From: Selaginella moellendorffii
Taxonomy: Eukaryota > Plantae > Lycopodiophyta
Direction of reading: 5' to 3'
Assembly (NCBI RefSeq): GCF_000143415.4
Contig: NW_003314305.1
Location: forward strand, 743,709-807,708
DNA length: 64,000 bases
Within the stretch, counting starts at the first letter, position 1; each line of letters opens with the position of its first letter. Below, piece by piece: positions 1 to 64,000 of this stretch. The position numbers and the translations under genes were made by a program. The notes beneath the pieces were generated by a model. The model was given only the letters and a program-made list of their open reading frames with translations. It was not told where the DNA came from and ran no database searches.

Positions 1-473
1 AAGCAGTCTTTATCTATTGTATTTGAAAGAAACAGTTCTTTGGAATAGAAGTTACTTACAGCCAGCTCTCGTGCTTGATTGCATTGCCATAGCTTCTATG
101 CTATGCTTCTCAATGTTTTCTTCTAACCATATATGATAAAGTAAACGCTTTCCAAGTGCTTTTTTAAGTTCCCTCTTGTTGCATGAATGTGGATTTAAGA
201 GAATTTCTGAACCCACCACCGGGTGTTTTTGAAGATTCCCGACCATGACATGGAGCACACTGGTGGAGTGAAGTTTTGTCTCCTGGTGCCTGAGGCGCTT
301 TAACGACCTCTTATATCGAATAACAATAATTTACTATCATAGCGCAGGTGTTCAGTTGAAGCGCGAATCGCCAGAAAATCTCATGACCCTCTACAGCAGA
401 GCTCAAGAGAAATAGAAACTGACTAGAGCCACTCCTACGAATTTTACGGCATCCAGCGGCTTGAGACTATGAG

Positions 474-1320
474 CGCCAATTTGCTCGTCCGAATGTATGG
501 CAAATGCGGTAGGCCAAATGATGCCAAGTGAGTGTTTGACGACATCGACGCCAAGACGTTTTCTCGTGGTGACTGCATATGCCCAAAACGTGTATGCCCG
601 ATCGGGATACTGTTGCATGGAATACAATTCTTAGAGCGTACGCACAGCATGGCCATGTAGACGAGGCAAAAGATTCTCTTTTTTTTATTCCAAATCCCAA
701 CTTTTGTCGTGGACAACAATGCTTACAGCATATGCCCAAAGCGGGTTTATGTCTAGCGCGAAGCGTATGTTTGATTCTATGTCACCTCGCAATGCAATTG
801 CATGGAAATGAATGCTTGCTGGATATGCAAGACTCGGAGGTATCTTAGCCTCTTCAGGATTCTTTCGAAAGGTGCCCCAGCATGACACTATATCAGCTAC
901 TGCAATGGTTCCGGCATTTGCTGCGAGGGGCAATGACAGAGAGGCGTGTGCCTTGTTCGAGAATATGCCGGAGAGGAACGTCTTCTCATGGACGGCATTG
1001 CTCCAGGGATATGCTGAGAATCGTCTTCTAGACAAGGCAAAGAGCTACTTTGACAAGATGCCAGCATGGAATCTTGTGTTGTGGACTATGCTCGTTGTTT
1101 CATATGCTCAATGCGAGCGGCTTGAGATTGCACAAGACTTGTTTGTTGAGATGCCCGAGTAGAGCATAGTGACTTGGAATGCCTTGTTGGCAGTGATCGG
1201 GCATGCCAAGCCTTTGGAGGAGGCAAAGCTTTTCCTTGTCACTATGTCCGCATGGAACTTGGTGACCAAAAACACAATTTCTCAGATCAAGGAAGTCAAA
1301 CAAAGTGAAACCACTAGTTG
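474..1320 (+). pseudogene. PLS-class PPR pseudogene (copy 1)
   Basis: PPR motifs (LLVRMYGKC, MPDRDTVAWNT, FENMPERNVFSWTALLQGYAEN) are spread over several frames. An in-frame TAG lies at 1160-1162. Confidence 0.9.
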
Positions 1321-1337
1321 ACTTGGCTAATGCTTCT

Positions 1338-1530
1338 GTCAGGCTTGCTGGAAGAGGAGGCGTCATCGTTGGTGGATCGAACCACAGCCATGCAACGCGG
1401 GATACACAAGACTCTATTGCAGAAGGGAAAGACCATGGAAATGAAGAGCAAGAACAACTACAACTTCGATGTGGTACCAGGATCTCTTCCTGCGGTCTAA
1501 GAACATTGAGTTGTTTCTGGAGAACGAGCT
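1338..1530 (+). pseudogene. CAT: Catalase relic fused 3' of PPR copy 1
   Basis: [28 protein letters not shown] and KNIE-F-ENE match plant catalase [29 protein letters not shown]...KNIDNFFAENE. Large internal deletions. Confidence 0.8.
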
Positions 1531-1623
1531 TACAAAAAAGTTAGTAACTTTTTTCTATAAACTTCCATTCCAATCCAACAAGTATCCACTGCATAATCTG
1601 TTTGAGCACAGAAGATTGGAGCT

Positions 1624-3515
1624 ATGGCGGAGTCACAAGGCGCAGCCAAACTGATGTTGAATCCAAGGGAGAAACTCACTGGAGCACTTGTGATTGGCAT
1701 CGCTTTTGCAACTTTCGTGGCAACACTTGTGGTCACTGCCATCTTCGCGGTTCCAAAGATGATCAAGCCACCTCCAGGGGATTACTACCCGGATATCGTC
1801 AAGGAGGACAAGTGCTCTACTTGCTGGGAAGCCACCGTCTTTGCCACAAGCTCCGATCCATTCTACCAGTGGGTCTGTGATTCCTCACTCCCGGATACTC
1901 TTAACGCCTCGCTGAGGGGAACGCTTGCATGCCAGAGGGCCAGCATCTGGCGTGTTTCAGGCAATATCACCTCTGCAAATGAGAGCTCCTTGTATAGCTC
2001 GCCAGATCCCCACATTCTTGGAGGAGAGCTTGTCAAGAGAAGCAGGACTCTGGTGTGGAAGATGACAGTCTACTGGGGGATGAGTGTAAGAGCTTGTTTT
2101 GACTTGCTAAATCCCATGGAGGATTCATGTCTCTACACAACGCCGATCGTCCAGACCGCTCTTGGATCATATGCAGCGCTCTTGGTTGGCATTCCGTATC
2201 GGAAGGCTTCACAGAACCCATATGCCGTGGAGAGCAGCGCTTTGTATCTGGACAATAGTGCGGTGTATTTGACGAACTTTGTGAGCAACGCTAGAACCGG
2301 TGCTGGATTGAAGCTCAAAAGCTCTGGCAAAGGAATCAAGAACTACGTCTACGAAGGCCAGGTTTGCAACAGGGCCTCCCCGATCCTCATCACTCCGGAC
2401 GTGGTTTCCTACATGGGTTTTCCAAGCTTACAGTGCGCTTGCGATGGTATCCTTTGCCTTGTGGGTCTGAACATCACTGGCACAGCTTCGAATGAGGATA
2501 AGATTCTTCCTCTGAAACTAAATGCCTCCGGTTGTGGCCAGGGCATGTCGTTTTGGGATTGCGATAGATATCCTTTGAAAGAGCATAGAACCGAATTCTT
2601 CTCTTACAGCCCGAGATGGGAGAGATCGATACTACTCGAGGTGAATTTCAGCACAAACTTCGAGGAGGCAATCCGTGGTCCCAACCAGATACTCAAAGAC
2701 TTCGTTTCTTGCACCGAGGACACAATCCAGAAGAAGGATCCGAGCGATGACACACTAGTGTCAGATCTGCAGGAGTGCTTGAAAAGTCCAATTGTTGCCG
2801 TGAGCCCTAGCCCTCGCAAAAGAATCGTAAATGGGGAATTGCTGAAAGATCTCATGGACACCTTCAATAACAAGGTTCCAAACGACAAGGACGACAACTT
2901 CTTGTGTGGCATGGACGAAGGCCAGTCAAAGCTGGCGGACAAGTTGTGCACGGTAAGCTTGGACGATCTAAACATGCAAGTTCTGGAGAAGCGCTTGAGG
3001 GAGTCTTTAACGGACGTGCAAAGGTTCATGAAGGAGGAATGGGAGAGCACTTGGTCGCAGAGATCAGACGTAACTGTTGGGATTGTCACAGCGGTGGTGA
3101 CCATCCTTGTGACCATCTGGGGGATGTTCAACAAGGATTTGCAAAAGGTGGAGGCGTTGATCTTGAAGCGCGCAGGCAAATTCACCAGTGTTGTGAAAGT
3201 GACAATAGGACTTCCACTGTTTAAGACGGGAATTCGGGGTTTTCTGCTCTTGGGTGTAACATGTTTAACGTATTTGTCAGCTTGAATGCTGTGCGAAGTG
3301 AGCCCCGGCTTGCCACCTCGAAAACACTACTTCAGCAGCAGCAGGGGACCTTGTTCTTCTTGACTACAACTTCAACAGTTCAAGTCACTCCATCTTGGAT
3401 TATCTTCTTTGCAGCATGCTCGTTTGCAATCTTTGTGCTTGCCACAGTAACTTTCGGTGTGTACGTTCGCATGTGCTACGTGGAAAGAAAAGAAGAGGTA
3501 ACTGTACCATCTTAA
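1624..3515 (+). pseudogene. Unknown Cys-rich multi-pass membrane protein, copy A (frameshifted near 3' end; 553-aa truncated product possible)
   Basis: Near-identical to intact 12431-14332 but lacks the 10 nt GATCGTGTGG between 3257 and 3258. The missing C-terminus is ORF 3261-3515. Confidence 0.85.
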
Positions 3516-3841
3516 ATCATGCATGTTTATATAATTAATATGTATTCTTTGATGAGTTTTGGATATAGATAGAGCTCAAGAAAAAGAGAAACTGATTAAA
3601 ATGAAAGTAACTAAAAAGTTACTACGAATTTTGCGGCATCCAGCGGCTTGAGACTATGAGCACAAAAAGACCAGCCCCACATAATGTGTGTGATTTACGA
3701 ATTATATCCAGGGATGATTGCGTCTTTCAACGCAGCAATAGCACATTACTTCAGTATCGTGAGCTATGATCAATTTTTTTATCTAAGAGGGCAAAAGAGA
3801 ATAAGTCTTTTATAAAACTAGTAGTGTAGAATGCCGTTCTA

Positions 3842-4869
3842 ATGAGTTCTCTCAAGAGAGCAGCCAGCCACGCCATTGAAGACTTCGCAACCGTGATTCG
3901 CCACTGTGCCAAATCCAAGGACTTGGCAAAGGGTCGCTGGATACACAACCAGATCATTTCAGATCAAAAGGAATACAGAGAGAATGTCTTCCTGCCCAAT
4001 TTTCTCGTCCAGATGTATGGCAAATGCAGTAGCCCAAATGATGCCAAGCGAGTGTTTGACGCCATCGACGCCAAGAACGTTTTCTCGTGGGCTGTTATGA
4101 TCACTGCATATACCCAAAACGGGTATCTGCAAGATGCTAAGCTTATCTTTGACGAGATGCCCCATGGAATACAATGCTTGGAGCGTACGCACAACACAGC
4201 CATGTAGAGAAGGAAAATATTCTTTTTGATTCGATTCCAAATCCCAACATTGTTTCGTGGACGACAATGCTTACAGCATATGCTCAAAGCGGGTATATGT
4301 CTAGCACGGAGCATATGTTTGATTCTATGTCACCTCGCAATGCAATTGCATGGACATCAATGCTTGCTGGATATGCAAGACTCGGAGGGTATCTTAGCCT
4401 CTCCAGGATTCTTTCGAAAGGTGCCCCAGCATGACACTATATCAGCTACTGCAATGGTTCCGGCATTTGCTGCGAGGGGCAATGACAGAGAGGCGTGTGC
4501 CTTGTTCGAGAATATGCCAGAGAGGAACGTCTTCTCATGGACGGCATTGCTCCAGGGATATGCCGAGAATCGTCTTCTAGACAAGGCAAAAAGCTACTTT
4601 GACAAGATGCCAGCATGGAATCTTGTGTCGTGGACTGTGCTCGTCATTTCATATGCTCAATGCGAGCGGCTTGAAATTGCACAAGACTTGTTTGTTGAGA
4701 TGCCCGAACGGAGCATAGTGACTTGGAATGCCTTGTTGGCAGCGATCGGGCACGCCTAGTTCTTGGAGGAGGCAAAGCTTTTCCTTGTCACTATGCCCGC
4801 ATGGAACTTGGTGACCAAAAACACAATATCTCAGATCAAGGAAGTCAAACAAAGTGAAACCACTAGTTG
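3842..4869 (+). pseudogene. PLS-class PPR pseudogene (copy 2)
   Basis: Begins FATVIRHCAKSKDLAKGRWIH...NVFLPNFLVQMYGKC, then PPR repeats in shifting frames. TAG at 4757-4759. Confidence 0.9.
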
Positions 4870-4886
4870 ACTTGGCTAATGCTTCT

Positions 4887-5185
4887 GTCATGAGTTTGCT
4901 GGAAAAGGAGGCGTCATCGTTGGTGGATCGAACCACAGCCATGCAACACAGGATGCACAAGACTCTATTGCAGAAGGGAAAGACCATGGAAATGAAGAGC
5001 GAGAACAACTACAACTTCGATGTTATACCAGGATCTCTTCCCACGGTCTAAGAACATTGACTTGTTTCCGGAGAACGAGCAACCGCTGCTTTGGTGGTGT
5101 TATTGCAAGATGAACTGCTTCAGACTTCTTGTACGCAGTGCACAGGCTGAGGCCGAACTATTTGCTGCTTCCTGCGAACGCTCTC
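4887..5185 (+). pseudogene. CAT: Catalase relic fused 3' of PPR copy 2
   Basis: [21 protein letters not shown] and [13 protein letters not shown] match catalase RLGPNYLQLPVNAPK and the upstream motifs. Confidence 0.8.
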
Positions 5186-5189
5186 AAAT

Positions 5190-5810
5190 TTGCACAACAA
5201 TCTCCATGAAATTCAGGTCAATTCTCTCTAATCTCAACAACCAACTCGAGCCCACTTATACAGATGATAGAAAGCCTCAAGATGATCACTCTCTCGTATC
5301 TACTCTCAAAGAAATCCCAGCTTCGGACACACAGGGAATTCTAACTCCTAAGGAGCACCAGCGTGCCTCACGAATTCTCAAACACTAGTTTATATACTAC
5401 CTACGCTGTCATTCCATGATCCTCTTGGATCACAACTGCAGATGCCCGATAGCAAATTCCTCCAGGCATCATTAGAAAATCCTCTGCGCCACCTTGCCAC
5501 CTGACCTTAGGCGGCAGCTTTAAGAGCAGACGCATAGGTTTGTAAAGAAGGGAGAGCACTTCGGCAGAGAGATCAAGGAGTTGCAAGAAGTTTGATCGTG
5601 AAAGGTCACCAAAGTTGTTAAAGATGGGAGTGTTTGTGCTCGTGGGTGTGACGTGTTCATAAAGCTTGTGAGCCTCGCCTTGCCACTTTAGAAACACTTC
5701 TCCAGCAGCTCAATGGGATCTCGTTCCTAGCGACTACAACCTCAACAGTTCAAGTCACTTGCAATCTAATTTGTATTTTTCAGTTACTTTTGGTGTGTAC
5801 ATTCGCATGA
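5190..5810 (+). pseudogene. Deletion-riddled relic of the unknown membrane-protein family
   Basis: Contains DDHSLVSTLKE (cf. DDTLVSDLQE), gggagagcacttcg, ETLLQQLNGISFLATTTSTVQVT and ttttggtgtgtacattcgcatg, colinear with the 3' half of 12431-14332. Confidence 0.7.
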
Positions 5811-6589
5811 AATAACTGAAAAACTGTGCTTCCAAGGGAAATTCAAGGTTAAAATGAGAGGGGTACACTGCAAAAGAAACACTAGCCCGAAAGCAAAGAT
5901 CCAAATGCTACACAACTGTGTCAGATTTTTTTTTGTCTTTTTTAAGTATCAACTTCAAGCTTTATTCTTCTTTCTTTACTCAGGTTTTCTTTTTATAAAG
6001 CAAAATTCACATTCGGTTTTGAAGACACCCCCTTATTGAATAGTTTTATATTTCACCTCTGAAATTAAGTATGATATATGTAAGATGTGGTGTACCATAG
6101 AAACTCAAAGCAATAGTCCAAATACCATAAACATTTCAAAGCGTGTAAAATGTGAGAGAACCATATTCATAATTTACGACACTAGGTGGACCGCCCAAGC
6201 GATTGGAATAGAAGCAGCCACATTCTCCACCAAAAGGCATAGCATCCATAGACGACATACAGCTTGCAGTCGTGAAAGAATCTCTATCTCTTCCCTTTAT
6301 TTCATTTGCTAGACTCTTCATTGGTTTTGTGTTTTATGGACGTATGAAAACTCGAATCCATTCATTAACTATTTACATGCTAGCATGCGCTAAAGATCTG
6401 GCCCACCAGAAGCATTAGAAAGCCGAGTCAACTTGTGGTTACACTTTGCTTGGCTTCATTGATTCGGCCTGGAGAACATTAAAGAGAAACAAAACAAGAG
6501 AATGGGACTTGCGAGCATGCAAACAAGCACAATACAAGGCTTTTCACGAGCAGGCAGAATGGGTGCGAGGCGACACATGAAGAACAGCC

Positions 6590-7850
6590 ATCGGCGTGGA
6601 TCTGGGCGACGATGCTCTCTCTTGGGGGCTGTGGAGTAGGGAAATTCAGAGCCCTCAGCAAGATAATGCTGAGAATCGTCTTCTAGACACAAAACGCTAC
6701 TTTGACAAGATGGAATCTTGGACTGTGCTCGATGCTCAATGTGAGCGGGTTGAAGTTGGACGAGGCTTGTTTGCTGAGATGCTAAGTGGAGTATAATGCC
6801 TTGTTGACAGCGATAGGGGATACCAAAGAAGACTGGCCCTTGCAGTTGGCGATATAGTGTCATGCCGAATCTTGCTGTCCATGCGATTGCATTTCGAGGT
6901 GACATGGAATTGCTTTACACTGGACATATGCATATGCTGTTGTCCACAACAAGGGTTAGCATCAAAGAGAACCAATCCATGCAACAGTATACGCTTTTAG
7001 TTTTGATTTTTGCCACTCAGGTGGTTTTTGTGATTACTTGTTGATAGTACTTTTATTTTCCCTAGTTATTATCTTTTCATAAATATTAAATGTTTACTTT
7101 TAAAAAAAATCCTAGACCACAATAAAACGTTTTTGGCTCGCTGTACTAGATGTGCTATCACACAAGGAGGTGTTCAAGCTGGCAAAGGATCCGGCTGTGG
7201 ACCTCTGGGGCCCATGATCGCCGAGAGTGGGATCTTGAGACAGCCAAGGCGATGGTGCACAGGATGAAAAACCCGAGTGTGGCTTCTTGCACATCAAGGC
7301 TGGAGAAATCAGCGATGCACAGGACGTCTTCAACAGGATAATGGGTTTACCTCGATCAGGCAATATTCTCTGCATCTTCAAGCTCATGCCCAACACAGTC
7401 GCGTGGAACACGATCATCCCTGCTCATGGAGAGATGAGGAGGTGAGAATTATGTTCGAAGGGATAGGAGCGCAGCGAAACTTGGAGACGTGACGACTTTG
7501 GAAATCATAATCACGTGAAAGCTGATGGCACTCTTGATAAGCTTGTCACTAAGGTATTTGCAATTTGCATAATTTTATTTTGTAGATAATCCTCTCTATT
7601 GCGGAAGTTTGACGAGCTCTCTTATCCAAGGTCTTTTCCTTGGCAGGAATGTCGTAGTAGTGTAAACCTATTGCTGTCCTAGAAGACGTCCTCGGCGGCT
7701 TGGAGGTGCCCGGCCTGGGCGTAAACGGAGATGATGATCTCAAGAGAGCAGCCAGCCACCCCATTGATTCGTCACTGTGCCAAATCGAAGGACTTGGCAA
7801 AAGGTCGCTGGATACACAGTCAGATCATTTCAGATGGCATGCAAAGTCTT
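6590..7850. pseudogene. Scrambled PPR fragments on both strands
   Basis: AENRLLDTKRYFDKM on +; MSPRNAIAW and HDTISPTA on -; HMPNTVAWNTII and LKRAASHPI on +. Confidence 0.65.
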
Positions 7851-7875
7851 TGGAGGGATCCTTGTCACACGGTCT

Positions 7876-8160
7876 AAGCAAGAACATTGACTTGTTTGCG
7901 GTGAATGAGGAGCCTCATTTATTACGACGATGAACTGCTCGTGTGCTGACACCCAGATGAGGCCGAATTATTTGCTGCAATCACCATGACGAAGAGGTAT
8001 GACAATCAGCGGTTTGCTTTTTTCCTTGTGCTTGTACTCAACAGGTTTCCTTCCCTTCTCGTTACGCTGGGCGTGTTTCTACTACGAGAAAAGGTCTAAC
8101 ATCTCATTTATGCTTTGGCAATGGATACGTTTAACTGAATCCACTGTGCTCCAGTTCCTA
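7876..8160 (+). pseudogene. CAT: Short catalase relic with intron remnant
   Basis: KNIDLFAVNEE, RPNYLL, NHHDEE, then an intron (gtatgaca...) homologous to the one near 10535. Confidence 0.65.
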
Positions 8161-8369
8161 AATCTAACTGCAAAGCTGTAATTATCGTGGGAAAAGAAAA
8201 CTCACAATTTATTGCCTGGAAGCATTTCAACTTCAAGAGTTGCCTGAGATCGGGCACCTGAGACTGTGGAATGTTCTTATCACCACCTGTGTTTTGCGAT
8301 ACTTAGGCTCTTCACGAGGTAACGGCTTTCGATGTTGGCTACCTTGTCCATGGCCATGAATCTGTGTTG

Positions 8370-9140
8370 CTGCTAGACGACCAGTCTTCCAGACTCAAGA
8401 TGCAACCCACCAGGAAGTAAAGAAAGCAAACAAATGTCCAGGGCTAAATCCGAGTAAGAAGCAAAGCATCGCCTTCTTGGTTTCGTCCGTGTCCATAGTA
8501 CGAGCACCCAAAGAGCCTGAAAAGACACTCACATACCACACTGCCCTTTCTCTGCATGGTTCATGGGTCTTCGTCTGCCCAAAAGTCCAATTGGCTGAGT
8601 AAACAAACACATAAGGTCGGTCGTCATTGCAGTGAAGGCGAAGAGCTTCTCTTTACGTTAGCTCTTGAGAAATCGCAAACTTCTCCCAAAAAAAGGCTGT
8701 CGAAGTTTCTAACATCCAATACGCCTCTGAAGCATCCGCTGAAGCATCCGTTCTTTACTCGAAGCGAGGTTCCCACTCGCCAGCTCCTTGTATGTATACT
8801 TTTGAGCCAAGCCTTGCAGTGCCTGTCAAGCCTGTGCTTCCAGATCACCAAGCCAAGCGAATGCTCTGCGACCACCCCGACGAGAGTGGAGAGTCATGAC
8901 CCTGTCCAGACACCGGAGGTTCAGCGGCGTTGTCAGGTTGATGTTGCTGCTGCTTTGCTGTTCGTGTGAGACTAAACTCCCGGAGGCCACCCGCGGATAT
9001 GACTTGCAGTCAATCTCGTCGATAAGCCTGTCCATTTCCTGTACGGATTTATCGATAAGGCATGGCTCTTCCTTCGTTGATATCTTGAACCTTCGGTTGA
9101 GACCAGCTGATCCAGCTATGCTCACAATTGCGATAAGAAG
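8370..9140 (-). pseudogene. Unidentified degenerate gene relic
   Basis: Duplicated at about 19540-20520 (-). Its 8430-8660 part recurs in inverted orientation at about 47830-48020, 53540-53730 and 63270-63460 (+). Confidence 0.5.
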
Positions 9141-9149
9141 AAGCTGACA

Positions 9150-9330
9150 AAAAATACCTTGGGGAAAAGCAATGCTAGAGAAGGAGAGTTCCTTCTCACC
9201 ATTGACAAGCTGGGATAGCTGAAACCTGGAGTATCAGCGAGCATAGCCCCTCTAAATGGCAGATGCAAGAGAAACGTGCCGCATCGTGTGTCTTCCGGAT
9301 CCAGTCCGTTACGACACCTCACTTACGCGA
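9150..9330 (-). pseudogene. rsgA: RsgA/EngC GTPase fragment
   Basis: MLADTPGFSYPSLSMV...LALLFP contains the G3 DTPG motif. Duplicate of 20540-20670. Confidence 0.7.
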
Positions 9331-9349
9331 ATGAGTGCCTGTACAACAA

Positions 9350-10283
9350 CTGGATACACAGCCAGATAATTTCAGATCAAAAGGAATACAGAGAGAACGT
9401 CTTCCTGGCCAATTTACTCGTCCAGATGTATGGCAAATGCGGTAGCCCGAATGATGCCAAGCGAGTGTTTGACGAGAACGTTTTCTCGTGGGCCGTTATG
9501 ATGCTGCATATACCCAAAACGGGTATCTGCAAGATGCTAAGCTTATATTTGACGAGATGCCCGATCGGGATACTGTTGCATGGAATACAATGCTTGGAGC
9601 GTACGCACAGCATGGCATTGTAGACGGGAAAAAGATTCTTTTTTGTTTGATTGCAAATCTCAACTTTGTGTCGTGGACGACAATGCTTACAGCATATGCC
9701 CAAAACGGGTATATGTCTAGCGCGAAGCATATGTTTGATTCTATGTCACCTCGCAATGCAATTGCATGGAAATGAATGCTTGCTGGATATGCAAGACTCG
9801 GAGGTATCTTAACATTTTGAGGATGTTTTCGAAAGATACCCCAGTGACACGATATCAGCTACTGCAATGATTTCGGCATTTGCCGCGACGGGCAATGACA
9901 GAGAGGCATGTGCCTTGTTCGAGAATATGCCAGAGAGGAACGTCTTCTCATGGACGGCGTTGCTCCAGGGATATGCCGAGAATCGTCTTCTAGACAAGGC
10001 AAAGAGCTACTTTGACAAGATGCCAGCATGGAATCTTGTGCCGTGGACTGTGCTCGTCGTTTCATATGCTCAATCCGAGCGGCTTGAGATTGCACAAGAC
10101 TTGTTTGTGGAGATGCCCGAGCGGAGCATAGTGACTTGGAATGCCTTGTTGGCAGCGATTGGGCATGCCAAGTCTTTGGAGGAAGCGAAGCTTTTCCTTG
10201 TCACTATGCCCGCATGGAACTTGGTGACCAAAAACACAATCTCTCAGATCAAGGAAGTCAAACAAAGTGAAACCACTAGTTGA
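9350..10283 (+). pseudogene. PLS-class PPR pseudogene (copy 3, 5'-truncated)
   Basis: Same PPR unit, starting at WIHSQIISDQ, with frameshifts and a TGA at 9773-9775. Confidence 0.9.
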
Positions 10284-10298
10284 CTTGGCTAATGCTTC

Positions 10299-11043
10299 TG
10301 TCATGAGCTTGCTGGAAGAGGAGGCGTCATCGTTGGTGGATCGAACCACAGCCATGCAACGCGGGATACACAAGACTCTATTGCAGAAGGGAAAGACCAT
10401 GGAAATGAAGAGCGAGAACAACTACAACTTCGATGTTATACCAGGATCTCTACGCTGTGCACAGGCTGAGGCCGAACTATTTGCTGCTTCCTGCGAACGC
10501 TCCCAAGTGTGCTCATAACAACAACCATCACGAGGTGGTATGACAAGCAACGCTCTTGCTTTTACGTTCTATATTCTGTGTTTGCAGGTGAACTATTTCC
10601 CTTCCCATTTTGATCCTTGCCACCCTCTCGGTGGTCGACGAGAAGAGGTTTGTTTAGTCTACCTTTCAGCTTCTCATTTTATGCTTTGGCATTCTCTTGT
10701 AGGTGATGATTGAAAAGGAAAATAACTTTGCTCAGCCAGGAGCAACGTTCCGCTCCGGACCTGGTGACAGGCAAGATCTCAAACCTCTCTCTCAGCTAAT
10801 CATGTTTTAACTGAATCTCTGCTCCTCTTCCAGGCAAGAGCGTTTCATTGCGAGAGTTCTGGATGCTCTGTCCGACCCGCGCGTCACCCACGAAATCCGT
10901 AGCATCTGGCTCTCTTACTGGTCTCAGGTTAGACAATAAAGAAAATACAACATGTGATCAAACTCAACCATGAAAGTGTGCAGGCGGATCGTATGCTTGG
11001 TCAGAAGATTGCAACGAAATTCAACGTGAAAGCCAACATGTAA
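10299..11043 (+). pseudogene. CAT: Catalase pseudogene, 3' half with introns
   Basis: [24 protein letters not shown] | VNYFPSHFDP | IEKENNFAQPG | [31 protein letters not shown] | ADRMLGQKIATKFNVKANM* is the plant catalase C-terminus. The N-terminal haem-binding half is absent. Confidence 0.9.
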
Positions 11044-11419
11044 ACGGATAAAACTATATCTGTGTCCATCGTGGTGATCGTGGTGAAAGAAAGACGTACT
11101 AGTTTCAATTATTACTCTTTTTCTAACAATCCAAATCTGCATTATTATTGAGGTATGTTTCTTGCATTGTATTGCTTGAGTTTTATTTGTTACCCGAGAG
11201 ATCAGGCACCAGAGACTGTGGAATGCTCTTGTCACCACCTGTGTCTTTCTTGTTGCTCGTTGCTCCCTTGGTGTCATACCCAGGCCAAACCCCTGGACAG
11301 TTTGTTTGCTTTCCTTTTTCCAACAAGGTTCTCGTCTTGAGTCTGGAAGAGTGGTCGTCTAGCAAGAGTAGCATTTGGTGTCATGACAGGCTAGCCAACG
11401 TTATCTAAAGCTCACAAAC

Positions 11420-11940
11420 CTCATGAAGAGCGTCTTCCAGCCTCTGTAGCCCGCCCGGAGTAAGTTCCTCACAGTCGCACGCCGCAGTGACTATGGGCGT
11501 GTGGACACGAGGAACACTGTCCAGTTCGTTCTGAGAAGCGTCCTCACTGGAGCGATCGCCGGGACGCCTCTGGCGGCCCACAAGTTAAAGTCAGTGTCGT
11601 GGTAGCTCCCAGCTCTGCAAAGTTTTAACTTTCAACAGGGAAGGAAGAGATAGATCCAGACGTTACCCGAACTGCTTTGTAGCAAAGTAAGGCGTGGTTG
11701 AGAGGAGAGTACCATCGACATCAAACAGCCACGCATCAATGCCGGCCTGGCGCAGAAAGTCTGGGCTTGCTGGAATGCCAAGCTCGTTGCAGCTTGGACG
11801 TCGGTACTGTGGCCCGGTGGTGTAGCTCCGGACGTAGGGAACACACTCGGCAGGGACTCTCCAGCTCAAGAGGTTTCCAGACGCAACGCTAAACTGGAAG
11901 CTGCGACAGTAGGAATCCACGGACTGGGACCTTGGATCTC
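11420..11940 (-). pseudogene. HAD class IIIB acid phosphatase (vegetative-storage-protein-like) pseudogene
   Basis: SYCRSFQFSVASGNL..W.VPAECVPYVRSY, DAWLFDVDGTLLSTTPYF (DxDxT motif), FNLWAARG.PAI. Frameshifts and a missing C-terminus. Confidence 0.8.
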
Positions 11941-12430
11941 TCGGCGGGAGGGAAATGTGCTCGGGATGGAACGCTAGAATTTATATTTTTTTAGCTAGCT
12001 TTAAATAAATATGGTGAGAAATACCTCATAGGGAGGCAACTGAGGGAGCACATTCGTGCCCGTCCGCGACGACGACCAGAATTGATCCATTATATGTTTT
12101 ATAGTGGTACCTTTATGTTCATTAATACAGTATTTGTACCCAGTTTTATATAAGATCACAGCTTGTATGATCAATACTTATTGTTATTACAGGAGGGGAA
12201 AGATCATGTAGAATAGGCATAATTTTCCATCGTCGTTCGTTGTTGTTGTCAATCAATTCAATCAATCAATCAACGTTCATACAAAGAATTTTCACGTACT
12301 GCAACTATGCAAAGGGATTAATCACTTTATTCGCCACTTACTTACAAAAAAGTTAGTAACCTTTCTATATAAACTTCTATTCCAGCGGGTATCCACCGCA
12401 TAATCTATTTGAGCAGAGAACATTAGAGCT

Positions 12431-14332
12431 ATGGCGGAGTCACAAGGCGTACCTAAACTGATGTTGAATCCAAGGGAGAAACTCACTGGAGCGCTTTTGA
12501 TTGGCACCGCATTTGCAACTTTCGTCGCGACACTTCTGCTCACTGCCATCTTCGCGGTTCCAAAGATGAGCAAGCCACCTCCAGGGGATTACTACCCGGA
12601 TATCATCAAGGAGGACAAGTGTTCTACGTGCTGGGAAGCCACCGTCTTTGCCACAAGCTCCGATCCATTCTACCAGTGGGTCTCTGATTCCTCAGTCCCG
12701 GATACTCTTAACGCCTCGCTGAGGGGAACGCTTGCATACCAGAGGGCCAGCATCTGGCGTGTTTCGGGCAATATCACCTCTACAAATGAGAGGTCCTTGT
12801 ATAGCTCGCCAGATCCCCACATTCTTGGAGGAGAGCTTGTCAAAAGAAGCAGGACTCTGGTGTGGAAGATGACAGTCTACTGGGGGATGAGTGTAAGAGC
12901 TTGTTTCGACATCCAAGATCTCATCGAGGAGTCCTGTCTCTACACAACGCCGATCGTCCAGACCGCTCTTGGATCATATGCAGCGCTCTTGGTTGGCGTT
13001 CCGTATCGGAAGGCTTCACAGGAACCATATGCCGTGGAGAGCAGCGCTTTGTATCTGGACAATAGTGCGGTGTATTTGACGAACTTTGTGAGCAACGCTA
13101 GAACCAGTGCTGGATTGAAGCTCAAAAGCTCTGGCAAAGGAATCAAGAACTACGTCTACGAAGGCCAGGTTTGCAACAGGGCCTCCCCGATCCTCGTCAC
13201 CCCGGACGTGGTTTCTTACATGGGTTATCCAAGCTTCCAGTGCGCTTGCGATGGTAACCTTTGCCTTGTGGGTCTGGACTTCACTGGGACAGCTTCGAAT
13301 GAGGATGATATTTTTCCTCTGAAACTAAATGCCTCCGGGTGTGGCCAGGGCAATTCGTTTTGGGATTACGATAGGTTTCCTTTGGAAGAGAATAGAACCA
13401 GCTTCTACTCTTACAGCCCGAGATGGGAGACATCGATACTACTCGAGGTGAATTTCATCACAAACTTCATGGAGGCAATCCGTGGTCCCAACCAGATACT
13501 CAAAGATTTCGTTTCTTGCACCGAGGACACGATCCAGAAGAAGGCTCCGAGCGATGACACACTAGTGTCAGATCTGCAGGAGTGCTTGAAAAGTCCAATT
13601 GTTGCCGTGAGCCCTATCTTTCAAAAAAGACTCGTAAATGGGGAAATGTTTAAAGATCTCGTGGACACCTTAAATAGCGACGTTCCAGACGACGAGGACG
13701 ACAACTTCTTGTGTGGCATGGACGAAGGCCAGTCAAAGATGGCGGACAAGCTGTGCACGGTAAGCTTGGAGGATCTAAACATGCAAGTTCTGGAGAAGCG
13801 CTTGAGGGAGTCTCTAACGGACGTGCAAAGGTTCATGAAGAAGGAATGGGAGAGCACTTCGTCGCAGAGATCGGACATAACTGTTGGGATTGTCACAGCG
13901 GTGGTGACCATCCTTGTGACCATCTGGGGGATGTTCAACAGGGATTTGCAAGAGGTGGAGGCGTTGATCTTGAAGCACACAGGCAATTTCACCAGAGTTG
14001 TGCAAGCGACAATAGGACTTCCACTGTTTAAGACGGGAATTCGGGGTTTTCTACTCTTGGGTGTGATCGTGTGGAACATGTTTAACGTGTTTGTCAGCTT
14101 GAATGCTGTGGGAAGTGAGCCCCGGCTTGCCACCTCGAAAACACTACTTCAGCAGCAGCAGGGGGCCTTGTTCTTGGTGACTACAACTTCAACAGTTCAA
14201 GTCACTCCATCTTGGATTATCTTCTTTGCAGCGTGCTCGTTTGCAATCTTTGTGCTTGCCACAGTACCTTTCGGTGTGTACGTTCGCATGCGCTACGTGG
14301 AAAGAAAAGAAGAGGTAACTGTACCAGCTTAA
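12431..14332 (+). CDS. Unknown 633-aa intronless protein, predicted 4 TM helices with a large Cys-rich loop (copy B, intact)
   Basis: Uninterrupted ORF. Hydrophobic segments at about aa 20-43, 485-503, 540-558 and 597-619. Motifs conserved with a divergent paralog at 24874-26798. Confidence 0.9.
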   Translation: MAESQGVPKLMLNPREKLTGALLIGTAFATFVATLLLTAIFAVPKMSKPPPGDYYPDIIKEDKCSTCWEATVFATSSDPFYQWVSDSSVPDTLNASLRGTLAYQRASIWRVSGNITSTNERSLYSSPDPHILGGELVKRSRTLVWKMTVYWGMSVRACFDIQDLIEESCLYTTPIVQTALGSYAALLVGVPYRKASQEPYAVESSALYLDNSAVYLTNFVSNARTSAGLKLKSSGKGIKNYVYEGQVCNRASPILVTPDVVSYMGYPSFQCACDGNLCLVGLDFTGTASNEDDIFPLKLNASGCGQGNSFWDYDRFPLEENRTSFYSYSPRWETSILLEVNFITNFMEAIRGPNQILKDFVSCTEDTIQKKAPSDDTLVSDLQECLKSPIVAVSPIFQKRLVNGEMFKDLVDTLNSDVPDDEDDNFLCGMDEGQSKMADKLCTVSLEDLNMQVLEKRLRESLTDVQRFMKKEWESTSSQRSDITVGIVTAVVTILVTIWGMFNRDLQEVEALILKHTGNFTRVVQATIGLPLFKTGIRGFLLLGVIVWNMFNVFVSLNAVGSEPRLATSKTLLQQQQGALFLVTTTSTVQVTPSWIIFFAACSFAIFVLATVPFGVYVRMRYVERKEEVTVPA

Positions 14333-15195
14333 ATCATGCATGTTTATATAATTAATATGTATTCTTTGATGAGTGCCGCAACATTTGGATATAGATAGAG
14401 CTCAAGAAAAAGAGAAACTGATTAAAATGAAAGTAAGTAAAAAGTGTCAACCCACTCAATTTCATGCTGTGTAGAGTATCTTCTCATGTGTTACATGCTT
14501 TTGGTATCTGGAAAGTGTATAGTTTTTGCTTTTCTAAGGCATACAGCTTGCTTTCATTAAGCAGTCTTTATCTATTGTATTTGAAAGCAACGGTTCCAAG
14601 CATCCGGGCTACTGTCTTTGGAATAGAAGTTACTTACAGCCAGCTCTCGTGCTTGATTGCATTCGCCGCGCCCTTTTTCTTCCTCGTACAAGTAGGCCGT
14701 GGCATTGCCATAGCTTCTATGCTATGCTGCTCAATGTTCTCTTCTAACCATATATGATAACTCTTGTTGCATGAATGTGGATTTAAGAGAATTTCTCAGC
14801 CCACCACCGGGTGTTTTTGAAGATTCCCGACCAGGGCATGGAGCACAGTGGTGGAGTGAAGTTTTGTTTCCTCCTGGTGCCTGAGGAGTTTTAACGACCT
14901 CTGATATCAGTCCGAGCCAAATAACAATCTCATCACCCTCCACAGCAGAGCTCAAGAGAAATAGAAAGTAGATCCACTCCTACGAATTTTGCGGCGAACA
15001 GCTTGAGACTATGAGCACAAAAAGGCCAGCCCCACATAATGTGTGTGGTTTACGAACTATATCCAGGGATGATTGCGTCTTTCAACGCAGCAATAGCACA
15101 TTACTTCAGTATCGTGATCTATGATCAATTTTTTTATCCAAGAGGGCAAAAGAGAATAAGTCGTTTATAAAACCAGTAGTGTAGAATGCCGTTCT

Positions 15196-16221
15196 CAAGA
15201 GAGCAGCCAGCCACGCCATTGAAGACTTCGCAACCGTGATTCGCCACTGTGCCAAATCCAAGGACTTGGCAAAGGGTCGCTGGATACACAGCCAGATCAT
15301 TTCAGATCAAATGGAATACAGAGAGAACGTCTTCCTGGTCAATTTGCTCGTGCAGATGTATGGAAAATGCGGTAGCCCAAATGATGCCAAGCAAGTGTTT
15401 GACGCCATCGACGCCAAGAACGTTTTCTCGTGGGCAGTTATGATGACTGCATATACGGGTATCTGCAAGATGCTAAGCTTATATTTGACGAGATGCCCGA
15501 TCGGGATACTGTTGCGTGGAATACAATGCTTGGAGCGTACGCACAACACGGGCATGTAGACGAGGCAAAGATTCTTTTTGATTCGATTCCAAATCCCAAC
15601 ATTGTTTCGTGGACGACAATGCTTACAGCATATGCTCAAAGTGGGTATATGTCTACCGCGAAGCATATGTTTGATTCTATGTCACTTCGCAATGCAATTG
15701 CATGGACATCAATGCTTGCTGGATATGCAAGACTCGGAGGTATCTTAGCATCTTGAGGATTGTTTCGAAAGATGCCCCAGCATGACACTATATCAGCTAC
15801 TGCAATGGTTTCGGCATTTGCCGCGAGGGGCAATGACAGAGAGGCGTGTGCCTTGTTCGAGAATATGCCGGAGAGGAACGTCTTCTCATGGACGGCATTG
15901 CTCCAGGGATATGCCGAGAATCGTCTTCTAGACAAGGCAAAGAGCTACTTTGACAAGATGCCAGCATGGAATCTTGTGCCGTGGACTGTGCTCGTCGTTT
16001 CATATGCTCAATCCGAGCGGCTTGAGATTGCACAAGACTTGTTTGTGGAGATGCCCGAGCGGAGCATAGTGACTTGGAATGCCTTGTTGGCAGCGATTGG
16101 GCATGCCAAGTCTTTGGAGGAAGCGAAGCTTTTCCTTGTCACTATGCCCGCATGGAACTTGGTGACCAAAAACACAATCTCTCAGATCAAGGAAGTCAAA
16201 CAAAGTGAAACCACTAGTTGA
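15196..16221 (+). pseudogene. PLS-class PPR pseudogene (copy 4)
   Basis: Same PPR unit, with a frameshift near 15455 and a TGA at 15754-15756. Confidence 0.9.
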
Positions 16222-16237
16222 CTTGGCTAATGCTTCT

Positions 16238-16535
16238 GTCATGAGCTTGCTGGAAGAGGAGGCGTCATCGTTGGTGGATCGAACCACAGCCATGCAACGC
16301 GGGATACACAAGACTCTATTGCAGAAGGGAAAGACCATGGAAATGAAGAGCGAGAACAACTACAACTTCGATGTTATACCAGGATCTCTTCCTGCGGTCT
16401 AAGAACATTGACTTGTTTCCGGAGAACGAGCAACCGCTGCTTTGGTGGTGTTATTGCAAGATGAACTGCTTCAGACTTCTTGTACGCTGTGCACAGGCTG
16501 AGGCCGAACTATTTGCTGCTTCCTGCGAACGCTCT
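16238..16535 (+). pseudogene. CAT: Catalase relic fused 3' of PPR copy 4
   Basis: Same motifs as 4887-5185. Confidence 0.8.
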
Positions 16536-16539
16536 CAAA

Positions 16540-17153
16540 TTTGCACGACAATCTCCATGAAATTCAGGTCAATTCACTCTAATCTCAACAACCAACTCGA
16601 GCCACTTATACAGATGACAGAAAGCCTCAAGATGATCTCTCTCTCGTATCTACTCTCAAAGACATCCCAGCTTGGGGAATTCGAACTCCTAAGGAGCACC
16701 AGCCTGCCTCACGAATTCTCAAACACTAGCTTATATACTACCTACGCTGTCATTCCATGATCCTCTTGGGTCACAACTGCGGATGCCCGATAGCAAATTC
16801 CTCCAGGCATCATTAGAAAATCCTCTGCGCCACCTTGCCACCTGACCTTGGGCGGCACAAGCTTTAAGAGCAGACGCATAGGTTTGTAAAGAAGGGAGAG
16901 CACTTCGGCAGAGAGATCAAGGATTACTATTAGGATCGTAAAAGGTCACCAAAGTTGTGGGACTTCCATTGTTTAAGATGGGAGTGTTTGTGCTCGTGGG
17001 TGTGACGTGTTCATAAAGCTTGTGAGCCTCGCCTTGCCACTTCAGAAACACTTCTCCAGCAGCTCAATGGGATCTCGTTCCTAGCGACTACAACCTCAAC
17101 ATTGCAATCTAATTTGTATTTTTCAGTTACTTTTTTTGTGTGTACATTCGCAT
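16540..17153 (+). pseudogene. Second relic of the unknown membrane-protein family
   Basis: Duplicate of 5190-5810. Also retains ggacttcca.tgtttaaga (GLPLFK), which is present in copy B. Confidence 0.7.
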
Positions 17154-17619
17154 GAAATAACTGAGGAACTGTGCTTCCAAGCGAAATTCAAGGTTAAAAT
17201 GAGAGGGGTACACTGCAAAAGAAACACTAGCCCGAAAAGCAAAGATCCAAATGCTATTGGAATAGAAGCAGCCACATTCTCCACCAGAAAGCATAGCATC
17301 CATAGACGACATACAGCTTGCAGTCATGAAAGAATCTCTATCTCTTCCTTTTATTTCATTTGCTAGACTCTTCATTGGTTTTGTGTTTTATGGACGTCTG
17401 AAAACTCGAACGTTGCGCTAAAGATTTGGCCCACCAGAAGCATTAGAAAGCCGAGTCAACTTGTGGTTACACTTTGCTTGGCTTCATTGATTCGGTCTGG
17501 AGAACATTAAAGAGAAACCAAACAAGAGAATGGGACTTACGAGCATGCAAACAAGCACAATACAAGGCTTTTCATGAGCAGGGCAGAATGGGTGCGAGGC
17601 GACACGCGAAGAACAGCCA

Positions 17620-19330
17620 TCGGCGTGGATCTGGGCGACGATGCTCTCTCTTGGGGGCTGTGGAGTAGGGAAATTCAGAGCTCTCAGCAAGATAATGCTG
17701 AGAATCGTCTTCTAGACACAAAACGCTACTTTGACAAGGACTGTGCTCGATGCTCAATGTGAGCGGCTTGAAGTCGGACGAGGCTTGTTCTAAGTGGAGT
17801 ATAGCGACTTGGAATGCCTTGGTGACAGCGATAGGGCATACCAAAGAAGACTGGCCCTTGCAGTTGGCGATATAGTGTCATGCCGAGTCTGGCAACATGG
17901 AATCAAACATATGCTGTTGTCCATAACAAGGGTTAGGATCAAAGAGAATCTTGCAGCAACATGCATATGAACCAATCCATGCAACAGTATATGCTTTTAG
18001 TTTTGATTTTTGCCACTCAGTGGTTTTTGTGATTACTTGTTGATGTTGAGATTGAGACGGACATAGTACTATTATTTTCCCTCTTGGCTTTGTTCTTGAA
18101 TTGTAGTTATTATCTTTTCATAAATATTAAATGTTTACTTTTAAAACAAAATTCTCTCCACACAATAAAACGTTCTTGGCTCGCTTGGCATCACTTGTAC
18201 TAGAGCATCGAGCATATGCCCAATCTGGGCATATGCTCCAGTCATTGCATTCCACACGCATCGACGTATACCCAGAGGGTGCTTATGGACAAGGCCAAGG
18301 AGGTGTTCAGGCTGGCAAAGGATCCGGCTGTGGACCTCTGGGGATGATCGCCGAGAGTGGGATCTTGAGACAGCCAAGGCGATGGTGCACAGGATGAAAA
18401 CTCAAGTGTGGCTTCTTGCACGCCATTGTTTGACATAAAGGCTGGAGAAATCAGCGATGCACAGGACGTCTTCAACAGGATGATGGGTTTACCTCGATCA
18501 GGCAATATTCTCTGAGGCAAAGGGCATCTTCAAGCTCATGCCCAACACAGTCGCATGGAACACGATCATCCCTGCTCATGGAGAGATGAGGAGGTGAGAA
18601 TTATGTTCGAAGGGATAGGAGTGCAGCGTGACGACTTTGGAAATATCATAATCACGTGAAAGCTGATGGGACTCTTGATAAGCTTGTCACTAAGGTATTT
18701 GCAATTTGCATAATTTTGTTTTGTAGATAATCCTCTTTATTGCGGAAGTTTGACGAGCTCTCTTATCGAAGGTCTTTTCCTCGGCAAGAATGTAGTAGTA
18801 GTGTAAACCTATTGCCGTCCGAGAAGACGTCCTCGGCGGTTTGGAGGTGCCCGGCCCGGGCGTAAGCGGAGATGATGATCTCGAGAGAGCAGCCAGCCAC
18901 CCCATTGATTCGTCACTGTGCCAAATCGAAGGACTTGGCAAAAGGTCGCTGGATACACAGTCAGATCATTTCAGATGGCATGCAAAGTCTTTGGAGGGTT
19001 CCTTGTCACACGGTCTAAGCAAGAACATTGACTTGTTTGCGGTGAATGAGGAGCCTCATTTATTACGACAATGAACTGCTCGTGTGCTGACACCCAGATG
19101 AGGCCGAATTATTTGCTGCTTCCTGCGAACGTCTTAAATGTGCAGAACAATCACCATGACGAAGAGGTATGACAATCAGCGGTTTGCTTTTTTCCTTGTG
19201 CTTGTACTCAACAGGTTTCCTTCCCTTCTTGTTACGCTGGGCGTGTTTCTACTACGAGAAAAGGTCTAACATCTCATTTATGCTTTGGCAATGGATACGT
19301 TTAACTGAATCCACTGTGCTCCAGTTCCTA
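17620..19330. pseudogene. Scrambled PPR fragments plus short catalase relic (duplicate of 6590-8160)
   Basis: Colinear with 6590-8160. AYAQSGH and AYAQIGH motifs occur on opposite strands; KNIDLFAVNEE at about 19020. Confidence 0.65.
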
Positions 19331-20539
19331 AATCTAACTGCAAAGCTGTAATTATCGTGGGAAAAGAAAACTCGCAAGTTATTTTCAACTTCAAGAGTTG
19401 CCTGAGATCAAGCACCTGAGACTGTGGAATGTTCTTATCACCATCTGTGTTTTGCCTGTATTTCCCTGGAGTTGATACTTAGGCTCTTCACGAGGTAACG
19501 GCTTTCGATGTTGGCTACCTTGTCCATGGCCATGAATCTCTGTTGTTGCTAGACGACCACTCTTCCAGACTCAAGATGCGACCCACCAGGAAGTAAAGAA
19601 AGCAGAGCCTGAAAAGACACTCACATACCACACTGCCCTTTCTCTGCATGGTTCATGTGTCTTCGTCTGCCCGAAACTCCAATTGGCTGAGTAAACAAAC
19701 ACATAAGGTCGGTCGTCATTGCAGTGAAGGCGAAGAGCTTCTCTTTACGTTCCAGCGGCTTTTTAAGCTGGAGCAGGCCCGAGGTCCAGAGCTACTCTTC
19801 CTCTCTCGTTCATTGGCTTGCACAGTTTTCATGGAGAGTGTTCTGTTTCTTTCCTTTCTTCTCCTTTTTTTTCTCCCAGTTCAGTAAGCACGCGACGCAG
19901 CAGCTCCTACAGCTTACCGGGGAGATCGAGACCTCGTGCTGAGTTTTTGTTTTACAGGTAGCTCTGGAGAATTCGCAAGCTTCTCCCAAAAAAAGGCTGT
20001 CCAAGTTTCTAACATCCAATACGCCTCTGAAGCATCCGTTCTTTACTCGAAGCGAGGTTCCCACTCGCCAGCTCCTTGTATGTATACTTTTGAGGCAAGC
20101 CTTGCAGTGCCTGTCAAGCCTGTGCTTCCAGATCATCAGCACGACCAAGCCAACCGAATGCTCTGCGACCACCCTGACGAGAGTGGAGAGACATGCCCTT
20201 GTCCAGACACGGGGGGTTCAGCGGCGTTGTCAGGTTGATGTTGCTGCTGCTTTGCTGCTCGTGTGAGGCTAAACTCCCGTAGGCCACCCGCGGACATGAC
20301 TTGCAGTCAATCTCGTCGATAAGCCTGTCCATTTCCTGTACGGATTTATCGGCACTTGAAATAAGGCATTGCTCTTCCTTCGTTGATATCTTGAGCCTTC
20401 GGCTATTGTATCCAGGCCTTGATCCTAGACAATAGAAAAGACGAAAAGAAAAAGTGTAAGTCACCTTTACCTGTCTAGCTGAGAAGTAAAAGCTGAGACC
20501 ACAGCTATGCTCACAATCGCGATAAGAAGAAGCTGACAA

Positions 20540-21395
20540 AAAATACCTGGGGGAAAAGCAATGCTAATGAGTTCCTTGTCACCATTGACAAGCTGGGATA
20601 GCTGAAACCTGGAGTGTCAGCGAGCATAATGGCAGATGCAAGAGAAATGTGCCGCATCGTGTGTCGACCGCGAATGACTTCATTGTCGACTTCGTCTAGT
20701 GCCTGTACACGCGACAAGTTAGTTTCAGACGAACTTCGAAGGTATACAGACCTGGATGTCATCTGGTGGAAGGCAAGATTTTCCACGTAGAAAGTTGATC
20801 AAGCTCGATTTTCGGACTCCACTTGGGCCAAAAACAGCTGATGTTTTATCTTCATGAAGCCCCATACCAGTCTCTACACTGCATATGTATAGTTTATATC
20901 CCGACTCCATCAGCTGCTTCTCCCAGCTATCTTTCATCTGAAAACTAAAGATGATCCTTCTATCAGCTTTGCAAAAGAAATAAAACGGGTACCTCCTGAG
21001 TAACAAGATCCGCCTTACTGAGCACCACTGCTAGAGGTATTCCAGTAGACTCGCCTTCGACTAAGAACCTATTCATTATCACAGGATCCAAGCGCGGCCT
21101 ATCCAGCACCAGTAGCAAATCAACATTAGCCACTGGTATTTTGGAGAAGTGCTCTCACCACGTAAAGAAGCTTAATCCCTGCTCTAAAGCCCTCTTCTTG
21201 CAAGCTCATCGAGCGCTCCAGCTCGTTCACCACGACAGTCATGAAATTCGCCTGCGCCGACCTGACCTGACCGACTGCTCGATCCTCGGCTAAAAGATTG
21301 TCGAATCGCCTCACATCCGCTACATCACGCACCTGTTGATTCCACTGGCGAGAGACTTGCTTGGAATCGCCCCGCCGCTGCGCACCGGCATGCAA
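20540..21395 (-). pseudogene. rsgA: RsgA (YjeQ/EngC) small-subunit biogenesis GTPase pseudogene
   Basis: AVGQVRSAQANFMTVVV, RFLVEGESTGIPLAVVLSKADL (G4), GPSGVRKSSLINFLR (P-loop GK changed to RK), RGRHTMRH, LADTPGF. The G4-G1-G3 order is circularly permuted; short introns and deletions. Confidence 0.85.
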
Positions 21396-22079
21396 CCTAG
21401 ACCTCTACCCTTTTCTTTTTGGCGCCAAAATCGGGTTTAAATCAGATTTTTAGGGTTCTTGGGAGGGAAAAATGCACTACGTACATAATCTCGCAAGGAA
21501 GGTGTCTGCGGTACTTGACGCTCCACGCTTCTCGAAACGTATGAGATGGAAAGAAGACCATTTGAGTGAAAAAACAAATTTATTGTTTCTCACTCTTTAT
21601 TTTCTATCTCCAGATCGCGTTGAGAAATTTTAAATTCCAGCGGCTATGGGACGATCCATGATATGCTAGGTACCTTGTCTCAAATTCCTTGACCAACTTT
21701 GTTTTTCTTTGATTTTTTTTTTCCATCACTAGGATCGCTGCTTCTTTCCAGATACACTAAAGTAGCACTTGTTCCGGGGGGATAACGTCGAGGAGGCCTC
21801 CCCAGAGAGGCAACGGATTATGTTCCTTTGAGCGTTCCAGGAGTCAGCTTGCCGCATATGAAGATCAAAGCTTTGCATGGCAGCGTAAGTTCTTTCGGAC
21901 AATGCTTACACTCACACTGATGCTGGTTTTCCAGGAGGATGTCTCTTCGACTCTGGACTTGATCCATTCCAGCCGGTTCGAGTTCCTGTTCTTGGTCGAG
22001 TGCTCGGCTAGCAGACTAACTCCACTGAGCTCTCAAAGTCATCGCCATTCCTTTCTGGCTCAAACAAGGTTGTCCCTCG

Positions 22080-22720
22080 CAACAAATGCCGAATTGCCGT
22101 CACTGTTATAGTGTCATGCTGGGGCATCTTTCGGAAGAATCATCGAGAGACCAACATGCCTCCTTATTCTGGCTCTTCATCTGATTATACAACACAAAGA
22201 AACTTCGTCTTTGACGAAAGCCTTACTTCTTCGCACTAGTCTTGCATATCCAGCAAGCATTGCGATTGCATTTCGGGGTGACATGGAATCAAACATATGC
22301 TTTACGCTGGACATATACCCACTTTCGGCATAAGCCGTAATTAGGACAAGAAGTTTGGATCCGGTGCATTGTCAACGTGTGCATATGAACCAAGCACTGT
22401 ATTCCATGAAGCAATATCTCGAACCGGCATGTTGTCAAAGATAAGTTTAGATGCCCATATGCCCATATGCATCACCATTGAAGACCACGAGAAAACGTTC
22501 TTGGCGTCGATGGTGTCGAACGCTCGCTTGGCATCACTAGTGCTACAGCATTTTCCATACATATGGCCGAGCAGATTTGCCAGGAAAACGTTCTCCCTTT
22601 CGATCTGGCTGTGTATCCAGGGACCCTTTGCCAAAGTCGGCACAGTGGCGAATCATAGTTGCAAAGTCTTAATGGCTGCTCTCTCTCGAGCACTCTTTAG
22701 AACAGCATTCTATAACACTC
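22080..22720 (-). pseudogene. PPR pseudogene, inverted and more diverged copy of the repeated PPR unit
   Basis: LAKGPWIHSQIERENVFLANLLGHMYGKC...KRAFDTIDAKNVFSW. Stops and deletions. Confidence 0.8.
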
Positions 22721-22728
22721 CTAAGGCC

Positions 22729-24804
22729 TTACTTTGATTTGAGCAAAAGATCTATTCTCTTTTGCTCTAGTCTCGCCACCTCATCTTGCATGCCCGCGGA
22801 GGAAAAGACCTTGGAGAGACAGACATAAAGCCCCGAATCCTCCGGAACCAAAGAGATCACTTCATTCGCCACCTCTCTCCCAAGCTTGGAATCTCCATGA
22901 ACGCTACAAGCACTGACAAGAGCCGACCACGCAGGGAAATCCGCCTCAAATGGCATGCTAACGATCAAATCCCGAGCCTCCCGGAGCTTCCCGGCGCGAC
23001 ACAAGAGATCAACCATGCAATGGAAGTGCTCGCCATTGGGATCCAATCCACAGTCTTGCATTGCGAGAAACAATTCCCTCGACTTCTCGAAGAACCCACT
23101 CCGGCTACAACCCACCAGAGAGCTCGTGAAAGTCACAGTGGTCGGAGAAGCTCCACACTGGAGCATTTCCCTCAAGAGCTCCAGAGCGTCGGGCATATGC
23201 CCAAACTGGGCATATGCTCCGATCATCGCATTCCACAGGATAGGATCTACTGTGGACAAGCCATCAAACATTGCCCTTGCCCGTACGAGATCTCCACACT
23301 TGCCGTACATAGTCACCAGTGCGTTGAGCACTTTGCCGTGGAGTTTGTACCCGCTGTCCACGATAACTCCGTGCAAGAGCCTCCCCACCGCCCGATCCGC
23401 GACCGCCGTACACGCATCGACGGCCGAGACAAACGTGCTCTCGCTGGGGTTCACCCCCTCGAGATCCATTGTACGGAAGATCTCCAGGGCCTCGTGGCCG
23501 TGACCGTTGTGCGAATATGCCGCCACCATTGCGTTCCACGCCACCACGTCACGCTCCAGCATGGCGTCAAAGGCCCGCCTGGCAGCGCCCACGTCACCGC
23601 ACTTGCCGTACATGTTCACCACCGAGGTGGCCACCATCAGATGGGCCGCGTAGCCGCTCTCCTCCGCGCAAGCGTGTACGGTCTTGCCCTCTTCCAGTGT
23701 GGGGCACGAATCCAGCAGATTCGCGAAAGTGGCGCTGTCCGGGGCGATTCCATTGAGATCCATTAGCCGGAAGCAATCCAGGGCTTGGCGATGGAATCCA
23801 CTTCGCCCAAACGCGACCATCATTATGTTCCAGGAGATGTGATCGCGCCCGGGCATGGAATCGAAGAGCGATTTGGCATCGTTGAGGTTCTCGCCCACCA
23901 GATACGCGCAGAGCAGCGCATTCCAGGCTGCGATCTCGTCGCTCTTGCTCGCCATCTCCAGGGAGTCGAATATCCGCTTGGCATCGCCCGGGCTGCCACA
24001 CCGGCCGTACGCATTGACCAGTGCCGTACACACCTTGTAGTCGCACGTACACCCAAGAGTCAACGCCGCGTCGTACAGTGCGTCTGCGAGCCGCAGCTCC
24101 CCGACCCTGCCGCACGCGTCCAGCGCAGAGATGAGCGACACGTGGTTGGGCGTGACGCCGTCGATGTCCATGGACTTAAAGAGATCGACGGTCTGGGTGT
24201 CGTGCCCGCTCTGGGCATATGCTGCGAGCATGGCGTTCCACGACACAATGTCTCGCTGCTCCATCCCATCAAACAAGGCCTTGGCACGCTGGAGATGCCC
24301 GTTCTGGGAATATGCCGTGACCATTGCGTTATACGTCACCATGGTCCTTTGTGGCGACCGGTCAAAGATCTCCTTGGCCTCCTCCAGACGCCCGTTCTGG
24401 GCATATGCCGTGATCATGATATTCCAGGAATAAACGTTCCTCCTCTCACCCAGGGAGTCGAATATTCCCCTCGCGGCATGGAGGTGGCCGCATTTCCCGT
24501 ACAGCTGGGTGAGGAGATTGCAAAGGTAGGAGCTCTGTCCGTACTCTCCCTTGGAGATGAGGGTGTGGAGGTCGCGGCCCTCGGTGAGAGCTTTGAATTC
24601 GATGCATTTCCGGAGGAGAGAAGCGTAGTCGTTGTCATCTAGATGCTGGTGATCGACCTGGAGATGCTGGATGACCTCTTTCAATCGCGATCGATTTGGA
24701 ATCGAGACGAAGGATTTGCCAGGCTCAGTTGAAGAATCACAAAAAGAAGAAGAAGACTTCGTAGTTGAGTAGCAAGAACTCGTAGCATCCAGAACTCTAC
24801 ACAT
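22729..24804 (-). CDS. PLS-class pentatricopeptide repeat protein with E domain (putative organellar RNA-editing factor), 691 aa
   Basis: Intact intronless ORF of P/L/S motifs ending HFHCMVDLLCRAGKLREA...WSALVSACSVHGD...PEDSGLYVCLS. No DYW domain. Confidence 0.95.
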   Translation of the reverse strand: MCRVLDATSSCYSTTKSSSSFCDSSTEPGKSFVSIPNRSRLKEVIQHLQVDHQHLDDNDYASLLRKCIEFKALTEGRDLHTLISKGEYGQSSYLCNLLTQLYGKCGHLHAARGIFDSLGERRNVYSWNIMITAYAQNGRLEEAKEIFDRSPQRTMVTYNAMVTAYSQNGHLQRAKALFDGMEQRDIVSWNAMLAAYAQSGHDTQTVDLFKSMDIDGVTPNHVSLISALDACGRVGELRLADALYDAALTLGCTCDYKVCTALVNAYGRCGSPGDAKRIFDSLEMASKSDEIAAWNALLCAYLVGENLNDAKSLFDSMPGRDHISWNIMMVAFGRSGFHRQALDCFRLMDLNGIAPDSATFANLLDSCPTLEEGKTVHACAEESGYAAHLMVATSVVNMYGKCGDVGAARRAFDAMLERDVVAWNAMVAAYSHNGHGHEALEIFRTMDLEGVNPSESTFVSAVDACTAVADRAVGRLLHGVIVDSGYKLHGKVLNALVTMYGKCGDLVRARAMFDGLSTVDPILWNAMIGAYAQFGHMPDALELLREMLQCGASPTTVTFTSSLVGCSRSGFFEKSRELFLAMQDCGLDPNGEHFHCMVDLLCRAGKLREARDLIVSMPFEADFPAWSALVSACSVHGDSKLGREVANEVISLVPEDSGLYVCLSKVFSSAGMQDEVARLEQKRIDLLLKSK

Positions 24805-24873
24805 TACAATAATTTAGTTTCTCCTTAAATTTATATTCTGATAATCCACAAACACACACCAAATATTTATTCA

Positions 24874-26798
24874 TTACGAGTTGATCTCTTCAGTCTTAAG
24901 CTTGTCGGATTTGCGCATTCTATGAAAGATTAGAACGACTGCTGCCACAAAGATAACAAATTCCAGTGAGCACACCCAAAATAAGATTGACCACCTGGGC
25001 ATCACTTCAATAGTGGAGGTGGTGGTGACCAAAAAGCTGATACCGTTCAACGGCTGGATGATTGTTCCAGAGGTGGCAAGACAACGCTTTAGTTCCACCT
25101 CTTTGATCATCTGAAATATGCTGAATGTGTTCCATATCATCACTCCAATGAGGATTAAGGCCCGTGCAAATGTTCTAAGCACTGAAAGTTGAAACTCTGT
25201 CCAATCAAATCTGATGAGCGACTTCTCAAAGTTCTCCGATGACTTGGCAAACATTCCCCAGATTGTGGCCCCGATCGTGAAGATCGCCACCAAGATCTCA
25301 AAGAGAACTTCAGCTCTCTTTGAAGACCCCTTCTCCCATTCCTTGAGGGCGAACCTCTTTATGTCCGCAACGTTTGCAAAGACATCCAGTTGCTGTGCTA
25401 GCATTGACATTTCTCCCGAGGACTTGAGCTTCGTCATGCTTAGCATGCACAAGTTCTGGCTCAGTGCTACTTGTCCTTGATCCGTGCCACAGTAGACGTC
25501 CTCTTGTGTGTTGCCAATGGGAACTTTATAATCAAACGTCGCTCTCATCCCCGATGCAGCAAGTGGGAATCGAAATATCATTTGACCGCTGTGAGAATAA
25601 TCAACGTTTGCCATGCCTTGAAGGGAACAGTCCTGGGAGATGGTTGTAAGAGGTTTTTCAACCGGGTGTTGCTCCAGCCATCCCTGAACACACGAGCTTA
25701 CGTTCTTTATGATCCCATAGTTAACGTCCTTCATCGCCTCTGAAAAGTATACAGCTGAACCAGAGCTAAATGTCACTTCAAAAGTGAATGATCCGTTTCG
25801 TTTGAGGCTGTATGTAGAGAACGTTGGAATGCCCTCAAGATTCCAAAGAGTGGAAGTCCTGCTATTACAGCTTGTAGAATTCAGCTTCAAAGGAGATATG
25901 CCTTGGTCCGAATCTGACAGCCGCGTCAAGTTGCTGTCAATGATGCAAACGTTCCCATCACAGCCACACTGATGGGTTGGAAATCCCAAATACGATATTA
26001 CATCCGGAATGATGAAAATGGGCTTGAATGCTTCACATACGTTTCCTTGGTACACATACTTGTTAACGTTGTTTCCCTTGTCTTTGTCAAGCGTGAGCCC
26101 AAGTTGAGTTCTAGCGTTACTCGCAAAGTTGGTCAAGTAATCTTCCCAGGGCAAATACAGGGAGCTGCTGCTCACCGAAAACATGTCTGACGAGGCCTTT
26201 CTGTACGGAACGCCCACCATGAGGACCGGATAAGAGCCCGTACCATTTGCATGGAGCTTGTTTGTCCAAACTACAGGAGCAGTGAAGGGCACGGCTCGCC
26301 AGTCGTTCTGGGCAAAGTGATGCAGAGTCGAACACTCATCCCCCAGTTGATAGACATCTCCCAAGCCAAACCTTTGCTTACATGGTGAAGGACTCCTCCT
26401 AGAACGTGGGGATCTGGAGAGTTGAACATGCTTGTACCATTCGATCGGGCATCTTTCATTCCAGAGATTCTCCATACACTTGCCCGCTGGTAGCCAAGAG
26501 TGCCTTTCTCGTCGAGCTTAAGTGCCATTGGAAGTGAGGAGCCAATTGCCCACTTGTAGAATGGATCGTTGTTTATAGCGTAGTAACTGGCCTCCCAGCA
26601 GGTAGAACCGTGATCTTGTGCGAGATCAGGAAAGTAATAACCAGGAGATGATGATGATTTTATCATTCTAGGAACCCAAACGTTGATGCATATTAAGGAA
26701 GCAAGGACAAGTGAGACCAAAACCACAATACATTTCATCTTGATGTTTTTGAAATCCTTTGGTCTCACGCTCCTTTCTTGAGGGTGCTGCCGGACCAT
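24874..26798 (-). pseudogene. Unknown membrane-protein family, divergent copy C (single 1-nt frameshift at about 26287; possibly a sequencing error)
   Basis: ORF 26271-26798 aligns to the N-terminus of copy B (STCWEA, DPFY.W, GTL.YQRAS.WR.SG, SPDPH.LGG, WGMSVR.C). ORF 24874-26475 aligns to the rest (VGVPYRKAS, YLTNF.SNART, C.CDGN.C, FLVTTTST). Confidence 0.85.
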
Positions 26799-26947
26799 GT
26801 ATATAGCATGGGCTCAGATTATCTAAATTGAAGATTCTGACATATTCTTGCTCTCGTGCTTCACCAGTAAGTCAAATTTTGCTTATGATATCTGAATTTT
26901 TTTTTCTGAAATATTTGCATCCATTACATTGAACCCATTCCCCCCCA

Positions 26948-26984
26948 AAAAAAATAAAAATAAAAATAAAAATAAAAATAAAAA
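26948..26984. repeat. (AAAAAT)n microsatellite
   Basis: About five to six tandem AAAAAT units. Confidence 0.85.
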
Positions 26985-28243
26985 CTGTGATAACAAAGTA
27001 AGTGATGATTCAGTTTTGACATATTCTTCAGTTTGGAATTTTCTAAGTAAGTGTGGTTTTGACTTTCTTTATAGAAAAAAAAATTACTTCTTCCTACATA
27101 TAGAAGCATCCTATGATACTTCTTCTTCTAATATTAAACTTACTGAAAGTTTGTAGGTATCACAAAAGAATATTTTAGATGTTGGTAGGCCTCATACATA
27201 CACACATATAAATGTGTAAATCTTCCTTCCATACAAACAATAAATTTAGTTATCAAAAATAATACACTAGTTCTGCAAAGTTAATAAAATATAAATATTT
27301 AAAATTAAATAGTGATAAATATTAATCTACACTTTGTGAGATCTATGATACCAAGGGTAGCTTTGATTATCCTTAAAAAATGCTTTGATTTGTGCTTTTG
27401 GTTTAAATCTAATTTTTGTATTGTTTAAATTATTTTTTTTGTAGCTTTATAATTTCTTCTTTGGTACTTTCTTTTTTTCATTTAGCTTTACGATAAAGTA
27501 GTAGCTTTCTCGTTCTTTGACTCTAAAGCAACAATTAGTGTAATTATTGATGTTATATGGTTGCAATTGAACAATTATATTTAGTTGTTGGTAACATTTA
27601 TAGTGTATGGTGTAATTCATTTTGCTCTTGCTACCAATCCTCACATATAACCAGAATTCTTTTGTAGGAATGTTAGGGATGATGTGTATTATTGATTCAA
27701 TTATTTTATGGTAATTGCCATCTATCATTTTTTGGGATAATGTTTGACATTTGAGTTTCTCACGTATTTCTAAAGGATAGTATAATGGTTTAAGCCTAGC
27801 CCTTAAATGAACTTTAACCCCCCAAATAAAATATCCTCTCTCACACTTAAAATATATTTTAGAGGGAATATTTAAAGAATTATTTGCTTCAAGATGCTTT
27901 ATCATAAACATACTTAACTCGTTTTATCTCATTGTGTCTTGTACTGGTTAATGACAAAAACCTATGTATATTGAGCTATAATCCTTTAATATTGCTACAT
28001 GATAGTTTAATGTATTCATCAAAAACCCTCACTACTATGTCCTATGTGTAAATTCTATTTCAATCCCATTGGCTATTTATAGAAAGTGTATAAATTTTCT
28101 AGTTAGGCATATCTATAGAATATAGAAATTATTTTGACCATAATAGTGTTGTTCCCATATCTAAATTTGCAATCTAGTGCCACTACATATTTAGTAAATT
28201 TTCATGATTGTCCTAGAGATTAACTCCTAAGATTGGAGTGAAA

Positions 28244-28801
28244 TGTAAGCTCTTGAATTTGGACTTTCCGGGAGGTCACCCAGCCCAGTATTATTCAAAC
28301 CCAAGGACGCTTAACCCCAAATATCCCAAGACCCTTAACCGATTGGAAAAGGGGGTGCACTTTTGTTCATGGGCCCTTTCCCTCTATATTTGAACCCCAA
28401 CGGATCGTCTCTCGAGTCGTTCCCTTTGGTTGCTTGCAATCCACCACGCTTCCCTACAAGTTCACGCCCTCGTGAACGGAAGCTGAGAGCCGCAGCTCTC
28501 CCGAGAGCGACTTGACACCCTACCCCTCGGGTCGAACCCAGCGGGAGCAAATTGGACCAGCTAGATGTCAATCAACATGTGGTGTGATTCCCTTAGCCAA
28601 CCAACAGAGTCGGACCCGAGACCGCTCTGATACCAAATGTAAGCTCTTGAATTTGGACTTCCCGGGAGGTCACCCAACCCAGTACTATTCAAACCCAAGG
28701 ACGCTTAACCCCAAATATCTCAAGACCCTTAACCGATTGGAAAAGGGGGTGCACGAACCCCAACGGATCATCTCTCGAGTCGTTCCCTTTGGTTGCTTGC
28801 A
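28244..28801 (-). mobile_element. Cassandra-type TRIM (non-autonomous LTR retrotransposon with 5S rRNA-derived LTRs)
   Basis: TG...CA LTRs at 28244-28438 and 28638-28801; 5-bp TSD TGAAA at 28239-28243 and 28802-28806; PBS TGGTATCAGAGC (- strand, 28624-28635); purine tract ..GTGGTGGAT next to the left LTR; 5S core at 28261-28315 and 28655-28709. Confidence 0.93.
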
Positions 28802-28834
28802 TGAAAGCCCAAAGCATATGTTTCTTGTGTTATG

Positions 28835-29538
28835 CCATTGATATGCTAAAATAATGCAAAATTTTATTTGGCTTTATTTTGCATGTTAGTTTTGACATTA
28901 AGATGTTAGATGTTCTAAAACTATCTTAATATCTTTTTATGCTCTTATCCCTTCACTTTTTAGCTATATGTTTGGGAATTTAGTCTTGTCCTTTTGTTCA
29001 GTGGCCCAAAGCTTTAACACTCTCTTGCCCTTGGCTATGTGTCTAAGGGTTTATATTTAGCTCTATGGTTATTCTATGGTAAAACATTATAAGATAAAGG
29101 GTAAAAACCATATGTATTACAATTATACATATAGATCTTTCTTAGCCTCATTGTTCATTTTTACTTTAGTGTATACAACATGATTAGTTTCCCAATCTTG
29201 CTAAATAGTATTTATTGAGACTAATTCTCTTATATCAATATAATACATATAGTTTTTACCCTATACCCTATAGTGAAATACTATAGAATAACTATGAAGC
29301 CAAACTTAACATTTGGACATGTGTACCAAGAGTATTCAAGTGGAATTTGAATTTTAAAACATTATACTACTGAATAAAGAGACGTATTTAGGAGAACTCC
29401 CAAATATACAACCAAGGAGCAAAAAAACATAAGAAGACCAACATTAAAATAACCTTAGAATATCAAATATTCAACACTAGCATTAACATATAAAATAGAG
29501 CTAAATAAAGTTTAGTGTTATTTTCATCATATTAGTGA
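28835..29538. mobile_element. Degenerate AT-rich foldback / MITE-like element
   Basis: Imperfect inverted arms at about 28835-29110 and 29253-29538. A related partial copy lies at about 31190-31483. Confidence 0.55.
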
Positions 29539-32500
29539 AGAATGATGAGGTGATGGCTTAGATAGTGGTAGCATTACATGGTTTATACCATTAAAAAAAT
29601 CCTTTTATGACTTGATCTTTAATATTTTAGCCTATCAATCTATGATTTACTTGTTTTTATTTTTCATTTGAACTTCTTATTTTTAAAAGTTTTTTTGCAC
29701 TTTGTTGCTATGAGCTTTATGTTTGATCCTAAATGACAAATTTCATCTAGAGTTGAAGGAAATCTTGATTGCATTTTCTCTTTCTTGTCGTTTCATCATA
29801 GGTGGAGAAGTTACATTACATACTTATCTACTGATATTTAAAAGAATGAATCTAGATTTAAGGGATTTTATAAATAAAATCTGGCTTTAGTTAATTAAAT
29901 AGATAGATATATTTATAAATTGTATATACTCGTAAGTGAAATAAAACACCTTAGTCTACTATATATTTGCATGGTGTCAAGAGCTCATTGTTGAGAGAAG
30001 GGGAGTACTTATGAAATACTAAAATAATAGAGAAGAAAAGTTGAATTTATAATAAAGAGAAAAATTAACTTGGGTATAGGTCTATACTAATATTATATGC
30101 CTATCCATATGTATAGCAAGTTTTTAATTCAAATTGTATAAGTAAAAGTTTCAAGTTTGATTCCCACCATAGTCAGCAGTGTTAAATATACTCAACAAAT
30201 ATAAAAATATGGCAAATATATAATATCATTTTATGGTTTGGATATTAAGTACCAATTAGCAATTAAAGTGGTGTAAAATCACAGTTAAAAGGATTTCTTT
30301 AATAGAAATTCACAACTAACTTAAAAGCATGAGTATAATGAGATGAATATGAGACACAAATCTAAAGTAGATTAAAAGGGTGTTACATGGCAGTGGTCAA
30401 AGCGAAATTTTAACAAATGTAACACGTCTGGACTAAAAACCTCTAACTCGGAAAGTTAAAAGTGGGAGTGGAACTCTTAAAGAAGTATTCAAGGATGAGT
30501 ACGAAACAATTAGTGAACAAGAGAAAGAGACACAAAAAGGACCAATACATGGCAAAAGTGCAATATAGTAGTGGTATAAGTGAAAGTTTAATGAGCATAT
30601 AAGAAGGACTAACATATGGCAAATGTTGTGACATGTGAAAGTGTCAAAACTGAGTCCAAGAAAGAGTCTAAGATGGAACTCAAGGTTGAGTTTAAGATGG
30701 AAGCCAAGATTGAATCCAAATCCGAATACTAATATAAGTCATAAGGTGAAAGCCCATAGTGATTGTTGCCCAAGAAGGGAAGGGAAGAGGGGGTCCAAAA
30801 GTCTAGTAAGTAGAGTGTGGGGGTTAGACTTCAATGGAATCAATTTGGCCAGGAAATGTTAGTGTGACTTAAAAAGGCTACACCTGTATGGTAGATAATG
30901 ATATAACTATTGAGGAATACAAAGTTAAAGTAAGTATAAATGGACAAATGAGGTAACTTAGTGAAGTGTTCAAAAACTGGCTCTAACTCCCTTAAGAGAT
31001 CAAATGGTTAATGCTCCCAATTCAAGTGTGGGTGGCATTACCTACTTAGATACCTAAGAGTGGATATAAATAGATGGATAGGTTAAAGGTATGGTCAATT
31101 AATTTGAGATATTATTTAACTCCTTATTAAATGTATTTATTTTTTATTCTACATTTGATTTGAGTCTAAACCCAAGCTCCATACCATACTAGTTGATAGA
31201 ATACCCATATCTTTGTATTAGGCTATTAGTATATCAAAATAGTATCAAACAATCTTAAAGCATCCAAAATCCTAATGTTAAGATTAATACACAAAATGAA
31301 GCCAAATTGAGTTACTTTATATTTTTATTTCTTCACTTTTTAGTTATATGTTCAAGAGTTCAACTCTATTTCTTCATTCAATGGCCTGAGATTTAAATTC
31401 CACTCCATTAATCTTAGTATATATATTGAAAGGGTTGAATTCCACTTTATATGGTAATGCACTATAAGGTATAGGGTAAAAATATGCTATATGAGCACAA
31501 GTTGAATATTATACTGGTCAAAGAAGAATGTTATGAGAAAGTGTAAACTCTTAATCAATGAAGTTTGTATTAACACCGCTATCATCTAAAACTTATAAAG
31601 AAAAATTAAATTTAATGGGCTGAAAGTGAGTAATGATATTGAAAGGTTTGGAGATCTTTAATGAAGGAATGGAGTTAATATAAGGAAAAGGAGTTGACAC
31701 TCACAACCCTTAATTAGACTAAATATTTTTGTTTTCTAGAACCACAAATGTTACATCCATTGTATAAGTCTGAGAGTGACTGCAAGCTCATGAAAGTGGT
31801 TTACATCATTATAATTCATGTAAAGTTAGTTCTCAATCTAACATCAATATTTAGCCTCAGAAATACACTATTAATATAAAGCTCTAATCTTTATTAGAAC
31901 TATGCTTTACTTATATACACCGAGATTATAATATAGAAAATGAGGCTAAAGATTCAATCTTAAAAGAACTCTCTAGTAAAGTTTCCAAACCATGTTAAAG
32001 ATGGGACTTAGGGTTAGTAACCTGGGACATGACAAGTGCTAAATAGGCTTTTTAAGAAAATGCTTTAAAGCAACTCCCATTCCCAAAATTCCTAAAAGTA
32101 AAATCAATTGTAATGTTCTTGACTCAAGTGGAGTGGTGCCCCACTTGAGTAATTAGTTTTCATCCCTTCTTTGGGGGCTTGGGCCTTCCTTTTGGAATGG
32201 AAGTTGAAAGTTAGGGTATTTATATCAAACTTATGCCACAGTGTTCCCTTTTGAGGTTTCAAACTAAGAAATATACCCAAGGTTTAGGATTTAAAGTACC
32301 CCATAAACAAGTTTTGTTATACCAAGAGATATTAAAAAATTTGAAAGCTTGGTGTACTTAGTTGCTTGTGTTTCTAACGAATGTATTTAAACCTTAAGTT
32401 TAGAGTTTAGAAATCTATGAAAAGATGGCTAACACCAAATTGCTCATATAGTAAGTAGCTATAGCTAAGTAGGACTAAATAGGAGTTAGTACAATATCAT

Positions 32501-33003
32501 CCAAAGTGGATGATTTGGTATTAATTTAAGTTTATGGTATATAGTTTTTCTAAAGAGTTTCTTGCCCAATGGAAGGGATTGTATCAAGTGTTCTGGCAAG
32601 TTGAACCATATATTTATAAGGTTTAACACAATATTCAATAAGTCAATCCTTTAAAAATTATGCATATGCAATCTTCTTTGGATGTTCTTCTAAATACGAG
32701 CCCATTAATATAAAAACCCTAATTGCCTTTTATACTTTTACAAAGAGGGGATGATGTGAGGTTCAAGTATATACTGTGATTATTACTAATATAGTTGCTT
32801 TGACTCACTCTTGTATATAAATTAGGGTTTTTAGGCTAATCAAATATGTATTCCATGCACTCACACATTTATAAGAAATATAACAAAGAAAAAAAAAACC
32901 ACTTATCAGCTACTATATAAATTAGTTTTAGGCTAGTAGCAAAATAATCATAAATAATTCATTTTATTCTAAGAGTATAATATAGCCCCAAATTGATAAT
33001 AAG

Positions 33004-33600
33004 TGGAAGGATAGTAAGAGATGGAGTGTTGGAGTTGAGGTCAAATCTAGGGTGCTTGGCTCCACATTTCTTACTAGAATTCAAGATTAGGCATGGGCTT
33101 CTAGACTCCTCCTCTTGTGCATCATGTCAAATTCAGACTTGAGCTCCATCTCGGATTTAGGCTTGGGCTTGGATATAGACACATATGGGATGAAAGCCTA
33201 AAGCATTTGTCTCTTGAGGCATAATTAACTGTGAGCTTTAAAAGGATAGTAGGGATGGAGTGTTGGCAGCCAAGGTTACACCTTAGATGTTTGTCTCTAA
33301 ATTCTTGCTAGAGTTCCAACTCAAGTACATGCTATCAAGCTTCTCCTCTTTTATCAGACTAGGACTCAGGCTCTATCCCTGACTCGAGTTCAGACTCAAA
33401 CATGGACACATGGGATTAAAGCCTAAAGTACTTATCTCCCTGGCCAGCCATGAGTTCTAGAAGGATAGTAGGAGATGAGTGTTGGGCAGTTGAAATTAAA
33501 TTTCATGTGCCCAGCTCCACTTTTTTTATTAGAGTTCCAGCTTAGATGCAGACTCTTATTTGAGCTCTACTCATGCTCATGTTTAAACTTGAACTGGGAC
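33004..33600. repeat. Degenerate tandem repeat, about 220-235 bp x 2.5
   Basis: AGGATAGTA.G.GATG(G)AGTGTTGG recurs at about 33008, 33243 and 33462; CATATGGGAT.AAAGCCTAAAG recurs at about 33182 and 33408. Confidence 0.65.
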
Positions 33601-34347
33601 AAATAGCCAAAAACTATTGTCCCAAAAAGAGGAAGGACTTTCTTACTTATAGGATGATGGGTGGGGAGTGAAGGCTCTCAGGTTGAATTGCAGCTGTCCA
33701 ACTCTACTTCCCATACAAACAAAAGTTAGCTCGCTTGCTAGTGGTGCCTCAATGGCTCCCCTTGTGTGCCTCACCATGTGGAAGGAAATAGTGCTCAACC
33801 ACCCTAGTGGCAAGCCCATGCAGCATCCTTACTTGATTGGCGATCCAGATGCAAACTCCTAACATGGAATGCTTGAGCAGTGTCACACATGTGATCATAG
33901 AACCCTTAAATTTTGGAGCAACCAAAAGAAGGGCCTCCAAACATAAATAAAAGAGTGAGTTGCTGATTTCTAAATGCTCCCACTTAACTATCCTCTCACC
34001 CTGGGAAATCCTTTATATGGATCAGGATGGAAAGGGGCACATCTCCAAAGAAAATGCACTTCCCTCCTCTGGAAATGCATAGAATTTATTTTTGAATTGA
34101 ATAAAGCCTTTGCAACCTTCTAACTACAATGTGTTTAGGAACTCTGACCACGCCTGGCTAAGACAATGTGTCTAAGAACACCATGTCATCACCTCTTTAA
34201 ATCCATATGCTCATGGGCACTGATGTCCATTTTATATAAAACAGATAATAACGTTCTACGAGATGTAGAATTATTGTTTGAAACAGACAAGTAAATTAAT
34301 TCCTACGAGATGTAGAATTATTTAAGAGAGCAACTATTTTTCATGTG

Positions 34348-35089
34348 TCACTTTGTAGAAGGTAAGCCCGAGCGAGCCCAGCCTCCAAATCCAGGAGCCA
34401 TGTCCACAAGGTTGGCAAATTCCTGCCAAGAAAAAGAATGTAAGAAGAGAGCACAGAAAGTGAATTTAATTTACCAAGGCTTTGAGTTCTTTAGCAGCTG
34501 CTGCAGATCGCATGCCACCCTGACAAGCCTGAGAAACAGAAGTTAAGATTCACAGGCAGCCAGGAAAAAAGAAAAGAAAAGGAGTTCTTCCTTACAATTA
34601 CAAGCTTTGTGTCTTTTGGAAACTTGGCTGAAACTTCTTCCACAAACTTTGGGTTTGAAGCCATGCCTGGAAAAACAGCCACTTCTCAGTAAGTAAAAAT
34701 TTAAAGCCAGACATACCAAAGCCGCTCTTGATCTTGTATGGGATGTTCACAGCGTTCTCCACATGTCCCGCAGAAAACTCCTCAACAGTCCTGATAAGTT
34801 GGAGAGATCAAAATCAGAAACACGAAAACTTCCGCTAGGATCAAAGTTTAGAACACAATTATACCTCACGTCCAAGTATCCATAGCCCTCATCTTTCATC
34901 AGCGCCTGGGCTTCCTGCGCAGAGACAGTCTTAACGCTGTGTTGGCTGATCACACACAGAAAACCAAAAGAAAGCTTTTAGATCGAAGAGATTTCTTCTC
35001 TTGGGTTGGGTCGATCCCAAACCTCGACAAGGAAGAACCCATGACTGACTAGCAAAAATATGGCGCTTGAGCTTAGCTTACCCGTCCAT
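34348..35089 (-). CDS. Single-domain rhodanese / sulfurtransferase (STR16/DIN1-like), multi-exon
   Basis: Exons give YGYLDVR|TVEEFSAGHVENAVNIPY|MASNPKFVEEV|CQGGMRS|NLVDMAPGFGGWARSGLP*. The 5' exon is uncertain. Confidence 0.88.
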
Positions 35090-35307
35090 GCCTCCACACT
35101 GTGCCCTCCAAATGAGCTGACGGTCTAGCCAATGCTTTTGTTGTATTGACCTTGTCAAGAAACCCCTCATCCAAAAAGTTTAAAGTTATCTGGACGAATC
35201 TAAAAAGCATCTTACTGAAATTATTTCTTTTTCACGATGTCCATACACTTGGAAAAAATCTTTATCTTTCTTATAGTACAAAGAATAAAACTCCAGCGCT
35301 CTTGTCA

Positions 35308-38300
35308 CTATGGAGGAGGTTTTGTGACGCGTTGAGCGCCAAGCTTCATGGGCGCTGCTGAGCTTCGTCCTCGGCCTCGTCCAGCACCGCCCAAGCCCAT
35401 GGCCCCCAAAGATACGTGCTGTCCCTGCCTTACTCTCGACTGAGTTGAAACAACTGGCCGTGGTTTCGTCGATGGAGGTGGCGCAGCGATCTCGGCCCAC
35501 GGATCCTCGTCATCGCTCACTTGGGTTTTGCTTGCTTGTCTAGCAACCGTTGCTCCTGCGAAGCAAAGAGAAGAAATGAGAAACGCAGCGGAGGAAAAAG
35601 TTGGAGACTCTCTTACCAGTGGTTGTTTGCTCGGGGCCGTTTGTGTTCGCATGGGACGGGCGAGGTGCCGATGCGATGGGACGCTGTTGCGCAGCTTGTA
35701 TTCTCGACAGCGATGGAGTTGCTGTGGCAGCTGCCGAGTCTTCCATGTCGTCCCATCCATCTCGTTCGTCGTCCGCTCTTTGGTCGTCGGCTACGCTGTC
35801 GAAGAAATCTTCGCTCAAGGAAGTGCTGGGCTGGCGTGCTGGCTGGTGATGCTCCACAGAAGGCGCAGCGGCAGCAGTGGCGGCGATAGGCTCCGATGAC
35901 ACGGTTGAAAGAGTGCCGGATGTTTGGCTCGGTAGATCGGGAGCCTTGGTCTTGAGAGAGCTCACAGCCCAGCTTTAGACGACAAGAGATAGTCAGCTAT
36001 CAAAAGTAATAAGCATTACAAGGACGTACCCGAGAAGGCCTGACGTTGCGACAGGGAGAATACTAGCGTTATCACTGGGACTCATTCCATCCTCGAGCTG
36101 CTGGTAAGTGATGATTTTTTTAATCAATTTTCGATGTGGAGAATGCTTACCTTGTTGTGATGCCTCCTGACAAGCTGCAAGAATGTTTCAGTAGCTTCAA
36201 AGGCTTTAGTCCTCACGTCACTGGACATTATTGACAAATAGTGAGGCAACTAGAATAAAAGATGAAAAACTTTTTGAAACCTGTCAGCATCGATTGTCAA
36301 ATTAACAAGGCTGGGTAGCACCCGAGTAGCAATCTCTACCACATCGTAGTATTGGCTTGTGGCTGTGAGGGCCATAATACCTTATCAAATGAACAAATCA
36401 GTAACACATTGATTAAAGAAGGAAAGAGCTCAAAGAGCTCAAATGCATACCAGCACCCCTTGCAGGAGCAAATCCATCCCTTAGAGCCCTCACCGTGAAC
36501 GCGTTGATCAAGACTCTTTTTCTTGTCTACATGAAATATCTAACTTGAATGGAAGAAAATACAAAAGGAAGAGCTTACAGAGTCGTTAAGAAGGCCGGCA
36601 ATGTTTCCCAGTAAAATTGTAGTGTTCGTTCGTATCGCAGGTTCTTCGTCAACCTGAAATGCGTCATATAAGAATCAGACTATAAGAAAAAAGAAGAGAA
36701 AAAGGAACCTGCAATTTCGATAAGTGTTTCAACAGAGATCCCGTAATGGTTCTTTGAGACAACTGCTTTCAGAATGAAGGTTATAATGGTCTTTGACATG
36801 GGAAAAAAAAAAAAAAAAAACCTTTGGTGCAAGAATGAGCATTGACTTCAACGTTAGTTCTCGTAGCAAGGCAGAAGTGTCCGAAAAACCAGTCGCCAAA
36901 TGCGGAAAAACCTGTGCAGGCATTTTTAGTTTTTAGATTCGAGTGACTACAGAACTCAACTTGCTCATCCAAGAGTTGAGATGGAAAAGCATTTCCATAC
37001 TGATCAATGTTTTGCAATAAACTTGCTCGAATAGCACGGTCGGTCGACGCAAAAAGTTTTACAATAGTCGGCACAACCTATGAATAAAGAGAGTCAGGCG
37101 CTTTACAAATAAGGAGAAAATGCAGAACGACGGTGCAGTGTTGCCAATCCAAAACTTGAAAGAAATAAAAGAAAATGCAGTACGAGCACATACGTATGGT
37201 CTATGACCTTGGATGTTAGTTCGTCTTGTGACAGCCAGGCCCCCATTTTCAAAAACGGAGTTAACGCAGGAGCTGCTGCGGACCCAAACTCCAGAGCTGA
37301 AGCCACCATTGGAAGAATCTGGTCGTGAAAAAAATGAGTCCAGCACTAGCTGGGAAATGCCGTACCTTTTTCAAAACTATTTGCCGAGGAAGCTGTTCCA
37401 CAAGAGTTGACAGCTTTCTAAAAAACGAGTCTTTTTCAACACTATCCTTCAGGTTCAGGACCTCCATGAACTGGATTGTTTCCACAAGTTTATTTTGAAA
37501 GAAATCTGCGCATCAAAACGAGTAAATATAAAATAGTGCTGGACAATATTACCGCTGTTTTCTATCAACTTCGAAGGATTTAGTCTCCGTGAGGGCTGAG
37601 AGCTCAGCAACCTTTGATAATCGGGCAACAAATTCTGCAACGTAATGTTAATACTCTACTATCACTCCGGCCGCCACAAAACCTTGGGAATTGGTGCTGT
37701 GTTTCGTAAGTCCTCCGTTTTTGCCAGATTTGTGTTCGAGAATAGCTCGTATATCAAGCATCCTACAGCAACCTTGCATCACTTCTCGAAAACAAATGAA
37801 GTCGAAACGCCCACCTAGACCCCACGCATCCAGCGCATATTGAGGAGATTTGCGAATTAACGCCCAGTCGGCTTTGGCAAATTCTAAAGACTTGTACTGG
37901 CTCCCCACTAACCATTCATATTGCTGCTCACACGAGGAAGTACCCCATCAAAACTACATCAGTGAGAAATACAAGGCACTACTTACCAGCATGGGTCCAG
38001 ATGCCTCCGGATTCGCACTATCAAACTCCGCAAGCACGTCGAAGCCATGAAGCTTCCAATCCAGTGCGGGAGTAACCACAACGGCAGATAAACATACATT
38101 TCCATGTACCTGGAAGACAAAACTCAAACAAAACTCTTAGAAGAACAGTACAAAGAGCTTACCAATTTGCAGTCATTGTTGAGGAAGCTCACGGCCTTGG
38201 AAACTTGATGCAATCCCCAGGCGAAATACTCATCCCTGTAAACAACCAAGAAGCTCTTCGTGAAAAGAAAAACGCAAGAGGGATACCATTACTCACCTTT

Positions 38301-38769
38301 GAGTGCCTATCAAGCCCATATCCTTGATTTTCTCCGCTAGAGGCATCACGGGCTCAGTCACAACGTAAATGGTGATCTTCCCTTCCACTCCTTCCACTTC
38401 GGTGCTATGGAGGAAGGATAGAACATTTGGATGCCGCACCTGGAAGCACCAAATCAGTCTCCAACCAAAAAGAACGAAATTCTCCACGCTACCGTTCTAA
38501 GGCGCTTGACACCATTGCGCGCTGGCGCTAGCCGACCATCCTGAGCGCCAGAGGCCGTGAAAGAGAAGATCGACACGGGGGAATTGTCCTCCTGTGAAAT
38601 ATTTCCAGATCTACATTCACAAATCTAGCAGCATGGAGCGCACCTTGGATGTTCCCTGGCAATGCGTCCATGATCCCCAGCTCGCGGCGTAGGGATCGCC
38701 GATGCTGTATGGGAGATCCTTGATCCCGCCAGCGGCAGATCCAACCACGCCCTTGAGGAACTTGAGCAT
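35308..38769 (-). CDS. SCYL1: SCY1-like pseudokinase with HEAT repeats (SCYL1/Cex1-type), multi-exon
   Basis: [87 protein letters not shown]; low-complexity tail ending PMKLGAQR. Confidence 0.93.
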
Positions 38770-39082
38770 CGCTACCGTATGAAAAAAACCCTACTTCTCA
38801 CATGGTGACGTGGCAATTCTTTCTAGGGCTTTTACTCTAAAGTGCTCCGAGCTGGCTAGTACACGTTGGACTCCGACGTGGACGCATCTGGTTCGTCGAG
38901 CCCGCGGAATTCTTGTCAGGCACACGCAGGAGAATGAGCTCTCCGAGGGACAAGGCGCTCGAGTGGCGCTACTCATCGCCGGGCGCTCTGGAGCTCCGGA
39001 GCTGCCAGCCGCGGGGCAATGACGCTTGAATTCCAGGCTGATCGATGATCTTGCCGCGGGATCTTAGGGTTTTAGCGGCTCC
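38770..39082. promoter_or_regulatory. Putative bidirectional promoter
   Basis: 313 bp between divergent ATGs. Telo-box-like AAACCCTA (about 38786) and TAGGGTTT (about 39065); TGACGTGG at about 38806. Confidence 0.45.
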
Positions 39083-41636
39083 ATGGCGCGGCGGGAGCGG
39101 CAGTGTGACGCCGGCGGCGTCCCGGAGCATCACCATCTCTATCTCCTCGTTTCTCTCCAGATCGGGTAAGTTTGTTGGGGAATTCCACCGGCATTTCGGA
39201 GTCGCATCGTTTGCTGTGACAGGGATATCCAGTCTTATCGATCGGAGCTCTTCCTCTTCATGCCCTGCGATAATGCGAGCCTAGTGTTCTTGGTGGACAA
39301 TGGACCATGGAGTGTGAGCAAATCTCTAGGCTTGAGACCGACAGAATTTTGGCCATTCGTGGTGGCGAAGGTCTGAGATTCTTTTTCTTCTCTTTCTCGT
39401 TGGAGCTGACGAAGAACTACTTTGGTTCTCTCCACAGTCGAGAGTGTCACCTTTCGCAAACCAGCGTTTGAGTAGCAGGAGTGATAAGCTGGAGATGGGA
39501 GGAAGTGGTGGTGACTCCATCAACGTTGGGCTCAAACACTTACACCTCTACAACTGGGACTCGATCTATGGGATCATCCGGCGACACTACAAGAGCCTGG
39601 TTCACTCGGGAATTCTCTGCCCGCAGTTCCACGGTTGCGTGGGTTTCGAGGTTTCTTGGGCTGACGTCCGAGGCATGAACTACACAAACGAGCTCCAGGT
39701 AAGTTGTTCTTCGTTTTCTTCTTTTGATCACGTACTAAAGGTTTTCAAACAGACAGATACTTGTCTCTCGTTGGAAGTGAAACAAATGCGAAAGAGAGAA
39801 TTCGACTGTCTCGAGCACGCGTTAGATTTTTACGGGTCGCACTGCGGTCTGGGAAGCAAGCAGAGTGGTAAACGGGGAAGATGCCAGGCCGATATTTTTG
39901 TGGACGCCGATAGGTGCAAGAGACAATGCGTAGACGAAGATGGTGTTGATAGATACGCAGCGGATGGCGGATTTTTCAGTCCCGTACGACAGGTCTGGCC
40001 ACCCGAATCCGAGAGCACTGTCACTGACGCCGAGAAGGACATAATGGACTTAACTCTGGAAACAGATCTTCCGTGCAGCCCATACTCCCCGTCAGATGAA
40101 TCCACTCAGTCGCCAGTGTTCTGTTCTCGACGAAAGCTGCGCAGCAGTCGAGACGAAGCCACAAAACATTCGCCAGAGGTTCCAGTGGCTCACATTTACA
40201 AGGACGCGCTGGTAGTGTTCAGATTTTCGGACCCCCTACTGCCGTTCGAGCTCAGAGACATAATCACGTCGGACCAACGTCTGCTGAAGATGCTCGAGTC
40301 GGGGCTTTTCCCCTGGGTCATTTTCATGCAGTCGTATCCAGTGTTCTGCAACATATATCGGCCGTGGATGCGACCTCTCGCCAGGACCATCTACTTTCTC
40401 ATTTCGGTGGTGACGGTCATGATCGGCTTCTACGACTTGTACAAGAACGTCCCCGTCCTGAAAGCAACGGCGAGTCATATGCTGGGGCCACTGTTCGAAT
40501 GGATAGAGTCCTGGGAGATGGTTTCTCGGCTAAAGTACCTGGGGACGATGCTGGTTCTACAGAACTACGAGAAGGCTTTTGCGTGGGTGTTTCTCATCGT
40601 CAAGTCGGTGCGTCAGCTCGCCTCGCTTGTCATGAAACCCGTCATGGAGCCGCTGCAGCTCTTGTGGAGTTTCTTCCTTCCGTTTTGGGCGACTTTTGTT
40701 CAAGGGACGCAATCTCTGCAACTCGTTTTGGAAAGCTTCTTCGCGTCCACGCTGTGTGCGGTTTCTTACGCCTTAAGTTTTGTGACTTGGCCGTTCTGGG
40801 TGCTGCTGACAACAGTGACGAACTTAGGTGAGCGACTTAAGCTTAATGGTGATTGATTTGTTATGCAACTAACACTCATCGATGCTTGTTACTGCAGTGT
40901 CTTCGATTATGGGGCCTGTGCTACCGGCTTTTCGCGTGGTTCTTGTTCTTGGAGATTATGCTCGACAGTATGCTGCAGCAATATGGACTTCCTTTTCGCA
41001 GGAGCTCCTGAATTTATTGAAGCAGTCCTGGACAGCCACAAGCCAATCGTTTCAGCTATGGACAGCGAGTTCCGCAGTGCAAACCTCTCGGACACCATCG
41101 ATGTGGAGGATCCTCTGGGATGATCTCTTCTCAAAGGTACTCTTTTTTATTTCCTTTTCCACCAGAGTTTTCACTTCCAACTTCGCCTTTTATATAGGTG
41201 TTTCGAGCTGTAAGATACATACTCAATGGTCTGGTCGCATTCTTTACTGCGCTCAACCGCCATCGCTTGAGGTAGAAAGTTTTGGCAACTACTTTCTGAT
41301 ACGAGTGTTAATTTCTTCCAGCATCTACAACAACATAGTGGCGTTTTTGGTTCGATTGATTGTGGTGGTAGAATCTGGAAGGCGCCTGCTGACCGATACT
41401 TGGCAGCGTTTCCATCCAAACTCCAGTAGTGCCAAATCCAAATCCAAGGCAATCACGACCGGCAGTGGCAGCAGTAGCAGTCTCGGCAGTAGCAGCACTC
41501 CGAGCAACCAGGCAAGTTCTTTCTTTCTATCGCGAGCTAGCTTAGAAAATCTCATTCTTCTTCGTCTTCGTGGATTCTTCTCACTCTCCTTTTTTTTCTC
41601 TCTTTTTTTTTCTTGGCTTAGATCAAGGAAGACTGA
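39083..41636 (+). CDS. Conserved plant protein of unknown function with C-terminal hydrophobic segments, multi-exon
   Basis: SLQIG|DIQSY..ELFLF..LVDNGPW|SRVSPFAN; LLKMLESGL.PWVIFMQSYPVFC..YRPWM; IGFYDLYKNVPVLKATA. The 3' end is inferred from splice sites. Confidence 0.8.
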
Positions 41637-42038
41637 CCTGACAACGCGCGACAGTTTTGCAAAATTTTGCGCTCTCTCCAAACGAGACGAAAGTGTGTAT
41701 AGAGAATGTGTAAAGTTAAAATTACAATGGAATCTTTGCGGTGGGCCGGAATTGAACGGCTCACCTGTGACTCGAATCTTGGAATATTTTCCGGGAATCT
41801 AGTGGCGCGTATTAATCAACGGCCGGCGTTGCTCAGGGGTTTTTGGGGTCCATCGATGCGTGTGGCGAGCGCGGCGAGCATGCGAGATTGATTCTCACTC
41901 CTCCACTCTTCTCGATCCTCTCTGCATGGATTGAAAATCTCTCTCTCCGATCGCCGCGGCTCTCATCTCCGCGAGAAATATTTCGGCCGGGATCGCGGGT
42001 CTTTTTCTTGCTCGATCTCGGAATCCCGGGCGGCGGCG

Positions 42039-44054
42039 ATGGCTTCCCAGGTCGCTGTGAAGAACGCGCTGGTGAAAGGCGCGCTGGTGGAATGGGAGCG
42101 CGGCAATAGCAAATGGGGGCTGTGGGAACAGCTCCGGTTCATGGCGATGATCGTGCTGTGGGTTGCGGCATGGATCGCGAGGGCGCTGCTTGTCTTCTTG
42201 CCGCAGCATTTGCCGACAGCAGGGATTCTTGGCGTGATCGATAGCGTGAGCAAGACAACGGGCAGTATTTTTCCTGTTTCGGCCGAGGACGAGGATGGAT
42301 CGAATCGGCGGACTGTGTGGTCCGGCCAGGCAGGCGGCCTGGCCAAGTGTGCCATCGGCCGCGCGCTCTCCCAGGTCAGTTTCTCGGTTCTCTGGGCTCT
42401 ATAGCGGGAAATCCTTGTTTGATACTAGAATCAGAGCTGAATTTTTGGTCGTTTCTCTGGAGAATTTTTTTAGTGTTCTTGGTCGTTCCAAACTAGTTCT
42501 AGTTTGAGCGAAATTTCTTTTCTAATGTCTTTGGCATCTTACTTTGAGCTTGTAGAGAGTTTTTTAGTGTTTGTAGTGGTTTAGTAGTTTCTGTCGATTC
42601 CTCTTTTTAGTTCTGTGCTAAGTGGGGTCGATTGTTCTTTTTAGTTCTGAGCTTCTAAGGTAGTATAGCTTTTTTCTCTCTTGGGTGGAACTGATTGTTT
42701 TTTTTTTTTTTTTTTTCCAGGTCCTAGAGCTTGTCAACGACATACCAGCATCGTCCCGGAAGTATGAATTCGCTCGATCACTCGCAGATAAAATGATGTA
42801 CGACAACGTCGAGCAAGGTGGCCAGTCTCTGCGCGAAGTGAACAGGATGGCTCTCGAGACCGGCTTCTTGCGAACAGTCTACATGCTGGCGAGTTCTCTC
42901 GAGGGCTTGCACAGGCAGCAGCAGGTTGAGGCGTGGGGATGGCCGTGGAAGATGATCAAAGGACTGCCCATGGGTGCGGCTTCGCTCTCGTGCCAGTTTG
43001 TGCCGGTGCTCGCGACTCTCAGGAACAGGATTGGCAGCGTGATGCAGTCGCAGTGCATGCAGATGATGGCTCCTCCGCCGTGTCCAAGCGCGGAAGACAG
43101 CGAGGTGGCGGAGAAGCTTGCGCAGGAGCTGCTGTGGATGTCGCAGAGGCTGAAAGAGAACAACGGTTTGGAAGTGGCCATCTTGCACTGGAGCTCGGCG
43201 GCGGGGCTCGCTGGGCAGTCGGTTTGTGCCAATCTCAGAGTTCAAAGGCTGCTTGTCAAGCTCTCAGGTCAGTCTCGAAGCTTTTTGCTTTCACCTTTCG
43301 TAGATTTCTAGTCGTAGTTGTCTAGATTCTTGCTTAGTTGTAGACGCCACGCTTGCCTGTCTCAGTTATCTTCTTCTTTCGTGTTCTTCTTTATGTTTTC
43401 CTGATGGAGTGTCAAAACTTTCCTCTTGGCTAGCTTTGTGTTGTACTGTTTTCTAGCATTGTTTTCTACTTTGCTTTCTCTTGCCTGGCCTATAAGCTGG
43501 ACTTCCTTGCATGGCTGATCAAAGCGTACAAAGCAGCAGCTTGGACGTCTTCCTTTCGCTTTTTCTCTTCATAGCTTGAGGTACTGATAGATTTTTATCT
43601 TTCTTTTTTTCCAGCTTTCTTGTGCTCGGGACTGATCGCCTCCGAAGTGGAGCCACCGTCGGAAGTAACACTCAAGCTGCTGCTCCTGTGGCTGCCACTC
43701 TTCTGCCGCTCCACGCACGGAATCGACGCCACCATGTTCACCTCCGCCGAGAAGCACGAAGCCGAGCGAGTGCTGGAGCGGACCATCAAGCTCCTCCCCG
43801 ACGCTCAGCAAGAGCTCGTCCTGGCTCTCTGGCTCAACGAGTTCGTCCACTCCTCCTCGGACTGGCCCAACCTGGAAAGCTGCTACGACGCTTGGTGCTA
43901 CGCCACTCGCAAGCTCAACTATGCTCCAATCGAGGATGGCTATGACGACGATCAAGGTGGTCTCATCATCGAGGAGGAGGAAGCTGCTAGCGATCGAGAC
44001 AACAAGATCAAAGCTATCAAAGCCATCGACAGCAGCGCCGCCAAGGTCGATTGA
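42039..44054 (+). CDS. Plant protein related to the C-terminal region of At3g05675-type BTB proteins (At5g64230-like), 3 exons
   Basis: AIGRALSQ|VL...IPASSRKYEFA..LADK, AEKLAQELLW, LLLLWLPLFC, QELVLALWL, DWPNLESCYDAWC...RKL. Confidence 0.8.
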
Positions 44055-44123
44055 AAATGGAAGAAAACTCTAGATTGATTAAAGGAGAGGAAATAGTTTA
44101 GTTTGTGGATTAAGAAAGCTTTG

Positions 44124-44185
44124 TTAATAAATAAGCAAGTTATAGATAGTTTACTTAATAAATAAGCAAGTTATAGATAGTTTAC
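44124..44185. repeat. 31-bp perfect tandem duplication in a 3' UTR
   Basis: TTAATAAATAAGCAAGTTATAGATAGTTTAC twice; includes AATAAA. Confidence 0.9.
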
Positions 44186-44364
44186 ATCCAACGGCTCTCA
44201 TTGTTGTAAGTTTTTGATGCCGTGTTGGCTGGATCGTGGCCGTCGGCAGAGGCAACGGCTGAAATTTGATTGAGGTGTCAACGGCGCGGATTGCGTGATG
44301 GTTACCATTTTCTAGGGTTCTTTGAATCCATGGAGGTTAGTGTAGACTGACGCTGCGCGGGGCA

Positions 44365-46575
44365 ATGGGGAGGTTTGGAGTGATCGGTGCTGGCGAGAGG
44401 CTGGATGCCAAGCCTGGGGAAGCTACCGCTAGTGAATCCGAGGCGCTCAAGGAGCCTTTTCTTGTGATCGATGCCGGGGATGCGAATTCCGAGGATGCTG
44501 CTCTAGCTGAAGCTTCCACTGAGCGTGAAATCGGCGGCGGAGATCGTCCGAAGGAGAGGCTGGCGTCGCTCGATGTGTTTCGGGGATTAAGCATTGCGGT
44601 AAGCGGAGAAACAGTAGAGAAATATTTGGTTGTTCTGAGACGATCGTCCACAGATGATGATTTTGGTCGACAATGCAGGGGGCGAGTGGCCAGCGATCAA
44701 TCATTCGCCGTGGAATGGAGTCACTCTAGCTGATCTCGTCATGCCATTTTTCCTCTTCATCGTTGGAGTGGCTCTGGCTCTGGTCTATAAGGTGTTCTTC
44801 ATTGTGTCTTTCTAGATTTTTCCGTGATCACCATGACGCTTTCCTCTCGCAGAAAATTCCCAGCAAGCTTGACTCCACCAGGAAGGCCATACTTCGCTCG
44901 CTAAAGCTGTTCTTCTTGGGTGTTTTCCTACAAGGTTAGCTCGTCCTTTGAGTATTGTTTTGCTTATGTGAGTGTTGTAGGTGGCTACTTCCATGGAGAA
45001 AACGATTTGAGCTATGGAGTAGACTTGACGCTCATTAGATGGTGCGGAATTCTCCAGGTTTGCTTCGCCACGCTCGATTGTGTAGTTCTTACTAAACGTT
45101 TTCCCACCAGAGAATTGCATTTGTTTACTTGGTCGTTGCGTTGTGTGAGGTCTGGTTACCAAGAGTGCAAGGATCATACTTTGGGTTTATGCAAAACTAC
45201 CTCTTTCACTGGTATAACAGCTGGGTCTGCTTCTCCATTTCCTCACGTTTTTTTTCCATTTTTGTGCTTTCAGGATCTTCGTCGTCGTGACACTGACAGT
45301 TTATCTATCACTTTTGTATGGACTTAAAGTTCCTGACTGGCAATTCGAGCTACCAAATAATAGAAACATAACAATGACTGTAAGTTTGCGAATCTTTTGT
45401 CTGATGATATCGACTTGCAGAGTTTTCAATTCTTAGGTGACTTGCGGTACCAGAAGTAATCTTGATCCTCCCTGCAACGCTGTTGGCTACGTAGATCGAC
45501 AAATATTAGGAGTTAATCATCTTGACCAGCGACCTGTTTTTATACGTACCGAGGTATTCACATTTGGTTTTAGCTCTTTCATGTCTCATCTCTATTTATT
45601 TATTTATTTCCTTTTTTTTTTGTTATCGCAGTCTTGTAGCATAAATTCTCCTGACTATGGACCCCTTCCTGCGGATGCTCCTGTGTGGTGTCACGCGCCA
45701 TTTGATCCAGAAGGAATCCTAAGGTAGCATTTTTAATCATGTCTTGCGTTCTGATATCTTTTTGTGTCACACTAGCTCTGTATCAGCAATAGTAACATGC
45801 TTTATTGGTCTGCACTATGGCCATTTTATCGTCCAATGCAAGGTACTTGTCATCCGCCCTTGGTTTTATATTCTTGCTGATGCCTGGGAATGGATGTTTC
45901 AGGAGCACAAACAAAGGATTATAAACTTCATCGTCCCAGCATTCATACTTTTGGCTCTTGGCTATGTCTTGCATCTGCTTGGTACGAGCGCTTTGTAGTT
46001 TATGCTCATTAAAATCATTTGCTTTGCACCAGGGATTAAGATGAACAAGCCGCTCTACAGCTTCAGCTACATGTGCTTCACTGCCGGTGCCGCTGGAGCC
46101 GTTTTTTGCTTACTTTACATCCTCGTATGTCTCCATTCATGCTCGTCTCCAGATATTTTAATCCATGCTGCTCGTTCCAGGTCGACGTTTATGACATCCG
46201 GTATCCAACTTTGCTGCTGGAATGGATGGGAATGAACTCGCTGATCATCTACACGCTTGCAGCAACCGATGTTCTCGTGGATTTCATCCAAGGATTCTAC
46301 TGGAAGCAGCCGCAAAAAAATCTGGTACGTAGCTTCTCCTCGCAAGTTTGTTCTCGTAAATCTTGGGAGCCTTGGATTTCACAGATAAGCATTATAGGAG
46401 AGCTGTTGGTAACGCTCTCGACGTTTTGCAGGTGACATTTACGCGAGAGCACGTATTTTTCGCGATGATTCCATCGCAAAGATGGGCCATGCTTGTGTAC
46501 GTTTTGTTTGGCATCTGTTGCTGGTGCGTGATCGCTGGAGCTCTCAAAGCCAAGGGAATATTCTGGAAGTTTTAA
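44365..46575 (+). CDS. HGSNAT: Heparan-alpha-glucosaminide N-acetyltransferase-like membrane protein, multi-exon
   Basis: RLASLDVFRGL, MILVDNAGG.WP.INHSPWNG..LADLVMPFFLFIVG, CNAVGYVDRQILG, APFDPEGIL, MNKPLYSFSY, WMGMNSL, GIFWKF*. The start codon is uncertain. Confidence 0.93.
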
Positions 46576-46598
46576 GAGTTTAAAGAATTTCTAGTCTA

Positions 46599-46700
46599 GG
46601 GTATCGAACTTGAAACCTCGTACGTCCTGGGATTCGAACTGGAGATCCTACACGTCCCGGGATTCGAACTTTAGACCTTGGCAGTCCCAGGATTCGAACT
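46599..46700 (-). repeat. 30-bp-period array of four tRNA B-box-like motifs
   Basis: TCGAACT ends at 46610, 46640, 46670 and 46700. The - strand reads AGTTCGAATCC(C), the tRNA T-loop / Pol III B-box. Confidence 0.88.
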
Positions 46701-46719
46701 TGTCCCATTTGAGAAAAAT

Positions 46720-48700
46720 TTCTATAGGTTTCAGTGCTCGCTCTGTGGCCAAGGTGACAAGATTCCCGTGAAAGGACTCTCCGTGGCAATCTGCGCTTAT
46801 ATTTTTAACGCCAGACAATCCTCACAACGCGAACGAGATTGGGGACGTTGAACTCAACACTCTAAAGATCAGACTCTCGACGTCTCGTAGATTCCTGCCA
46901 TCAACACATAGGCCGCAAACGCAAGCTTAATAACTTGCTTAGTACCGCCGAGGCCGCTGCTCAGGCTCTCTGATAATCTCTTGGACGACGAGCAAGAGGG
47001 CGATATATGTGGTTCCACTCGTGGAGCAGTGAGTACTTTGAAAGCTCGGATAGAAGCCGGGTGATCGTCAGAGTTCTGGTCAGCATGGCACAGGGAATGT
47101 CAGCCTCTTTAGACCAATACCAGTGACACCCCCGACTTCACACCTTTGAGCCAACAAGCCTAAGTAGTCTTCGCCAGATTCTTTTTGTGCTCATGAACTT
47201 TTGAGGATTCTGACCAACATTTTTGGCGGCCAAGGTTGCTCACGATGCTGCAAACTTGAGCGGGGATTGGGGGCTCGTAAACATCCTACAGTGCACGGTG
47301 ACGCAAACTTAGTTTGCGGTCTCGCTCTGTACAGCCGCTTGTGCAGCTTCTCGACTCGCCGTCCAGCAGAGCTCCTGGAATAAAAAACAAGTGTAAAACA
47401 TTCACCGCAGCCACCCATGGAAGTATGCATACCCCTGCCTCGATTTTCTCCCATGGTATTACTGGATTTGTATATTGGAAATTATAGAAAAGCGATTGCT
47501 AAAGGAGTGTGGGACAAGGTGGATTATCTTCCTGATTATGGAGTTGGGCTTATTTTTTCCCCACAATGAATCTATGTGGGGGAAGAAATGAGATGGTCTG
47601 TTGAGTGGTGGGACAATCCGTCTATTGCATGTTGCTGGGCTCCTCGAAAACAAAAAGTCAGCACGAGATCTCCATCCCGATCTCGATCCCGATTTCCCAG
47701 GTGTCGCGTGTTTAACTCATGAATCTCACGACTGAAGAACAGGGAGAGAAAAAAAGGAGAAGCAAGGAAAGTAAGAGAACACTCTCCAAAACGAAGAAGA
47801 GTAGCTCCGGCCTGCCCCAGCTTAGAAAGGCTGCTGGAACGTAAATATAAGCTCTTCACACTTTTTTACAGGGCCTCGGGAAAAGCTGGCCAGCCAATTG
47901 GACTTTCGGGCAGACGACATGAACCATGCAGAGCAGGTTGGGTGCTCGTACTATATGTGATGGAAGAAGGCGATGCTTTGTTTCTTGCTCGGATTTATCC
48001 CTGGACATTTTTTTTGCTTTCTTTACGTCAGATCTTAGAGTCCTCTAGCAGCAACAAAGATTCATGCAACATCGAAAGCCGTCACCTCATGAAGATCCTG
48101 AGGTGTATCAACTCCAGGGATCTTCCCTTCCTATTGCCTCTTTCGCGTCATGTCGCCTCGATAGCACTTTCCCAACACATTCCTTCACAAAGCAGAAATC
48201 GTGCATGCCAAAGAAATGACTATAAAAGAGCTGAAAAGATTGTGACTTACCATTCTCGAGCTAGAACTTTGCTTCCTACTGCTTCTTGGATCGTTATGTC
48301 AAACATTTGCCTGGTTTTGAGACCGTCAGTATGAATGATAGATCATCTTTAAGCTTTGGAAAATGCTTCGGCCTTGGCAGCGGGTGGATGCGGCCAATCG
48401 GGCGTGACATATTACGAGGAAGATCTCCTAGAGGTCGAGCCTAACACTGCGCTGGAAATAATTTTTCCTTGTCTGTTTTCTGATCTTTATGACGTTGCTA
48501 GCAGAAAATGTACAAGGCAAGTTCGAGTGTAAAATCCAAACCGATTCTCTAGTTTGTCAAGGAGCTAACATTCTTAATTTTTGCCTTTCTAGCAGCTGCA
48601 AAGGCGCCTTAAGGCGGCGAGATACTAAATCAGCCGAGGACCATATCCAAAGCCTTCGTCGCAAGTACGTCAGAGTCAGATTTCTCTTCTTTGCTTTCTT
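46720..48700. pseudogene. Collage of unidentified degenerate gene fragments (copy 1; also about 52640-54360 and 61405-64000)
   Basis: Three colinear copies with different indels. No intact ORF. Confidence 0.55.
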
Positions 48701-49170
48701 TTAAAGAAAAGAACAAATTAATCAATCAAATATATATACATCATCCAATGAGAAATAAATATGGCAAAGCAGTAGTTTCTTAAACATCTTTCTCTTTGTA
48801 TGTTTTCCTGGGCAAAAAATTGGCATTCTTCTTTCTCTCAGCCTTAAGAAGAGGGAATTAAAGTCCACCACCACTGCTGTCCACCTTTGCTCTCTGCCTT
48901 TGCATTTGGTCGTTTCTCAGGTTCAGTTAGAGTGCTGCTCTAGGTACTTTACTAACTTGAAGCAGCTTCTTATTTTTGTTTGGCAACAGAAAAACTAAAA
49001 TGTGATTGATGACTGGTGATAAGAGGCCGAGATTTCCCTGCCACAAACGCGTCCATTGCGATTCTTCAGAAAATTGGCTCGTTTTTAAGTTTAAACGTTC
49101 TTCACTTTCAAACTTTCATGCAAATCGTTGGATTGTGACGAGGATGAAAATGTATACATATTCAAGAGAT

Positions 49171-51486
49171 TCATATCTCCATCGCCCTTGACAAAATGTA
49201 CGGCTCTATAAAACGTCTGTCCCTGCTTCTCAAGTGCCAAGGTACGGTCGGGAACTCAAACCATGATCTTCTTAGCAAGTGCTTCATAACCACGCTGTTC
49301 TGCTCCAAGCAAACGGCAAAATACTTGGACTTGAGCCACAGCCGATCTTCCCTGTTGGAGTAGGGGATGACATCCCACAAACCCAGTACAAACTCCCAAA
49401 CAATGATGGCCACTAGAGTATTCCTGATGCTGCACACCATATGAACCGAGGTGGTACACTGGTGTACGGAGACGACGACGATTCTCGGAGCCGTAATGTT
49501 ACCCACTGCCCATAAATAAGTGTATTCATATGAAGTGTCTAACACTTGAATCAGTTTTTCCCATGTCTCCTGGGGAATCTTGGCGATGCATTTTCCGCCA
49601 GGGTCGGCCAGAAACCAGATTTCCATTGTGGGTCGCACGATTGCCGGTCGTCCATTCAGTTGAATGAGTGGACATTTTACGTGAAACTGATAGCTGTATG
49701 CGCAGAAGTCATGGCAGTCACGGCATGGGGTTTGAACTTGCTCCTGAGAAACCCACTCATCACTTTCCCAGTTGTATTGAAAAACCGTCTGCCTCTGGGA
49801 TGCTACCACCCTATCCAGCATGAAGTATGCATATGGCCCAAGCAGGATGACATTCTCAGCGTCCCTAGCGCCACATTCATCAGCTGGAGGCCATGGTAGC
49901 CTCCGCTCATTAAAGAAAGTCTCCACCGGTGTCAATGTAGCAATGCCCCTGCGAGAATTTCCAACTTGCCACTGTGGACGAGTTGAATTATTGAAGCTAA
50001 CCACTGCAGGAGCTACCTCCTTTAACTCAGTGAAGAAAATGACCAGCAGCTTTTCTTGACTTATGCATGCAACCCTGAGGATACGTTCCATTTCCGGACT
50101 CGGAGCCATTACTCGGTTTGTCGAGAAGATTTTCTTGAGAACGTTGGTAACATACAAGGTGCTCCCCTCCCACGAGATTAAGAGGGGACCGTGTGTGACT
50201 AAGGGAGCACGGTGGGCAAAGTTCTTGTCTCTGATCATCCTTGACCAGCCTTTATCGGACCTAAACAGACATAACTCGCTGTGTTTCTTGTTCCAGAAGA
50301 CAAGGGCGGGCTCTTGATATCGCTTGAGCAAACGTTGGCCTGTCCTGCGCCAGTTGTGGAATACCATGCTCAGTGCTCTAATATCCCTGACAGTGCACAA
50401 GAGTTGCGCGACTTGCTGCAGAAGGTCAGTAGGCAGATTGGACCACTTCTGGCCATCAACATTCTCTCCATGATTATAATCAAGTGACTTGACTGGCTTC
50501 AGTTTGAGCAAGTCCCTCAACCTTCGATAGCGATGAGCATACCAAATTCCAGCCTCAAAATCATGGATGTAAACAATCTCCACGCATCCCTGGCAAGTAA
50601 AGAAGGCATAAAGAAAGACGCCATCCGAGCGCCGTGTAATGTTAGCCACACCCGCTTCCAGTGGCGGCTGAAGATTAACCAAGGCTTGAGGTAGGCCATC
50701 AGCGTTAATCCGCCATGTCTCTTCCGAGTAATGCACTCTCATGTTCTTGACCTGGCCTTGACTCCATTTGACCGTCCACACTGGTTCCCTGCACCACTCA
50801 TCCCTTTCCAAATCATATCTCACGCACGGTGTGTTCCACCAGGAAGAGGGCTCACAAAACATGACATGAAGAAAGCCACCCGCCAGTGCACTGTATCCAG
50901 GCCACCGGGAGTCACCATACATGGTGGTCTCGCGACCAGTGAATCCAGGAGAATAACGAGACTTAACTCTCCACATCCCAGTTGTTGGATCGAAGATAGC
51001 AGAAGTGATGAGAAAGCTGTCCTGGGGGGCCAAAGCTGAATCGCTATAGACAACCAGGAGCTGGAACTTGTCAAGGCTGGATCCAAGCGCAGATGTGCTC
51101 AAGACCAAGGACGAGGAGGAGCTGGTCACAAGCTCTGGTGGAGATGGACAGATGCAAGCCATGCCAGTCGAGACATCCAAGACGATGAGCTGCCGGCGCA
51201 TGCTCCACAGTGCCACGAGTGGTCCACCGTCACTCGCAACTCTGTTCTTCCAGTGGCAAGCGATGAGAATGCGGCTGATCCTGCAGCTGTTTCTGTTTTT
51301 GTTCCATACCAGGAACTGACCTTTGGGTGTGTTAAGCACAAGCGCCCAAGTGTGGAACCTCAAATCAGAGCCTCCCTGATCCTCACCGCCAATGGTGCTC
51401 AGTGGCACGAACTCGAGTATGTTGATCCTTGAATCCAGTAGCTCGTCGGAAGCCTCTACATCCTGCAGGAGCTCAACCGAATCCAT
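49171..51486 (-). CDS. F-box protein with internal F-box and duplicated two-module architecture, copy 1 (771 aa)
   Basis: Intact intronless ORF with internal WSNLPTDLLQQVAQLL.TVRDIRALSMVFHNWRR. Kelch-like signatures (YDLERDEW, YNWESDEW) in both halves. Confidence 0.85.
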   Translation of the reverse strand: MDSVELLQDVEASDELLDSRINILEFVPLSTIGGEDQGGSDLRFHTWALVLNTPKGQFLVWNKNRNSCRISRILIACHWKNRVASDGGPLVALWSMRRQLIVLDVSTGMACICPSPPELVTSSSSSLVLSTSALGSSLDKFQLLVVYSDSALAPQDSFLITSAIFDPTTGMWRVKSRYSPGFTGRETTMYGDSRWPGYSALAGGFLHVMFCEPSSWWNTPCVRYDLERDEWCREPVWTVKWSQGQVKNMRVHYSEETWRINADGLPQALVNLQPPLEAGVANITRRSDGVFLYAFFTCQGCVEIVYIHDFEAGIWYAHRYRRLRDLLKLKPVKSLDYNHGENVDGQKWSNLPTDLLQQVAQLLCTVRDIRALSMVFHNWRRTGQRLLKRYQEPALVFWNKKHSELCLFRSDKGWSRMIRDKNFAHRAPLVTHGPLLISWEGSTLYVTNVLKKIFSTNRVMAPSPEMERILRVACISQEKLLVIFFTELKEVAPAVVSFNNSTRPQWQVGNSRRGIATLTPVETFFNERRLPWPPADECGARDAENVILLGPYAYFMLDRVVASQRQTVFQYNWESDEWVSQEQVQTPCRDCHDFCAYSYQFHVKCPLIQLNGRPAIVRPTMEIWFLADPGGKCIAKIPQETWEKLIQVLDTSYEYTYLWAVGNITAPRIVVVSVHQCTTSVHMVCSIRNTLVAIIVWEFVLGLWDVIPYSNREDRLWLKSKYFAVCLEQNSVVMKHLLRRSWFEFPTVPWHLRSRDRRFIEPYILSRAMEI

Positions 51487-51525
51487 GCCTTTGCCCTTTT
51501 GCCCTTTTGGAGATTTTCTCCCAAC

Positions 51526-51597
51526 GGGATTCGAACTCGCGACCCTGTACGTCCCGTGATTCGAACTCGAGACCTTGTATGCCCCAGGATTCGAACT
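51526..51597 (-). repeat. 30-bp-period B-box array (three units) at a duplication junction
   Basis: GGGATTCGAACTCGCGACCCTGTACGTCCC-type units; TCGAAC at 51531, 51561 and 51591. Confidence 0.88.
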
Positions 51598-51705
51598 TGA
51601 AAGGCCCTATTTGAGAAATTTTTTTGCCTTGCATGTGACGAGCAATGGACGAGGCGCTCAACCTCGCGCGAGCCGATCTCTCATGGATTCCAAGCGACCG
51701 AGGAT

Positions 51706-52492
51706 ATAGTAACATGTTTTATTGGTCTGCACTATGGCCATTTTATCGTCCAATGCAAGGTACTTGTCATCCGCCCTTGGTTTTATATTCTTGCTGATGC
51801 CTGGGAATAGATGTTTCAGGAGCACAAACAAAGGATTATAAACTTCATCGTCCCAGCAGTCATACTTTTGGCTCTTGGCTATGTCTTGCATCTGCTTGGT
51901 ACGAGCGCTTTGTAGTTTATGCTCATTAAAATCATTTGCTTTGCACCAGGGATTAAGATGAACAAGCCGCTCTACAGCTTCAGCTACATGTGCTTCACTG
52001 CCGGTGCCGCTGGAGCCGTTTTTTGCTTACTTTACATCCTCGTAACTCTCCATTCATGCTCGTCTCCAGATATTTTAATCCATGCTGCTCGTTCCAGGTC
52101 GACGTTTATGACATCCGGTATCCAACTTTGCTGCTGGAATGGATGGGAATGAACTCGCTGATCATCTACACGCTTGCAGCAACCGATGTTCTCGTGGTTT
52201 TCGTCCAAGGATTCTACTGGAAGCAGCCGCAAAAAAATCTGGTACGTAGCTTCTCCTCGCAAGTTTGTTCTGGTAAATCTTGGGAGCCTTGGATTTCACA
52301 GATAAGCATCATAGGAGAGCTGTTGGTAACGCTCTCGACGTTTTGCAGGTGACATTTACGCGAGAGCACGTATTTTTCGCGATGATTCCATCGCAAAGAT
52401 GGGCCATGCTTGTGTACGTTTTGTTTGGCATCTGTTGCTGGTGCGTGATCGCTGGAGCTCTCAAAGCCAAGGGAATATTCTGGAAGTTTTAA
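51706..52492 (+). pseudogene. HGSNAT: Duplicated 3' half of the HGSNAT-like gene
   Basis: Near-identical to 45789-46575 including introns. No 5' exons. Confidence 0.9.
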
Positions 52493-52515
52493 GAGTTTAA
52501 AGAATTTTTAGTCTA

Positions 52516-52617
52516 GGGTATCGAACTTGAAACCTCGTACGTCCTGGGATTCGAACTGGAGATCCTACACGTCCCGGGATTCGAACTTGAGACTTGTATG
52601 TCCCAGGATTCGAACTT
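52516..52617 (-). repeat. 30-bp-period B-box array (four units), duplicate of 46599-46700
   Basis: Same units and flanks. Confidence 0.88.
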
Positions 52618-54780
52618 GTCCCATTTGAGAAAAATTTCAAGCTTAGTACCTCCGAGGCCGCTGCTCAGGCTCTCTAATAATCTCTTGGACGACGAGCAAG
52701 AGGGCGATATATGGTGCTGTGGTTCCAGTGAGTACTTTGAAAGCTCGGATAGAAGCAGAGTTCTCGTCAGCATGGCACAGGGAATGTCAGCCTCTTTAGA
52801 CCAATACCAGTGACACCCCTGCCTTCACACCTTTGAGCCAACAAGCCTAAGTAGTCCTTGCCAGATTCCTTTTGTGCTCGTGAACTTTTGAGGATTCTGC
52901 CCAACATCTTTGGCGGCCAAGGTTGTTCACGATGCTGCAAACTCGAGATTGGGGGCTACAATGCACGGTGACGCAAACTTAGTTTGCGTTCTCGCTCTGT
53001 ACAGCCGCTTGTGCAGCTTCTCGACTCGCCGTCCCAGTCCGTCCAGCAAGTAGCAGTAGAGCTCCTGGATTAAAAACACGTGTGAAACATGCATGGAAGT
53101 TTGTATACCCCTGCCTCGATTTTCTCCCACGGTATTACTGGATTTGTATATTGGAAATTATAGAAAAGCGATTGCTAAAGGAGTGTGGGACAAGGTGGAT
53201 TATCTTCCTGGCTGGTATAATCCCTATTATGGAGTTGGGATGGCCAACAGCAGCGCTTATTTTTTCCCCGCAACGAATCTATGTGGGGGAAGAAATGAGA
53301 TGGTCTATTGAGTGGTGGGACAATCCGTCTATTGCATGTTGCTGGGCTCCTCGAAAACAAAAAGTCAGCACGAGATCTCCATCCCGATCTCGATCCCGAT
53401 CTCCCAGGTGTCGCGTGTTTAACTCATGAATCTCACGACTGAAGAACAGGGAGAGAAAAAAAGGAGAAGCAAGGAAAGTAAGAGAACACTCTCCAAAACG
53501 AAGAAGAGTAGCTCTGGACCCCCGGCCTGCCCCAGCTTAGAATGCTGGAACGTAAATATAAGCTCTTCACACTTTTTTACAGGGCCTCGGGAAAAGCTGG
53601 CCAGCCAATTGGACTTTCGGGCAGACGACATGAACCATGCAGAGCAGGTTGGGTGCTCGTACTATATGTGATGGAAGAAGGCGATGCTTTGCTTCTTGCT
53701 CGGATTTATCCCTGGACATTTTTTTTGCTTTCTTTACGTCAGATCTTAGAGTCGTCTAGCAACAACAGAGATTCATGCAACATCGAAAGCCGTTACCTCA
53801 TGAAGATCCTGAGGAGTATCAACTCCAGGGATCTTCCCTTCCTATTGCCTCTTTCGTGTCATGTCGCCTCGATAGCACTTTGCCAACACATTCCTTCTCA
53901 AAGCAGAAATCCTGCACGCCAAAGAAATGACTGTAAAAGAGCTGAAAAGATTGTGACTTACCATTCTCGAGCTAGAACTTTGCTTCCTACTGCTGCTTGG
54001 ATCGTTACGTCGATATGAATGATAGATCATCTTCTAAGCTTTGGAGAATGCTTTGCGGCCAATCGGGCGTGGAAGATATTACGAGGAAGATCTCCTAGAG
54101 GTCGAGCCTAACACTGCGCTGGAAATAATTTTTCCTTGTCTATTTTTTGATCTTTATGACGTTGCTAGCAGAAGATGTACAAGGCAAGTTTCAGTGTAAA
54201 ATCCAAATCGATTCTCTAGTTTGTCGAAGATCTAACATTCTTTACTTTTTCCTTTCTAGCAGCTGCAAAGGCGCCTTAAGGCGGCGAGATACCAAATCAG
54301 CCGAGGACCAGATCGAAAGCCTTCGTCGCAAGTACGTGAGTCTTCTTTGCTTTCTTTTAAAAAACGAACAAATTAATCAATCGAATATATATACATCATC
54401 CAATAAGAAGTAAATATGGCAAGCAATATGCGCTTGAGTAGTTTCTTAAACATCTTTCTCTTTGTATAAATTCGCATTCTTGTTTCTTTCAGCCTTAAGA
54501 GAGAGGGAATAAAGTCCACCACCCTGATAGAAAGTTAGAGTGCTGCTCTATAGGTACTTTACTAACTTGAAGCAGCTTCTTATTTTTGTTTGGCAACAGA
54601 AAAACTAAAATGTGATTGACGACTGGTGATCAGAGGCCGAGATTTCCCTGCCGCAAACGCGTCCATTGAGATTCTTCAGAAAATTGGATCGTTTTTAAGT
54701 TTGAACGTTCTTCACTCTCAAACTTTCATGCAAATCGTTGGATTGTGACGAGGATGAAAATGTATACATATTCAAGAGAT

Positions 54781-57243
54781 TCATATCTCCATCGCCCTTG
54801 ACAAAATGTACGGCTCTATAAAACGTCTGTCCCTGCTTCTCAAGTGCCAAGGTACGGTCAGGAAGTCAAACCATGATCTTCTTAGCAAGTGCTTCATAAC
54901 CACGCTGTTCTGCTCCAAGCAAACGGCAAAATACTTGGACTTGAGCCACAGCCGATCTTCCCTGTTGGAGTAGGGGATGACATCCCACAAACCCAGTACA
55001 AACTCCCAAACAATGATGGCCACTAGAGTATTCCTGATGCTGCACACCATATGAATCGAGGTGGTACACTGGTGTACGGAGACGACGACAATTCTCGGAG
55101 CTGTAATGTTACCCACTGCCCATATATAAGTGTATTCATATGAAGTGTCTAACACTTGAATCAGTTTTTCCCATGTCTCCTGGGGAATCTTGGCGATGCA
55201 TTTTCCGCCAGGGTCGGCCAGAAACCAGATTTCCATTGTGGGTCGCACGATTGCCGGTCGTCCATTCAGTTGAATGAGTGGAGACTTTACGTGAAACTGA
55301 TAGCTGTATGCGCAGAAGTCATGGCAGTCACGGCATGAGGTTTGAACTTGCTCCTGAGAAACCCACTCATCACTTTCCCAGTTGTATTGAAAAACCGTCT
55401 GCCTCTGGGATGCTACCACCCTATTCAGCATGAAGTATGCATATGACCCAAGCAGGATGACATTCTCAGCGTCCCTAGCGCCACATTCATCAGCTGGAGG
55501 CCATGGTAGCCTCCGCTCATTAAAGAAAGTCTCCACCGGTGTCAATGTAGCAATGCCCCTGCGAGAATTTCCAACTTGCCACTGTGGACGAGTTGAATTA
55601 TTGAAGCTAACCACTGCAGGAGCTACCTCCTTTAACTCAGTGAAGAAAATGACCAGCAGCTTTTCTTGACTTATGCATGCAACCCTGAGGATACGTTCCA
55701 TTTCCGGACTCGGAGCCATTACTCGCTTTGTCGAGAAGATTTTCTTGAGAACGTTGGTAACATACAAGGTGCTCCCCTCCCACGAGATTAAGAGGGGACC
55801 GTGTGTGATTAAGGGAGCACGGTGGGCAAAGTTCTTGTCTCTGATCATCCTTGACCAGCCTTTATCGGACCTAAAGAAGCATAACTCGCTGTGTTTCTTG
55901 TTCCAGAAGACAAGGGCGGGCTCTTGATATCGCTTGAGCAAACGTTGGCCTGTCCTGCGCCAGTTGTGGCATACCATGCTCAGTGATCTAATATCCCTGA
56001 CAGTGCACAAGAGTTGCGCGACTTGCTGCAGAAGGTCAGTAGGCAGATTGGACCACTTCTGGCCATCAACATTCTCTCCATGATTATAATCAAGTGACTT
56101 GACTGGCTTCAGTTTAAGCAAGTCCCTCAACCTTCGATAGCGATGAGCATACCAAATTCCAGCCTCAAAATCATGGATGTAAACAATCTCCACGCATCCC
56201 TGGCAAGTAAAGAAGGCATAAAGAAAGACGCCATCCGAGCGCCGTGTAATGTTAGCCACACCCGCTTCCAGTGGCGGCTGAAGATTAACCAAGTCTTGAG
56301 GTAGGCCATCAGCGTTAATCCGCCATGTCTCTTCCGAGTAATGCACTCTCATGTTCTTGACCTGGCCTTGACTCCATTTGACCGTCCACACTGGTTCCCT
56401 GCACCACTCATCCCTTTCCAAATCATATCTCACGCATGGTGTGCTCCACCAGGAAGAGGGCTCACAAAACATGACATGAAGAAAGCCACCCGCCAGTGCA
56501 CTGTATCCAGGCCACCGGGAGTCACCATACACGGTGGTCTCGCGACAAGTGAATCCAGGAGAATAACGAGACTTAACTCTCCACATCCCAGTTGTTGAAT
56601 CGAAGATAGCAGAAGTGATGAGAAAGCTGTGCTCTGGGGCCAAATGTGAATCGCTATAGACAACCAGGAGCTGGAACTTGTCAAGGCTGGATCCAAGCGC
56701 AGATGTGCTCAAGACCAAGGACGAGGAGGAGCTGGTCACAAGCTCTGGTGGAGATGGACAGATGCAAGCCATGCCAGTCGAAACATCCAAGATGATGAGC
56801 TGCCGGCGCATGCTCCACAGTGCCACGAGTGGTCCACCGTCACTAGCAACTCTGTTCTTCCAGTGGCAAGCGATGAGGATGCGGCTGATCCTGCAGCTGT
56901 TCCTGTTCTTGTTCCATACCAGGAACTGACCCTTGGGTGTGTTAAGCACAAGCGCCCAAGTGTGGAACCTCAAATCAGAGCCTCCCTGATCCTCACCGCC
57001 AATGGTGCTCAGTGGCACGAACTCGAGTATGTTGATCCTTGAATCCAGTAGCTCGTCGCAAGCCTCTATATCCTGCAGGAGCTCAACCGAATCCATGCCT
57101 TTTCCCTTTTGCTGCGCCAACCCTTTATCTCCGCATGACATTTTTGTGATTAGGTTGTTTTGCTTAAGCAAACAAGCTTTAATAGACAATGCCTTTTGTG
57201 ATGAAGTACCACTAGGAATTTCATGGCTAGTTTTCTTTAACAT
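54781..57243 (-). CDS. F-box protein, copy 2 (820 aa as ORF; true start may be the internal MDSVELL)
   Basis: Near-identical to copy 1; the F-box retains VCHNWRR. The N-terminal 49 aa are absent from the copy 1 ORF. Confidence 0.85.
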   Translation of the reverse strand: MLKKTSHEIPSGTSSQKALSIKACLLKQNNLITKMSCGDKGLAQQKGKGMDSVELLQDIEACDELLDSRINILEFVPLSTIGGEDQGGSDLRFHTWALVLNTPKGQFLVWNKNRNSCRISRILIACHWKNRVASDGGPLVALWSMRRQLIILDVSTGMACICPSPPELVTSSSSSLVLSTSALGSSLDKFQLLVVYSDSHLAPEHSFLITSAIFDSTTGMWRVKSRYSPGFTCRETTVYGDSRWPGYSALAGGFLHVMFCEPSSWWSTPCVRYDLERDEWCREPVWTVKWSQGQVKNMRVHYSEETWRINADGLPQDLVNLQPPLEAGVANITRRSDGVFLYAFFTCQGCVEIVYIHDFEAGIWYAHRYRRLRDLLKLKPVKSLDYNHGENVDGQKWSNLPTDLLQQVAQLLCTVRDIRSLSMVCHNWRRTGQRLLKRYQEPALVFWNKKHSELCFFRSDKGWSRMIRDKNFAHRAPLITHGPLLISWEGSTLYVTNVLKKIFSTKRVMAPSPEMERILRVACISQEKLLVIFFTELKEVAPAVVSFNNSTRPQWQVGNSRRGIATLTPVETFFNERRLPWPPADECGARDAENVILLGSYAYFMLNRVVASQRQTVFQYNWESDEWVSQEQVQTSCRDCHDFCAYSYQFHVKSPLIQLNGRPAIVRPTMEIWFLADPGGKCIAKIPQETWEKLIQVLDTSYEYTYIWAVGNITAPRIVVVSVHQCTTSIHMVCSIRNTLVAIIVWEFVLGLWDVIPYSNREDRLWLKSKYFAVCLEQNSVVMKHLLRRSWFDFLTVPWHLRSRDRRFIEPYILSRAMEI

Positions 57244-57610
57244 CTTGGCGTTGGTTCGGATTCCTCTCGAGCCTGCTGCCTTGCCGCAGTTTCCTTTGCT
57301 CGCTCTTCCTTCGCGGCTTCTGCTTCATCTCACACTCGTTCCTCAACCTCTCGATGGAGCTGAAGTTGCTCTCCTGTCTTCCACCACTCTGGCTATGGCT
57401 GGCACTGGCACCATCTTCGTTCTCTACCTTCTGGCTCTTCAGGTTTCTAAAAGAAACTACGTTTTCTAAAAGAGAGGTACCTACAAAACTTGAGGATCGA
57501 GCTCCTTCAGCCTCTTCTTATACTTTTGCACCTTCTTGGCGTTCTGATAAAACTCCCGTTTCTTCTCTGCGCACTTGGAAACATACTCAGCTGCGGTTTC
57601 TTTTCCCTGG
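57225..57610 (-). pseudogene. Relic resembling plant FYV7/CCDC59 rRNA-processing protein
   Basis: KKREFYQNAKKVQKYKKRLK, a coiled-coil EAAKEERAKETAARQQAREESE and KMLKKTSH recall the family motifs KEFYKNAK.V.KYK and KMFKKTRHGQP (from memory). Frameshifted. Confidence 0.5.
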
Positions 57611-57835
57611 TTGATCACTGTAGCCTCGGGTACCATTTCCTTCGTACCCCGCGAAACACTTGCAACGAAATGATGTTCCTTCGTTGCACACGATCCTTGA
57701 CTGGTGGCTGCGCGATAAAGCGATAAGCTCGTGACTTAGAGAACAGAGCTTGCTCTTTAAACGTGTCTTCCACGTTGATCATCAGCACCAGCTCTTCTCA
57801 TTTTTGGATTTGTTCTCTGGAAGTTCCGGCCGAAA

Positions 57836-58706
57836 TTGTCCGCACTGCCAGGCACTAGAAACTTTTTCAAAGAAAACTCAAGCATCTTTACCTGGGGAGA
57901 GATGGGGGGAACAACCAAGTGCTTCAGAAGCGACCTCAAGCTACTGGCAGCTTTGGCAGTCTACAAGGGGGCACCACGGTGGCCATCAAGAAAGCCAACA
58001 ACGGCAATGCCCCTCGCATTCAACAGTTTCTAAACGAGGTTACCATCCTCTCCAAAGTGAAACACAGAAATCTCGTCAAGGTGATGGGATGTTGCGTAGA
58101 AAGCGAAGTACCTCTCGTGGTCTACGAGTTCGTGCCAAGAGGAACACTGTACGAGCATCTGCACAAACGAGGAGATACGTTATCGTGGAAAAACCGTTTA
58201 AGAATTGCGACAGAGACAGCAGTGGCTCTTACGTACCTTCACTTTGCAGCTTCTCCACTGATATATCACCGGGACGTCAAATCCTCCAACATCTTGTTGG
58301 ACGAAAAGCTCACGGCCAAAGTAGCGGACTTTGGGATTTCCAAGCTGGTACCCATAGATTCCACTCACATTTCCACAACTCTGCATGGAACACTGGGTTA
58401 CATAGATAGTACCAGCAAAGCTATCAGCTTACAGATAAGAGCGACGTTTACAGCTTTGGAGTAGTCATCTTGGAGCTAATAACAGGTCAGATGCCTGTAG
58501 ACTTCTCTCGCTGTGCTTCAGATAAAAACCTGTCCACATTTGCAATGAGCGTCATACAAAGAGGAGCCATCAGCGAGTTGATCGACAAGAGGTTGGATGC
58601 TAGAACTCCAGAAATGCTGGAGTGCGTTGCAAAAGTTGCAAACTTGGCAGCTCTGAGCTTACAGTTCGACGGAAGTAGCAGGCCGACAATGAAGTTTGTT
58701 CTTTAA
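57836..58706 (+). pseudogene. Wall-associated kinase-like (WAK/WAKL) kinase-domain pseudogene
   Basis: VAIKKA, QFLNEVTILS..KHRNLVK..GCC.ESEVPL.VYEF, IYHRDVKSSNILLD, KVADFGISK, YQLTDKSDVYSFGVV. Frameshifts near 57960 and 58408; no ectodomain seen. Confidence 0.9.
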
Positions 58707-58849
58707 GAGCTTAAAAAGGCAATGCAAATCCTTATGGAGTAAGAAGTTTCTAACAAACTTTTGCAATATTCTTTGTTTGTCTCCATAACTGCAAGAGAAA
58801 ACAATGAACTCCAAAAACATAATGTCTTCGAATCTTTACCTCTCAACTG

Positions 58850-59696
58850 CCGAAATTGAATCCAAAACCACCGCCAGAAGTTATACTTTCCCAAACAGGC
58901 CGCTCAAAGTTTGAGACTCCCGAGCGTTTATCTCGTTCCAGAGCTGTTCTAGAGACCCGGGACGAAGCTCCTCGTACCTGGATTTGAACTTGTCGTATAA
59001 GGTAACTATCAAAACTTTCTTCCAAGAACAAAGTCTCAAAGAACACTTTACCTTCTTACAAGCCGATCGGGCTGAGACGTAAGAGAAATCTTCTTCCTGA
59101 ATGGAAAGAAGCAAAAACTATCAAAACCTTCTTCCAAGAACAAAGTCTCAAAGAACACTTCACCCTAGTACAAGCCGATCGAGCTGAGACGTAAGAGAAA
59201 TCCTCTTCCTGAATGGAAAGAAACAAATCAAAACCTTCTTCCAAGAACAAAGTTCTCAAAGAACAACTTACCTTTGTCCAAGCCGATCGAGCTGAGACGT
59301 AAGTCTTTCTCCAGCTTCCTTGGAAAAAAAAATCCTCCTTTCAGCTCCGCGAGGACCAAATTCCGCCACACAGCGCTTCCTGAAAACATAGAATGCCTCG
59401 CTCGAGACGCCCGACCGAGCCAGATCCTTGGCATCCAGCAGCGCCAGAATATCACTGACGATCTCATCGCTGAGACGCTGGAGACTCCCAAGCCCTGGAT
59501 CACGAATATTTTGCTTGCCCGTGAAGAGGAGATTCCCCAGCGGCTAGATGGCGCGGTGCTTGGATGCGAATGCGAGCCCAAATTCCACACCAGGGCTCTC
59601 AACTCCAGGATCCTCCGATTCATCACTAGAATAGCTACACAAATCTTGGCATCTTTTTTCTTCCTCGTCTTCTTCTTGCCGCCTCTTGCACCATGA
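58850..59696 (-). pseudogene. JMJ22: 5' relic of an F-box/JmjC protein (JMJ22-like)
   Basis: I*PLGNLLFTGKQNIRDPGLGSLQRLSDEIVSDILALL, WRNLVLAELKG and GSWRKTYVSA match the recalled JMJ22 N-terminus. TAG at 59544-59546; JmjC domain missing. Confidence 0.7.
59005..59303. repeat. Tandem repeat, about 110 bp x 2.7
   Basis: ATCAAAAC.TTCTTCCAAGAACAAAG...CAAGCCGATCG.GCTGAGACGTAAG at about 59008, 59120 and 59227. Confidence 0.9.
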
Positions 59697-59779
59697 AAAA
59701 CTTCCCCACGGGGATAAAAGATGCTTAAAGTTTGTACTCCTTTTATACCATTAAGTCTTTATAATAAAATATTTAATCA

Positions 59780-60870
59780 AACATTTTAATAAAAAAAATT
59801 TCTTAAAAATATTTTATTAATGTTAAAAGTATTTTTATTTTTAAAAGAAATTTAGAAAATCTTTGCAACAAATTATGTTTTTTACTAAATTTGCACTTAA
59901 ATTTTGAGTACAATAATTCACATATTCATTTAAAACTGACATTTATAGTATTTCCTTTTTAACTTTTATGCATAATTTATGTAATAATGTAAAAATTTGG
60001 TGTTAAATTGAATTTGAATATTTTACAATCTCAATTGTGCATATAAACACTAACAACTAAAAAAAAAATTTATATTATAAGTATTACAAATATTAAATTA
60101 TATAAAAATACCTTTATTTAAATTTTGCTGCTAATTAAAAAGAAACAAAGCTCAAACACACTGTAGCTATATAAAAATAGTAACATCTCTTAAATGACTT
60201 TCCTTTATAGTATAATTTTATTTATATATAGATAGTTGAAAGTAACAATAAAATTCGTTATAACTAAAAATTTGTAATAATACACAATTAATATAAAAGG
60301 TAACAATTTAACTAAAATAATTCTTTTACAGTATTTGACCATTATAAATAGTTACATCATGCTCCTTCACAACCTTAGTTCTTTATCGAGATTAAAATAT
60401 TATGCCAGTAAAGATGGGTTTGAGATGGCCGATAGAGTCGCAATCCCGCCAAGAACCGAGACTAAACATGGTGAATGACCCCAAAACTAATGAGTAAAAA
60501 TACTCATTAAACATTCTAATAAAAAACAAAAATTTTACATGAAGTTATTCTATCAATATTGAAAGTACTTTTTTAAAAAGAGTTCTAAGAAATCTTCGCA
60601 ACATATTATATTTTTTACTAAATTTGCATTTAAATATTAAATATTATAGTTCAAATATTCATTTAAAGCTGATATTTCTATTATTGCCTTTTTTTACTTT
60701 TATGCACAATTTATGTAATAGTGCAAAAACTTTAGTGTTAATTTGAACTTAAATTTTTTTTGTTTGAATAATATAAACAACTTAAATAAATAGCATATAA
60801 ATCCAAAAAAATAAAATATGTTAAAAATATTACAAATATTAAATCATATTGAATGTACTTTTTTCTACCT
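59780..60870. repeat. AT-rich diverged direct repeat (about 59780-60110 vs 60510-60870), probable TE relic
   Basis: Shared TTTTACTAAATTTGCA, ATATTCATTTAAA.CTGA and CTTTTATGCA.AATTTATGTAATA. Confidence 0.65.
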
Positions 60871-62376
60871 TTTATTTATGGTTGATTACCGATAGTTAAA
60901 AAAAATTAAAAATATTATAAATCTCATAAACTATAAAATACCTTTGAAATCAAATCTATTAATATTATAGTTAGTGATTTTACAACTTTAGAAAATATTT
61001 GTTAAATGTTTTTTTAAATGACCACTTTGAGTGTATTTGTTTCACTTCTTTCCAAACAGCACAATCTGCACATTATAAATAAATAGAAAAAACTTTAAAA
61101 GTTTTAATTAAACCTGAAAAATGAATTTTAGTGTTGCATTGTCTTATTTTTATGCTACCATTATACAAGCTAAAGTAGTAATAATCCCCCACAGTCTTAG
61201 TTTTTATTAATATCTAAATTTATCACTTATTTGACTTTCAAAATTTTGTTTGTTTGTTTATTTATTTCATTTAAAGTGTTGTGATTATTTATTTTGTGCA
61301 AATTTAAACACACTTTTTTTTCTATTGTAGTGCATGTGTAAGTGTGAATTACAAAAAAATTTAATCACTTTTAATGTTTTTTTTATTTTGGTGCATAAAA
61401 ACCCATTTCTAGAGGTTTCAATGCTTGTTCTCTAGCCAAGCTTAATTCCTGTGAAAGGACTCCCATTTCTCTTGGTGAATGATCTCCCTGTGGCAATCAG
61501 TGCGCTTATATTTTTAGTGCCAGACAATTCTCACAAGGTGAATATTGAGCTCAGCACTCTAAAGATGACTCTCAACGTCTTGTACATTCCTGCCATCAAC
61601 ACATAAGCCGAGAATAAATCCACACTCAAGCCCACATTCTTTCAAATGCAAGCTTAATGACTTAGTGACGATGAGGCCGCTGCTCTCGATCATCTCTTGG
61701 ACAAGGGCGATATATGGTGCAGTGGTTCCACTCATGGAGGTGAGTACTTTGAAAGCTTGGATAGAAGCCAGGTGATCGGCAGAGTTCTCATCAGCATGCC
61801 ACAGGGAATGTCAGCCTCTTTAGATCAATACCAGTGACACCCCCGACTTCACACTGTTGAGCCAACAAGCCTAAGTAGTCTTCACCAGATTCTTTTTGTG
61901 CTCGTGAACTTTTGAGGATTCTGACCAACATCTTTGGCAGCCAAGGTTGTTCACGATGCTTCAAACTCGAGCGGAGATTGGGGGCTACAGTGCACGGTGA
62001 TGCAAACTTAGTTTGCGCTTGTGCAGCTTCTCGACTCGCCGTCCCAGTCTGTCCAGCAAGTGGATTTAAAAAACACGTGTACAACATGCACCTCAGCCAC
62101 CCATGCCTCGATTTTCTTCTATGGTGTTACTGGATTTGTGTATTGGACATTATAGAAAAGCGATTGCTAAAGGAGTGTGGGACAAGGTGGATTATCTTCC
62201 TGGCTGGTATAATCCCGATTATGGAGTTGGGATGAACAGCAACGCTTATTTTTTCCCACAACGAATCTATGTGGGGGAAGAAATGAGATGGTCTGTTGAG
62301 TGGTGGGACAATCCGTCTATTGCATGTTGCTGGGCTCCTCAAAAACAAAAAGTCAACACGAGATCTCCATCCCGAT

Positions 62377-63099
62377 AGTTCTTCCTCCTCGTGTGCGCGT
62401 CTCTCCGCTGCTAACATGGTATCGGAGCAATTGGCTCCTTGATCCTGAGAATGGCGCTTGCTGGCCAGGAGGCTAGTGATGAGGAGGAGGATGAGCCTCC
62501 CGATTGCAATCCCTCTTGCAATGTTTGGGACGCTTGAGGCGTTGCACCAAGGCACCAGGCTGTGTACAGGTGCTGAGCAACAAGCAGCAGCAAGTAGAGA
62601 ACAAAGCCAGTGGGAGATTGAGAGATTTCAACAACCCACATCAAGAATTGGGTCAAGATTCAAGAACATTGCATAGCAATTCTTTGCAGGAATTTCCAGC
62701 AATTGGGAAGGATGCTTATGGAGATTCAAGTGCCTAGTCGCAGAGAAGTGGGAGCCTGGCAGTTCACGGCCAAGACCACATGCTAGAGGCAAGATTGAAG
62801 CCATAGCAAGAAGCAAAGAGTGTGCAAGCAAGAACAAGACCAAGAACCAAGTTTTGGGTAGTTGATTGATGAGTTTTTCATATGCTTTTACCATCAGCTC
62901 TCCATGCTCATCATCTCAGACTAGCTAGGCACGATTCAGGCTTAGATTCAGACTTGGATCAGTCGCCTGATCGTGAGTGGGAGTGTTAGAGGTAGAGATG
63001 ATGTGGCAGTAGTTGCTTTATGTATATGTACACAATCATATACAGATATATATATATACAGTTCTTCCTCCTCGTGTGCGCGTCTCTCCGCTGCTAACA
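62377..63099 (+). mobile_element. TRIM / miniature LTR retrotransposon with a 116-bp LTR (5' LTR truncated)
   Basis: 3' LTR 62984-63099 (TGTTAG...CTAACA); identical 40-bp 5' LTR remnant at 62377-62416; PBS TGGTATCGGAGC 62417-62428; PPT GAGTGGGAG; empty sites in the paralogous blocks. Confidence 0.88.
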
Positions 63100-64000
63100 G
63101 ATCTCGATCCCGATCTCCCAGGTAGCTGCGGCGTCGCGTGTTTACTCAACTCATGAATCTCACGACTGAAGAACAAGAGAAAAAAAGGAGAAGCAAGGGA
63201 AATAAGAGAACACTCTCCAAAACGAAGACGAGTAACTCTGGGCCCCCGGCCTGCTCCATCTTAGAAAGGCTGCTGGAATGTAAATAAGCTCTTCACACTT
63301 TTTTACAGGGCCTCGGGAAAAGCTGGCCGGCCAATTGGACTTTCGGGCAGACGACATGAACCATGCAGAGCAGGTTGGGTGCTCGTACTATATGTGATGG
63401 AAGAAGGTGATGCTTTGCTTCTTGCTCGGATTTATCCCTGGACATTTTTTTTGCTTTCTTTACGTCAGATCTTAGAGTCGTCTAGCAACAACAGAGATTC
63501 ATGCAACATCGAAAGCCGTTACCTCATGAAGATCCTGAGGAGTATCAACTCCAGGGATCTTCCCTTCCTATTGCCTCTTTCGTGTCATGTCGCCTCGATA
63601 GCACTTTTGCCAACACATTCCTTCTCAAAGCAGAAATCCTGCACGCCAAAGAAATGACTGTAAAAGAGCTGAAAAGATTGTGACTTACCATTCTCGAGCT
63701 AGAACTTTGCTTCCTACTGCTGCTTGGATCGTTACGTCGAACATTTGCCTGGTTTTGAGACCGTCAGTATGAATGATAGATCATCTTTAAGCTTTGGAAA
63801 ATGCTTCGGCCTTGGCAGCGGGTGGATGTGGCCAATCGGGCGGGAGATATTACGAGGAAGATCTCCTAGAGGTCGAGCCTAACACTGCGTTGGAAATAAT
63901 TTTTCCTTGTCTATTTTCTGACCTTTATGACGTTCCTAGCAGAAGATGTACAAGGCAAGTTTCAGTGTAAAATCCGAACCGATTCTCTAGTTTGTCGAAG

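Follow-up and report, generated by a model that had tools for sequence, protein, structure and literature searches.

Class II fusogens consist of a signal or anchor segment, a disulfide-rich ectodomain of about 400-450 aa, a membrane-proximal helix and two to three C-terminal transmembrane (TM) segments, and flavivirus E carries 12 Cys. Their ectodomain is mostly beta and folds into three domains, with a fusion loop. In the KAR5/GEX1/Brambleberry proteins, which are present in plants, an N-terminal signal is followed by a luminal domain rich in Cys, then by a helical region and one to three C-terminal TMs. We compared these and other membrane systems with an intronless gene (copy B) and its family in a window of 64,000 nucleotides from the spikemoss Selaginella moellendorffii. 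The segment layout of the family was similar to that of class II fusogens (flavivirus E, HAP2-GCS1 and archaeal Fsx1). However, none of 12 family members matched PF10699 or a viral glycoprotein model at E up to 10, the ectodomain in the low-confidence structural model was mixed alpha/beta, with no PDB or BFVD match to that poor model, and the family lies in host gene contexts. KAR5/GEX1/Brambleberry proteins also resembled the family in layout, but they are single-copy and eukaryote-wide whereas the family is multi-copy in one lineage, and no Kar5/Tht1 Pfam match was obtained at E = 10.

Pannexin, LRRC8, connexin and TARP proteins share with the family four TMs, extracellular beta-strands and conserved extracellular Cys, but their first loop spans tens of residues compared with ~440 aa here, and no Pfam match was found. 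Foldseek comparison with the large-pore four-TM channels (pannexin/LRRC8/connexin/CALHM) gave probabilities of 0.11 or lower and TM scores of 0.1 or lower. P2X and ENaC-ASIC channels likewise hold a large, Cys-rich, glycosylated ectodomain between TM helices, but have two TMs rather than four and gave no Pfam match. Tetraspanins also cross the membrane four times and have a large extracellular loop rich in Cys; this loop lies between TM3 and TM4, is ~100 aa long and carries a CCG motif, in contrast to the ~440 aa loop between TM1 and TM2 of the family, and PF00335 was not matched. Plant immune receptors (RLPs, DUF26/CRK) are alike in their tandem arrays, pseudogenes, conserved anchor and diversifying patches on a Cys-stabilised domain. 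However, their anchor is single-pass and that of the family multi-pass, and the family carries no LRR, DUF26, malectin, LysM or kinase domain. Neither membership of the receptor-like proteins and kinases (no Pfam domain, lectin included; four TM segments) nor of the endogenous viral or retroelement envelopes (no linked viral or transposon genes in the flanks; no viral relatives) was found. In these comparisons the family resembled nothing known.

The first-pass annotation had described copy B as a 633-aa protein with an N-terminal hydrophobic anchor, a loop of about 440 aa and three further helices. The ORF was intact (Table 1) and showed 100% identity to the NCBI model SELMODRAFT_419925 across residues 1-630. 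Kyte-Doolittle hydropathy showed four hydrophobic segments at the residues listed for TM1 to TM4, matching the description, with ~439 aa between TM1 and TM2. A beta-like segment had been suggested between the last two helices, and two strands (residues 565-576 and 579-593) were indeed assigned there by DSSP on the AF2 model (pLDDT 57-68). The several N-x-S/T sites claimed for the protein numbered five, with four in the large loop, which also holds 13 of the 14 Cys. The charge distribution was weakly consistent with an N-in topology. Every family-invariant residue was kept in copy B, and the core promoter with its TATA box and the 5'UTR were conserved among copy A, copy B and the two intact copies of a sister array.

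Table 1. Positions of copy B, its predicted protein segments, and the related copies and relics in the window.
Feature	Position (nt)	Strand	Residues	Remarks
Copy B ORF	12431-14332	+	633 codons	ATG start; intronless, uninterrupted
TATA box	12366-12375	+		ctatataaac; ~60 nt 5' of copy B ATG
TM1 or signal anchor	12488-12562	+	20-44	preceded by short K/R-containing N-terminus
Ectodomain	12563-13879	+	45-483	12 invariant Cys; four N-x-S/T sequons
Membrane-proximal helix (ectodomain)			~451-475	contains invariant W473
Variable patch 1	12872-12961	+	148-177	
Variable patch 2	13388-13708	+	320-426	nonsynonymous changes and in-frame indels concentrate
TM2	13880-13939	+	484-503	
TM3	14039-14104	+	537-558	
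Conserved beta-hairpin loop	14105-14206	+	559-592	motif LATSxTxxQ...FLVTTTSTxEVTPxW
TM4	14207-14284	+	593-618	followed by short basic tail
Copy A	1624-3515	+		96% nt identical to copy B; frameshifted
Copy C	24874-26798	-		C-type; ~37% identical to copy B; frameshifted
C-terminal hairpin and TM4 relic	5652-5807	+		profile positions 574-614
C-terminal hairpin and TM4 relic	17006-17152	+		profile positions 574-616

The family tree showed five deep lineages at several loci. Across the five subfamilies, at 26-40% identity, 12 Cys were invariant together with W68, W83, W109, W145, W151-G152, W311, W473 and other residues, including many Trp, Gly and Pro. Invariant polar residues of the large domain were D78, E69, D259, Q270, R110 and R224, and an invariant Arg (R538) marked the start of TM3. 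The Cys/Trp/Gly motifs had been reported as shared with the diverged copy C, which proved real, and the long purifying selection proposed for them agreed with the invariant Cys and with an omega of ~0.25 between the B and C types. The P0013 subfamily was more constrained (omega 0.43 within the subfamily). When four segments of the family alignment were compared with one another by hhalign, no internal repeats emerged. In locus L001 the family gene adjoins UDPGT and MFS genes, and the P0013 subfamily sits among housekeeping genes. The description of the family as intronless amid spliced genes held for copy B, whose neighbouring acid phosphatase gene is spliced, but not for the P0013 subfamily elsewhere, which has a canonical GT..AG intron of 55 nt at the point homologous to TM3, where copy A has a 10-bp deletion. 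An intron may thus have been lost anciently from the intronless B and C types, given the single intron of the P0013 type.

Exhaustive phmmer against 1.84 billion representatives returned S. moellendorffii paralogues only, and word-indexed protein searches with copy B, the alignment A2 and P0013 as queries matched only the same species. Pfam searches, run up to E = 10 with copy B and with each of the 12 alignment members, yielded noise only (CRIC_ras_sig at 0.11), as did PHROGs and NCBIfam. A Peptidase_S8 Pfam match was rejected as arising from the mis-fused gene model P0014, and a match to uS19 in the PDB profile search (E ~0.3) was noise. ESM Atlas feature searches with full-length copy B, its residues 45-345 and P0013 gave no usable match, and degenerate-pattern scans of viral (IMG/VR), metagenome and prokaryotic genome contigs found no relatives. 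These results upheld the first-pass view of an unrecognised family and, at the scale of the databases, gave its range as S. moellendorffii paralogues; as far as they show, the family appears restricted to Selaginella, and this restriction may reflect the few lycophyte proteomes that they hold. Neither a horizontal origin, raised earlier as a possibility, nor a viral one found support: viral, prokaryotic and metagenomic relatives were absent from the scans, the GC content of copy B matched that of its neighbours, and the family is old and present at several loci.

Structure prediction with AF2 was useless with an alignment of eight sequences (pLDDT 29.5). With 12 sequences pLDDT rose to 47.4 and was below 50 for most of residues 45-320, so that a known binding or enzyme fold is compatible with the poor model. 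Fold searches with the 12-sequence model (PDB Foldseek, VIA-align wide, ESM Atlas and BFVD) gave nothing above background; VIA-align returned generic helical bundles only, and the best TM score in BFVD, with this poor model as query, was 0.11. A homotrimer prediction for residues 440-633 had a score of 0.00 and an uncertain fold.

Copy B was the sole intact copy in the window. Copies A and C were both frameshifted there, a correction to the first-pass annotation. The frameshift of copy A is due to the 10-bp deletion, between 3257 and 3258 and inside TM3, and the copy also carries the changes Y103C, S477W and L582F at family-invariant residues; it is probably a young pseudogene. In copy C the frame is shifted by the loss of 1 nt near 26290, as judged against an intact C-type ORF, L003:9854-11791. 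The NCBI model P0009 spans this frameshift by an artificial intron, so that the WGMSVR motif and two of the invariant Cys are missing from the model. The relic at 17006 duplicates that at 5652 within an 11-kb repeat unit. The sister array held two intact copies (L2a and L2b) and one broken copy. Spread was by segmental duplication, of the 11-kb unit in the window and of a 6-kb unit in the sister array, which carried the promoter and neighbouring genes along, and retroposition of copy B, also suggested previously, was not indicated. The flanking genes at the loci retrieved were acid phosphatase, PPR and catalase fragments, with an F-box ORF pair further off, and no gene resembling a Crinkler-type NTPase-nuclease was seen among them. 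No inverted repeat accounting for the 'opposite strands' contig joint 12099/12273 was found. The tandem arrays of intact and broken copies confirmed the local expansion and rapid turnover anticipated by the first-pass annotation, and the hypervariable patches it proposed were seen in the distribution of omega.

Among the intact B-type copies omega was ~1.1 overall and ~0.66 outside the two patches. The maximum likelihood estimate for both patches was 2.13 (2dlnL 6.68 compared with omega = 1), in a test on three sequences that ignored gene conversion and used patches picked post hoc, after inspection of the data. Change was strongly non-uniform, with residues 178-319 and the TM module quiet. 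Copies B, L2a and L2b retained open frames at ~8% divergence, where ~6 stop-creating changes are expected under neutrality (4.0% of single-base changes; ~155 differences), and all four indels between B and L2a were in frame. On the branch of copy B alone only ~2 stop-creating changes are expected under neutrality, and its intactness alone is therefore weak evidence. Part of patch 2 falls in an indel-rich segment (residues 396-426) that is probably flexible. For the remainder of the protein an omega of 0.66 is high, and it and the frequent pseudogenes also fit relaxed constraint.

B-type transcripts were present in runs whose RNA nature was established by spliced contigs from the adjacent acid phosphatase gene (52- and 61-nt introns). 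The contigs covered the ORF and not the promoter, and mostly bore sister-array letters at positions 12695-12718. The B-type subfamily is thus transcribed, mostly from close paralogues of copy B, and with most contigs matching sister-array copies, expression of copy B itself is at most putative. No mention of the locus tags was found in the literature, and the gene numbers were absent from the text of the Selaginella expression-atlas supplements.

Our leading reading, held tentatively and at somewhat less than an even chance, is that copy B is a functional host gene for a lycophyte-restricted, multi-pass surface recognition glycoprotein under birth-and-death evolution. The N-terminus would be cytosolic, and TM1 or a signal anchor would lead into an extracytosolic domain of ~440 aa, predicted to be N-glycosylated and held by six conserved disulfides. 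This would be followed by the membrane-proximal helix, TM2, a cytosolic loop, TM3, the external beta-hairpin, TM4 and the short basic tail. The B-type branch would have evolved by tandem birth and death, with amino-acid change focused on the two ectodomain patches. The likeliest function would be surface-exposed recognition or binding where the interaction changes fast, be it a biotic one (defence) or self or gamete recognition. Ligand contact would fall to the variable patches, while the invariant Cys scaffold and the conserved module of three TMs and hairpin would anchor the protein and could relay a signal.

The B-type array might instead be decaying under relaxed constraint, with copy B lacking a current function and the patches being unconstrained linkers. 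An omega near 1 among B-type copies, the breakage of two of the three window copies and of one of the sister array's three, the few stops expected on the branch of copy B and its unproven expression are all in keeping with decay. It is nevertheless unlikely: three copies remain open with indels in frame only, change is strongly non-uniform, the core promoter is conserved, B-type transcripts exist, and copy B keeps all the family-invariant residues whereas the frameshifted copy A lost three. We consider it decidedly unlikely that the gene is a domesticated or endogenous envelope-type glycoprotein, for example a viral or retroelement fusogen that would serve in cell fusion or, as a decoy, in blocking entry. 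Such a protein would have an N-terminal signal, a disulfide-rich ectodomain of ~400 aa, a membrane-proximal stem helix and an anchor of several helices. The intronless B and C types and the fast-changing ectodomain would suit such an origin, there is a loose likeness in architecture to fusexins and class II fusion proteins (12 Cys, stem helix, two to three C-terminal TMs), and relics of giant viruses have been reported in the S. moellendorffii genome (PMC4083422). Against it stand the absence of sequence relatives in IMG/VR, of fold matches to the poor model in BFVD and the PDB, and of Pfam matches to HAP2-GCS1 or viral glycoproteins even at E = 10. The flanks hold host genes or fragments rather than viral or transposon genes, the P0013 subfamily has its canonical intron among housekeeping genes, and the low-confidence AF2 model suggests several helices in the ectodomain.

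There is only a slim chance that the protein is a subunit of an oligomeric ion or large-pore channel, with the TMs around a pore and the loop and hairpin forming a vestibule or gate. Four TM segments, the conserved extracellular beta-hairpin and the invariant R538 would fit, and LRRC8, pannexin, connexin and TARP repeatedly filled the top Foldseek PDB rows. However, these rows had E of 0.5-3, probability of 0.18 or lower and TM of 0.1 or lower, and P2X7, aligned over 75 columns, had an E above 1, so that the LRRC8, pannexin, connexin and P2X rows are at noise level for this model. No channel family was matched in Pfam, the hydrophobicity of the TM helices is plain and no conserved polar face is evident in them, and birth-and-death evolution with omega ~1 is rare among channels. 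Very improbable too is a secretory-pathway enzyme or chaperone that faces the lumen and has a multi-TM anchor, for example one that modifies glycans or cell walls. The large conserved luminal domain with its invariant polar residues, the age of the family and its ordinary neighbourhoods such as L001, and the more constrained P0013 subfamily are consistent with it, but the family is similar to no enzyme family, and it would be unusual for enzymes to show hypervariable patches and gene turnover as rapid as in the B type.

The reading of copy B as a surface recognition glycoprotein concerns a large, old family for which no relative was detected by the sequence or fold comparisons run. The lycophytes are sister to all remaining vascular plants, and the genes peculiar to them have hardly been explored. 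We give a low probability to the family being previously unseen eukaryotic surface machinery (a lycophyte-specific fusogen, a gamete or self-recognition protein or a receptor-channel), in which an ectodomain with six disulfides and diversifying patches would act together with an invariant module of three TMs and a beta-hairpin, with a fold unlike any solved. If the family is a diverged member of a known one, it is of no more interest than other expanded gene families. Immune and mating recognition systems typically combine the traits seen here, namely an invariant disulfide scaffold and membrane module, rapidly diversifying surface patches and birth-and-death evolution. A ligand, if found, could point to a new membrane protein fold or to surface recognition of a non-canonical kind (non-LRR, non-kinase) in an early vascular plant.

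The query gene, copy B (SELMODRAFT_419925), encoded 633 aa without interruption, and the NCBI protein of that name, on a 1.63-Mb scaffold, was 100% identical to it over residues 1-630. Four segments were hydrophobic by hydropathy; 13 Cys and four N-x-S/T sequons lay between the first two, and a fifth sequon fell in a predicted cytosolic loop. In the better AF2 run all four segments were helices, with a two-stranded hairpin (pLDDT 57-68) between the last two. The first-pass annotation had therefore described the ORF, the four hydrophobic segments, the Cys-rich loop, the sequons and the hairpin correctly. The K/R and D/E distribution in 12 members weakly fits an N-in topology, which would place the TM2-TM3 loop and the C-tail in the cytosol and the hairpin outside. 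The N-terminus of the P0013 subfamily looks more like a cleavable signal. A TATA box lay ~60 nt upstream of the copy B ATG, and the core promoter and 5'UTR (~110 nt) were conserved among four copies.

Searched exhaustively with phmmer, 1.84 billion cluster representatives yielded nine matches, all from S. moellendorffii. Word-indexed protein searches added one further paralogue and nothing else new; 'Selaginella-only' here means not found elsewhere, rather than absent elsewhere, as lycophyte proteomes are few in databases. The maximum-likelihood tree resolved five deep lineages (B-type, C-type, P0010-type, P0012/17-type and P0013-type, the last three named after public paralogue proteins), and the family is old because the internal branches measured 0.4-1.9 changes per site. 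Members were spread over at least six scaffolds. Members aligned at 26-40% identity shared 12 Cys, the hairpin motif LATSxTxxQ...FLVTTTSTxEVTPxW and a set of Trp, Gly and Pro residues, among them those in DPFYxW, AYQxxSxWR and WGxSxRxC. The B and C types had no introns, and the P0013 type had one canonical 55-nt GT..AG intron inside TM3. This is a real, multi-locus host gene family. Two public models of the P0013 subfamily, P0014 (SELMODRAFT_427541, 764 aa) and P0022 (SELMODRAFT_419126, 852 aa), exceeded the family norm of ~650 aa; the P0014 model is probably mis-fused, since its extra stretch was a subtilase fragment (Peptidase_S8, E = 0.004).

Copy B was the only intact family copy in the window. 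Copies A and B, with PPR fragments, formed an 11-kb segmental duplication. In copy A, TM3 had lost 10 bp between 3257 and 3258, which shifted the frame, and three family-invariant positions were substituted (Y103C, S477W and L582F). Copy C carried a 1-nt deletion near 26290, judged against an intact intronless C-type ORF on a different scaffold (L003:9854-11791, 96% nt identity); its public gene model bridges this deletion with an artificial intron and so loses the WGMSVR motif and two invariant Cys. A sister array on GL377567.1 repeated a 6-kb unit three times. Each unit ran from acid phosphatase on the minus strand through a family gene on the plus strand to a PPR fragment and a catalase fragment; two of the family ORFs were intact, at 647 and 644 aa, and the third copy was broken. 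The family has undergone recent tandem birth-and-death. The window neighbours fit a lycophyte nuclear region: they comprise PPR genes and fragments that lack introns, F-box ORFs and a class-B acid phosphatase gene that is spliced. At the family loci retrieved, none of the adjacent genes resembled a Crinkler-type NTPase-nuclease. The head-to-head pairing of the acid phosphatase with copy B was also seen at the three units of the sister array, L002, where the equivalent unit gave a Pfam Catalase match at L002:1057-1914.

Features of the window and of copy B (residue numbers where stated)
Feature	Position	Strand	Remarks
Copy B	12431-14332	+	intact ORF
Hydrophobic segment 1	residues 20-44		hydropathy
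Hydrophobic segment 2	residues 484-503		hydropathy
Hydrophobic segment 3	residues 537-558		hydropathy
Hydrophobic segment 4	residues 593-618		hydropathy
Hairpin	residues 565-576 and 579-593		better AF2 run
Copy A	1624-3515		DNA 96% identical to copy B
Copy C	24874-26798	-	diverged lineage, ~37% identical to copy B
Relic of C-terminal hairpin and TM4	5652-5807
Relic of C-terminal hairpin and TM4	17006-17152
Class-B acid phosphatase gene	10924-11967	-	HAD-type, DVDGT motif; head-to-head with copy B, ~460 bp apart
PPR gene fragment, four copies	883-1529, 4251-5080, 9666-10493, 15602-16431		85-98% identical; alternate with 4-TM copies, part of the segmental duplication unit
Catalase-like exon fragment	16237-16331		short
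Paralogous intronless ORFs	49171-51486 and 54781-57243	-	771 and 820 aa, ~5.6 kb apart
Consecutive long ORFs	39444-40856 and 40882-41802	+	470 and 306 aa; hydrophobic stretches, no Pfam match; may be exons of one gene
ORF fragment	57919-58464	+	protein kinase subdomain motifs (HRDVKSSNILLD, DFG); probably a receptor-like kinase exon
AT-rich blocks	26000-33000 and 60000-62000		GC 0.29-0.37 vs ~0.46 elsewhere in the window; may be transposon-derived

In the two paralogous intronless ORFs a mid-protein F-box was the sole recognisable feature (E = 1.5e-5 in the longer ORF), and Pfam gave no match outside it.

Expression was assessed from contigs of four sequencing runs (X1, X2, X6 and X7) aligned over 11000-16500. 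X6 and X7 are RNA, because their contigs lack two short introns of the minus-strand acid phosphatase gene (11359-11419 and 11615-11666; CT..AC on the plus strand), joined as in spliced transcripts. The X7 and X2 contigs spanned the copy B ORF, not the promoter bin 12288-12471, and faded within ~300 nt past the stop. Diagnostic letters at 12695-12718 matched the sister-array copies, and B-like letters contributed only some of the depth in two runs, X6 and X1, the latter of which may contain DNA; transcription therefore applies to the B-type subfamily and is not assignable to copy B itself. Depth figures were much higher for acid phosphatase contigs than for 4-TM gene contigs, and contig depth cannot rank genes. 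RNA contigs over the catalase-like fragment had very high depth figures and extended on either side into sequence that does not match the window; they presumably represent reads of the real catalase mRNA. In the intergenic region that holds the promoter, contigs of three runs linked 12099/12100 to 12272/12273 by an 'opposite strands' joint. A search there for an inverted repeat found none; the joint may reflect chimeric assembly or structural variation in a paralogous unit. Contigs of three runs also skipped 434 nt at 14600-15035. The ends of the skipped stretch, CA..CA, are not canonical splice sites, and a deletion that sets apart a paralogous or allelic unit is a likelier explanation than an intron.

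Nei-Gojobori omega was 1.01 for copy B against L2a and 0.88 against L2b (the intact sister-array copies), 0.75 for L2a against L2b, 0.94 for A against B, 0.43 for P0013 against P0021, and ~0.25, with dS saturated, for B-type against C-type. Change was very uneven: most nonsynonymous differences fell in two ectodomain patches, residues 148-177 and 320-426 (in the latter ~57 nonsynonymous vs 6 synonymous for B against L2a), with little change in residues 178-319 and the TM module. For the three intact B-type ORFs, GY94+F3X4 gave omega of 1.13 for the whole gene, 2.13 for the patches and 0.66 for the rest. The test of the patches against omega = 1 (2dlnL = 6.68) is only suggestive of omega above 1, because the patches were picked after data inspection, three sequences were used and gene conversion was ignored. 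The ectodomain patches change fast on a conserved frame. As another reading of these values, relaxed decay of the B-type genes is unlikely. Stops are created by 4.0% of single-base changes in copy B, so the ~155 differences from L2a should have produced ~6; none was observed and all four indels were in frame, which argues, with better support than for omega above 1, that intact B-type copies are maintained.

No relatives were found in Pfam, PHROGs, NCBIfam, PDB sequences or the ESM Atlas, nor in the viral, metagenomic and prokaryotic contigs scanned, and no internal repeats were found. Fold searches used an AF2 model of pLDDT 47.4 overall (60-80 in the C-terminal module, 55-75 in residues 320-395) that lacked a modelled N-terminal ectodomain. 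With it, LRRC8, pannexin, connexin and P2X7 matched at noise level (E 0.5-3), and the Atlas and BFVD gave no match. By these comparisons the family could be assigned to no known family tested, the fold comparison being limited by the model. A domesticated envelope or fusogen-like protein is more doubtful than decay, and a channel subunit and a luminal enzyme or chaperone, equal to each other, are slightly less likely still. Horizontal acquisition, raised by the earlier annotation, and a viral source likewise, are unsupported, because copy B matches its flanks in GC, the flanks are host genes, one subfamily is spliced and donor relatives were not found.

The architecture is that of a predicted membrane glycoprotein with a predicted disulfide scaffold. 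We tentatively favour, at somewhat under even likelihood, a protein exposed at the surface for recognition or binding, in an interaction that changes rapidly, whether defence or self/gamete recognition. Contact would be made by the variable ectodomain patches, and anchoring or transduction would fall to the invariant 3-TM plus hairpin module.

What the first reader, a model, noticed from the sequence alone, without database searches (positions are those of the whole stretch)
46584..46722. Phased arrays of tRNA B-boxes (exact 30-bp period) at rearrangement junctions
Seen: three arrays (46599-46700, 51526-51597, 52516-52617) of 3-4 units. On the - strand the units read like GGGACGTACAGGGTCGCGAGTTCGAATCCC, which resembles a tRNA variable loop plus T-loop. 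TCGAAC is invariant in all 11 units while the rest drifts, the period is about three helical turns, and no A-box or cloverleaf is present. The arrays have imperfect inverted ends (..ATTTCT....TAGGG / CCC.ATTTGAGAAA) and sit at breakpoints. The third collage copy (about 61400) lacks the array. Established: isolated B-boxes bind TFIIIC and act as chromatin barriers in fungi and animals. Inference: this is a small mobile element carrying multimerised TFIIIC sites, acting as a portable insulator or promoter, or a SINE-derived minisatellite.
Basis: partly seen in the sequence, partly recalled or inferred. Interest (0 to 1): 0.75.

Follow-up and report, generated by a model that had tools for sequence, protein, structure and literature searches.

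The report
tRNA-derived B-box minisatellite at duplication junctions
Three short arrays in the spikemoss Selaginella are built from a 30-base piece of an old tRNA gene in which only the motif that normally recruits the factor TFIIIC has been kept intact, and they sit at the joints of recent local duplications. Whether they move or bind TFIIIC could not be tested here.

Summary
There are three head-to-tail arrays: 46594-46722 (4 units), 51511-51625 (3 units) and 52511-52638 (4 units). The period is 30 bp, and TCGAAC is present in all 11 units.

Arrays 1 and 3 are copies of each other, inside a recent 5.7-kb tandem duplication that is 93-100% identical. So there are only two independent arrays. 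Array 2 is an older relative, about 83-87% identical, and lies in a 203-bp insert exactly at the duplication junction.

Read on the minus strand, one unit spans tRNA positions 44-73: variable loop, T arm, 3' acceptor strand and discriminator. No cloverleaf, A box, terminator, Rfam match or stable fold is present.

The 10-nt core GATTCGAACT (the B box on the other strand) is significantly better kept than the spacers. The right end ATTTGAGAAA is also kept between arrays 1 and 2.

The claimed inverted ends are not significant. No further convincing copy exists in the window, and the Selaginella genome could not be searched, so mobility is unproven. The arrays are not the published Selaginella tRNA-bearing element Helenus-1_SMo.

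Best reading: a small tRNA-derived repeat family whose B-box cores are kept as protein-binding sites, with TFIIIC the leading but untested candidate.

The parts
46594..46702 (-). Array 1: four 30-bp units (the last is truncated). The B-box sense is on the minus strand. It starts about 20 nt after the stop codon (46573-46575) of a plus-strand multi-exon membrane-protein gene.
46703..46722 (+). Right terminus of array 1. It contains ATTTGAGAAA, which is conserved in array 2. The breakpoint of the 213-bp deletion in copy 2 and the start of homology with copy 3 both fall here.
46585..46593 (+). Left flank motif AGAATTTCT, matching array 2 in 8 of 9 positions. The 8-mer AATTTCTA at 46586-46593 recurs at 46717-46724.
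51511..51625 (-). Array 2 with its termini: three units at 51521-51599, left motif AGATTTTCT, right terminus with ATTTGAGAAA plus a run of 7 T. It lies 35 nt upstream of the ATG (51486, minus strand) of the 771-aa F-box-family ORF.
51503..51705 (.). 203-bp insert at the junction of the tandem duplication, made of array 2 plus about 80 bp with no source in the window.
52511..52638 (-). Array 3 with its right terminus. It is the recent duplicate of array 1. It has a 1-bp deletion and a cluster of changes in the spacer of unit 3.
45789..51502 (.). Duplicated unit A: the 3' part of the membrane-protein gene, array 1, non-coding DNA, and F-box ORF Y1 at 49171-51486 on the minus strand.
51706..57112 (.). 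Duplicated unit B, 93-100% identical to unit A in a gapped alignment. It lacks 213 bp directly to the right of array 3.
61394..64000 (.). Third partial copy (R3). Its homology begins exactly at the position of the array's right end. Only CCCATTT remains of the array, with AT-rich unrelated DNA to the left.
58944..58994 (+). Possible decayed relic of one or two units, with the core mutated to GGATTTGAAC. Borderline.

Best explanation
The arrays belong to a small family of roughly 115-135-bp repeats built from a minisatellite. The 30-bp unit of that minisatellite derives from the 3' part of a tRNA gene, positions 44-73.

Shown:
- Only the T-loop/B-box core, and a short right-end motif, have been held constant while the spacers decayed.
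- There is no tRNA, SINE head or Pol III unit.
- One array was carried along by a recent 5.7-kb tandem duplication.
- An older family member lies in the filler at that duplication's junction.

Inferred:
- The cores are kept because a protein binds them. The tauB module of TFIIIC is the leading candidate, which would make these isolated B-box clusters like ETC sites.
- Such bound or repetitive DNA is prone to breakage and to capture during repair, which would explain why breakpoints cluster at the array ends.

Whether the family spreads by transposition or only by local duplication and repair is open.
For: - Unit anatomy, read directly from the minus strand of the sequences: AGGTC (variable loop), 5 nt, TTCGAAT, 5 nt, 7 nt and 1 nt add up to 30.
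- Core conservation among the 7 independent units: 2 of 70 core cells differ against 41 of 140 elsewhere (p about 1e-6; 0 of 5000 column shuffles).
- Core conservation between positionally matched units of arrays 1/3 and array 2: 0 of 30 core differences against 8-17 of 43-49 elsewhere (p from 8e-5 to 0.011).
- The core CpG is kept in 11 of 11 units, while flanking CpGs often read TG or CA.
- The right end is conserved between arrays 1 and 2 (1 of 2000 shuffles; alignment).
- Array 2 is far more diverged from array 1 than unit A is from unit B.
- Breakpoints lie at the array ends.
- The B box is the high-affinity TFIIIC site, and ETC sites are B-box-only insulators (review PMC12409998).
Against: - There are only two independent arrays, and both lie within 5 kb.
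- Genome-wide copy number is unknown.
- There is no binding, expression or methylation data.
- With the most conservative comparison, the core-conservation p value falls to 0.011.
- Conserved termini together with repeated internal motifs is also the pattern of a non-autonomous DNA transposon.
- Indels are frequent in this non-coding stretch, so one of the breakpoint coincidences is weak.
- A 30-bp spacing may be too tight for several tauB modules to bind at once (inference).
Confidence: 0.4

Rival explanations
1. It is a non-autonomous mobile element, MITE-like or SINE-derived. The repeated core is a transposase-binding subterminal repeat or a former internal promoter. The conservation reflects selection on master copies rather than any host function.
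For: - Two diverged copies share the same unit order and conserved left (8 of 9) and right (ATTTGAGAAA) end motifs, with variable spacers.
- Direct repeats flank each array (p about 0.02 each).
- One copy lies in a junction insert with no local source.
Against: - There are no significant inverted ends.
- The flanking repeats are alike in both copies, so they are not ordinary target duplications.
- No empty site was found.
- There is no further convincing copy in 64 kb.
- There is no A box, tail or terminator.
- It does not match Helenus-1_SMo.
Confidence: 0.3
2. It is a neutral minisatellite left by a decayed tRNA pseudogene or SINE fragment. The apparent core conservation comes from small numbers, shared descent or short gene conversion between units. 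The junction position comes from the general instability of tandem repeats.
For: - Minisatellites derived from SINE parts are documented (PMC10702118).
- The local copies show mosaic changes compatible with conversion.
- Many indels occur nearby.
Against: - The core-versus-spacer contrast is significant in every test run.
- It includes a CpG that should decay fastest.
- Conversion has no reason to stop at the core's edges.
Confidence: 0.2
3. The arrays are binding sites for another factor. For example, a GARP/LUX-type protein recognises GATTCG, which lies inside the core. On this reading they act as ordinary Pol II cis-elements for the flanking genes.
For: - Array 2 is 35 nt upstream of an ORF start.
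- The core contains GATTCG (sequence).
- The motif assignment is from my own knowledge and was not tested.
Against: - The conserved block is 10-12 nt and matches the B box over its whole length.
- Arrays 1 and 3 sit behind a stop codon, not in a promoter.
Confidence: 0.1

Closest known systems
ETC (extra-TFIIIC) sites and B-box clusters of yeasts and mammals
   Same: Both have B-box motifs without an A box, a tRNA or a Pol III unit, several close together, lying between genes. The conserved core equals the tauB recognition sequence (PMC12409998).
   Different: None has been described in plants, to my knowledge. Here the motifs form an exact 30-bp tandem array of visible tRNA descent, and no occupancy data exist.
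SINE-derived satellites and minisatellites (for example, squamate sSats; PMC10702118)
   Same: Both are tandem repeats born from part of a tRNA-related repeat.
   Different: Here the unit is only 30 bp and the arrays have 3-4 units. The unit is confined to the T-arm and acceptor part, with selective retention of the B box.
Helenus-1_SMo, the tRNA-bearing TRIM of Selaginella (Kojima 2024, PMC10886601)
   Same: Same genome, about 120 bp, and tRNA-related sequence.
   Different: Helenus has a whole tRNA-like sequence with an A box, TG...CA ends, a primer-binding site and 5-bp target duplications. None of these is present here, and its T-arm motif has no match in the window within 3 mismatches.
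Tandem copies of a tRNA 3' end next to a bacterial tRNA gene (locus L172)
   Same: The same 30-nt period, covering the variable loop through the acceptor 3' strand.
   Different: That case is bacterial, sits next to an intact tRNA gene, and probably consists of attachment-site remnants. It is an analogy only.

Membership tests
tRNA gene / type-2 Pol III unit | Cloverleaf recognised by tRNA models | tested here: not met
   ARAGORN finds 0 genes. Rfam finds nothing at gathering score or at E<=10. Fold z-scores range from -1.1 to +0.5.
tRNA gene / type-2 Pol III unit | A box upstream of the B box and a T-run terminator downstream | tested here: not met
   There is no A-box match and no downstream run of 4 or more T on the minus strand.
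ETC-like isolated B-box site | B-box consensus present without a Pol III gene | tested here: met
   The minus-strand core AGTTCGAATCC is present in 9 of 11 units, and GTTCGA in 11 of 11. There is no gene.
ETC-like isolated B-box site | TFIIIC bound, with TFIIIB and Pol III absent | not testable with these tools
   This needs ChIP, DAP-seq or EMSA.
MITE / DNA transposon | Terminal inverted repeats | tested here: not met
   no better than shuffles.
MITE / DNA transposon | Target-site duplication and empty sites | tested here: inconclusive
   Flanking direct repeats have p about 0.02, but they are alike in both copies. The paralogues give no clean empty site.
MITE / DNA transposon | Many dispersed copies | not testable with these tools
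The window holds 2 independent copies.
SINE | tRNA-like head with A and B boxes, a body and a 3' tail | tested here: not met
   plus direct reading of the sequence ends.
Helenus TRIM | TG...CA LTR, primer-binding site, similarity to Helenus-1_SMo | tested here: not met
   The only primer-binding-site-like match is at 62417, in an unrelated insertion.
tRNA/SINE-derived minisatellite | Head-to-tail units that map onto part of a tRNA | tested here: met
   Tandem Repeats Finder. The unit maps onto positions 44-73 by direct reading, although the T-stem pairing is degenerate.

The most novel reading that the evidence does not exclude
Plants have portable ETC-like elements: short tRNA-derived B-box arrays that bind TFIIIC without transcription, act as boundaries between genes, and act as fragile sites that seed segmental duplications.
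Probability: 0.15. Interest if true: 0.7.

Novelty: new variant of a known kind. Interest (0 to 1): 0.4.

Why it matters
Isolated TFIIIC sites organise chromatin in yeasts and mammals but have hardly been described in plants. A tRNA relic in which only the B box survives, repeated in phase and sitting at duplication joints, would give a concrete plant locus for testing two things: TFIIIC binding outside Pol III genes, and its link to genome rearrangement. If it proves to be only a decayed repeat, it is an ordinary piece of genome debris.

Tried and rejected
- tRNA or other RNA gene: rejected by ARAGORN, Rfam and folding.
- Coding repeat: rejected. Most frames carry stops, and the one frame that stays open across arrays 1 and 2 has no protein relatives.
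- Helenus-1_SMo: rejected.
- Array 2 as a copy of array 1 made during the duplication: rejected. It is about 83-87% identical, against 97-98% for the duplicated units.
- An earlier estimate of 76-79% identity between the two units was an artefact of ungapped matching.
- Scans of metagenome and prokaryote collections for two cores 30 bp apart returned mostly coding repeats and nothing related.
- A deamination-tolerant search for more phased cores in the window found none.
- The scan's notebook by sequence and by words gave no further copy of this array.

Full report
**Observation.** The three arrays exist as described.
- Tandem Repeats Finder gives a period of 30 at 46604-46702, 51527-51597 and 52521-52618.
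- TCGAAC is found in all 11 units at 30-bp steps. One step is 29 bp, caused by a 1-bp deletion in array 3.
- GGATTCGAAC with at most one mismatch is over-represented in the window: 12 hits against 3.6 expected.
- All arrays have the same orientation.

**Organism and setting.**
- The 771-aa ORF at 49171-51486 (minus strand) is 86% identical to the Selaginella moellendorffii F-box protein SELMODRAFT_404641. It has almost no other relatives.
- Arrays 1 and 3 begin about 20 nt after the stop codon (46573-46575) of a plus-strand multi-exon membrane-protein gene. Its exons look like the HGSNAT/DUF5009 type, but only a weak sub-threshold Pfam hit supports that.
- Array 2 lies 35 nt upstream of the ATG of the F-box ORF.

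**Local history.**
- Self-BLAST and a gapped alignment show a simple tandem duplication. Unit A (45789-51502) and unit B (51706-57112) are 93-100% identical window by window.
- Arrays 1 and 3 are therefore one array, duplicated.
- Between the two units lies a 203-bp insert (51503-51705). It consists of array 2 plus about 80 bp with no source in the window.
- Array 2 aligns unit-for-unit with units 2-4 of arrays 1/3 but is only about 83-87% identical. It is therefore older than the duplication and is a separate member of the same repeat family.
- Unit B lacks 213 bp starting exactly at the right end of array 3.
- A third partial copy (R3, from 61394/61405) starts its homology exactly at the array's right end. 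It keeps only CCCATTT, with unrelated AT-rich DNA to its left.
- So the claim 'at breakpoints' holds. However, indels are common in this non-coding stretch, so not every coincidence is weighty.

**What the unit is.** On the minus strand the consensus unit reads, in order:
- AGGTC (a class-I variable loop),
- five bases,
- TTCGAAT,
- five bases,
- seven bases,
- one base.

That is 30 nt in total, corresponding to tRNA positions 44-73. The T-stem pairing is degenerate. ARAGORN, Rfam (even at E<=10) and folding give nothing. There is no A box and no downstream T run. It is a tRNA relic, not a gene and not a SINE head.

**Conservation.**
- Among the 7 independent units, the core GATTCGAACT differs in 2 of 70 cells, against 41 of 140 elsewhere (p about 1e-6; no column shuffle matches it).
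- Between positionally matched units of arrays 1 or 3 and array 2, the core has 0 of 30 changes against 8-17 of 43-49 elsewhere. The p value ranges from 8e-5 to 0.011, depending on which copy is used and whether the first five bases are counted.
- The core's CpG is intact in every unit, while neighbouring CpGs often read TG or CA.
- The right-end motif ATTTGAGAAA is also conserved between arrays 1 and 2.

**Mobility.**
- The proposed inverted ends are not better than chance.
- Each array is flanked by weak direct repeats (p about 0.02). These are similar in both arrays, so they are not ordinary target duplications.
- No clean empty site exists among the paralogues.
- No further convincing copy is in the window. 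Two borderline relics lie at 58944-58994 and 30141-30166.
A protein search with an ORF across the array found nothing.
- Scans of metagenomes and prokaryote genomes gave only coding repeats. The one exception was a bacterial analogue: three 30-bp copies of a tRNA 3' end beside an intact tRNA gene (L172).

**Comparison with known elements.**
- The published Selaginella tRNA-bearing TRIM, Helenus-1_SMo, has a 120-bp LTR and an 85-bp interior (PMC10886601). It carries a complete tRNA-like sequence, TG...CA ends and a primer-binding site. Its motifs are absent from the arrays.
- SINE-derived tandem repeats are known in reptiles (PMC10702118).
- B-box-only ETC sites that bind TFIIIC without Pol III and act as insulators are known in yeast and human (PMC12409998).
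- Other notes of this scan report B-box clusters before a Selaginella TFIIIC subunit gene, and tandem T-arm mimics inside LTR elements. I could not compare sequences with them.

**Verdict.**
- The arrays are a tRNA-derived minisatellite family in which the B-box core, and a short end motif, are under constraint.
- The most likely reason is protein binding, with TFIIIC the obvious candidate. A non-autonomous transposon with repeated binding motifs is nearly as likely, and the two readings can overlap.
- The junction positions are best explained by carriage in a recent duplication, together with capture or breakage at repetitive or bound DNA. That replication forks stall at tRNA genes is established in yeast (from my own knowledge); its application here is inference.

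Noticed in passing
window 62377-63099: A 724-bp insertion is present only in the third copy. It is bounded by roughly 40-bp direct repeats, and TGGTATCGGAGC follows the first repeat directly. That is the same 12 nt that open the interior of Helenus-1_SMo. It is a candidate very small LTR-type retroelement and a recent insertion.
   Followed up: partly
window 59004-59303: A 112-bp tandem repeat of 2.7 copies, followed by a 29%-GC block (59.7-61.4 kb) that abuts the third copy.
   Followed up: no
window 28624-28635 (minus strand): The canonical initiator-Met primer-binding site TGGTATCAGAGC lies inside the AT-rich 26-34 kb block, probably within an LTR retrotransposon.
   Followed up: no
L172:2709-2800 (minus strand): A bacterial MAG carries three tandem 30-bp copies of a tRNA 3' part directly beside the intact tRNA gene. 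The period is the same as here.
   Followed up: no
window 57750-58710 (+): A protein kinase gene (Pkinase, E about 1e-30) ends just before the possible array relic at 58944-58994.
   Followed up: partly
window 44124-44185: A perfect 31-bp tandem duplication in an intron-like stretch of the membrane-protein gene.
   Followed up: no
window 46654-46683 vs 52571-52599: The two recent array copies differ by a cluster of changes in one spacer. Array 3 shares the state of array 2 there, which could mean short gene conversion between neighbouring arrays.
   Followed up: partly
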